Of a DNA stretch of 32,000 bases, positions 1 through 32,000 are shown one piece after another. The position numbers and the translations under genes are program-made. This DNA comes from Candidatus Scalindua sp. (GTDB taxonomy: Bacteria; Planctomycetota; Brocadiia; Brocadiales; Scalinduaceae), in NCBI GenBank assembly GCA_031316235.1, contig JALDRA010000001.1, positions 540,001-572,000 of the forward strand, read 5' to 3'. Numbering within the stretch: position 1 is the first letter of the stretch; each line of letters opens with the position of its first letter. Under the pieces are notes generated by a model, which was not told the origin of the DNA, ran no database searches, and saw only the letters and a program-made list of their open reading frames with translations.

Positions 1-117
1 TTTTGTCAAACGGTTCCTGATAAGAAGTCCCTAGAGCGGCATGATTGAAAACAAAGCGGAAATTACCGGAAAAGCCTTACATTACCGATACCTCCTCTGT
101 GGATAGAACACCATGAA

Positions 118-257
118 TATGCTAAAACCGATCTGGTTTTAGATTTTTCTAAAAACCAAAGCCTGGTTGCTGGTATCCCCGGACAAAAAGCGCCGAAGAC
201 CTTACTCTCTCCGTTTTTTCCCGGATTGTATCCGAAATCCAGTATGAGATGAGTTTT
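118..257 (-). repeat. R1 dispersed repeat (MITE-like), copy a, inverted orientation, 5' end degenerate
   Basis: The reverse complement (..ctcatctcatactggatttcggata..ggttttagcata) aligns by eye with R1 copies at 10203, 12543, 19493 and 25991. It keeps the cggat/atccg hairpin and the long distal hairpin. Confidence 0.7.
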
Positions 258-722
258 GTAACCATTCTCTTAACCTTTTACCTGTTACCTGACATTTTGG
301 CTTTGCCTTGACACCTTTTACCTTTACAGTTTCTTCAAATCTGATACACTGAATAGGTAAATTTCAATTATTTCTTCAAAACGTTGAGTTATGATGAAAC
401 CATCTGCTTTTATAGGCCAAACCTTCTGCACGTATCAATCCTTTGCCTGGGAAAGCTGGATGTATACCAAGCGTAAAAAGTCAAGCTATCAAATAATCGC
501 CCCACTGCCGGGGCAGTACAAAGCACGGATGTTTTCGGGAGGATCAACCGAAAAGGATTTACTTGCCAGGAGCACTATCGTCAGCGTGAAAGAGGACAGG
601 TAATTGCTTTTCAGTGATCCTGTAAGAGGAGTATAATTTGTCAATACCGTTCAGGTTTTTTTTAAAAATAATACCCCGAAATGAGCTGTTTCAGTAAAAA
701 AGTGGAGGAGAAATAAGAGCAT

Positions 723-1049
723 ATGAAGAAAGACTATATTGGTACCTGGAAAATCAAAGAGATGGATATGTGGGACGAGGATTACATCGATTTAATGGGA
801 ACCGGACAAATAAAGATCGGCAAGGATGGGATTGGCTCAATCCGCTTTGGTGCTGTTCAGGCCACGCTTGGCTGTAAAACAGCTCATATCGGAGAAGAGG
901 AGAGAATAGAATTCACCTTTGAGGGGTCAGACGAGGGTGATCAGTGTTCGGGTCGTGGCTGGATGAAGATAAGCAGGTCAGAGATGAATGGGAGAATTTT
1001 CTTTCATTTGGGCGATGATTCGGGGTTCAAGGCCATAAAATCAAAATAA
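723..1049 (+). CDS. hypothetical protein (108 aa, soluble)
   Basis: ATG start with GGAGGAG (704-710) 12 nt upstream and a clean ORF. I recognise motifs such as GTWKIKEM..WD and SGRGW only as a conserved hypothetical type, so no function is assigned. Confidence 0.6.
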   Translation: MKKDYIGTWKIKEMDMWDEDYIDLMGTGQIKIGKDGIGSIRFGAVQATLGCKTAHIGEEERIEFTFEGSDEGDQCSGRGWMKISRSEMNGRIFFHLGDDSGFKAIKSK

Positions 1050-1105
1050 CGCAATCTCCAAGAAAACCCGTATAGGTAACTGCAGGCAATTTGGGAGGAT
1101 TTCAT

Positions 1106-1399
1106 ATGTTAACTAATTTTGACAAGAAAGAGCTTTTAGCAAAAGCACGAGGATTTACTCTATCCATTGATAAAATGGATGCAAAACAACGAATGGAGAA
1201 ACCGAACGTTAATTATGGAAACGACTATAACAATCTCCGTACTATTACCGCACGATTATATCCCGACTTGGCGAAACTTCTTCCTCCAGCTGTTTCCATA
1301 TATCGTGGAAGTGAGTTTGGAGATTATGTTGAGGAAAGCTACGGAGAGATTAATACATACTGCGAACAAATATACCAGCTTTTGTCTGAGCATGAATAA
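1106..1399 (+). CDS. hypothetical protein (97 aa)
   Basis: ATG at 1106 is preceded by GGGAGGA (1093-1099) at 6 nt spacing. It lies 57 nt downstream of the previous ORF on the same strand, so it is likely co-transcribed. The TTG at 1091 in the ORF track overlaps the RBS and is rejected. Confidence 0.6.
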   Translation: MLTNFDKKELLAKARGFTLSIDKMDAKQRMEKPNVNYGNDYNNLRTITARLYPDLAKLLPPAVSIYRGSEFGDYVEESYGEINTYCEQIYQLLSEHE

Positions 1400-1799
1400 T
1401 GAATAATGTGAGAGGTTCGTGCCAATGTGAGAAAATAGAAAGGATAGAGAGAAACGGGCTCATTCCTCGTCAAACTGAGTGATTGGGATAAGAACCGGAA
1501 AATAGAACCAGACGTTGGAGATTGAATACGAACCGACGAGGACTTTTCAAGCTTTCAATGCTCTTTCTAGACACATTACCACTTAGCACGTTCATGCACC
1601 CAAGGACTCGCGTCACGTCACCTTCACGTTAGATTGCTTTGAGGTTCCATTATGGATAAAGATGAATTTCATGCCATTCAGGAAGAAGTTGAACGGGAAC
1701 GAACTATAGAGCAAAATAACGTTTGGAAACAGAGGAAGCACATATCACGTCGGAGAATTTTCATAGCTTTCTCCTTATTTCCTCATTCTCCTTTGTTTC

Positions 1800-2435
1800 T
1801 TATTCTTTAAACCCCACTACCAAAACGAGATCATTTAAATACATATTATTCATTTTGCAGATAGAAGAAAAACCGGCAAAATCTAAAAGTTTAATAAGGA
1901 TTTCAGCTTTTTGTCTTGAGTTATCATTCTTCACGTTAAAAATCAAATTTTTCATTATACGTGAATGTGATATTAGCCCTACACCAGTCACTTTCCATCC
2001 TGCTGATTCGAATAATGATTTGAGTTCTAACGCAAAATTATAGGATTCTTGATCACCCGTTACAGTAAAAATATCAACTTTCTCACCTTTATATTTCGAA
2101 AGCTCATCGCGCAAAATGGTTAATTTATCTCTTGGGATAAACCGATGAGCTATTTTTGTATCAACCTCATGTATTTTTGTTTGCTGCAATTCAATCTTTT
2201 TGGATTGCAGCTCTATTTCTGCACGTTGCGCTAATATAGTACGATCTAAGCTATTAACCGCTTCGTCAGTTTTTGATTTTTCAGCTTTTTCCAAAATCAT
2301 TTTCATGCCATTTATTTTTTTGTCTATAAAAAATCGCGATGCCTGTAACAATCCACCAAAAAAGATTAGAACAATAGCAGTAACCTGAACACTTGTGCTT
2401 AACTTGGTTAAAAAATGCAAATCATTGAAATTCAT
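1800..2435 (-). CDS. membrane-anchored coiled-coil protein, function unknown (211 aa)
   Basis: ATG start with GGAGG 6 nt upstream (plus 2442-2446). It has an N-terminal hydrophobic helix (VQVTAIVLIFFGGLL), a heptad-like E/K/Q-rich segment, and a C-terminal alpha/beta-looking domain. Confidence 0.65.
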   Translation of the reverse strand: MNFNDLHFLTKLSTSVQVTAIVLIFFGGLLQASRFFIDKKINGMKMILEKAEKSKTDEAVNSLDRTILAQRAEIELQSKKIELQQTKIHEVDTKIAHRFIPRDKLTILRDELSKYKGEKVDIFTVTGDQESYNFALELKSLFESAGWKVTGVGLISHSRIMKNLIFNVKNDNSRQKAEILIKLLDFAGFSSICKMNNMYLNDLVLVVGFKE

Positions 2436-2754
2436 ACTTCACCTCCTATTGTTTATTGCATAACGTTAAGGATTTTATCAGTAGTTGCTCTGTAAAAAAG
2501 TACAATAACACTCCCAAGATACGCAAGTTATTTGCAACTTCCATGTATCTTCCTGCAAACGAGCTCAATTACTGATGAAATCCAGTTGTGCGAATCCGTA
2601 GGGTCACTATGGATATTCATAAGCAGACTCCTTTCAAATTGGGCTAGATCAAGCTTATGTTTTGTATAATACTTACTGCTTTTTCTCTTTTCAATTGAAT
2701 AAAATAGAAAACATTTATATTAAATCTGGATGATACTACATGATTCAACTCTCA

Positions 2755-2852
2755 AAATCATGCATCTAATGGGGTCTGCCGAGTAGACCAGCGGAACTTC
2801 CCCATTAAGTCCCTCACAGAACCGTACATGAGCTTCTCAGCTCATACGGCTC
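2755..2852 (-). mobile_element. group II intron 3' fragment (domain V plus putative domain VI), no RT ORF attached
   Basis: Minus strand 2852->2819 reads GAGCCGTATGAGCTGAGAAGCTCATGTACGGTTC. This is a 34-nt hairpin matching the group II domain V consensus position for position (compare Ll.LtrB GAGCCGUAUACUCCGAGAGGGGUACGUACGGUUC as I recall it). A further helix follows (TAATGGGG..CCCCATTA). The 3' end coordinate is approximate. Confidence 0.75.
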
Positions 2853-3107
2853 GCAGAAAGACCAGGGTCAAACCTAATCTATTGACAATGAAAGATAAAA
2901 CCAGGAGACAAACCTTATTTCACTTGACCCCCTTTCAGGGACTCGTAAATTCAGGGGTGCCAGGAAAATAGGACATAGCATGGCCCGACCCCAAGCCATT
3001 CCTATATCTCAGATTTTAAAAATAAGGAAAGTAATTTTAAAACAACTTATATATATCACTATCAAAGTTCAAAGAAATGTGACCCCGCTACCTTTTTCTG
3101 AAATCAC

Positions 3108-3136
3108 TTGACATGCATATTACAATAGCATACAAT
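3108..3136 (+). promoter_or_regulatory. sigma70-like promoter of vapBC
   Basis: TTGACA (3108-3113), 17 nt spacer, TACAAT (3131-3136), about 40 nt upstream of the vapB ATG. GCATAT occurs three times (3115, 3141, 3154) and could be operator half-sites. Confidence 0.5.
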
Positions 3137-3176
3137 TACGGCATATCTTATTGGCATATTTATACGGAGACACCAT

Positions 3177-3395
3177 ATGCGAACAACATTAAACATTGAC
3201 GACCTTTTGATGAAAAGGCTACTTGAGGTCACTCATGAGACATCAAAAACCAGGGCCATCACTATTGCCATCGAAGAATTCCTCAAAAAAAAACAAATTA
3301 AAAAAATCCTCTCCTACCAGGGCACATTAGACATAGAAAACAACTGGCAGCAATTAGAGATAGAAGAACTAAAGGAATATGAAGACAAAAAATAA
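3177..3395 (+). CDS. vapB: type II antitoxin, VapB-like (DUF2191/RHH-type)
   Basis: The N-terminus MRTTLNIDDLLMKRLLEVT..SKTRAITIAIEEFL is typical of VapB/DUF2191 antitoxins. GGAGA lies 6 nt upstream of the ATG. The gene overlaps the downstream PIN gene by 17 nt. Confidence 0.8.
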   Translation: MRTTLNIDDLLMKRLLEVTHETSKTRAITIAIEEFLKKKQIKKILSYQGTLDIENNWQQLEIEELKEYEDKK

Positions 3396-3771
3396 GCCAA
3401 AAGTTATTGCAGATACCTGTATCTGGGTCGAATTCTTTCGTACAAAATCAAAAATCTCAAACTGCCTTAGAGACCTAATCTCTAATAACCTTGTATCTGG
3501 TGTTGGGATAATCATTGCTGAACTCCTACAAGGTATTAAGACAAATAAAGAACGTGAAATCATAATAGATATTTTCAATACCATTGAATATCTTGAAATA
3601 ACAAAAGATATCTGGATAGAATCTGGAACGCTTGCCAGAAAACTTCGTTCAATGGGAAAGACAATTCCGCTTTCTGACATTACTATTGCTTGTTGTGCAA
3701 AGAAATATCAGTATAAAATCTTTACCATTGACAAACACTTTCACGCTATCCCTGATATAAAAATTATGTGA
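3379..3771 (+). CDS. vapC: PIN-domain toxin, VapC-like
   Basis: 130 aa with PIN acidic residues in the expected order (IADT.., ..AELL.., ..LSDI.., ..FTIDKHF) and the typical vapBC overlap architecture. Confidence 0.8.
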   Translation: MKTKNKPKVIADTCIWVEFFRTKSKISNCLRDLISNNLVSGVGIIIAELLQGIKTNKEREIIIDIFNTIEYLEITKDIWIESGTLARKLRSMGKTIPLSDITIACCAKKYQYKIFTIDKHFHAIPDIKIM

Positions 3772-3853
3772 ATCATTCTTGAATCGTAAAACTTAAGCTA
3801 CTACCAAACCTTTAATCTTCAATCAGCAAAAGAATTGCATGTGCTTTTCTTTT

Positions 3854-3960
3854 AAGTTGTCAGTTGTCATAAAGGGTACAGTTGTCAGATATCGATTTGA
3901 AACATGCCTTTTTTTTCTGCACCCTGCAAACTGTACCCTGTACCCTTCTTTCCTGCCCCC
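3854..3960 (+). repeat. R3 repeat, copy a (TGTCAG-rich head plus pyrimidine-rich ~35-bp units)
   Basis: aagttgtcagtt..ttgtcag..tttttttctgc.ccctg...actg..ccctgtacccttctttcctgccccc aligns by eye with 4469-4570. A related inverted segment lies at about 258-330. Confidence 0.65.
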
Positions 3961-3968
3961 TTCTATTC

Positions 3969-3996
3969 TTGACATTCAAAGCATAATTTATATAAT
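3969..3996 (+). promoter_or_regulatory. consensus sigma70-like promoter at the end of R3a
   Basis: TTGACA (3969-3974), 16 nt spacer, TATAAT (3991-3996). The predicted transcription start falls at about 4003-4004, on the ATG at 4004. Confidence 0.5.
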
Positions 3997-4003
3997 GAAT
4001 CGC

Positions 4004-4360
4004 ATGCCAATAACCGAAGAATTAAAAAATCTTAAAAAATTTGAATCTGTTGGGTTTACACACGAACAGGCCGAGGCCCTTGCAGAAACCATTGAACAGG
4101 CACAAGCCGCCAGTCAGGAAGACCTTAAGAGTTTTATCCGCACGGAACTCGCAGATCTTGCTAAAAATTTTGATAGTAAATTAAATGCTCTCCAAAAAGA
4201 TTTTGAAGGTAAATTCATAATCCAGCAAAAAGATTTTGATGGTAAATTAAACGGCCTGGAAGCTCGATTAATAGCTTCGCAAAAAGACCTTCTCATTAAG
4301 ATTTTTGGTATTATAGTAGGAACCGTTGGTATAGCAGTTACCATATTAAAACTGTTCTAA
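4004..4360 (+). CDS. DUF1640-like coiled-coil protein with C-terminal TM helix (possibly leaderless mRNA)
   Basis: FESVGFTHEQAEALAETIEQA followed by coiled-coil repeats and a C-terminal hydrophobic helix (IFGIIVGTVGIAVTILKLF) fits the DUF1640 family. Neither the ATG at 4004 nor the one at 3995 has an SD. The longer ORF-track start (3839) lies inside the R3 repeat and upstream of the promoter. Confidence 0.65.
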   Translation: MPITEELKNLKKFESVGFTHEQAEALAETIEQAQAASQEDLKSFIRTELADLAKNFDSKLNALQKDFEGKFIIQQKDFDGKLNGLEARLIASQKDLLIKIFGIIVGTVGIAVTILKLF

Positions 4361-4384
4361 ATCCACTTTCTCCTTTGCACGCTT

Positions 4385-4625
4385 TTTTTATTCTGGATTC
4401 TGGCTCCTGACTCCTGTATTCTTTTTCTTTACCTGCCCCCTGCTAACTGAACCCTGTTCCCTTTTTCAAAGTTGTCAGTTATCAGGTAACATTTGTCAGC
4501 TACGAAATTGAAGATCTTCTTTTTTTCTGCCTCCTGTTTACTGATTCCTGTACCCTTCTTTCCTGCCCCCTGTCCACTGATTCCAGTCCCCTCTCTTCTG
4601 CACCCTTTTACCTTGCCTGCCCTAA
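4385..4625 (+). repeat. R3 repeat array (includes copy b at 4469-4570 plus extra degenerate ~35-bp units)
   Basis: It contains repeated units of the form ttctttcctgccccctg-N-actga-N-cctgt.ccc (for example 4414-4458, 4517-4556, 4557-4595). It lies directly between the DUF1640-like gene and the IS110 element. Confidence 0.6.
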
Positions 4626-4851
4626 TCGGCTTGCCATGTACGATCCGTCTTTATTGTTCTTTTTACCACTAAAAAAGTCGTTATTGGGCTGAAAACGTCC
4701 CTATTTGAAGGCTAAAGTCTATTCTTACTAACATCCATGGCCTACCAGCCACAACGAAGCATGAAACATGCGATTAGGTTCAGATTATGATAAAATCGCT
4801 ATCTCACACTATGTAATAGTCAAGAAGGAATTAATCTGAAAGGAGATAGCA

Positions 4852-6106
4852 ATGTCAAAGTCAAACGATCAAGAAATACTATCAATAGTAAACCCTGTAT
4901 GTTGTGGTTTGGATGTACATAAAGCAAAGATATCTGCATGCCTCATAACGGTAGATAATGAAGGAAAGCAGCAGTATGAGATCATGGAGTATTCAACCTT
5001 TACCGGGAATTGTTAAAGCTTCGCGACTGGTTAGGTGAAAATTCCTGTCCCATAGTGGCAATGGAAAGTACCGGAGTATATTGTGTCGTCCGGTGCACAA
5101 TGTCCTTGAAGGGTACATGGAAGTTATATTGGTAAACGCCAGGCATGTGAAGAATTTACCGGGACGTAAGACAGATATTTCTGATAGTAAGTGGCTAGCA
5201 AGTCTGTTACGTATGGGGCTACTCAAAGGGAGTTATATTCCCGGGAAAGAGCTTCGTCAATGCAGGGAACTGGTAATTCTCAGAAAGAAGTACACGGAGT
5301 CTTTGGGTGATTATAAAAGGCGTGTACATAAGGTGTTTGAAACGGCAAACATAAAGATAGACTCAGTAGTTTCCGATTTGTTTGGTGTAACGGGCAGGAA
5401 TTTGATTGCTCTATTATGTACAAAAGAGAAGATAACCCGCACTGAAGTGGAAGAGTGTGTCAGGGGTAGTCTCAAAGATAAAGTAGCGGAGCTTTATCAG
5501 AGTATTCAGGGTTTTTTTGAGTCTCATCATCGTTTTGAGATTACGCTGCTTATGAAGACGGTTGGACATCTTGAGTCAACGATAATGGAAATATCCCAAC
5601 AGCTTGATGATATGACCAGATGTCACAAAGAGTTACTGGACCATCTTGATGAGATACCGGGAATAAACAAAAGTGGAGCCCAATCGATTATCAGCTTTGT
5701 AGGAACCACTATGAAAGAATTCAAGAGCGATTCCCATTTGGTTTCCTGGGGAGGACTGTGTCCGGGGAATAATGAAAGTGCTGGTAAGAGGAAAAGCGGT
5801 AGAAGTCCAGTGGTAAAAAACCCGTTTAAGACGCATATGATCGAGCTTTCCTGGGCAGCTATCAAGAAAAAAGGCTCGTATTATAAGGATAAGTATTATC
5901 GTCTTAAAGCCAGGCGTGGTGCAAAGAAGGCTATTGTTGCAATAGCCAATAGAATAACACGGGCAATATACCACATCATAAAATATGGTGTATCGTATGT
6001 CGAATTAGGGGAGAATTACCTTTCAGCGAGGAATAAAACAACGAGTTTGAGTTGTTTACAAAAACAGGCGAAGTTACATGGATTCGAGTTAATAACACAA
6101 AAGTAA
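4852..6106 (+). pseudogene. IS110-family transposase (DEDD-type), disrupted by two frameshifts
   Basis: The ATG at 4852 (AGGAGA 4841-4846) opens MSKSNDQEILSIVNPVCCGLDVHKAKI..TFTG and then hits a stop at 5014. The next frame continues ELLKLRDWLGENSCPIVAMESTGVY. The ORF-track frame (5081-6106) continues RPVHNVLEG..LVNARHVKNLPGRKTD..SKWLA. The inferred lesions are a 1-nt loss in the G-run near 5005-5007 and a 2-nt gain in tgtgt near 5078-5082. Confidence 0.8.
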
Positions 6107-6381
6107 TGATACGAGAGAAATATCTCTGAAGCAAGAGGATGCGAGTAATCTCAAATTCTATGAGCCACCAATAAGAGTTTGTTTCACCTGCCCGACTATG
6201 GCTTTCAGGCGGGGAGGAAGGAATATTTTACAAAGAAAAGGAAATTCCTATTCTTTTTTAAGTGGAATAGGTAGATAGGATCGCTATTGACTCGCAGTAA
6301 TATTTGTTTCATATAAGTTTTATATGAAACAGCCCCTTTAGCTTCTAAATCATACCCGTCATTAGAACGATGACAGAGCAC

Positions 6382-7609
6382 TAGTGTCACGTCAATCATC
6401 AAGTGTCGGGTAAAGTTTAGATAATCTTATCCTGGCATCAATCGTAGTAAACTGCCAGTTAGCCTTTGATTTCTTATTGTTTCTAAATTTCTGCCATGAC
6501 TGTACTTCTTTTTTTATCTTTGTAATATTATCAATCCGCCTGTTTAAACACTGTCCAGCAAGTACATTCAACTCGATTTCTGCCATATTTAACCAGCTAC
6601 CATGCTTTGGGGTGTAGACAAACTCAAATTTATCTAAAATTTCCTTTGCTTTATCCGGCACAAACGTTTCATACAACGATCCAGCATCATGAGTATTCAA
6701 GTTGTCCATTACTAATGTTATTTTGTTCGCATGACCATATGTATTAACAACGTCTTCCAGAAAATAGGACCAATCTTGTTTAGTTCTTCTTTCTGTTATT
6801 TTTACTATACGTTTCCCGGCCAATGGTTCAAAGGCCAGAAAAATATTACACACTCCACAACGCTTATATTCATAGTCATACTTAGCCGGTTGCCCTGGTG
6901 AAGCAGAAATTGGCATCTTTGTCTCTGATATAAGTTGCTTTGGTGACTCGTCCATACATATTACTGGATACTTAGCGTCATATGGACGTTTGTATACATC
7001 CAGCACCATTTCCATGTTAGCGACAAAACTGCCGTTTTCTTTTGGCGGTATTACCCAACCTTTTCGTTGCCAGGGCTTAATTTCGTTTTTTTTTTTTAAT
7101 ATACGGCGTATTGTTTCGTGGGAAATTTTGTCAGTATATTCAAGTTCTACTACCTTGTCTGCTAATAATCGCAGAGACCATCTTGCAAAACCTTCTGGCG
7201 GCTCGCTACAACTTAACGCTACCAGGTGGGCTTCAAAGTCACCATCTGTCTTCTTTTCATATACTCGATTGCCTTTGCGTCCATTAAGCGCAACTTCAAA
7301 ACCTTCTTCAACAAATCTTTTCTTTACCCGGTCAATTTTCTTCATGCTTATTTTAAGAACACGGGCAATTTCAACGTTGGTCGAACGTTTGCCCTGATAC
7401 TCACCCTGGTCGCAAGCTAATAATAGTAATGCATTGAGTATCTTTTGGGATCTATGCATCCCTTTAGACGTTAAAGCAACAAGCCTGTTACGTTCATCGC
7501 AATCAAGAGTTACTATGTATTTCTTCATAATCTAAATCTCCCGAAAAAATTTAATTATGAAGATATTATAATCTATTATATACGACATTACAAGCTTGAC
7601 GTGACACTA
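6382..7609 (-). mobile_element. IS630-family insertion sequence, apparently intact
   Basis: Perfect 12-bp terminal inverted repeats gtgtcacgtcaa (6384-6395) and ttgacgtgacac (7596-7607). Each is flanked by TA (6382-83, 7608-09) within c-TA-g, which is the CTAG target with TA duplication typical of IS630. Confidence 0.9.
6392..7528 (-). CDS. IS630-family DDE transposase (378 aa)
   Basis: Full-length ORF with an N-terminal HTH region, DDE-type motifs (..ICMDESP.., ..LVMDNLNTH.., ..NMAEIELN..) and an ATG start. Confidence 0.9.
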   Translation of the reverse strand: MKKYIVTLDCDERNRLVALTSKGMHRSQKILNALLLLACDQGEYQGKRSTNVEIARVLKISMKKIDRVKKRFVEEGFEVALNGRKGNRVYEKKTDGDFEAHLVALSCSEPPEGFARWSLRLLADKVVELEYTDKISHETIRRILKKKNEIKPWQRKGWVIPPKENGSFVANMEMVLDVYKRPYDAKYPVICMDESPKQLISETKMPISASPGQPAKYDYEYKRCGVCNIFLAFEPLAGKRIVKITERRTKQDWSYFLEDVVNTYGHANKITLVMDNLNTHDAGSLYETFVPDKAKEILDKFEFVYTPKHGSWLNMAEIELNVLAGQCLNRRIDNITKIKKEVQSWQKFRNNKKSKANWQFTTIDARIRLSKLYPTLDD

Positions 7610-7622
7610 GCATGAAATTATG

Positions 7623-9629
7623 TTAACTAAAAATGGCGTCACAAGCCATATCATCCGACCAACCTGACCAACTACTACCTCTCCAAGTGTTGTGCCACAA
7701 ACGTTTATCATATCCTACTGCAAACAAGTCAATACTGTTTGTACGTTTAGACACAGCTGCAGGTCCAGATAGAAATTTTCCGATACCATTATCTGTATCC
7801 GCTGACCACCCTGACCACTTAAAACCGTCAAAGAAACTGTGATACATTTTATGATCTTCACCCAAAGCAAAAACATCTATACGTCCAGCTACCCATGAAA
7901 CGGCCGCAGGAGCTGAAACAAAGGTACCTTCGCCTGGACCAGTCGACCATGAAGACCATATATTTTCTTCCAAACTTGCGTGATAAATTTTACGGTCATC
8001 TCCAAGCGCAAAAACATGTAATCGATCTTTATCCCAAAACGTAGCTGCTGGTGTGGAAATAAATTCACCATCCGAAATATTAGATTCAAGCATTGACCAT
8101 TCTGATCCATTCCATTGGAGATAACGCATATGTCTCGTTAACAAATCAACATAGAATACTTTCAATCTGTTCTCTGCAGTTGCAACGGTGGCAGGACCGT
8201 ACATTGAGTAGTTATCTCCAAGGTGTTCCCAATCTGTCCATTCAGAATTTTCCCACGTACATTGCCAAATGCGATTATCATCTCCTAGAGCGAATACATC
8301 TAATCGATCGTTATTCCAAGATGAAGTTGCCGCCCCTGAAGAAAACGTCGCATGGCTACCCCGAGGCGTCCAGCCAATAAAACTATTATTACTGATCCAT
8401 GTCTGATACATTCTACGATCCATACCTCGCATAAAAACATCTATGCGTTCAATACTTGCTTCATGTCCAGGTAGTCCTAAGGCTAACGGCCTCTTCCAAG
8501 CTACTGCACCAACATTTGGAGGAACCATCAAATTTGTCAGTGGCTTTTCACCAAAAACCTCCCAATCATAAAGAAGCTTGTAACGGCCACCATCAGCTTG
8601 GTCTCCCTGCCATGCTAGGTACTTGTTTTTGGTATTTGTAACACCATTCCAAGTAGAGTAAGGGGTTGGAAGTTGTAATTCGACTACTTTCGCGTCAAAA
8701 ATTTCATCTTTATTTTGACCGAGAAACCAGTCTTGAATTAACGTGATGAGGGCACCAACTATAGCCCCCACAATCGCCCCAATAGCTGCTCCTAGCAACG
8801 TTCCAAGGCCTGGAAACGTATTGCCGATAGATCCTCCTATGGTTGCACCCAGAATAGTCGCAGTTACCCATGTAGCTATTTTTTCCTCTATAAGTGGTTT
8901 TATTTCTTCCAATAATTTTACAACGAATTCGGAGAATCCCACATCGTCATGTTCTGCCAGTACTACTATAACAGCAAAACTACGAGGCCAATATAGAGGA
9001 TCTCTAGACCCATTGAGGGTTACAATGTCTGGGAAATTAAAAGATTTTAAATTTTTTGGTGGACTATAGATTTTGTTCTCACCAGCATCAAAATCATCAC
9101 TTACAGTGAAGATGTTAATTTTCTTAGCAATACCAACCGAGTCTATAGAAATACCACTCATTTGAATATGGTCGGCACCTATTTCGTCGGTTTCCTCAAT
9201 GCACTCGACTCTATGTACCCTAAAGCGGATACCTTCGAAACCAGTAGTTTGTTCAGGAAGTAGTGCCATTTTTGGTAAAGGTAATTGGTCTAACGAAATA
9301 TCTCTAGACTCTGAAAGAGCTCTAGCTTGTTCTGTAACAGATAAATCCGAGCGTAAATTTACACCAGCTAACCGACCATATTTAGATTCGCGCATCTGCG
9401 GTGTTATATTTCTAAGCGTATTAACCATCGACTGTTGTTTAGAAGTAGGTAGTTGAATCAAGCGTTTATAAAATATTTCTTCTAGTGTGTTATTCGAGCT
9501 GGACATTGGATGTGAATTAGGTTGATCAAAATGCTGTATGGCTTTATCTGCAGACAAATTCACAGTATTCACCACATAATCAGTAATTTCCTTTAACAAT
9601 CGATCATCTAAACCATTTATATGCGACAT
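7623..9629 (-). CDS. 668-aa protein: unknown N-domain, glycine-zipper hydrophobic hairpin, 6-blade PLL/AAL-type (lectin-like) beta-propeller
   Basis: GAAGGAG RBS and an ATG start; no signal peptide. Residues ~252-298 read WVTATILGATIGGSIGNTFPGLGTLLGAAIGAIVGAIVGALITLI. Residues ~385-668 carry six repeats of R[IL]DVF[AV]xG.D..[IMLY][WY]H..W....WS.W..(L)G..F.S.PAAVSW. Confidence 0.85.
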   Translation of the reverse strand: MSHINGLDDRLLKEITDYVVNTVNLSADKAIQHFDQPNSHPMSSSNNTLEEIFYKRLIQLPTSKQQSMVNTLRNITPQMRESKYGRLAGVNLRSDLSVTEQARALSESRDISLDQLPLPKMALLPEQTTGFEGIRFRVHRVECIEETDEIGADHIQMSGISIDSVGIAKKINIFTVSDDFDAGENKIYSPPKNLKSFNFPDIVTLNGSRDPLYWPRSFAVIVVLAEHDDVGFSEFVVKLLEEIKPLIEEKIATWVTATILGATIGGSIGNTFPGLGTLLGAAIGAIVGAIVGALITLIQDWFLGQNKDEIFDAKVVELQLPTPYSTWNGVTNTKNKYLAWQGDQADGGRYKLLYDWEVFGEKPLTNLMVPPNVGAVAWKRPLALGLPGHEASIERIDVFMRGMDRRMYQTWISNNSFIGWTPRGSHATFSSGAATSSWNNDRLDVFALGDDNRIWQCTWENSEWTDWEHLGDNYSMYGPATVATAENRLKVFYVDLLTRHMRYLQWNGSEWSMLESNISDGEFISTPAATFWDKDRLHVFALGDDRKIYHASLEENIWSSWSTGPGEGTFVSAPAAVSWVAGRIDVFALGEDHKMYHSFFDGFKWSGWSADTDNGIGKFLSGPAAVSKRTNSIDLFAVGYDKRLWHNTWRGSSWSGWSDDMACDAIFS

Positions 9630-10051
9630 CAGCTTACTCCTTCTCGTTTTTTAGGAACTATCTCATAGAATTTCTTGAATTTATTGGGATTATATTCCCC
9701 GTTACTTGTGGCGTTTAAAATGTATTGCTATGAAATATTTGATTTCGGACAATTTGTATTAATGCCTCCCCTCATCTGTTTGCGATGGGGATGTTTATTG
9801 TAAGATTCGACGAGTGCTCCTATTCTTTTTTGTGTAGCCGAATGAGTCAGGACCGATCCCAGTCGATCATTTGAATTGTTGATTCGCTCATACCATTCAC
9901 AGCCAAAAATGGCTTTTTAAGCACAATTAAAATAATCTCCCTAATATTTATTCGTGAATTAACTTATCATACTGTACCCCCTATGTCAATATGAAAACTG
10001 GAGTGTGCGGCCGAGCAAGATCGATAATTCCAGTAGGTGAAAGATCCGAAT

Positions 10052-10341
10052 AAAGGGGTCCATTCTACATAACAGAAATAAAGTATGCTCGCTCCATGAC
10101 ACGTCCACTAAGAATAGAATATCCAGGTGTGTGGTATCACGCAATGAACAGAAGATTAAATCAGTACTCCATATTTTTGCGTAATTCTGATTATGAACTT
10201 TTTATACTCATTTCATAATCGTTTTCGGATAAAATCCGAGTAAAAGCGGAGCGAGTAAAGTCCTCGGCACTTTTTGTCCGGGGATACCTTCACCAAGATT
10301 TGGTTTCCGGTAATACCGAAAACCAAATCGGTTTTAGTATA
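10052..10341 (+). repeat. ~290-bp long direct repeat, copy 1 (RAYT 5' fragment plus R1 copy b at 10203-10341)
   Basis: Near-identical by eye to 12382-12681, with a few substitutions and two 5-nt indels near the start. Homology stops exactly at the R1 3' end (agtata). Confidence 0.85.
10096..10218 (+). pseudogene. RAYT / IS200-like Y1 transposase gene, 5' fragment (40 codons)
   Basis: It translates to MTRPLRIEYPGVWYHAMNRRLNQYSIFLRNSDYELF, matching the N-terminus of REP-associated tyrosine transposases (..RPLRIE.PG..YH...RG......IF.DD.DR..F). It then runs into R1 and stops. Confidence 0.7.
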
Positions 10342-10489
10342 GAATGAGGTTCAAGAGAGAACAACCGCTACGCCTGCTCTCAACACAACCTCTTCTCTAT
10401 GGAAGATTAATTTTAGAATAAGTGGAGATTTCAACGTAATAATCAATTTACCACTTTTTTTATCTTTGTTTAATAAATTGTAACTATCA

Positions 10490-11888
10490 CTACAGCGACA
10501 CTTTTTTTCTCAGCTTCCGCTGCAATTTTTTGAATTCCTTTATTTTTGTTTTTCTATGAGAACGATAAGCACTATAATTCCTTTTCTGGTGGTACCTGAT
10601 AAGTTCAATTACGTATTTTTTATCAAGTGGAATAACCGGCAGAACGGCCTCCAACAGCATACGAGCTTGGGGTAAAGTCAGAGCCGGTGTTTTTTTTTAA
10701 TACTCCGCGTATTCTAAGCAAAAATAATTGTGCCAAAAAAACAAACGTCATATGCCTATGCCAGGCGGGCCAGGAACGATGTTCATAATCTGCCATGCCT
10801 AATTCGCTTTTGCCTTCTTGAAATGATTGCTCGACAGGCCAGCGTAATACACATACACGTATCATTTCTTCAAGTGCCGTCTCTGCCGGAGCATTGCTGA
10901 GGCAGTACTTTATTTCATGTGTTTTAGGATCTTTTCTTAAAAACAGCCATCTTTCATTCTCCGCTGTACTGTCATCGCCTGCAAACACCCTGGTTCGAGC
11001 GACAAATCCATAAATTGGCCCTTTTGCTCCTTCAGCAAGTTGGGCCAGCTTCCACTTTACATTTCCGTCCTGTGCTATATCGGATACTTTTCTTTCAACT
11101 CTCTTCCGGCAAGCTTCACCATCTTGCGTGCTCACTAACACTTTCCGATTCTTTGCTATATCAGCTAGATAAAAAACCTGTGGAGGAAGATTTTCTAAAA
11201 AATCAGGGCTATTGCCAAATATACTATCACACGTTATCCAACGAAATGGGAACAGCCCACCCGTACTCAATTCAGCAATCATCTCAACGGCAAGTTCCGG
11301 TTTCTTCCTGAATACCAAATTTTTAGGCACTTTGCATCTTTCACGTCTCTCTTTATACTCAGGGTCAAACCACTTTTCAGGCATATACAGCCGGCGGTCT
11401 ATCAATCCATACCCCTTCGTACTCGTATATGCCACGTACACTCCAGACTGACAATTTTCTATTTTACCAAGACGGCCACAATATTGACGAGCGACTCCCA
11501 CCGATTCCTTTCCTTTTTTCACCACTTCTCTACTATCAAGACTGAGTACTCCATCAGCTTCGGACAATAGTTTTGAGAGTTCCTCTTTGTGCCGTGAAGC
11601 GATAAATTCTCCATCCCACTTGTACTCTCCCATGAACCGTTGCAAGCTTCGTACTGTATCTTTACCTCGGAGTCGAAGTGCTATTGGCTCTATCGATTTA
11701 CGATCAAGCTTACTTAATAAACCCTGCAAATAGCACAAGCTCAAATCTTTCTGCTCTTTCCGTCTGAATCCCTCCTCAAACAATGCGTGATACTTCTCCA
11801 ACTCTGTTGCAAGCTTTCCGATATCGCTTGCACTCAATTCAACTCCGGGTTCTACTTCAGGACTCCAGTCCGGGGGACGTACTATCAT
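10490..11888 (-). pseudogene. IS701-family (IS4-like DDE) transposase with a +1 frame break in an A9 run
   Basis: Signature QYCGRLGKIENCQSGVYVAY plus YLQGLL and HRSWPAWHRH. The likely start is the ATG at 11888 (AAGGAG 7 nt upstream); the ORF-track TTG at 12074 has no RBS. After the A9 run (plus T9 at 10690-10698) the open frame ends at 10623. The +1 frame continues TPALTLPQARMLLEAVLPVIPLDKKYVIELIRYHQKRNYSAYRSHRK.. to a stop at 10490, which is a typical family C-terminus. Confidence 0.8.
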
Positions 11889-12137
11889 ACTGCTTCTCCT
11901 TTCCAATGGCAGATTGCTGTAAGGTCTGTTTGAAAGGAGATACTTTCGGGTAAGTAATGGTTCTGTTTTGTCTTGTTTTATATTTCGCCTGCCTTGGGTG
12001 TCTAATACATAGGTAAAAGTAAAGGGGTCAAATCTGCCGATGGCTTTGCTGTAACTATTTTTTTGTTTCGTCAACTTGTTTTTTTAGTTTTTTGTTACTA
12101 TCCAGACGAAACTTCATTCTATCAATTTGCTAATTTA

Positions 12138-12347
12138 TCAGGCATATATTAAACGCCCCTTCGCTTCCGGAATTGGACGATTTAACTCTTTTGCCGTGTC
12201 TATCCATTCTTGTATAATAACTTCGACATTAGAGAGCGCCTCCTGGTATGTATTACCGTCTGACATACATCCTGGTAATTCCGGAACTTCTGCAATAAAA
12301 GCATTATCTTCATTACTCCAATAAATTATAATTTCATACTTACTCAT
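12138..12347 (-). CDS. hicB: HicB-family antitoxin (UPF0150), orphan
   Basis: YEIIIYWSNEDNAFIAEVPELPGCMSDGNTYQEALSNVEVIIQEWI is the classic HicB N-domain. GGAGA lies 8 nt upstream of the ATG. There is no hicA ORF on either side. Confidence 0.8.
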   Translation of the reverse strand: MSKYEIIIYWSNEDNAFIAEVPELPGCMSDGNTYQEALSNVEVIIQEWIDTAKELNRPIPEAKGRLIYA

Positions 12348-12381
12348 TTGTTATGTCTCCTAATTTATATTTAAGGTTAAG

Positions 12382-12681
12382 AAAGGGGTCAAGTCCATTC
12401 TTGACTACATAATAGAAATAAAGTATGCTCGGTCCATGACACGTCAACTAAGAATTGAATATCCAAGTGCGTGGCATCACGCAATGAACAGAAGATTAAA
12501 TCAGTACTCCATATTTTTGCGTAATTCTGATTATGAACTTTTTATACTCATTTCATAATAGTTTTCGGATAAAATCCGAGTAAAAGCGGAGCGAGTAAAG
12601 TCCTCGACGCTTTTTGTCCGGGGATACCTTCACCAAGATTTGTTTTTCAGAAAAACCGAAAACCAAATCGGTTTTAGTATA
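12382..12681 (+). repeat. ~290-bp long direct repeat, copy 2 (RAYT 5' part plus R1 copy c at 12543-12681)
   Basis: See copy 1. Here the flank after R1 continues the RAYT reading frame. Confidence 0.85.
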
Positions 12682-12755
12682 TAACAGAGACCAAAGAAGC
12701 ATGTGAACTTTTTAATGTCTATATTTTCTCATATTTCTTGATGCCAAACCATTAT
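12436..12755 (+). pseudogene. RAYT / IS200-like Y1 transposase gene interrupted by R1 and truncated
   Basis: Part 1 (12436-12544) encodes MTRQLRIEYPSAWHHAMNRR..SDYELF. R1 occupies 12545-12679, flanked by TA. Part 2 (12681-12755) encodes ITETKEACELFNVYIFSYFLMPNHY, matching the ..E...RF.....AYCLM.NHYHLL region. Removing R1 and one TA restores a continuous frame (gaa ctt ttt ata aca gag). Homology is lost after NHY, where a 20-nt perfect palindrome sits (12756-12775). Confidence 0.7.
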
Positions 12756-12874
12756 TTATGTGAAGCTTCACATAATTATTTACTACACACAACATTACCA
12801 TTTACTATTATGCACACCAAGGACTGCCCTCTTTTTGAGTAGTTTTACCGGCAGCAGGTAGAAGTTCTTTTTGT

Positions 12875-13210
12875 TTACATTTTCTCTTCAATTACCTTTA
12901 GTATTTCCTCGCAAGAGATTTGATAACTTGGCAAGACATTATTACCTTGATGAAGATGATGCGGATATGTTTCAATATGTTTGTGATGTGCGGAGTTGTC
13001 CCACCTGACCAACAACTTGCTATTTGATTCTTGCCAGTGATATGAATAGTGTCGCATATTAACGTCAGAGTATTCCCTTATGTACAGTTCTGTATTATTT
13101 TTCAATGTTGCCTTGATCTTTATGTAGAAACCACCCGCAAAATACTCTAGAACAGGAACTTTAAAGTCTTTGACTATATTACTCTTTTCAAGACACTTTA
13201 TAATCTCCAA
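12875..13210 (-). CDS. DUF6516-like protein (NCBI 'TumE-family toxin' type, name from memory)
   Basis: The motif YSYHWQ....L.RWDN..HH..I.T.PHH.H is present (YSYHWQESNSKLLVRWDNSAHHKHIETYPHHLH). It uses a TTG start with AAGGAG 7 nt upstream and overlaps the upstream partner by 23 nt. Confidence 0.6.
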   Translation of the reverse strand: MEIIKCLEKSNIVKDFKVPVLEYFAGGFYIKIKATLKNNTELYIREYSDVNMRHYSYHWQESNSKLLVRWDNSAHHKHIETYPHHLHQGNNVLPSYQISCEEILKVIEEKM

Positions 13211-13454
13211 CTTCCAGCTCCTTCTTTTCTTTGATCAAGTTCTGTAAAACATTTTTATACCCTTTCCATTCCATGTAATCATCCCATTTCTCAAAGTCTT
13301 CTTTCTCAGACCCTTTCATGTCCTTTTCAAACTGTTCAAACGGCATCGCGTATTTCTTCGTGAAAAGCCTGATTTTTTCAGTAACCTTGTGATACTCACA
13401 CATCATATTGGCATAATACATATCTCTTGCCTTTTCCTTGTCAATGATGACCAT
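13188..13454 (-). CDS. small acidic partner protein of the DUF6516-like gene (putative antitoxin/adaptor)
   Basis: ATG at 13454 has GGAGG 8 nt upstream; the ORF-track GTG at 13463 overlaps that RBS. The product is 88 aa and E/K/D-rich (..FEQFEKDMKGSEKEDFEKWDDYMEWKGY..), and the gene is translationally coupled to the downstream gene. Confidence 0.6.
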   Translation of the reverse strand: MVIIDKEKARDMYYANMMCEYHKVTEKIRLFTKKYAMPFEQFEKDMKGSEKEDFEKWDDYMEWKGYKNVLQNLIKEKKELEVGDYKVS

Positions 13455-13692
13455 ATTAATCACCTCCTACAATCTTATTATCGTTCATTGCCAGATTATT
13501 TCTGATTAAACCTTTAATATTATCTATTCGCAAGAATAATAACAAGTATAAATGTCCCAGTTCAAATTCTGATTGTATCGATTCCCAAATTAATAAACGG
13601 GTCACCATTCTTGAGAGCACCGATTAAAACCCGCAAGGAGATTACGGGTCAAGTCGAAAGCGCCGATTAAAATCGGCGGAGAGCAGAGAATA

Positions 13693-13839
13693 AAAGAGTC
13701 TTACAATGAAGGCGTAGCGAGTCGCATTGGCCCCGAGTCATGCCTCAACGACCCGCGAGGGAGTGGGGAAGCATTGACAGGGGGAAACGCAGGCGGGCTA
13801 TTGAGCTCCGAAAACACCTCATTCCGGAATCCGAGCTAG
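13693..13839 (+). other. fragment of the 'GPESC' pseudo-ORF region that I associate with group II introns
   Basis: It translates to KESYNEGVASRIGPESCLNDPRGSGEALTGGNAGGLLSSENTSFRNPS*. From memory, the pattern S.EG.A.H.GPESC......GEALTG..AG..LS.E is common in unannotated ORFs just upstream of group II intron RT genes. It has no start codon and is truncated. Confidence 0.4.
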
Positions 13840-13853
13840 CCTGGATTTTCACG

Positions 13854-13950
13854 GATAGGGGTCAAGGGATAGGGGTCAAGTCCATTCTTGACTACATAAT
13901 AGAAATAAAGTAAACTCTTATCATAACGCGTCCACTAAATGAAGGTCTGA
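13854..13950 (+). repeat. tandem 14-bp duplication plus a third, degenerate copy of the RAYT 5' region
   Basis: ggataggggtcaag occurs twice (13854-13881). It is followed by ggggtcaagtccattcttgactacataatagaaataaagta, identical to the start of the long repeat at 12385, and then by a decayed ..acgcgtccactaa.. in place of atgacacgtccactaag. Confidence 0.65.
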
Positions 13951-13983
13951 TAATATGAGATCAAGCCATCTTATCATCGACAA

Positions 13984-14241
13984 TTAAGATAATGGTTGCA
14001 TGCTTAAAAGATGACATACTTCAATACCGTCATCCAGGTTTTTCCAGTATATAGCAAAACCACCGGATTCGAGAGACCAGTTTGCACGTTGTTCACTTGT
14101 TGCTTTTGCCAACCAATCGATTTTGTCAATTGGCAGACATATTTCCCTATAGTCATTTAATGAAACATATAGCTTGTTTTTGTCGAAACGAACTCCAGTT
14201 GCAAATACTGTTCGATCTTCATTCTTGGTTAAAGTAGGCAT
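13984..14241 (-). CDS. DUF2442 domain protein
   Basis: V.F....L.V.L.D.REI..P......L..AT.EQR.NW.L...G..I.W..LD..I.V..LL fits DUF2442. GGAG lies 8 nt upstream of the ATG. The start overlaps the stop of the DUF4160 remnant. Confidence 0.75.
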   Translation of the reverse strand: MPTLTKNEDRTVFATGVRFDKNKLYVSLNDYREICLPIDKIDWLAKATSEQRANWSLESGGFAIYWKNLDDGIEVCHLLSMQPLS

Positions 14242-14456
14242 TCCACATCTCCAATAATTTTTTTTGATTCTGTTTGTTTGGTTAGTTTTAAAATACGATT
14301 CATTTTTGCCTTATTATAGCCTCTATTATATTCGACTTCTATAGGTTGAAGCCAAACCTTTGCTTCATTATTATCTTGAATTACATGCATATGTTTTTAT
14401 ATCTTTTTGTCTTCAATTTTATACTATATGGCATAAGGGAATCTGCTGGAAAGCAT
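14229..14456 (-). pseudogene. DUF4160 gene with two in-frame stop codons
   Basis: One frame reads MLSSRFPYAI*YKIEDKKI*KHMHVIQDNNEAKVWLQPIEVEYNRGYNKAKMNRILKLTKQ... This aligns with DUF4160 (..GPYRFFFYSNE..EPPHIHV.....AKFWL.P..), with TAG at 14426-14424 and TAA at 14399-14397. Only a 53-codon sub-ORF (14390-14229) is open. Confidence 0.6.
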
Positions 14457-14860
14457 TCTATGGTATCCATAAATTTTCCGATGAACTCCTCCGAATAGCC
14501 TCTGTGTTTTAAGGCAGGACATTTTCCCATATTTAGGCAACCATAATGTTTTGTGTACCAATAAATTCAGCTTCCAAATCAGGTTCACCGTCTTCTCGTA
14601 ACATTTCGATTACTTCCTTAATCTTCCTTTATTGTGAAAACAATCGCTTCCTCTATACCTATTTATACATTGAACGGTTTCAATTACAATGACATAGTAA
14701 CCTGATAAATTTGAATGGCAAATTTCTATTGCCGCATTCTCATGTCATCTGGAAACTCGAAGTTCTTAAGGCCTCACCGACAAGTTTCTTCCCATCTCTA
14801 TCAACAGTAGAAAATATAAACGTGTCCTCTTTTTCAAATTTCTCCAATATCGTTTTAATT

Positions 14861-15907
14861 TTAATGCCCAAGCGGTGTGATCCCGTACCAGTTTCCGACC
14901 AGGCTGTTTGGATCAAAGTTGGGATCATTGGTGCCATGGTAGTTGCCGAGACGGTCAGTGTACCAATATTCGTACTGTCCGGGCTGTGAGATCCGGTGGC
15001 CACTATACGGGTCATCGAAGGTTGTGTTGTCGCGAAGGTATTCGGTAAACTGATCATTTGGTGTGAAGGTATTGTTATCATGAGCACTTGTTGACCCACC
15101 GGACTTTAGATAGGCTGAAAACTCCTGGTTGCTCTGCGATTGCATTCGTGACGCCTGTCGCATGGATGCCATATGCGATTCAAACCAATTCTGGCTGCTT
15201 CGCATAAGGATTTGATGCTGCTGATACCGTTCCGCCATCAGCTGTCGGGACCGCACTTGATATTGCGGATTCTGAATTTGCGACACATCAATCTGGCGCA
15301 TCGTTTCGATGGTTTGGGATAATAGTCCTTTTGGGCAAAGGAACGCAGAAGGATACATGATCAATGAATAACCGGTATCAGCCATGAGAGTAAACAATTT
15401 ACCTTCCACTTGTCTGCCTTGCAGGGTCCCGCTAATATTTTTTTCAAGAACGCGGATACCCGCCTGACTAGCCTTTGGGAAGAGCGTCTGAGCCAGTGGA
15501 CTCTGAATCGTTGGGCTGAATTGAAAGGTCCCTAGATGCCCAACTCGTTCATGAAAGAGCTGCAGCCATACCTGCTCCCAATTCTGTCCCTGCGAAGGAT
15601 ACACTGCAACGGGGAATAGATTGGTTATGATTTCTCCATTGGGTCCGAACAAATCCAATACATAGGAGGAATACATTCTCCATACATCGTTGAGGTCGGT
15701 TGCGATATGCTGATTGACATGCCAACCTGGAGGTAATTCAAAAGAATTGACAGGAACCTGCAAGCCATGATCATAAATCTCAACTCGCTGCGACTGACCT
15801 GGAAGTTGCTGGGTATCCGGCACATTGTAAGAACCCAGCACGTGATTACTCATGGAAAAGGAACTTAGAACAAACACTGCCATGGATGTCATCAACACTC
15901 TTAACAT
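14861..15907 (-). CDS. secreted protein of unknown function (348 aa)
   Basis: AAGAGG RBS and ATG start. It has an N-terminal signal-peptide-like segment (MLRVLMTSMAVFVLSSFSMSNHVLG) and a Q/S/N-rich C-terminal third. I recognise no family. Confidence 0.7.
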   Translation of the reverse strand: MLRVLMTSMAVFVLSSFSMSNHVLGSYNVPDTQQLPGQSQRVEIYDHGLQVPVNSFELPPGWHVNQHIATDLNDVWRMYSSYVLDLFGPNGEIITNLFPVAVYPSQGQNWEQVWLQLFHERVGHLGTFQFSPTIQSPLAQTLFPKASQAGIRVLEKNISGTLQGRQVEGKLFTLMADTGYSLIMYPSAFLCPKGLLSQTIETMRQIDVSQIQNPQYQVRSRQLMAERYQQHQILMRSSQNWFESHMASMRQASRMQSQSNQEFSAYLKSGGSTSAHDNNTFTPNDQFTEYLRDNTTFDDPYSGHRISQPGQYEYWYTDRLGNYHGTNDPNFDPNSLVGNWYGITPLGH

Positions 15908-16166
15908 AATAAAACCTCTTTATTGAAGGTGATAAGAAATTGGTTTTTAAAACAGGGAGTTTAGAGAAAAAATCCCCAAAAATCAAGAATTTTATTACCG
16001 TATTCTATTAAAATACCCTGCTGAAGATATTATGGTAAAATACGATTATTACGTCCATTAAGTCCTTATAATAGAGTGGAGTTATATTGGAACACAAAAA
16101 ATTAAATCAACAAAAGCAGGAAAGCACAGCGACCCAGTAATCTCGCAAAAATGGTCGTTTCAGATA

Positions 16167-16262
16167 CTATCAATTTGCTAATCTATCAGGCATATATTAA
16201 ACGCCCCTTCGCTTCCGGGATTGGACGATTTAACTCATTTGCCGTGCCTATCCATTATTGAT
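16167..16262 (-). pseudogene. hicB 3' remnant (last ~22 codons plus downstream flank)
   Basis: It aligns by eye with 12119-12215. It encodes ..WIGTANELNRPIPEAKGRLIYA*, compared with WIDTAKELNRPIPEAKGRLIYA* in the intact hicB. Confidence 0.75.
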
Positions 16263-16363
16263 ACACTAATATCGTTTTAGATGATTGAGAATATCAGTCA
16301 TGGTTCTATTTAAGCCTTTTAGGAGATGATAGTTATGTGTAACTATCAGGGAGAAAAAAGAGA

Positions 16364-16437
16364 TGGGCCCACTAGGACTCGAACCTAGGACACACGGATT
16401 ATGAGTCCGTTGCTCTAACCAACTGAGCTATGGGCCC
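16364..16437 (-). tRNA. tRNA with CAU anticodon (elongator Met or lysidine-modified Ile2; not resolved)
   Basis: The minus strand reads GGGCCCATAGCTCAGTTGGTTAGAGCAACGGACTCATAATCCGTGTGTCCTAGGTTCGAGTCCTAGTGGGCCCA. It shows a 7-bp acceptor stem, D-arm AGCTCAGTTGGTTAGAGC, anticodon loop CTCATAA and T-arm GGTTCGAGTCC. No CCA is encoded. The anticodon stem lacks the three G-C pairs of initiator tRNA. Confidence 0.9.
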
Positions 16438-16661
16438 TGATATGATGAAAAGACCGGTGTAAAATTATGTAAAGGCTTATATGTACAGCGTCTCCTACCG
16501 AACGAATCAGGCAGGAAAGAGTTCACTGCAAAAAAGCCAAGGGAGCAACGTGTTAAAGAATAGGGAAGTTTATCACTTTTTCGTTTTAGTTTCAAGTATT
16601 TAGTTTTTTCCTGCGGGTTCAGGAAAAAAATAGTTCACCGCAAAGAAGATACAGAGCGATA

Positions 16662-16690
16662 TATACTCATCTCACAATGGTTTTCGGATA
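16662..16690 (+). repeat. R1 fragment (copy d, 5' 29 nt only)
   Basis: tatactcatctcacaatggttttcggata matches the 5' end of the R1 copies at 19493 and 25991. Confidence 0.55.
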
Positions 16691-16781
16691 ATTACTCATG
16701 TTTCCGGATCTTCTCCCTCGATGCCAGGAACAGGAGCTGGTTAAAATATTATCGTTACAGTACAATAGAAGTGCGGCTTTC

Positions 16782-17462
16782 CTATTTCAAAATATCTTCC
16801 GCTGTTTTATTTATCATCTCTATTCCCTGTTTATCAATATCCGCAAACACTATTGCTGTGCTGAAGCTGGGATGGTTCGCGTTTCTGCGTATGCGGACTA
16901 CTTTCCCGGTACAGTTGATCGTCTGCATTGACCGGGAAATATTCAGCTTGAATTCGAGAATGGAGCCGATTCCTAAATTTTTGTTATAATTGAAATTCAC
17001 ACCCATGGCACTCAAATCATTAATGGCAACCATGTCCCAGCCAGAGAGTATCATCGTATAGCCTTCACATTGGTTAATGCGAAATCGTATCATAAAGGAT
17101 TTTACGATTCTCTGATATCTTCTTTTTTCCGCACCATCAAATGTCTGTATTGTATCTGGTACATACTTTTTATACGTTTCAGGTTTGAGCAGCTTTTCCT
17201 GAGTCCGAGATGCAACCTTTGGAAGCTGGTATAAAATAAAGGTAAACAGTTCTTTAAAATTCTGTACTGCAAAGAATGGAAACTCTGGATCCCTGATCTC
17301 ATTGAGTATCCTCCTGCACTCTATCAGGGTAGTATCAGCATCAATGTTACCGTCTCTGTATCGTTTTAAGTTTTCAACTAACCCTGATATATACGTCAGG
17401 TATTGTTCCCGATTAAATGAAGAGTTTTCTCCCGGTTTCGGCCAAACTCTGTTGCTTATCAT
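16782..17462 (-). CDS. PilZ-domain protein (c-di-GMP receptor type) with an unknown N-domain
   Basis: The C-terminal ~110 aa carries RRYQRI (RxxxR) and NDLSAMG (D/NxSxxG), the two PilZ signature motifs. The preferred start is the ATG at 17462 (AAGGAG 10 nt upstream) rather than the ORF-track start at 17510. Confidence 0.75.
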   Translation of the reverse strand: MISNRVWPKPGENSSFNREQYLTYISGLVENLKRYRDGNIDADTTLIECRRILNEIRDPEFPFFAVQNFKELFTFILYQLPKVASRTQEKLLKPETYKKYVPDTIQTFDGAEKRRYQRIVKSFMIRFRINQCEGYTMILSGWDMVAINDLSAMGVNFNYNKNLGIGSILEFKLNISRSMQTINCTGKVVRIRRNANHPSFSTAIVFADIDKQGIEMINKTAEDILK

Positions 17463-17520
17463 TATGATTAAGCTCCTTTCAAACGAGTCAGTGCCTCCTG
17501 CACAACTCATTCAAAATGGC

Positions 17521-17592
17521 TGCAGCTACTTCCCTGTAGTTGCTTTACGTGCCCTTCCGGATACCTGTCCGAATGGTTCCCTCCACCTTAAT
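17521..17592 (-). promoter_or_regulatory. candidate c-di-GMP-I (GEMM-I)-like RNA motif in the PilZ gene leader (weak)
   Basis: The minus strand reads GGAGGGAACC-AUUCGGACAGGUAUCCGGAA-GGGCACGUAAAGCAACUACAGGGAAGUAGCUGC. This resembles GGCAAACC-hairpin-GGGACGCAAAGC-hairpin of GEMM-I as I recall it, with deviations (no GNRA loop, ACGUA instead of ACGCA). It lies 60-130 nt upstream of the start codon. Confidence 0.25.
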
Positions 17593-18202
17593 AGCGGAGT
17601 CGTACAGGCTCCCGTACATAAAAATGTAAAGCACCTGGTTTATTCCTTTTTACAATTAAAATGCCCCCAGCATAGACTTAAACTCTCTTTTCACGCACAG
17701 CCTCCTGCCTCCCCTTGTTTGAATTTTTCTTTTGCCCCCTGAGCTCAGGGCAGATCGCACCGGGGCAAACACGCTCACTTTTTTATCACCGTTAATCTTC
17801 TTTGCGCTCTGCGGTGGATGCGTACCCACTTTTTCCTGTTCTCGTAAAGCTGTTTATATTAAGCTGCTGACTATCTATTAATAGTTATATAACAAATTTT
17901 TTTTATTTTCAATAACGTACTATTTACGATAGTATTAAGCACAATTTCCGTACCATAGTGAACCAATTGGAGAAAAAACAGCCTAACATTTTATTTTAAA
18001 GAAACTTACGTTCTCTTCCCGGCAAAAGGTGGTTGTTTTTTTCTAAAAACATGTAAAAAATAGACGAATACAGTCTCTTTCCCCAGGTAGCAATGATATA
18101 ACTATCTGTTTTAATGAAACTTATAACTGTAATTTTTTGTTGAAAGAGAGAAACCATTCAATACCTGCGTCAGTTTGAATGCATTTCGTTGAATAAGAAA
18201 AG

Positions 18203-19318
18203 ATGATGCTATCAGAAAATACTAACCCCCCTATCGGCTTCTTCATTACACCCCACGGTTTTGGCCATGCTGCACGGGCAGCCGGTGTGATGGCAGCTTT
18301 CCATGAGATTTCACCCTCAACTCAATTTGAAATATTCACGAAAGTTCCCGAATGGTTTTTTGAACAATCACTCTCCGGGCCTTTCACCTATCACGATCTG
18401 TTCACGGATATCGGGCTTGTTCAAAAAACCCCCTTGTACGAAGACCTGCCAAAAACACTTCAATCCTTAGATACATTCCTCCCGTTTGATCAGAAACAGA
18501 TCGCATATCTGGCCGAAGTCGCAAAGAGGAATAAATACGAGTTAATTGTCTGTGATATCGCCCCAATGGGTATCGAAGTTGCCAAAATGGCCGGTATCCC
18601 TTCACTCTTAATCGAAAATTTCACCTGGGATTGGATTTATAAAGGATATGTACCGTATGGTTTTCAGGCAGACCACCATATTCATTATCTGCAGAAGATC
18701 TTTGAATCTGCCGATTACCGCATTCAAACAGAACCTGTCTGCCTTCGAAGCACGGTTGATCTTACAACCTTCCCTGTTTGCAGGAAAGTGAAGACACCTG
18801 CCCGTCAAATCCGACAGATGTTCGAAATACCTGAAGAATCAAAAGTGGTATTGATTACCATGGGAGGTATACCGGAAGAGTATACTTTTTTAAAAATGCT
18901 GAAACGTCATCACAATATCTATTTTATCATTCCGGGGGGCAGCCAACGCAGGCAGAATCTCGACAATCTCGTTCTCCTGCCCCACCACTCTGACTTTTAT
19001 CATCCGGACCTGATCAACGCATCTGATGCTGTCGTCGGCAAGATCGGTTACAGCACACTTGCTGAAGTCTATCATGCAGGCCTGCCGTTTGGTTATATTC
19101 CACGCCGGGGTTTTCGTGAATCAGAAAAACTGGAGCGTTTTATCAAAAAGCAGATGGATGGTTGTTCAATCACAGATGTGCAGTTTCATAACGGCCGGTG
19201 GACAGCCATTCTTCCCGACCTGCTGGCATTTCCCCGGAGAAAAAGGACGGTTACCAACGGTGCAACGCAGATTGCACGCTTCATTTCGAAGGTTCTGGAG
19301 AAGGATTCCACGGGTTGA
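18203..19318 (+). CDS. GT-B fold glycosyltransferase (GT1/GT28, MGT-like), specificity unknown
   Basis: The N-terminal FFITPHGFGHAARAAGV resembles the G-x-G-H loop of the MurG/UGT-type N-domain. The C-terminal ..GKIGYSTLAEVYHAGLPF.. resembles the GG.gT..E....G.P nucleotide-sugar binding motif. Confidence 0.6.
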   Translation: MMLSENTNPPIGFFITPHGFGHAARAAGVMAAFHEISPSTQFEIFTKVPEWFFEQSLSGPFTYHDLFTDIGLVQKTPLYEDLPKTLQSLDTFLPFDQKQIAYLAEVAKRNKYELIVCDIAPMGIEVAKMAGIPSLLIENFTWDWIYKGYVPYGFQADHHIHYLQKIFESADYRIQTEPVCLRSTVDLTTFPVCRKVKTPARQIRQMFEIPEESKVVLITMGGIPEEYTFLKMLKRHHNIYFIIPGGSQRRQNLDNLVLLPHHSDFYHPDLINASDAVVGKIGYSTLAEVYHAGLPFGYIPRRGFRESEKLERFIKKQMDGCSITDVQFHNGRWTAILPDLLAFPRRKRTVTNGATQIARFISKVLEKDSTG

Positions 19319-19492
19319 CTCTCCTGATCAACGGGGGGGGTATAAGGAATGCAGCAATATCCATAGCTCCTTGAAATTGATTTGACTGGACACCAACCAG
19401 GAAGAGAACACCGTTCACGCCACCCCCCTCTTCCAATCTGCGAATAATTTTCGACACCGGTATGACGGTATTAATCTCGTCGTAAGAGTTAA

Positions 19493-19605
19493 TATACTCA
19501 TCTCATACTGGATTTCGGATAAAATCCGAGTTAAAATTGAGCGAGTATAACTGCAACCAAGATTTGGTTTCCGGTAAAACCGAAAACCAAATCGGTTTTA
19601 GTATA
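19493..19605 (+). repeat. R1 copy e (short variant lacking the middle hairpin)
   Basis: tatactcatctcatactggatttcggataaaatccgag..gatttggtttccggtaaaaccgaaaaccaaatcggttttagtata, with TA on both flanks. Confidence 0.8.
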
Positions 19606-19929
19606 ACGAACTCGACATCGTCTCCCGGTATACGCCGTTCAGAAGCTTCATGTGTCAGTCCGTATATGCAGGGAAGCGTGTTTTGAGGGGTCCATGACTC
19701 CCACCACTCGATGACCTATCCGTCGTCATCGTAATGGGATGGTTTGATCAACTCAGCATAAAATTTCCAGGGGCCGTTACTTTTCCTGTAACTGTCCCCG
19801 GCAACAGCCACACAGATAGGGTATGCCGGCCCTCAATGGAGAAGAAAACCATGGAATTGTACCACTTAACTTATAACTTTTCGAGATCAGATCCAAGTAA
19901 CGTTTCCTTTTTTTTCTTCTATTTTTCAT

Positions 19930-20048
19930 CCGTAACGTCCGGTTAGGAATTTGCGCGTGCGGCTTTTGTCATACCCGAGTGTTTTTAGCGGGAATGACAT
20001 CTTTTGAACAATACATTAAATACGCAAAAACCTAACCGGACACTACTG
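19930..20048 (-). mobile_element. R2 MITE, copy a (119 bp, internally deleted relative to copy b)
   Basis: Termini are ccgtaacgtccggttagg.. and ..cctaaccggacactactg (inverted repeats with core tccggttagg). It is flanked by a perfect 9-bp direct repeat atttttcat (19921-19929 and 20049-20057). The orientation is given relative to copy b. Confidence 0.8.
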
Positions 20049-20073
20049 ATTTTTCATACAGTTTCAATTTCGC

Positions 20074-20102
20074 TTGACATACCATTTATAGAGAAATAGA
20101 AT
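20074..20102 (+). promoter_or_regulatory. sigma70-like promoter upstream of the gltD-like/metF pair
   Basis: TTGACA (20074-20079), 17 nt spacer, TAGAAT (20097-20102). It would give a ~375-nt leader. Confidence 0.4.
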
Positions 20103-20482
20103 GGGAGGTTTTAGCGAATAGTTACTTTAGCCGTTCGTCTTGACTTATACAGGTTTGTCTCAGAGCGTTAATTTCCGGCAGAAAAGAGCCTTATCTTTTA
20201 TGCTCTGCGGCTTCTTTACCTTAGTAGTGCAATAGGCATTACATTTAAACTATAAGTAAACCAATGGACTGCATTTTTATTGTGCAGCAGTCCGACAGCC
20301 TGAACACTGCCAGGCCTCTTCATTCAGGCGGAGAGTCATTCGGACCGCTATTTTAAGAGTATATAGTGCCAAGCCCCCCGTCCGGAAGGGTACGGGCAGG
20401 TGAGGATTGTTCTGGCGGGCAGGATACTTCAACGTGAATGATCAGAAGTGTTGCTCTCGATCAGACAGAAGGAAACCAAAAA

Positions 20483-22582
20483 ATGGCAAGGATTTTTGAA
20501 GGTAAAACAAAAAAAAGACTGGAAACCGACGAAGAAGCTCCATGCATAGTTGCCTGTCCGATACGCCAGGATGCAAGGGACTATATTCAGCTCATTGCAA
20601 GAGAACAATTTAGCAAAGCCATGCAGGTAGTAGCCGAAAGAAATGCGCTTCCATCAGCATGCGGTAGAATCTGTACACATCCATGTGAGACCGAATGCCG
20701 AAGAAATATTCTTGACAAACCCATTGCAATTGCATGGCTTAAGCGTTTTCTCGCAGATGGTAATTTCTCAGATAAAGCCGTTTCCTCTCCTGAAGATGAG
20801 GATAAAACTACAGGACCAGTCAAAATTAACTATCCTGAAAAGATTGCCATTATCGGTTCAGGTCCCGCAGGGTTGGCAGCAGCAAATGATTTATCACTCC
20901 TTGGTTACAGATGCACTGTTTTCGAGGCATTTTCTGAACCCGGAGGAATGCTTCGCCTCGGTGTCCCTACTTACCGTCTACCAAGAAATTTTCTTGATAA
21001 AGACATTGATCTCATCAAAAGACTGGGAGTGGAAATAAGATTTAATACTACGTTCGGAAAAGATATTACGTTTGAGGGATTAAAGAGTGATGGCTACGAT
21101 GTTACGTTTCTGGCTGTAGGGCTGCCGATTACAAGGAGACTGCCGATTGAAGGTGTCGATTCAGATGGGGTCCTGAAGGGGATCACATTTCTCGAAAGTG
21201 AAAACTGCAATGGCAATGCTCGAGTAGGAAAAAAGGTAGTGGTCATTGGCGGCGGAGCTGTTGCGATGGATTGTGCAAGGACCGCCCTCAGGCTGGGACC
21301 GGATGAGGTTCATATCGTGTGCCTAGAGTCAAGGAGCGAAATGCCGACAACTGATTACGAGATTGAAGAGACACTTCATGAGGGGGCAATACTTCATCCA
21401 TCACTGGGGCCGAAGAGAATTCTTGAGACAGATGGGAGAGTGGCCGGCCTTGAAACACTGAAGGTCAGATCCATTTTTGATAACCAGGGAAGATTTAATC
21501 CGTCATTTTACGAAAACAGCGAATCTGTGATAGAGGCGGACACCATTATCCTGGCTATTGGACAATCGTCTGATTTGTCTTTTCTCAAAGATCATAAACT
21601 GATAGGGATTACCAGAGGCGGAACAATATCGGCTGATCCTGAAACCTTACATACCGGTATGCCCGGTGTCTTTGCCGGCGGTGATATAGTGCTGGGAAGA
21701 GGCACCCTTACAATGGGTCTCGGTCACGGTAAGAAGGCGGCTCTGTCTATCCATAATTATCTGAGAAAAACCACCTTAACCGACTATAAGTTCCGGGATA
21801 TAAAACCTCTTGGGGAACTTGCAGAGAAAAGGGTGGATACGATAAAAAAAGAGGCAAGGTGTGAGATGCCTACCCTGCCGCCCAGGACGAGAATCACCCA
21901 TTCTGAAGAGGTTGAGCTGGGTTTTTCCGAGGAGATGGCAGTACGTGAAGCAATGCGTTGCATGAACTGCGGTAATGGTGCAACCGTCTCGGAAGAGGTA
22001 TGTATTGCATGTTTGACCTGTGTCAGGGTGTGCCCTTTTGAGATTCCCAGGATAGAAAAAGATGAAAATTCTGCCTATATTGATGGAGACTGTCAATCAT
22101 GCGGAATCTGTGTTATTGAATGCCCTGCCAGGGCAATTGAGTTTAAGGGTACGTATGAAGACATGGGAAACTCACAGCTTGATGAAGTCTTTAAAGAAGC
22201 TGCTGGTACCGGTTCGATAATCGTAAACTTCTATTGCGGTTGTAACGTAAACCTCTTTGGAGATAAACTTCCTCAAAACATCAAGCACGTAAACATCCTT
22301 GGATTAGGGAAATTAAGCCCTTCACTTATCCTTAAGGCCTTTGAGAAAGGCGCAGATGCAGCACTGGTCACATCCTGCGATGACTCCTGTCATTTCGGTG
22401 ACCACTGTAACAGCTGGGCTGAGAAACGGGTAGAAATTGCACAAGGATTTCTCTCATCGATCGGTTTAGAGAAAGAAAGAATAAAGAGTATGAAACTCTC
22501 TTCCCATAATAGAGAGGAGTATTTACAGACAATAAATCAAATGATTGAAGATATTCGAAATGGATACCCAAAACAACAATAA
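20483..22582 (+). CDS. GltD/NfnB-like NAD(P)H flavin oxidoreductase fused to a 2x[4Fe-4S] ferredoxin domain and an MvhD/FlpD-like domain
   Basis: The N-terminal Cys-rich region (CIVACP..ACGRICTHPCETECRR) is followed by IAIIGSGPAGLAAANDL..EPGGMLRLGVPTYRLP and VVVIGGGAVAMDCA, which is the GltD small-subunit pattern. Next come CIACLTCVRVCP and CQSCGICVIECP (two CxxCxxCxxxCP motifs). The C-terminal ..FYCGCN..ILKAFEKGADAALVTSCDDSCHFGDH..EKRVEIAQGFLSSIGLEKERI matches MvhD/FlpD. The ATG at 20483 is preferred (GAAGGA upstream); the ORF is open from 20438. Confidence 0.8.
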   Translation: MARIFEGKTKKRLETDEEAPCIVACPIRQDARDYIQLIAREQFSKAMQVVAERNALPSACGRICTHPCETECRRNILDKPIAIAWLKRFLADGNFSDKAVSSPEDEDKTTGPVKINYPEKIAIIGSGPAGLAAANDLSLLGYRCTVFEAFSEPGGMLRLGVPTYRLPRNFLDKDIDLIKRLGVEIRFNTTFGKDITFEGLKSDGYDVTFLAVGLPITRRLPIEGVDSDGVLKGITFLESENCNGNARVGKKVVVIGGGAVAMDCARTALRLGPDEVHIVCLESRSEMPTTDYEIEETLHEGAILHPSLGPKRILETDGRVAGLETLKVRSIFDNQGRFNPSFYENSESVIEADTIILAIGQSSDLSFLKDHKLIGITRGGTISADPETLHTGMPGVFAGGDIVLGRGTLTMGLGHGKKAALSIHNYLRKTTLTDYKFRDIKPLGELAEKRVDTIKKEARCEMPTLPPRTRITHSEEVELGFSEEMAVREAMRCMNCGNGATVSEEVCIACLTCVRVCPFEIPRIEKDENSAYIDGDCQSCGICVIECPARAIEFKGTYEDMGNSQLDEVFKEAAGTGSIIVNFYCGCNVNLFGDKLPQNIKHVNILGLGKLSPSLILKAFEKGADAALVTSCDDSCHFGDHCNSWAEKRVEIAQGFLSSIGLEKERIKSMKLSSHNREEYLQTINQMIEDIRNGYPKQQ

Positions 22583-23501
22583 TTTCAAGTCGGGAAGCAA
22601 CCTGGAAAAATTGCTCAGGAGAGGTGAGTTTGTCGTTACAGCAGAACTGGGTCCACCGAGAGGTGCGAGCCGCGAAGCGGTTGAGGAGAAAGCGAAAATC
22701 TTAAAGGGCTTTGCTGACGCCTATAACTTGACGGATTGCCAGACCGCAATGGTTCGGCTTTCCAGTATCGCAAGTGGAGCTATGCTTCTTAACATGGGAA
22801 TGGAACCGATCATACAGATGACGTGCAGAGACAGAAATAGAATAGCGATGCAGAGTGATATTCTTGGAGCAGCAGCCTTAGGTATGAAGAATATCCTCTG
22901 TTTAACAGGAGACCATCAGTGCTTTGGTGATCATCCCGAAGCAAAGGGTGTCTTTGACCTCGATTCAGTCCAACAGCTTAACATGTTCAGGCAGATGAGA
23001 GATGAAAGTACATTTCAGTCGGGAGGAGAGATGAAAGTTGCACCAAGACTGTTCCTTGGCTCTGCAGCCAACCCTTTTGCTGATCCCTTCCGGTTCAGAG
23101 CTCCCAGGCTTTCCAAGAAAATAAAGGCTGGGGCAGATTTTATCCAGACACAGATAATATATAATATGAAAAAATTTGAAGAGTGGATGGGACAGGTACG
23201 CGATATGGGACTCCATGAAAAAGTCTCTATCCTGGCAGGAATCACCCCTATCAAATCACTGGGAATGGCCAGGTATATGAAAAATAATGTTCCAGGATTA
23301 GATGTGCCGGATGAGATCATAAAGCGTTTAGAGGGAGCAAAAGACAAGAAAGCCGAAGGCATAACTATCTGCCTTGAAACGATTGAACAGGTACGGAGGA
23401 TTGAAGGGGTTGCCGGTGTCCATCTCATGGCAATTGAATGGGAAGAGACAATACCCGAGATTGTAGAGAGAGCAGGATTACTCCCGAGGCCAACTCCATG
23501 A
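22560..23501 (+). CDS. metF: methylenetetrahydrofolate reductase, acetogen/anaerobe-type MetF
   Basis: VVTAELGPPRG..NLTDCQTAMVRLSSIA..EPIIQMTCRDRNRIAMQSDILGAAALGMKNILCLTGDH..GDHPEAKGVFDLDSVQQL is the MTHFR (PF02219-type) pattern seen in Moorella-type MetF. The ATG at 22560 overlaps the upstream gene by 23 nt; the TTG at 22545 is an alternative. Confidence 0.85.
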   Translation: MDTQNNNNFKSGSNLEKLLRRGEFVVTAELGPPRGASREAVEEKAKILKGFADAYNLTDCQTAMVRLSSIASGAMLLNMGMEPIIQMTCRDRNRIAMQSDILGAAALGMKNILCLTGDHQCFGDHPEAKGVFDLDSVQQLNMFRQMRDESTFQSGGEMKVAPRLFLGSAANPFADPFRFRAPRLSKKIKAGADFIQTQIIYNMKKFEEWMGQVRDMGLHEKVSILAGITPIKSLGMARYMKNNVPGLDVPDEIIKRLEGAKDKKAEGITICLETIEQVRRIEGVAGVHLMAIEWEETIPEIVERAGLLPRPTP

Positions 23502-23502
23502 G

Positions 23503-24366
23503 TTAAAAGAGAGAAATCAGTATAATTCCCAGAATCATTGTAACACTCCCCAGGAACCTTTCCCTGATATTTCTCTCCTTAAAAAACAGTGCCCCGTACA
23601 TAACTCCGAAGAGGAGACTCAGACGTTTTACCGAAATCATATAAGAGACCTCTACAAGGCTGATGGCCTTTAAATGGGTCATCATCATGATCGCCATGCA
23701 TATCCCGATACAGAGAAAAAGCAAAGGCTGAGAAGCAACCCGGGATACAATACGCTCTGTTTTGAACTGTATAACCAAAAACAGGGAAATCGAAAGCAGG
23801 AATGAATAGAAGACCGTAAAAAATGCCGGGTTTGAGTGCTGGACAGCGACCTTGCCCAGGTTTGATGTGATGCTGAATAAAAATGCAACGATGATCATTA
23901 AGAGTGACCCTCTCTCTCTTCCAATTGCCCTGATCGGTCCTAAAATTCCCTGATGCACCGCATGAATGTTAAGCAGATAGGCGCCGGCTGCAACGAGAAT
24001 AATCCCGACAACCCCGGTTTTGTCCGGCAGCTCTCCCAGAATGCTATAGGATGTACCAATAAGAAAGACGGGAGTCAGGGAGAGAAATGGCAAGGTTAAC
24101 GACAGGGGTGAAATACGTATTGCCTTCAGGTAAAGAAGCAGTGCAATAATGTCCAGGGGAAGAAGTAAAAAGGTTGTAAGATAAAAGAGTAGGTCAAGTT
24201 CCGGTATCTCGACAAAGGGAATGAGAACGATCGTAAAAGGAGCCGCAAATCCAAATCTCACCCACGCCATAAAGTAGGTATCATTATTTTTAAGGGCCTT
24301 CTTGGTGAGGGCATCTGCTGTTCCAATACTTAAAGCACAGATAAAGGCGTATGCAAACCAATTCAT
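23503..24366 (-). CDS. EamA/DMT-family transporter (10 predicted TM helices)
   Basis: 287 aa and hydrophobic throughout, with the two-fold repeat typical of EamA domains. ATG start. It is convergent with metF, with the two stop codons 1 nt apart. Confidence 0.75.
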   Translation of the reverse strand: MNWFAYAFICALSIGTADALTKKALKNNDTYFMAWVRFGFAAPFTIVLIPFVEIPELDLLFYLTTFLLLPLDIIALLLYLKAIRISPLSLTLPFLSLTPVFLIGTSYSILGELPDKTGVVGIILVAAGAYLLNIHAVHQGILGPIRAIGRERGSLLMIIVAFLFSITSNLGKVAVQHSNPAFFTVFYSFLLSISLFLVIQFKTERIVSRVASQPLLFLCIGICMAIMMMTHLKAISLVEVSYMISVKRLSLLFGVMYGALFFKERNIRERFLGSVTMILGIILISLF

Positions 24367-24412
24367 AAAAACTCATAGGAGACAAATTCGATGTAAAAAA
24401 ATGGCTTCGTTT

Positions 24413-25816
24413 CTAGTATGCATTTTTGTTTGCCAGCCCCCTCCAGATTGTCAACCACATTATTTCAAAATCAAACAGAAAACTCCAATTTTCTATATAG
24501 TACAAATCATACTCAATCCGCTTTTCAAGAGAGGTATTCCCCCTCCACCCGTTCACCTGGGCCCAACCGGTAATACCGGCCTTCATCTTGTGCCGAAGCA
24601 TATACTTGGGTATCTTATTTCGAAATTGCTCGATAAAGTATGGTCTCTCCGGTCTGGGACCAACAATACTCATCTCTCCCCTGAGCACATTGAGAAACTG
24701 AGGGATTTCATCAAGACTTGTCTTTCTCAGGAAAGAACCAATTACTGTCCTGCGGTTATCGTCCTTTGCCGTCCATACAGGACCGGACTCCTTTTCGGCA
24801 TGAATCCTCATGGTTCGGAATTTCAGCATGGTAAAAATATTTCCATCAAGCCCCATTCGCTCCTGCTTATAGAATACAGGACCCTTCGATGTCAGTTTCG
24901 TCAATAGCGTTATTACCAGCATTAAGGGGGAAGTAACTACTATTATGAAAGCAGACAAGAAGATATCAGTACCTCTCTTTACAATCATATTCCAACCGTA
25001 TAACGGAGAATCTCTTAAACTGATTACCGGCAACCCCTCAAACTCATCAACACCGCTTCTCAACGTGATAAATTCAAAGAGATCCGGTATGACCATGATG
25101 GTAACCATCTCATCAGCAATATTATCAAGAAGTGATTTCAATTCCATATGAGCTTGAAGAGGAAGAGCAATGAAGACTATATCGATCTCATTGGTAATGA
25201 TTACATTACGAATATTCTTAAATGAATCAAGTATGGGGATCCCTTTCAGTGTATCCGATTCCTGCGAAGTGTCCTCCCGTAAAAATCCCCTTATCTTAAT
25301 TCCGAGCTCAGGGTGATTCTGCAGCTTCTCAGTCATCTCCTGAGCCAGATTTCCTGTCCCTACTATGAGGGCATACCGTAAGTTATACCCCTTCTTCCTG
25401 ATATATCGGAAAAATTCACGAAAAAGAATCCTGCTGATACACAATGCAACAATACTTATTATCCAGAAAAAGAGAAACGTGAGCCTCGAGAACTCATATT
25501 GTCTTATGAAAAACGTCAAGGAGATGAGAAGCAGCGTCGAGATTGTCGTTGCCTTGGAGATATCCATTATCTCAGCAATCTTCGTCGATATCCTTCTCGG
25601 TCGATAGAGACCGAATGTCTTGAATACCACACCCCACAGCGGAATAATAATAAGAAGAAGCGAGAGGTAGATGGTAAAAGGAGGAATACCCTTGTATACG
25701 GGAACAATCTGGATGTTAAACCGTAAATAATAGGCCAGGATCCACGAACAGACGAGTGTCAGCCAGTCACAGATCAACACCAGTGTTTCAAAAAATTTAC
25801 TATGCTTTTTTAACAT
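24413..25816 (-). CDS. polyprenyl-phosphate hexose-1-phosphate transferase (WcaJ/EpsB-type priming glycosyltransferase)
   Basis: Four to five N-terminal TM helices and a central Rossmann-like region (ALIVGTGNLAQE). The C-terminal bacterial sugar transferase domain reads ..PVFYKQERMGLDGNIFTMLKFRTM..DDNRRT..G.FLRKTSLDEIPQFLNVLRGEMSIVGPRPERP. Confidence 0.85.
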   Translation of the reverse strand: MLKKHSKFFETLVLICDWLTLVCSWILAYYLRFNIQIVPVYKGIPPFTIYLSLLLIIIPLWGVVFKTFGLYRPRRISTKIAEIMDISKATTISTLLLISLTFFIRQYEFSRLTFLFFWIISIVALCISRILFREFFRYIRKKGYNLRYALIVGTGNLAQEMTEKLQNHPELGIKIRGFLREDTSQESDTLKGIPILDSFKNIRNVIITNEIDIVFIALPLQAHMELKSLLDNIADEMVTIMVIPDLFEFITLRSGVDEFEGLPVISLRDSPLYGWNMIVKRGTDIFLSAFIIVVTSPLMLVITLLTKLTSKGPVFYKQERMGLDGNIFTMLKFRTMRIHAEKESGPVWTAKDDNRRTVIGSFLRKTSLDEIPQFLNVLRGEMSIVGPRPERPYFIEQFRNKIPKYMLRHKMKAGITGWAQVNGWRGNTSLEKRIEYDLYYIENWSFLFDFEIMWLTIWRGLANKNAY

Positions 25817-25821
25817 ATACT

Positions 25822-25987
25822 CAGTAGCTTCCGGTTAGGTTTTTGCATATTTAATTTATTGCCCCAAAACTGTCATTCCCGCATGTTTTTAGCGGGAATC
25901 TATGATGAAACGAGTCTCTGGATACCCGATAAAGACGCTCGGGTATGACAAAAGCCGCCTGCGCAAAAACCTAACCGGACACTCTTG
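25822..25987 (+). mobile_element. R2 MITE, copy b (166 bp, full-length)
   Basis: Termini are cagtagcttccggttaggtttttgc.. and ..gcaaaaacctaaccggacactcttg (17-nt perfect inverted core). Internal hairpins are attcccgc/gcgggaat and tacccga/tcgggta. It is flanked by the perfect 9-bp direct repeat acatatact (25813-25821 and 25988-25996). Confidence 0.85.
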
Positions 25988-25990
25988 ACA

Positions 25991-26090
25991 TATACTCATC
26001 TTACAATGGTTTTTGGATAAAATCCGAGATAAAATTGAGCGAGCATACCTTCACCAAGACCTGGTTTCAGTATACCTGAAACAGAAATTC
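25991..26090 (+). repeat. R1 copy f (3' part divergent), abutting the stop codon of the upstream GT4 gene
   Basis: tatactcatcttacaatggtttttggataaaatccgagataaaattgagcgagcata..caccaagacctggtttcagtatacctgaaac. The distal hairpin is retained with different bases (gtttcag/ctgaaac). The 3' boundary is uncertain. Confidence 0.65.
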
Positions 26091-26099
26091 CCCATACAA

Positions 26100-27266
26100 T
26101 CAAGTTACCTTGCCAGACAACTTGAATTCACTATATTTTTTCTCAATATAACTTTTCATCTTATCCTTAAAAATAGCTCTATCAAACGATAAAGCATGTT
26201 CCCTGATTTTTTCCCTGTCAAATACATCTTTTTTATCCTCAAAACGTAATACCGCCTGTACTAAAGAGTCAGAGTCCTGACGGTAAAAGAAGATACCTGT
26301 TGCACTACTGCCTGTCGTGTCTCCGCTTTTCGTCATCCCTCCGCCTTCATCTAATGGCACGATGGTATCCAGTACACCTCCGAATCCATAGGCTATTACG
26401 GGTTTCCCGCACGCCTGTGCCTCCAGCGGTACGATACCGAAGTCTTCCACCCCCGGAAAGATCAGGGCCTTACAATGTGCATAGTGATCTCTAACCACCT
26501 CGTCTGATTGCCACCCCATAAGCTCGATATTTTTACCCGCCAATTTCTGCAACCTTTTTTCTTCCTGACCGGAACCTATTATCTTCAGCGGTATGTTGAG
26601 TTTATTGAACGCTCCAATGGCGATATCGACCCGTTTATTGGGTGCCAATGGAGAGACCATGAGATAGTAATCTCCACCGGATGATGCAGTGGTAAAATAG
26701 CCGCAATCAACCGGTGGATATATGATATCCGGTTCCCTGTTGTAATATTTCTGTATCCTGTCGGTAATATACCTTGAAATTGCGACAAACTTGTCCACCC
26801 GTTTACTGCTTGCCACATCCCATCTCCTCAGATAGCCAACGAGCAGATACATGCACCCTCTCGTAACAATATTTGATCGTCCCTTCCCGAAATAGAGATC
26901 GTACAGATCCCATATATATCTCATTGGAGTAAAACAGTAACAGATATGCAGTGTGTCAGCTCCTTTTATAACACCCTTTGCTACACAGTGACTGCTTGAC
27001 AAGACAAGATCGTATCCAGCGAGATCAAATTTTTCAATAGCAAATGGATAAAGTGGCAGGTAACGGCGGTAATTACTCCTGGCCAGAGGAAGATTCTGCA
27101 CAAATGATGTCCGGATATCCATATTCTCAATGGTCTCCGAGACACTACCTTTCAAATGTAACAGGGTATAGACGTGTGCATGAGGAAAAAGTTCGCAAAA
27201 GACCTCAAGGACTTTCTCTCCACCCCGCATACCCGTCAGCCAATCATGTACAAGTGCAACTTTCAT
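26100..27266 (-). CDS. GT4-family glycosyltransferase
   Basis: MKVALVHDWLTGMRGGEKVLE.. is a common GT4 N-terminus. The C-terminal E..G.V.LEAQACGKPVIA motif is present. GGAGG lies 9 nt upstream of the ATG. Confidence 0.8.
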   Translation of the reverse strand: MKVALVHDWLTGMRGGEKVLEVFCELFPHAHVYTLLHLKGSVSETIENMDIRTSFVQNLPLARSNYRRYLPLYPFAIEKFDLAGYDLVLSSSHCVAKGVIKGADTLHICYCFTPMRYIWDLYDLYFGKGRSNIVTRGCMYLLVGYLRRWDVASSKRVDKFVAISRYITDRIQKYYNREPDIIYPPVDCGYFTTASSGGDYYLMVSPLAPNKRVDIAIGAFNKLNIPLKIIGSGQEEKRLQKLAGKNIELMGWQSDEVVRDHYAHCKALIFPGVEDFGIVPLEAQACGKPVIAYGFGGVLDTIVPLDEGGGMTKSGDTTGSSATGIFFYRQDSDSLVQAVLRFEDKKDVFDREKIREHALSFDRAIFKDKMKSYIEKKYSEFKLSGKVT

Positions 27267-27398
27267 GGTAACAGACCTCCGCCGTTCAGACTCAAGGAAA
27301 CTGAAAAACCGGGAACAACCACTATTGGAATAAGCCTACAAACTGCTCTCATAATAATATAATCCTATACATTTTCATACAAAAAACATCCCTACCGC

Positions 27399-28508
27399 TC
27401 ACGAATCCAAAACCCGCGCAATCACGCTTAACACCTTCTCCGAACACTTATCCCAGGTAAACTGTTCAGCACGTTTTAACCCTTTCTGCTGAAGTCTTCC
27501 TCTCACGTCAGAATCATGTATGATTTGCTGTATTTTATCTGCAATATCCTTTGAACTGTACGGATCACAAAACAGTGCCGCGTCACCGCAGACCTCACGG
27601 AGAGACTCAATATCTGAAGCTATCACTGGACACCCGCTGGCCATCGCTTCAAGAGGCGGTAATCCAAAACCTTCATAGAGAGAGGGAAATACAAGGACGT
27701 CTGCCTGTGTAAAATATTGCTTCAGGATAGTGTCAGGGACATGCCCCGTAAACTCTATTCTCTCCTCCAGACCCGCCGCTTTTGCAATCACAGATGAGTC
27801 ACCTGTGATAAAACCCTCTCTCTTCCCGACAATGACTAAATCGTGGGGAATCATATCCTTTACCCTCTCGAAGGCCTCGCAGAGCATTGAAAGATTCTTG
27901 TGAGGCTTAACATTTCCCACATAAAGCAGGAAAGGATTCCTTCGAGGCATTTCATCTTTTCGAGGTTGAAACCATGCCGTGTCTATTCCATTATGTACCG
28001 CATAAATTTTGTTCCTTTCCATTCCGATCAGCCGTACCAGCTCGTTCTCTGTAAATTTTGATACGGTCAATACAGCATCAGCTTTTCTCCCTATAATCTT
28101 AAACATACACCTGGCATAGAGGCGCCGGTGAAGACCGTTCACAAAGGTCGGCATTGCGACATGAAACACATCATGTACAGTTACCAGCAACTTCCCCCGA
28201 TAGAGAAGGGGAATATTATAGTGAGGCGACCAGAACAGGACAGTACCCCTTGGTATCTTTCGAAAAAACTCTCCCTGTTCAGCGAGAGAGTAGATGGGTG
28301 ACTGAAAATCTATAATCGTCACGTTCTCGTTATGTGTCCAGGAGTAGTTTTTCAGCTCATCAGAATGAGCCAGAAGATGAAACCTGAGATGCGGGCAGGA
28401 GCTGATCACCCTGGGTATGAGGTTCTGTATATAGGTGCCGATTCCTGATGCATGTATCAGGCGGACATCTACCGTTACAATTCTGTTCTTCAATATTTCT
28501 TTCTGCAA
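27399..28508 (-). CDS. GT4-family glycosyltransferase (mannosyl/glucosyl-transferase-like)
   Basis: ..[11 protein letters not shown].. at the N-terminus and ..[24 protein letters not shown].. at the C-terminus (EX7E region). It has an apparent TTG start overlapping the upstream gene by 19 nt, so the start is uncertain. Confidence 0.8.
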
Positions 28509-30757
28509 AGAAAGATCGACAGAGCGGCTACCATTACAAAACTGCCGATGGAAATGGCCACGCCCAGGTCAAAAAATGGGGGGCGGTATTTCATTGAAAG
28601 AGTGTGTATCCCTTCGGGAACAGGTACCGCCCGGAAGAGAAGATTGGCGCGGTACATGACATGGGGTCTGCCATCTAAAAATGCCTTCCATCCATCTGAA
28701 TAGGCATCCGAAACAACGAGAATCGTATCCTCTTCCGAATCAATTTTTATGTCAATCAGATTACCGCCATAATCTACTTCCAGAATTTTCGCCTTTTTAC
28801 TCCCTGCAGGCAAATTAGGCTCCTTTTCATTTTTTGAGAGAACGACATTATCAACAAACCATGATGGATCACTCTTCTCCATTTCCTGCATGAACTTCAC
28901 CGTTTCATCCCTGCCGGCTATCGGTTTATATCCACTCACAAAATAAAAACGTGGAAATGCCTTCCTGTTTTCCAGCAGTACAACGTTCCGCTCCTCATCA
29001 TAATGTACAGGAGGGTAAATGGTTGAATTGAAATCACTTGCCCTGTTCTTGTTCAGGACAAAATACCTGACATTGGCAAGATCATAAAAAAGAGAGGTCA
29101 GGTTTTTTATATCCGGACTTAATACAGTAGCGTCTTTTATGAGTTTATTAAAATACAGGATATGATCCAGACTGGGTACCGTTGTATAAAAGGAGGCCGT
29201 AGGAACTAAGAGATGAGGCCAGAACCCCCTGTAGAAAGTATTATCGGCAATCCTAAAAAACTTGGTCTTGCTCTCCACCCTTAATTTCTCTACCCACTCT
29301 TTTTGAGGATAATGACGGGAAAACAACTCATATTTCTGTACAACATTGCCATCATTTTTATCGTTCACATTATTAAGATAAAAAGTGCAGATCAAACCCG
29401 TAATGCAAATATAAAAAGCATACTTGAATCTCAATTTTTTTATAAAAGCCAGATAGAGTAAAACTAATACTCCATAACTCATAAAGCATATATTGAGGTG
29501 AAACCCAATAACATGTTTATTAGGAATAAACAAAAAAACAAAGAGAGCTGCCATGGATATTACACCCACAAGAAGGAAGAAGCAGAATCCGCGCTTAAAA
29601 CACTCATACTCTCTTTCTGAAATCTGCTTCTTAAAGAGAGCATCAAAGCCGACTGCCGACAATATTGAAGCGCTAAGCATGATATAGGTAATAAATCGGG
29701 TAGGCTCCCATGTGCTTTTCTGGAACGGTAATTTCCGAAAGAGATCAAACAAACCAAAAGGGAACACCATCAGGATACCGATACAGAAAATCCCAAAAAA
29801 AATATATTTCCATTTGAAATCTGACCTAAGACTCGCTACCATTAAAACAAATGGTACAAACCCGACAAACCCTCTTGTGTACAAAGAAGGATACGTATTG
29901 ATAAAGTTTGGTAAAATCAGTTCAATTACAGAAAAAAAAGGAATAATACGTGTTGCGTGACTTTCTAATGAAAGCGAACTGTCACCGAGGAAACGGGATG
30001 AGCTTAAGAGAGTGTTGATATAAGGGATAACGAAGAAAGCTGAAAGAAGAAGGCCGAGAACAATAGTAACGAGTGAAAACCAGAAAACCCTATTAACAGA
30101 TATTTTCCAGCAATTACCTGTATTCCTACTCACCAGGTGCGTATAAAAGACAAAAAATAACAGGCAAAGCATGAAATTATATACCTGGTCAGATGGTCGG
30201 CCGTACAACGCCTGGAAAGAGAATGCAAAAGCAGACAGGATTAACCAGATATATGCCTTCCCCTGTTCAGAAAATTTTATAAAACTGTAGATTATGAGCG
30301 GCAGGAAGACGGCTGCGCCAAAAATCGACTGATCATGAATAAAAAATGTATGGTAGCCATTAAAACACCATATGATACCACCAACAATTGAAGCATATGA
30401 AGATAGTCTCAAACTTCGAGCCATCAAAAAGAAAAAATATAGGCCCAGGAAAATATGGAAGATACCAGTAAAGACAAGTGTATCTTTTGAGGAAAAAAGT
30501 AATAAGAGACTATTTTCAAAAGTAGCCATTGCTACAGTGGGAAACATTGTTGTTCCAAACCCCACATAAGGATCCCAGAACGGGAGATATCCATGTAACA
30601 ATTGCTCTTTCATAGATGCGAGCCGAGGAAAAAAAAAGTTCATCGCATCGTTAAAAAAGAGAAAATGGATATCAAACACTAGATATAAAATGAGCAATGT
30701 AAATGGAATGATGATAATGAGATACTTCGTTGATGAGTTATCTTTTTCTCTGCACAT
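28490..30757 (-). CDS. large polytopic membrane protein, YfhO/GT-C-like, with a C-terminal extracytoplasmic domain
   Basis: 755 aa with about 13 or more hydrophobic helices in the first ~470 aa, a soluble ~250-aa domain and a final TM helix. This architecture and its position in a glycosyltransferase operon fit YfhO-type proteins. The family call rests on architecture and memory only. Confidence 0.5.
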   Translation of the reverse strand: MCREKDNSSTKYLIIIIPFTLLILYLVFDIHFLFFNDAMNFFFPRLASMKEQLLHGYLPFWDPYVGFGTTMFPTVAMATFENSLLLLFSSKDTLVFTGIFHIFLGLYFFFLMARSLRLSSYASIVGGIIWCFNGYHTFFIHDQSIFGAAVFLPLIIYSFIKFSEQGKAYIWLILSAFAFSFQALYGRPSDQVYNFMLCLLFFVFYTHLVSRNTGNCWKISVNRVFWFSLVTIVLGLLLSAFFVIPYINTLLSSSRFLGDSSLSLESHATRIIPFFSVIELILPNFINTYPSLYTRGFVGFVPFVLMVASLRSDFKWKYIFFGIFCIGILMVFPFGLFDLFRKLPFQKSTWEPTRFITYIMLSASILSAVGFDALFKKQISEREYECFKRGFCFFLLVGVISMAALFVFLFIPNKHVIGFHLNICFMSYGVLVLLYLAFIKKLRFKYAFYICITGLICTFYLNNVNDKNDGNVVQKYELFSRHYPQKEWVEKLRVESKTKFFRIADNTFYRGFWPHLLVPTASFYTTVPSLDHILYFNKLIKDATVLSPDIKNLTSLFYDLANVRYFVLNKNRASDFNSTIYPPVHYDEERNVVLLENRKAFPRFYFVSGYKPIAGRDETVKFMQEMEKSDPSWFVDNVVLSKNEKEPNLPAGSKKAKILEVDYGGNLIDIKIDSEEDTILVVSDAYSDGWKAFLDGRPHVMYRANLLFRAVPVPEGIHTLSMKYRPPFFDLGVAISIGSFVMVAALSIFLCRKKY

Positions 30758-31041
30758 AACGATTACCTAAATGGATTAATAATTTTTTTGTTTCAGAATT
30801 TTTCTTTAATCATCAGTAAATATACTTTATCAACACTGCCTACCAAGCAGGAAAAGAGAAGGCTGGTGTATAAAGAGATTTATAGAATCTTACTGCTTAC
30901 AGATACAAAATATCTAAACTGTCGTTTCGGCAATACCGCATGAGGAAATATCAAGAGAAATGGGATGCCTCCCTCAAAAGAATGAGATTAGAATTGAGTA
31001 AAAGTTCAGAGTAAACAGATATCTCACGAAAGAAAAAAACC

Positions 31042-31938
31042 ATGAACAATAATAAAAAAGATTTGGAATATTTTAAGAGACTAAAATACGATATAGTCAT
31101 AAGAAAAAAGAAGGATGGGTTTTTACTCTCCATTCATGAATTATCTCTTTTAGAAGAAGATAAAGATATTGAAAAGGCCTACGAGAAATTAGAATATGAA
31201 AAAGACAAATATTTCCAAAAAATGATAGAAAATGGATATCAGGAGCATATTGGAGAACCTAAATGTAAAAAAACAAAAAATGATTCTTCATGGAATCCAG
31301 CTCCTTTTTTTATAAAACTTTTTGCGATTGTTTTAATTGTCGTAATTGTGCTTTCAACAAAAAATACCATTTCTCGATCTCTCAAATATTTTGATACTGT
31401 TGCGAAAGCCGTAGCTCAAACCGCTGAGGATATTTCGCAAACCCTAAATCTTGAAGACACGGTTTTTAAGGTTACAGATACTCTTGATAGCATACAGCTA
31501 GCGAAAAGAGAGAAAAATTTATTTTTAAAATATAGACCCCTCTTTCCTCTAGATTTATATGCTAGTAATAGTCTGGACAACTTCCCAATTGAATTTGCTT
31601 TTGATTCAGACCCAAATACATTTTGGCACTCTTCAACCAACAATGCTTATCTGATAATGAAATTTGAATTTCCATCCAGATTAAAGGCATTGAGCATAAC
31701 CTCACGCCCTGATCTTCACGGAATACAGGGTCCTGAAAAGTGTTTTATTGAAGGATCAAATGACAATAAAAATTGGGAGCACATCGATAACATCTCATAC
31801 TTAAAATGGAAAAAGAGAGAGACTAAAATAGTATCGGTCGAAAACCGTGACAAATATTACGTATACTATAAATTTAGTTTTACAATTCAGGAAAAAGAGA
31901 GCTATATATCTATTGTAGAAATGGGTCTCTACCACTAA
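31042..31938 (+). CDS. single-pass membrane protein with a C-terminal F5/8 type C (discoidin)-like domain
   Basis: It has an N-terminal ~75-aa soluble segment and a TM helix (FFIKLFAIVLIVVIVLS). The C-terminal FAFDSDPNTFWHSS....YLIMKF... is typical of discoidin/F5_F8_type_C carbohydrate-binding domains. Confidence 0.65.
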   Translation: MNNNKKDLEYFKRLKYDIVIRKKKDGFLLSIHELSLLEEDKDIEKAYEKLEYEKDKYFQKMIENGYQEHIGEPKCKKTKNDSSWNPAPFFIKLFAIVLIVVIVLSTKNTISRSLKYFDTVAKAVAQTAEDISQTLNLEDTVFKVTDTLDSIQLAKREKNLFLKYRPLFPLDLYASNSLDNFPIEFAFDSDPNTFWHSSTNNAYLIMKFEFPSRLKALSITSRPDLHGIQGPEKCFIEGSNDNKNWEHIDNISYLKWKKRETKIVSVENRDKYYVYYKFSFTIQEKESYISIVEMGLYH

Positions 31939-32000
31939 ACTATCCCCATTCATAAATCAAACAATAAAAAGAAGATGGATACCATCCATCAAAGGTCTCT

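Follow-up and report, generated by a model that had tools for sequence, protein, structure and literature searches.

C2 domains bind Ca2+ and lipid through loops at one end of the fold, with the motif D-x-D-x5-D in loop 3. Toxins built on glycine zippers are expected to act by self-association, giving an ion-conducting lesion. Glycine-zipper proteins such as EsxX are described as membrane-depolarising toxins (PMC12744356), and the Pfam domain DUF6861 is an N-terminal, glycine-zipper membrane domain of polymorphic toxins, found before toxin domains such as Ntox15, TNT, EndoU and CdiA-CT (bioRxiv 10.1101/2022.08.23.504947). Lectins of the PLL family bind L-fucose and O-methylated sugars, and act as dimers or tetramers (PMC6943638). 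In PHL, the fucose site comprises Thr194 with Trp199 and Trp214, and the polar site is made up of Arg, Glu, Gln and Trp (PMC5584973).

Here we analyse a gene in a 32,000-nt window of DNA from the anammox planctomycete Candidatus Scalindua sp. (the window being the whole stretch analysed). The product joins an N-terminal unit of approximately 365 residues, in which a predicted C2-like sandwich is interrupted by a glycine-zipper hairpin, to a PLL-type propeller. We tentatively favour its being a glycan-targeted, membrane-inserting protein, probably pore-forming, and place the likelihood of this reading just short of an even chance.

The gene and its flanks

Features of the locus are listed in Table 1. 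The gene is monocistronic and its 668-codon frame is unbroken. A scan for promoters and terminators returned a number of sites not above chance expectation; the native terminator may have been lost to the IS630 insertion. The terminal inverted repeats of that element (6381-6408 and 7583-7610) are 28 nt in length and 82% complementary. A gap of 12 nt (7611-7622) separates the repeat from the stop codon at 7623-7625, which is the spacing given in the initial annotation. What had been taken there for transposase debris upstream is in fact a full-length DDE_5 transposase ORF. A split IS110 transposase also lies near the gene. The surrounding region is an accessory island, in which three IS elements are accompanied by toxin-antitoxin genes of the PIN, HicB and TumE types.

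No relative was detected in 185,579 species-representative genomes, using six exact peptide patterns and tblastn. Just three short Logan contigs carry the full-length protein. Two of these were aligned and were identical in DNA to the window, IS junction included, the junction being present in L001.

A gene so placed could have been left behind among insertion sequences as a decaying relic that no longer has a function. IS630 lies 12 nt 3′ of the stop codon and may have removed the native terminator, and the DDE_5 and split IS110 transposases complete the flanks. However, the frame is intact behind a good ribosome-binding site, and all six propeller blades are recognisable. Of the 20 positions conserved at 85% or more in the family, the query also retains 17, with S, V and E at the remaining three. 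Decay appears extremely improbable.

Table 1. Coordinates of the gene, its modules and the flanking elements within the window
Feature	Position	Strand	Basis
Whole gene, 668 aa + stop	7623..9629	(-)	ORF list, ATG start
Shine-Dalgarno-like GGAG, 7 nt 5′ of ATG	9637..9640	(-)	Read from sequence
N-terminal five-helix domain, conserved, residues 8-106	9312..9608	(-)	AF2, pLDDT 81-94; family alignment from residue 1
Hypervariable low-confidence linker, residues 107-129	9243..9311	(-)	pLDDT <50
Predicted C2-like sandwich, strands 1-5, residues 130-231	8937..9242	(-)	AF2 strands; Foldseek; conservation
Helical hairpin, residues 232-304	8718..8936	(-)	AF2 helices 232-262, 275-303
Predicted C2-like sandwich, strands 6-8, residues 305-361	8547..8717	(-)	AF2 strands 311-320, 336-341, 347-359; conservation
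Start of flexible linker before propeller, residues 362-372	8514..8546	(-)	pLDDT <50 for 362-392
Six-bladed PLL-type lectin propeller, residues 373-660	7650..8513	(-)	phmmer, PF26607, repeats, Foldseek
IS630-family element, transposase 6392-7528	6381..7610	(-)	DDE_3, HTH_32, HTH_29 domains; terminal inverted repeats
DDE_5 transposase gene, ~1 kb upstream, bounding the other side of the locus	10623..12074	(-)	Pfam DDE_5, 153 bits

Predicted fold of the N-terminal unit

The N-terminal unit (N-unit) begins without a signal peptide, as first annotated, and the N-terminus has no hydrophobic segment in 19-residue Kyte-Doolittle windows. AF2 modelling of residues 1-388 gave a pLDDT of 70 and a pTM of 0.67. 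The full-length model had a pLDDT of 72.7, with values of 81-94 in the helical domain and 76-93 in most of the sandwich; confidence was low at the hairpin tip and in both linkers. The helices of the N-terminal domain were predicted at residues 9-35, 49-59, 62-73, 77-89 and 98-106. Across 125 family members, the counterpart of the linker that follows ranges from 18 to 102 aa.

Residues 130-250 had originally been set apart as a domain that could not be placed. In the AF2 model this stretch is not self-contained. Strands 1-5 of a sandwich are drawn from it, residues 305-361 provide the rest, and the hairpin is inserted between the two parts. Strands 1-5 bear V141, C143, T147, D153, a DDFD loop, P215, E226 and D228, while strands 6-8 bear D308, E309, G348 and Y350. 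Stand-alone members of the family terminate at the equivalent of residues 362-372.

Foldseek comparison of the N-unit model with the PDB pointed to a C2-like fold. The majority of the top 50 matches were C2 domains or C2-containing proteins, and the best ones were all C2. The C2 matches (E-Syt1 C2A, dysferlin and myoferlin C2A, PLC-delta1, Munc13 C2B, CAR4 and cPLA2) had probabilities of at most 0.98, target-normalised TM of approximately 0.5 and E values of 0.01 or worse. PLAT/LH2 identity was dropped for the sandwich because the matches were to C2 and not PLAT, and a colicin- or Bcl-2-type bundle with a buried hairpin was absent from the top 50 listed hits. Pfam gave no C2 hit for the full protein, and hairpin-excised sandwiches from six members had zero Pfam matches (C2, PLAT or other) at E ≤ 10. 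The family profile matched no PDB sequence, and a Foldseek search of BFVD viral structures returned nothing meaningful. On the evidence of AF2 and Foldseek, residues 130-231 and 305-361 are predicted to form a C2-like β-sandwich.

Conservation was measured on 120 non-redundant family sequences, and reached 98% for D153, 97% for C143, D308 and Y350, 95% for D228, 93% for E226 and 91% for T147. Residues T147, D153, E226, D228 and D308, with D or E at position 309, were 88-98% conserved and fall in loops b1-b2 and b5-b6. Acidic residues, the most conserved of the family, occur in loops b1-b2, b3-b4, b5-b6 and b7-b8. Judged from strand order, and not from coordinates, these acidic loops would share one end of the sandwich, the end at which the hairpin emerges. 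The arrangement E226-x-D228...[hairpin]...D308-E309 appears to parallel the D-x-D-x5-D motif of C2 loop 3.

The glycine-zipper hairpin

The hairpin has an amphipathic stem, an uncharged glycine-zipper core (residues 253-298) and a PGLG tip of pLDDT below 50. The zipper that had been noticed from the sequence was found in the translation as A257/G261/G265/G269, the tip P273-G-L-G276, and G276/G280/G284/G288/G292; helix B of the query has five GxxxG spacings in succession. In 19-residue Kyte-Doolittle windows, values above 1.6 were confined to those centred on residues 281-295, and the maximum (KD19) was 2.38. Across the family, the hairpin has a median length of 62 aa, KD19 exceeds 1.6 in 111 of 125 members, and the median core charge is zero. 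A two-helix hairpin with both ends on the same side of the membrane had been suggested, and the AF2 model agrees. The ends are consecutive strands of one β-sandwich, and so would be found together on one side of whatever membrane the hairpin enters. At a KD of 2.4, such a hairpin could equally be a plain permanent membrane anchor, which counts against a pore.

The match to DUF6861 covered residues 239-295 (HMM positions 28-84 of 194) and scored 26.4 bits against a cut-off of 28. Pfam glycine-zipper matches were sub-threshold and confined to the zipper. DCA of the hairpin against the N-terminal helices (120 sequences, Meff ~112) gave mostly gap and phylogeny artefacts, and shielding of the hairpin by these helices is conjecture.

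An anchoring hairpin would make the product a resident envelope protein in one of the producer's own membranes, with the sandwich on the surface and the propeller bound to the cell's own glycans, whether S-layer, EPS or peptidoglycan-linked. Its role would then be envelope organisation, adhesion or sensing, and not killing. The hairpin core has no charges and matches a true transmembrane segment in hydrophobicity, the gene is monocistronic, neither an immunity nor a secretion partner occurred in the contexts examined, and family members of the clade with Tat signals could sit anchored at the periplasmic face. The S-layer O-glycan of the anammox organism Kuenenia carries a putative dimethylated deoxyhexose and a methylated HexNAc (PMC5088730), and PLL lectins recognise sugars of these classes (PMC6943638). 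Yet without a signal peptide, which approximately 80% of the sampled family lacks, insertion would keep the two large domains cytoplasmic, with no obvious ligand there for the lectin. Extended GxxxG zippers favour self-association or channels over simple anchoring, and promiscuous lectin swapping would sooner be expected of targeting domains than of envelope proteins with a housekeeping role. The present gene is accessory as well, with three flanking IS elements and no close copy in the 185,579-genome screen. A resident anchor therefore seems somewhat unlikely.

The hairpin might also never enter a membrane, and instead form the buried helical-bundle core of an oligomerisation scaffold, the N-unit serving to make a soluble multivalent lectin. 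GxxxG motifs pack helices tightly in soluble proteins too, and the hairpin stem was modelled at moderate confidence beside the well-predicted helical domain. There is no signal peptide and there are no membrane-protein neighbours, and known PLL lectins are dimeric or tetrameric (PMC6943638). Most family members are without a lectin, however, and the N-unit must therefore have a function of its own. A scaffold would leave the near-invariant acidic loops at the hairpin base unexplained, and it accords poorly with a ~45-residue stretch of Gly, Ala, Ile and Val that carries no charge and has a KD19 above 1.6, a property kept in 111 of 125 members. We judge a purely soluble lectin very unlikely.

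The propeller

The C-terminus had been read as a six-bladed propeller of lectin type, and this was confirmed on both counts. The blades recur with a 47-aa period, with motifs at residues 395, 442, 488, 536, 583 and 632, and AF2 shows six strand groups. Searches with phmmer matched PLL2 (E = 5e-28) and PHL (1e-26), the range over PLL2, PHL and PLL being 5e-28 to 1e-22. Foldseek matched PLL-type structures at E = 1e-16, with an rmsd of 2.4-3 Å and 24-28% identity over ~280 columns, and covered ~280 of the ~345 residues in seven-bladed targets. PF26607 (Beta-prop_PLL) is precomputed for exactly this product, and NCBIfam CV39L scored 59.8 bits against a cut-off of 350.

In the phmmer alignment, the position of PHL T194 is occupied in the six query blades by M, D, L, D, E and Y. 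The position of Trp199 is aromatic in five of six blades, that of Trp214 is Trp in five of six, and Arg is retained in five of six. Because the Thr of the PHL fucose site is replaced in all six blades, sugar binding by the propeller is unproven.

A family of N-units with exchangeable C-termini

The protein had been called an orphan. This stands for the full-length chain, whereas homologue searches place its N-terminal ~365 residues in a large family. Residues 1 to ~365 align end to end with stand-alone proteins of 350-440 aa, and the alignment extends from residue 1 to ~365 with more than 100 proteins. The query has the family motifs V-x-C-x3-T...D, E-x-D-x-G-F, the hairpin, D-D and G-G-x-Y. 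Proteins without annotation that carry the N-unit number in the hundreds, and come from Myxococcota, Thiothrix, Thiobacillus and metagenomes. An exhaustive profile search returned 4227 hits, in which N-unit and propeller matches are mixed because the profile had propeller columns; ~100 of the best 150 matches were N-unit proteins, with E values still ~1e-60. The only names found for family members were "hypothetical protein" and "glycine zipper domain-containing protein". With no description found anywhere, the family is apparently undescribed.

The majority of members lack any lectin. In others, the N-unit is joined to an AAL-like propeller (P0002, P0025, P0026 and others, with PF07938 at 28.8 bits in P0002), to PLL/DUF346 blades (P0075 and P0135), or to AbfB (136 bits) or BTRD1 (67 bits), and in P0148 to a B_lectin-like module at a sub-threshold 29 bits. 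That relatives retain the N-unit and exchange the C-terminal sugar-binding module lends real support to the glycan targeting proposed in the initial annotation. Tat-type signals were found in 29 of 137 sampled members. The Tat pathway exports folded proteins, as would suit one that keeps a hydrophobic hairpin concealed.

Neither a T6SS, nor a Cdz-like secretion system, nor a small immunity-like gene was found with the family in eleven homologue neighbourhoods or in the window. The eleven loci, which do not cover the lectin-bearing clade, had no neighbour in common. Membership of a T6SS, Cdz or polymorphic-toxin system was rejected on this gene context and on the sub-threshold, partial match to DUF6861. 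The query lacks a signal peptide, and neither secretion nor immunity genes lie close to it. A pore-former without immunity would need another safeguard against self-harm, a point that counts against the mechanism proposed below.

Several homologues adjoin conflict-type genes, namely TIR_2 (L041), nSTAND1 with CHAT-SIR2 (L005) and a TPR-containing Ser/Thr kinase (L004). In L009, a gene for a TPR_12 protein overlaps the homologue by 4 bp, and in L039 the homologue sits in a toxin-antitoxin/integrase island. An intracellular effector of conflict, abortive infection or programmed death might explain such company. A trigger such as phage or kin conflict, sensed by the C-terminus, would drive the hairpin into the cell's own membrane and lead to collapse of the membrane potential. 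The PIN, HicB and TumE genes and three IS elements of the island, and the absence of a signal peptide from the majority of members, are in keeping with this. No neighbour was common between loci, however, and in myxobacterial genomes, which are rich in genes, such proximity could arise by chance. The sole PADLOC match, to LeoB, was only 18 bits and lay within the zipper. Tat signals mark a fifth of the members sampled, and carbohydrate-binding modules are not known as defence sensors. An effector of this kind seems quite improbable.

Proposed mechanism and significance

The mechanism that we prefer, membrane insertion directed by a glycan, would involve three functional modules in a protein that stays soluble until triggered. 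The propeller, on its flexible linker, would bind a sugar on the target surface, probably one that is 6-deoxy or O-methylated. The C2-like sandwich would then dock on the bilayer through T147, D153, E226, D228, D308 and E309, probably by a Ca2+ bridge between the acidic loops and lipid head groups. The hairpin, of ~70 residues, may occupy the position of the membrane-penetrating, Ca2+-binding loop 3 of C2 domains. Its uncharged GxxxG core would enter the membrane and self-associate by its glycine faces, giving a leak or a channel. While the protein is water-soluble, its conserved five-helix domain at the N-terminus may cover the hairpin or serve as a prodomain. The target could be a competitor, a grazer or self.

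A more specific version of this mechanism can be put forward, and is unlikely to hold in every part. The N-unit would define an undescribed class of membrane attack, in which a zipper hairpin replaces C2 loop 3 to give a Ca2+-triggered α-helical pore with interchangeable lectins. The propeller of this Scalindua-like bacterium would read S-layer O-glycans that contain methylated deoxyhexose, making the protein a bacteriocin against competing anammox cells or other glycan-coated neighbours.

If the mechanism is true, the combination of a C2-like dock, a zipper hairpin and plug-in lectins would be a new and widespread solution to glycan-targeted membrane attack, and one of few bacterial cases of C2-type Ca2+/lipid docking. 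With hundreds of members in Planctomycetota, Myxococcota and Proteobacteria, none informatively annotated, the family would be a source of candidate bacteriocins or anti-grazer toxins of programmable sugar specificity. In anammox research it would give a way, open to testing, of approaching how strains compete or how the cell surface is organised in uncultured organisms that grow slowly and are important in wastewater treatment and in nitrogen cycling in the sea. Should the protein instead prove a resident anchor, recognition of the family would still warrant a new domain-family entry and put right the DUF6861 and glycine-zipper labels, which are weak and misleading.

Comparison with known systems

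C2 domains, as in synaptotagmin/E-Syt, the ferlins, PLC-delta1, cPLA2 and perforin, would resemble the query in the predicted eight-stranded sandwich with acidic loops at one end. The query differs in having no detectable sequence similarity to them, in its hydrophobic hairpin of 55-77 residues at the putative loop 3, and in being bacterial.

An extended GxxxGxxxG in an uncharged helix, as in the query, is a feature of TspA/EsxX (T7SS), Tse4/Ssp6 (T6SS), CdzC/CdzD and the VacA N-terminus. Their zippers are terminal, whereas that of the query lies inside a folded sandwich, and no homology was detected. Linkage to LXG, PAAR, Rhs, a secretion system or an immunity gene was absent from the query and homologue contexts examined. 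The query has a weak local likeness to DUF6861, in which an amphipathic helix is followed by a glycine zipper. Unlike DUF6861 proteins, it has its zipper (253-298) within the sandwich and ends in a lectin, with no toxin domain.

The blade signature R-x-D/E-V-F...G-x-D...W/Y-H...W-x-x-W is common to the query and the PLL/PHL family (PF26607; DUF346; BP39L/CV39L). That family is defined by seven blades (PMC6943638), whereas the query has six and no room for a seventh. PLL lectins also stand alone, while the query propeller sits behind a 370-residue unit. Six blades are found in the AAL-type lectins (Aleuria aurantia lectin, AFL and RSL), the second-best structural match (E = 1e-11), but these are only 12-17% identical to the query, whose blades are nearer PLL in sequence.

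In overall design, there are parallels with Vibrio cholerae cytolysin, CEL-III, LSL and the LlpA-type MMBL bacteriocins. The lectin cytolysins form β-barrel pores, LlpA is without a membrane-insertion module, and none shows homology to the query N-unit. Like the architecture proposed here, however, all use a carbohydrate module to deliver a killing or membrane module.

Gene and genomic setting

Inspection of the query gene and its product showed the initially annotated feature to be real and largely correctly described. The query lacks a signal peptide, as had been stated, because 19-residue Kyte-Doolittle windows scoring above 1.6 were restricted to those centred on residues 281-295; on the same measure, no hydrophobic stretch was found within residues 1-250. 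The gene-proximal inverted repeat of the downstream IS630-family element ends at 7610, so the element stops 12 nt past the query stop codon, in agreement with the annotated distance. The upstream "transposase debris" was instead a full DDE_5 transposase ORF. With an ATG start and a GGAG motif, the query ORF makes a decaying remnant among mobile elements a barely credible reading.

Three different insertion sequences (IS110-type, IS630 and DDE_5) lie in approximately 7.5 kb around the gene, and the split of the IS110-type transposase is probably a frameshift. A non-coding, near-perfect 16-nt palindrome between the DDE_5 transposase and the query gene could be an insertion sequence end or a terminator-like hairpin. 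Dispersed toxin-antitoxin-type genes suggest that the query gene sits in an accessory island. Further away, the HdrA/FlpD-like flavoprotein gene overlaps that of methylenetetrahydrofolate reductase. Its identity is 85% to Candidatus Scalinduaceae MAG genes and 70-78% to genes from other Scalindua MAGs, so the window derives from a Scalindua-like anammox planctomycete. A polysaccharide/glycan biosynthesis cluster, followed by a gene for an F5/8 type C (discoidin) domain protein, has no established connection with the lectin gene.

Features of the query gene, its product and the window
Feature	Position	Strand	Remarks
Query ORF	7623-9629	minus	668 aa, ATG start
GGAG motif	seven nucleotides 5' of query ATG	minus	sequence reading
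IS630-family transposase	6392-7528		DDE_3/HTH_32; downstream of query gene
IS630 inverted repeats	6381-6408 and 7583-7610		28 nt, flanked by TA
DDE_5 transposase	10623-12074		full ORF, upstream of query gene
DDE_5 element	10490-12074		includes separate 56-aa tail ORF
IS110-type transposase	4852-5016 + 5081-6106		split in two ORFs
Palindrome	10297-10329		94% complementary, 1-nt loop
PIN domain, HicB-like antitoxin, TumE toxin genes	3379-3771, 12138-12347, 12875-13210
173-aa ORF	3839-4360		no Pfam match; weak PADLOC match to LeoBC, 18 bits
PilZ-domain protein	16782-17510		c-di-GMP receptor type; ~7 kb from query gene
HdrA/FlpD-like gene	20438-22582		pair with reductase gene, 20438-23501
Glycan biosynthesis cluster and F5/8 type C gene	24413-31938		Bac_transf sugar transferase, two GT1 glycosyltransferases, YfhO-like membrane protein
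Five helices	residues 9-106		AF2; pLDDT 81-94 in full-length model
Disordered linker	residues 107-129		AF2; 18 to 102 aa across family
Five strands	residues 133-226		AF2
Long helical hairpin	residues 232-262 and 275-303		AF2; tip pLDDT <50
Three further strands	residues 311-359		AF2
Propeller	residues 373-660		six repeats, 47-residue period

The exact query protein was found in three short Logan contigs only. The two that were aligned were DNA-identical to the window, one (L001) also spanning the IS630 junction; they represent the same strain and are not independent evidence. A pattern and tblastn scan of 185,579 species-representative genomes found no query relatives.

Architecture and conservation of the N-terminal unit

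Residues 1-388 were modelled by AF2 with the family alignment (pLDDT 70, pTM 0.67), and the full-length run was in agreement (mean pLDDT 72.7). Two sets of predicted strands flank the hairpin, so that the unplaced domain initially annotated at residues ~130-250 is present, though not as a separate domain: it and the region at 300-385 each make up half of a single predicted sandwich. The hairpin is modelled as inserted after strand 5 and before strand 6, and this settles the topology, since both of its ends must then face the same side of any membrane, as the initial annotation had proposed for the flanking domains. The glycine-zipper hairpin with a PGLG turn was likewise borne out. Residues 257-292 spell out an extended glycine zipper that is divided by a tight turn (A257/G261/G265/G269, P273-G-L-G276, G276/G280/G284/G288/G292).

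Foldseek searches of the PDB with a model of the N-unit (the family unit, residues 1-~365 of the query) gave C2 domains or C2-containing proteins as all of the best matches and most of the top 50, among them E-Syt1, dysferlin, myoferlin, PLC-delta1, Munc13, CAR4 and cPLA2, with probabilities up to 0.98, target TM-scores of approximately 0.5 and E-values no better than 0.01. Neither a search of PDB sequences with the family profile nor a Pfam search with hairpin-excised sandwiches produced a match. With structural matches but no support from sequence, we assign a C2-like fold with moderate confidence.

Across 120 non-redundant members, positions at least 85% identical were V141, C143, T147, D153, G158, G159, G166, G183, P215, E226, D228, G230, G231, F232, G261, G284, D308, D309, G348 and Y350. 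The conserved acidic residues fall in loops b1-b2, b3-b4, b5-hairpin, hairpin-b6 and b7-b8 which, judged from strand order in an up-down sandwich, would share one end, that bearing the hairpin. In topology-II C2 domains, Ca2+-binding loops 1-3 occur at b1-b2, b3-b4 and b5-b6, and loop 3 carries D-x-D-x5-D and penetrates the membrane. The parallel stretch of the query reads E226-x-D228, hairpin, D308-E309. The hairpin has a median length of 62 aa and a mostly uncharged core across the family, with 19-residue Kyte-Doolittle windows above 1.6 in 111 of 125 members; a hydrophobic hairpin is therefore a conserved property of the N-unit. Alongside such conservation, a soluble lectin in which the N-unit is a mere oligomerisation scaffold seems very unlikely.

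An undescribed domain family

The query had been called an orphan, which does not hold at the family level. A first homologue search returned eleven proteins, nine of them of 368-430 aa and aligning with query residues 1-~365, and a profile search added further members. Searched exhaustively with HMMER, 1.84 billion representatives yielded 4227 hits, a total that mixes N-unit and propeller matches because the profile also held propeller columns; N-unit proteins made up approximately 100 of the best 150, with E still at ~1e-60 at rank 150. The members that have a name belong to Nannocystis, Thiothrix and Thiobacillus and are labelled either "hypothetical" or "glycine zipper domain-containing".

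In Pfam, the zipper alone matched DUF6861 (HMM positions 28-84 of 194); its score of 26.4 bits fell short of the threshold of 28, and glycine-zipper families likewise stayed under theirs. Polymorphic toxins carry DUF6861 as a membrane domain at their N-terminus (bioRxiv 10.1101/2022.08.23.504947), but that architecture is absent from the query. No published description of the N-unit was found in the literature, and as far as could be found it is an undescribed domain family.

A six-bladed PLL-type propeller

The repeats and PLL-family matches upheld the annotated six-blade lectin-type propeller. Searches of PDB sequences with phmmer matched Photorhabdus PLL2, PHL and PLL (E = 5e-28 to 1e-22), and the precomputed Pfam match for the product was Beta-prop_PLL (PF26607). 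The propeller was modelled at pLDDT 60-87. With the full-length model, the leading Foldseek matches came from the PLL family (rmsd 2.4-3 Å over ~280 columns of targets of ~345 residues; E = 1e-16), and six-bladed AAL was second (E = 1e-11). By definition, PLL lectins have seven blades, and their inter-blade sugar sites rely on Trp stacking (PMC6943638), whereas the query has six blades. When PHL site residues (PMC5584973) were transferred through the phmmer alignment, none of the six blades had kept the fucose-coordinating Thr; five of six retained the Arg, five the aromatic residue and five the second Trp of WxxW. The C-terminus is a six-bladed variant of the PLL-type propeller, with a putative sugar ligand. 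The S-layer O-glycan of the anammox bacterium Kuenenia contains a putative dimethylated deoxyhexose and a methylated HexNAc (PMC5088730), and 6-deoxy and O-methylated sugars are ligands of PLL lectins (PMC6943638). Methylated S-layer sugars as the ligand are a suggestive but unproven match.

Modularity, export and neighbourhoods

Among the best 150 representative matches, at least 14 N-unit proteins carried a C-terminal extension. These were AAL-like propellers in P0002 (PF07938, 28.8 bits) and, by inspection or position in the profile, in P0025, P0026, P0055, P0060, P0065, P0105 and P0112; PLL/DUF346 blades in P0075, P0132 and P0135; BTRD1 repeats in P0128 (67 bits); an AbfB trefoil in P0158 (136 bits); a sub-threshold B_lectin in P0148 (29 bits); and a beta module of no known type in P0167, from Thiothrix. 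A constant unit with interchangeable carbohydrate-binding modules argues that the unit is the effector and the lectin its address label. The query would be a lectin-addressed, membrane-active type of protein built on an undescribed domain family.

Tat-type signals were found in 29 of 137 sampled members and were absent from 108, including all those with a C-terminal extension. Because Tat carries proteins in the folded state, this route would suit a substrate with a concealed hydrophobic hairpin. In the family alignment, the Tat-signal clade (e.g. P0004, P0006 and P0011-P0021) has a Cys-containing insertion of ~30 residues between strands 4 and 5, absent from the query and signal-less clades, which may form disulfides after export.

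No shared neighbour, secretion system or recurring small gene was found across the eleven homologue neighbourhoods. Conflict-type genes adjoined several members: TIR_2 (L041), nSTAND1 with CHAT-SIR2 (L005), a TPR_12 protein gene with a 4-bp overlap (L009), a TPR-containing Ser/Thr kinase (L004) and a toxin-antitoxin/integrase island (L039). None recurred between loci, and PADLOC found nothing in the query past an 18-bit match on the zipper. A conflict-system or suicide effector would appear quite unlikely. In two independent contigs (L006 2005-5088, ENA ERZ25039554; Logan ERR12037368), a 272-aa subtilase (Peptidase_S8) gene lies 16 bp before P0002, which may hint at proteolytic activation.

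Proposed mechanism and comparison with known systems

The anatomy of the query is well supported. From it we infer, tentatively and as the best supported of the mechanisms considered, a lectin-guided, C2-like-docked protein that forms membrane lesions by inserting its zipper. The propeller would bind a glycan on a surface, the acidic end of the sandwich would dock on the bilayer, probably via Ca2+, and the hairpin would then insert and self-associate into a lesion. The same hairpin and propeller could belong to a resident, hairpin-anchored glycan-binding envelope protein, which we consider rather unlikely. A toxin role is plausible and gains weight from the exchange of lectin modules among N-unit relatives, but remains unproven. 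Interbacterial toxins typically have an immunity and secretion context, whereas none was found for the query. The query belongs neither to the lectin-guided cytolysins nor to the glycine-zipper depolarising toxins, but the working proposed for it would be similar to that of both groups.

Follow-up and report, generated by a model that had tools for sequence, protein, structure and literature searches.

A fusion flavoprotein and an anaerobe-type MetF are encoded by overlapping genes in the stretch of DNA that we have analyzed (32,000 nt, henceforth the window), which belongs to a MAG of the marine anammox bacterium Candidatus Scalindua sp. Judging from domain content and conserved gene order, the fusion is most likely the electron-input partner of the adjacent MetF. 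We place a probability of roughly 0.55 on a three-component methylene-THF reductase (MTHFR) made of the fusion, MetV and MetF, in which the fusion would be the electron-input subunit of a linear, non-bifurcating wire. The module differs from all four MTHFR types described so far, and our literature search found no paper on it; an NfnB/GltD-type input module for MTHFR thus appears to be an undescribed but widespread variant.

Layout of the locus

The genes and sites of the locus are the following:

20074-20102, forward strand: candidate operon promoter, TTGACA-17 nt-TAGAAT (11 of 12 matches), about 380 nt 5' of the fusion start
20483-22582, forward strand: fusion gene, intact ORF of 699 aa; proposed NAD(P)H-oxidizing input subunit of MTHFR
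22560-22582, forward strand: gene overlap of 23 nt, between the metF ATG (22560) and the fusion TAA (22580-22582)
22560-23501, forward strand: metF, 313 aa, anaerobe (MetVF-type) catalytic subunit (MDR4503605.1)
23503-24366, reverse strand: convergent EamA/DMT transporter gene (Pfam), outside the system

An earlier sequence-only reading of this DNA had given the fusion as a 700-aa ORF. The ORF is indeed intact, but its product has 699 aa, and NCBI gives the same length for MDR4503604.1 of Ca. Scalindua sp., to which it is 100% identical. Starting instead from the in-frame ATG found at 20438 would lengthen the product to 714 aa; the ATG at 20483 is preceded, at 8 nt, by GAAGGA. A similar purine-rich stretch, GAAGA, lies 8 nt 5' of the metF ATG. 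Translational coupling of the two genes had been proposed from their overlap, and the 23 nt are as described, but such overlaps (8-29 nt) are restricted to the window's own subclade. The TTGACA-17 nt-TAGAAT site is a weak candidate for the operon promoter, five promoter-like sites being found in the region against 8.0 expected from shuffles.

Downstream, the operon is bounded by the EamA gene, whose synteny extends to most Scalinduaceae loci. That this convergent gene comes next, with no metV, hdrABC or rnfC-like gene adjacent, was correctly noted before: a tblastn search of the whole window, run with three MetV queries, gave no metV, and no hdrABC- or rnfC-like gene appeared among the window ORFs run through Pfam, both flanking genes included.

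Domains and cofactor motifs of the fusion

The architecture proposed from the letters (a GltD-type Fe-S region, two dinucleotide-binding motifs, two CxxCxxCxxxCP motifs and an MvhD/FlpD-like domain) is borne out by Pfam, which finds Fer4_20, an FAD/NAD(P)H domain, 2x[4Fe-4S] and MvhD/FlpD in this order, all four well above their cut-offs:

20531-20767, forward strand: N-terminal Fe-S domain, Fer4_20, residues 17-95 (E 2.8e-19)
20840-21691, forward strand: FAD and NAD(P)H-binding domains, Pyr_redox_2, residues 120-403 (E 1.9e-26)
21320-21334, forward strand: CLESR motif, residues 280-284, after beta-2 of the second dinucleotide fold
21956-22141, forward strand: RC493xxC496 motif and 2x[4Fe-4S] ferredoxin domain, resembling the HdrA C-terminal ferredoxin domain
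22235-22558, forward strand: MvhD/FlpD-like domain with a putative [2Fe-2S] cluster, Pfam match at residues 595-692

Fer4_20 followed by FAD and NAD(P)H dinucleotide folds is the layout of the NfnB/GltD/SudA family, and the two Rossmann motifs are found in NAD_binding_8 (residues 123-157, GSGPAG) and Pyr_redox (251-300, GGGAVAMD). The best PDB relatives of the flavin region, which are also the best sequence and fold matches to residues 17-550, are NfnB (4ylf_B, 5jca_L) and the large subunits of StnABC (StnC, 8oh5_C) and NfnABC (9bov_A, 9n5u_A). The N-terminal 430 residues match these proteins at E-values of 1e-96 to 1e-73, and GltD and dihydropyrimidine dehydrogenase (DPD) score weaker (1e-48 and 1e-42). 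The top structural matches of an AF2 model built with 80 homologues (pLDDT 85, pTM 0.84) agree with the sequence search, the TM-score of this predicted model to NfnB chains, normalized to the target, being 0.79-0.81. StnC and NfnABC also share the following dicluster domain with the fusion. They differ in their C-terminus, which is NuoG/FDH-like instead of MvhD, and in their partners, NfnA or StnAB for NfnB and StnC as against the proposed MetV and MetF.

The Fer4_20 domain contains six invariant cysteines (C21, C25, C60, C64, C68, C72), that is six of the eight ligands (CxxCxxxxCxxxCP plus a second motif) of the two N-terminal [4Fe-4S] clusters. The first two cysteines of the GltD/NfnB motif are absent, with Glu17/Glu18 at the position of StnC Cys100, and just C21-x3-C25-P remains of the first motif. 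StnC is likewise incomplete, keeping five of the eight (PMC7483475). The RC493xxC496 motif is invariant in the homologues and could, as a conjecture, supply the ligands that the N-terminal clusters lack.

As to the nucleotide donor, the fusion reads CLES where 9bov_A, 9n5u_A, 5jca_L, 8oh5_C and 4ylf_B all have the NADPH motif YRR(T/S), and YRRS is retained in basal Brocadiales. Because Glu282 replaces the Arg of YRR, the general Rossmann-fold rule favors NADH over NADPH, and the donor is probably NADH. The earlier suggestion of NAD(P)H is thereby narrowed, NADH being the likelier and NADPH the less likely half of it.

In the ferredoxin domain (Fer4_9, residues 500-553, 3.3e-7) both CxxCxxCxxxCP motifs (C507/510/513/517 and C537/540/543/547) are invariant in 80 homologues. 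The C-terminus of HdrA2 matches the fusion at E 9.3e-32, and the match to NF040770 is confined to residues 499-693, which correspond to the HdrA C-terminal ferredoxin part plus MvhD. Membership of the last domain in PF02662 is clear (70.7 bits against a cut-off of 22.3, E 1.4e-19), and the solved MvhD chains 9sw2_D and 5odc_D match the fusion C-terminus at about 1e-11 to 1e-12. The GLGK that had been spotted at the CSGR-type motif is a real ligand change. The MvhD 'MCSGR' site reads LGLGK, with Gly607 in place of Cys, leaving three positions of the canonical four-Cys set (C585, C632, C636). An extra, lineage-specific cysteine occurs at C642 (C636+6) in Scalinduaceae and at C636+3 in Brocadiaceae, and the canonical Cys is retained in basal Brocadiales and non-anammox relatives. 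Cys642 may compensate for Gly607, which would make four cysteines available in a non-canonical set for the putative [2Fe-2S] cluster.

MetF, MetV and gene order across lineages

MetF matches PF02219 at 1e-40, reaches 75 bits on the E. coli-type model TIGR00676 (cut-off 293.7) and has as best NCBIfam match the MTHFR half of PRK08645 (226 bits). It was rightly called anaerobe-type, the kind of MetF found in the MetVF-type MTHFRs (types II-IV of PMC8760232). Such MetF proteins lack their own site for a pyridine nucleotide; type II MetVF cannot use NAD(P)H, whose use is conferred by input modules such as RnfC2 (PMC8760232).

In each of the 19 Scalinduaceae loci with sufficient flanking sequence the fusion adjoins metF, which sustains the idea of an electron-input partner of MetF, as do the operons elsewhere that hold metV as well as metF. 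A PF12225 MetV gene sits between the two in every non-Scalinduaceae relative examined. All other Brocadiales families have the order fusion-metV-metF, as seen in Brocadiaceae (L026), Hypogeohydataceae (L028) and Ca. Subterrananammoxibius (L021). It recurs in the Wood-Ljungdahl clusters of MAGs that include Actinomycetota, Bacillota and Chloroflexota. Where the MAG is not from an anammox bacterium, the triad lies between acsB/acsC/acsD and acsE (L033, L035, L036, L116, L097), and unrelated phyla have CODH/ACS-AcsCD-fusion-metV-metF-AcsE clusters; altogether, the gene order is conserved across at least five phyla. Among 71 evaluable metagenome loci, 49 have metV at most 600 nt downstream of the unit formed by the ferredoxin and MvhD domains. 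Since the same unit also precedes metV where the flavoprotein is HdrL-like or a Moorella-type HdrA, it looks like a constant adaptor to MetV. About one quarter of the full-length family members are found away from metVF, in one lineage in a PPDK-fusion-dnaG-rpoD context, so the module is not exclusively tied to MetVF in cis.

Although metV is missing from the operon in all Scalinduaceae loci, the window's own genome contains an intact stand-alone copy (P0242, MDR4504425.1) with 12 of the 12 family-invariant MetV cysteines. It shares a 4,149,782-bp contig with the fusion (MDR4503604.1) and MetF (MDR4503605.1), some 820 protein accessions apart. In the closest relative, metV lies about 675 kb from the fusion on one 2.93-Mb contig, in a genomic context common to both copies. 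Among Scalinduaceae, the MetV copies share 88-90% identity and have lost none of the invariant cysteines. The Scalinduaceae seem to have relocated metV outside the operon yet retained it, and MetV should still be required.

Proposed electron path, rival readings and known relatives

We infer a complex of the fusion, MetV and MetF in which a reduced pyridine nucleotide, most likely NADH, would reduce the FAD of the NfnB/GltD-like domain. Single electrons would then pass through the N-terminal [4Fe-4S] cluster(s) to the C-terminal 2x[4Fe-4S] ferredoxin domain and the MvhD-like [2Fe-2S], and from there through the Fe-S clusters of MetV to the flavin of MetF, where methylene-THF would be reduced to methyl-THF. 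The enzyme would serve the Wood-Ljungdahl CO2 fixation of the anammox bacterium, the fusion playing the role of RnfC2 in Acetobacterium woodii with the logic of DPD. The path through the N-terminal domain is uncertain because the domain has six of the usual eight ligands. According to PMC9325076, Scalinduaceae also have hdrABC and mvhD at other sites in the genome, and the products of these genes could be alternative partners.

That all the nearest solved relatives are bifurcating argues against a simple linear wire. The same complex might instead bifurcate or confurcate electrons at its NfnB-like FAD, a tentative reading to which we give clearly less weight. Of the two NAD(P)H electrons, one would reach methylene-THF downhill, by way of the MvhD [2Fe-2S], MetV and MetF, and the other would travel uphill through the [4Fe-4S] clusters to ferredoxin; in reverse, reduced ferredoxin and NAD(P)H would jointly drive methylene-THF reduction. 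The subunits of NfnABC, StnC and NfnB that lead the matches are the bifurcating ones and the non-bifurcating GltD and DPD score lower, but these last two have the same fold, which is not decisive by itself. Two Fe-S branches can indeed be told apart in the fusion (one formed by the N-terminal clusters, the other by the C-terminal ferredoxin plus MvhD), and MvhD feeds or leaves the bifurcating flavin in Hdr complexes (PMC9012536); the distal N-terminal cluster, ferredoxin-facing in NfnB, is on the other hand without two of its ligands. That Wood-Ljungdahl organisms have a bifurcating MTHFR is an old postulate, but no such enzyme has been demonstrated to date and the Moorella complex did not reduce ferredoxin (PMC8760232). 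By our estimate from standard potentials, coupling NADH-to-ferredoxin transfer to methylene-THF reduction is thermodynamically marginal, and anammox bacteria, having a very low-potential donor in hydrazine, may not need extra reduced ferredoxin. Were this doubtful possibility true, the triad would amount to the electron-bifurcating methylene-THF reductase that has long been sought, pared down to three proteins, and the pathway's most exergonic step would supply low-potential reductant to anammox bacteria and to many uncultured lineages with the Wood-Ljungdahl pathway.

The two-gene MTHFR without MetV that the sequence-only reading had put forward, with the fusion donating directly to MetF and MetV dispensable in Scalinduaceae, is now very improbable. 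The metV-less operons of Scalinduaceae, the overlaps in the window's subclade, which suggest tight co-translation, and the altered MvhD ligand set of crown anammox lineages would all agree with it. Against this, metV stays inside the operon in the non-Scalinduaceae relatives examined and persists with intact cysteines in the window's genome and other Scalinduaceae; neither the fusion nor MetF has acquired a MetV-like (PF12225) segment according to Pfam; and MetF alone was not competent in published enzymes (PMC8760232). Brocadiaceae show the same MvhD ligand swap while keeping metV in the operon, so the swap is not an adaptation to MetV loss. We also consider it unlikely that the fusion serves a non-MTHFR partner as a SudA-, SfrB- or FdhB-like oxidoreductase of a general kind (NAD(P)H:ferredoxin or NAD(P)H:acceptor), its adjacency to metF being purely historical. 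Homologues bear names such as formate dehydrogenase beta subunit, NADPH-Fe(3+) oxidoreductase subunit beta and ferredoxin-NADP reductase, and some family members adjoin unrelated housekeeping genes, but the names are automatic, and chance adjacency would hardly explain why the gene keeps its place with metV and metF in five or more phyla and within Wood-Ljungdahl clusters.

Among known enzymes, the type III RnfC2-MetV-MetF of A. woodii comes closest in function to the linear wire proposed here: according to Bertsch et al. (2015), as summarized in PMC8760232, an extra Fe-S flavoprotein encoded beside metVF likewise oxidizes the pyridine nucleotide. The input modules are not homologous: that of A. 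woodii is described there as RnfC/NuoF-like, with FMN and an N-terminal MetV-like domain, while the fusion is NfnB/GltD-like, with FAD, ferredoxin and MvhD, and Pfam finds no RnfC or Complex1_51K domain in it. Type IV MetVF-HdrCBA-MvhD of Moorella thermoacetica and Sporomusa ovata, following Mock et al. (2014) as described in PMC8760232 and PMC7483475, has HdrA-type C-terminal 2x[4Fe-4S] and MvhD directly 5' of metV, as in much of the fusion family. Unlike it, the fusion locus has no HdrA thioredoxin-reductase-like flavoprotein, HdrB or HdrC; its flavoprotein is NfnB/GltD-like, and the whole is fused in one 699-aa chain. A likeness to HdrL had also been pointed out. In Desulfobacterium autotrophicum HRM2, HdrL joins a GltD-like NAD(P)H part to Hdr-type Fe-S domains and works with MvhD; the GltD-like part is indeed shared, but HdrL (1,300-1,500 aa) has HdrA-type FAD domains and a separate MvhD, whereas the fusion has no HdrA part and its MvhD is fused (PMC2702500). 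In one metagenomic locus (L076) an HdrL-like gene of 1488 aa is followed by mvhD-metV-metF.

DPD (1h7w) and GltD-GltB have the same layout as the proposed enzyme, with N-terminal Fe-S clusters, an FAD/NAD(P)H module and more [4Fe-4S] clusters feeding a substrate-reducing second flavin, which in DPD sits in a TIM barrel. DPD is a single chain; here MetF and the Fe-S/zinc subunit MetV are separate and the MvhD [2Fe-2S] would be inserted in the wire. Along these lines, Foldseek aligns about 700 columns of the fusion model to DPD.

The fusion gene and metF in the window

Candidatus Scalindua is a marine anammox planctomycete of the order Brocadiales. Anammox bacteria fix all of their carbon by the Wood-Ljungdahl route, and genome papers give its methylene-tetrahydrofolate reductase (MTHFR) step simply as 'metF'. 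The fixation of CO2 through this pathway by anammox bacteria is documented (PMC12213060). In the window, metF lies behind a gene whose product joins an NfnB/GltD-like flavoprotein, a 2x[4Fe-4S] domain and an MvhD domain in one chain (hereafter the fusion). The features of the locus are as follows, all four fusion domains being far above the Pfam cut-offs.

20483-22582 (+), fusion ORF, 699 aa
Fusion residues 17-95, Fer4_20
Fusion residues 120-403, Pyr_redox_2 (two dinucleotide folds)
Fusion residues 500-553, 2x[4Fe-4S] domain
Fusion residues 595-692, FlpD/MvhD
22560-23501 (+), metF, 313 aa, PF02219 at 1e-40
Downstream of metF, convergent, EamA gene (Pfam)
Ending at 19318, glycosyltransferase-like gene, 1.1 kb upstream of the fusion

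The domain blocks, the metF ATG placed 23 nt inside the fusion gene and the convergent EamA neighbor had been described in the sequence-only reading, and Pfam and the coordinates agree with it. It had also noted that no metV, hdr or rnfC-like gene is adjacent; tblastn detected no metV (the gene of the PF12225 subunit of MTHFR) in the 32-kb window, and among those window ORFs on which Pfam was run, none is hdr- or rnfC-like. With a start at the in-frame ATG at 20438, the fusion would be 15 residues longer; the ATG at 20483 is preceded at 8 nt by GAAGGA and is also where NCBI starts the identical MDR4503604.1. The three products in a row, fusion, MetF and EamA, match the consecutive MDR4503604-606 of a Candidatus Scalindua sp. 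MAG at 100% identity. The top NCBIfam model for the fusion, at 470 bits and under its cut-off of 516, is PRK12771 'NAD(P)-binding protein'; the C-terminal 200 residues of the fusion resemble the end of HdrA2, and MetF scores no more than 75 bits against the equivalog for E. coli-type MetF. No riboswitch (THF, SAM or other) was found by Rfam at gathering thresholds in the 1.1-kb spacer upstream of the fusion.

Mobile DNA is abundant in the upstream half of the window, which fits a rearrangement-prone region: transposase genes of the IS110, IS630/DDE_3 and DDE_5 types and two pieces of group II intron RNA (RF00029, 62 bits; RF02005, 92 bits) are located at 2778-2854 (-), 5081-6106 (+), 6392-7528 (-), 10623-12074 (-) and 13695-13839 (+). 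A tRNA gene (16364-16437, -; Rfam, 74.6 bits) adjoins the gene of a 242-aa protein with a C-terminal PilZ domain (16782-17510, -).

Anatomy of the fusion

From residue 17 to 430 or beyond, the fusion is closest in sequence to the NADPH-binding FAD subunits of bifurcating transhydrogenases, namely those of NfnABC (9bov_A, 7e-96; 9n5u_A, 4e-92), StnC (8oh5_C, 6e-85) and NfnB (4ylf_B, 8e-77; 5jca_L, 2e-73), followed by GltD (3e-48) and DPD (8e-42). A single-sequence AlphaFold2 model (pLDDT 34) was discarded in favor of one built on an alignment of 80 homologues, which is confident (pLDDT 85, pTM 0.84) and for which the top Foldseek ranks are the same proteins, with ~600 columns aligned to NfnABC and StnC. 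By its fold the fusion is a member of the NfnB/GltD superfamily, but it has neither the NADPH motif nor all of the N-terminal ligands. Unlike NfnB, it has no Cys at the first two positions of the N-terminal cluster motif; six Cys are invariant, and the position of StnC Cys100 is taken by Glu17/18. StnC likewise keeps only 5 of 8 ligands (PMC7483475). The RC493xxC496 motif ahead of the ferredoxin domain is invariant across the fusion family and, as a conjecture, might complete the distal cluster.

All the solved NADPH-binding relatives have YRR(T/S) after beta-2 of the second Rossmann fold, where the fusion has CLES. The usual rule for this fold is that an acidic residue goes with NAD and a basic pair with NADP. 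By this rule, the replacement favors NADH rather than NADPH as the donor. Since YRRS is kept in basal Brocadiales and in some non-anammox members, both types of cofactor motif occur in the family.

The C-terminal domain belongs to the MvhD family with a non-canonical set of Cys. The Cys of the 'MCSGR' motif of solved MvhDs aligns with Gly607, as the sequence-only reading had pointed out. The four Cys positions (FxC, xCxxK/R, GC and xxCH) are all filled in non-anammox relatives and basal Brocadiales; the second was lost in both Brocadiaceae and Scalinduaceae, and a new Cys was gained close behind the fourth (CHFC in Brocadia and Kuenenia; CHFGDxC, with Cys642, in Scalindua and Anammoxibacter). 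The pattern resembles a ligand swap that leaves the number of Cys at four; since it arose in lineages with metV still in the operon, it has no connection with the move of metV described below. The window fusion carries in addition an extra Cys587 (FYC-G-C at the first MvhD Cys; 22235-22243, residues 585-587) where nearly all of the 80 homologues have Tyr, a second lineage-specific change beside a putative cluster ligand.

Relocation of metV in the Scalinduaceae

The pairing of the fusion with metF is held by every Scalinduaceae locus with enough flank (19/19 with metF directly downstream), but the absence of metV, for which the sequence-only reading had proposed a survey, fails in other Brocadiales, where metV lies between the two. 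The order is fusion, metV (PF12225), metF in Brocadiaceae bacterium B188 (L026/L027), fusion, metV, metF in Hypogeohydataceae (L028/L029), and fusion, a 99-aa ORF, metV, metF in Ca. Subterrananammoxibius (L021). In the surroundings of about 20 Scalinduaceae loci (14-kb flanks), tblastn detected no metV, and neither the Scalindua fusion nor its MetF has gained a MetV-like segment (Pfam) in compensation.

A profile search recovered stand-alone Scalindua MetVs, mutually 88-90% identical and with 12/12 of the family-invariant Cys kept. The gene of one of them (P0156) is ~675 kb from the fusion of the closest relative of the window, on one 2.93-Mb contig. Another (P0242; MDR4504425.1 / MEZ6155436.1) is the MetV of the window's own genome, on the same 4,149,782-bp contig as the fusion, and its accessions are 821 and 833 numbers beyond those of the latter. 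Both genes share a context of PFK, metallo-beta-lactamase, metV, flavodiiron protein and 2-oxoacid:ferredoxin oxidoreductase. Since intact stand-alone MetVs are found in the Scalinduaceae, including the window's genome, metV has been moved elsewhere in the genome and not discarded. A two-gene MTHFR devoid of MetV, the proposal of the sequence-only reading, is not supported, P0242 being present with all of its 12 invariant Cys. The relocated metV is also a caution for operon-based inference.

Overlap of the fusion and metF (8-29 nt) is restricted to the subclade of the window (the window, L001, L002 and L018), and other Scalinduaceae have spacers of 40-870 nt, some with the 99-aa ORF still inside. 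In Ca. Subterrananammoxibius (L021:8074-8373) and some Scalinduaceae (L003:8083-8385; also seen in L004, L005, L007, L009 and L022), this ORF of 99-100 aa comes directly after the fusion, ahead of metV or metF. It has 72-78% identity across lineages and no Pfam match, and is missing from the window and the Brocadiaceae locus. The product is a possible small accessory subunit of the reductase, or a factor in its assembly.

A yjbQ gene (PF01894) is found immediately upstream of the fusion in Brocadiaceae (L026:5536-5949) and Subterrananammoxibius (L021:5375-5863), and in the Scalinduaceae locus L030 it is not beside the fusion but ~1.9 kb from the relocated metV (5684-6148 and 8001-8690). These neighborhoods suggest that metV was kept near the ancestral site while the fusion and metF moved, or that the operon was split by an inversion.

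Proposed electron input to MetVF within and beyond the anammox bacteria

Four types of MTHFR are recognized: MetF, MetVF, RnfC2-MetVF and HdrCBA-MvhD-MetVF. The MetF of anaerobes has no pyridine-nucleotide site, and type II enzymes, which are MetVF by itself, do not use NAD(P)H; in type III an NADH module is added, RnfC2 in A. woodii, and in type IV the addition is HdrCBA-MvhD, as in Moorella and Sporomusa (PMC8760232). The fusion supplies exactly what MetVF lacks, a dinucleotide-oxidizing flavin and a one-electron carrier chain ending in MvhD, which is the neighbor of MetV in type IV clusters. It differs from type III in having no RnfC-like domain, and its locus from type IV in having no HdrA, HdrB or HdrC. 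HdrL, the HdrA/GltD-type protein of Desulfobacterium autotrophicum, was rejected as an identity for the fusion, which has no HdrA domains and has MvhD fused (PMC2702500). The structure matches of MetF were to canonical MTHFRs only (~1e-13), and no solved MetV or MetVF structure was detectable by sequence.

The role of electron input proposed in the sequence-only reading thus survives in part: MetF is very likely the partner of the fusion, but not in a compact enzyme without MetV. The best-supported model, to which we give a probability of about 0.55, is a three-subunit enzyme in which the fusion would associate with MetV and MetF. Electrons would pass from NADH to the FAD of the fusion, through its [4Fe-4S] clusters to the [2Fe-2S] cluster of MvhD, from there to the Fe-S clusters of MetV and the flavin of MetF, and finally to methylene-THF. 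DPD, to which Foldseek aligns the fusion model along ~700 columns, has a parallel layout. In a variant of this model, ferredoxin would be a third substrate and the enzyme would bifurcate or confurcate electrons. This variant would agree with the proximity of the flavoprotein to bifurcating NfnB-type subunits and with the two Fe-S branches that the fusion offers, and we regard it as rather unlikely. The module is small, self-contained and related to bifurcating NfnB, and therefore unusually tractable for asking whether MTHFR can bifurcate. An NfnB-like flavoprotein, ferredoxin and MvhD in one chain are a candidate for a fifth type of MTHFR input module. No description of it was found in the full-text literature, subscription journals being mostly outside this coverage, so that an earlier report is possible; a paper on Wood-Ljungdahl Actinobacteria has 'gltD' among the gene abbreviations of a gene-cluster figure, with no comment on it (PMC7325909).

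A contig search with the single fusion protein retrieved almost only Scalinduaceae, and the wider context comes from distant matches and a metagenome scan. An exhaustive representative search gave many full-length relatives (670-705 aa, 35-47% identity), with generic database names such as 'FAD-dependent oxidoreductase' or 'gltD'. The named ones belong to MAGs of Actinomycetota (Ca. Aquicultor), Bacillota, Chloroflexota, Nitrospirota, Poribacteria and Planctomycetota, with no isolates seen among them. The module is conserved in every anammox family sampled and lies inside Wood-Ljungdahl clusters of uncultured Actinomycetota, Bacillota and Chloroflexota, and homologues of the same architecture are also present in the Nitrospirota and Poribacteria MAGs. 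It is a widespread and unstudied system that bears on the question of whether electron bifurcation by an MTHFR is possible.

A profile of the ferredoxin and MvhD C terminus, run against metagenome contigs, yielded 80 loci, whose neighbors were tallied by tblastn. Among the 71 with >=900 nt downstream of the MvhD region, metV starts within 600 nt in 49, usually with metF next; five are of the Scalindua type (metF directly downstream), four have metVF elsewhere in the locus and 13 have neither gene. These last are mostly of a single lineage, in which a full-length homologue stands between pyruvate phosphate dikinase and dnaG-rpoD (L078:5642-7705, L050:5642-7735; also L043, L049, L051, L060, L065 and L093) with no metVF within 3-7 kb. 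The metVF of this lineage may lie apart from the homologue, like the metV of Scalindua, or the paralogue may serve another acceptor. L034 also has a homologue without metF nearby.

Two metagenome contigs have different flavoproteins in front of metV and metF: L076, with a 1,488-aa HdrL-like HdrA/GltD fusion and a separate 167-aa MvhD (2786-7252 and 7262-7765), and L087, with a Moorella-type double HdrA (3640-6642) and then mvhD. The ferredoxin and MvhD unit precedes metV even with these flavoproteins. What stays constant beside MetV is thus this adaptor, and what can be exchanged is the flavoprotein ahead of it. MetVF is served by at least three interchangeable flavoprotein modules, plugged into MetV through this one common adaptor.

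Gene orders in the non-anammox clusters are the following.

L033: CdhD, fusion, metV
L036 (Bacillota-labelled MAG): CODH, ACS, AcsC, fusion, metV, metF, CooC, AcsE
L035: CODH, ACS, CdhD, fusion, metV, metF, 2Fe-2S protein, AcsE, NuoF-like protein

In L035, the genes behind the triad of fusion, metV and metF encode a thioredoxin-like 2Fe-2S protein resembling NuoE, then AcsE, then a Complex1_51K protein resembling NuoF (8608-9105 and 9900-11693), and the NuoE- and NuoF-like genes are possibly an additional NADH module in the same operon.
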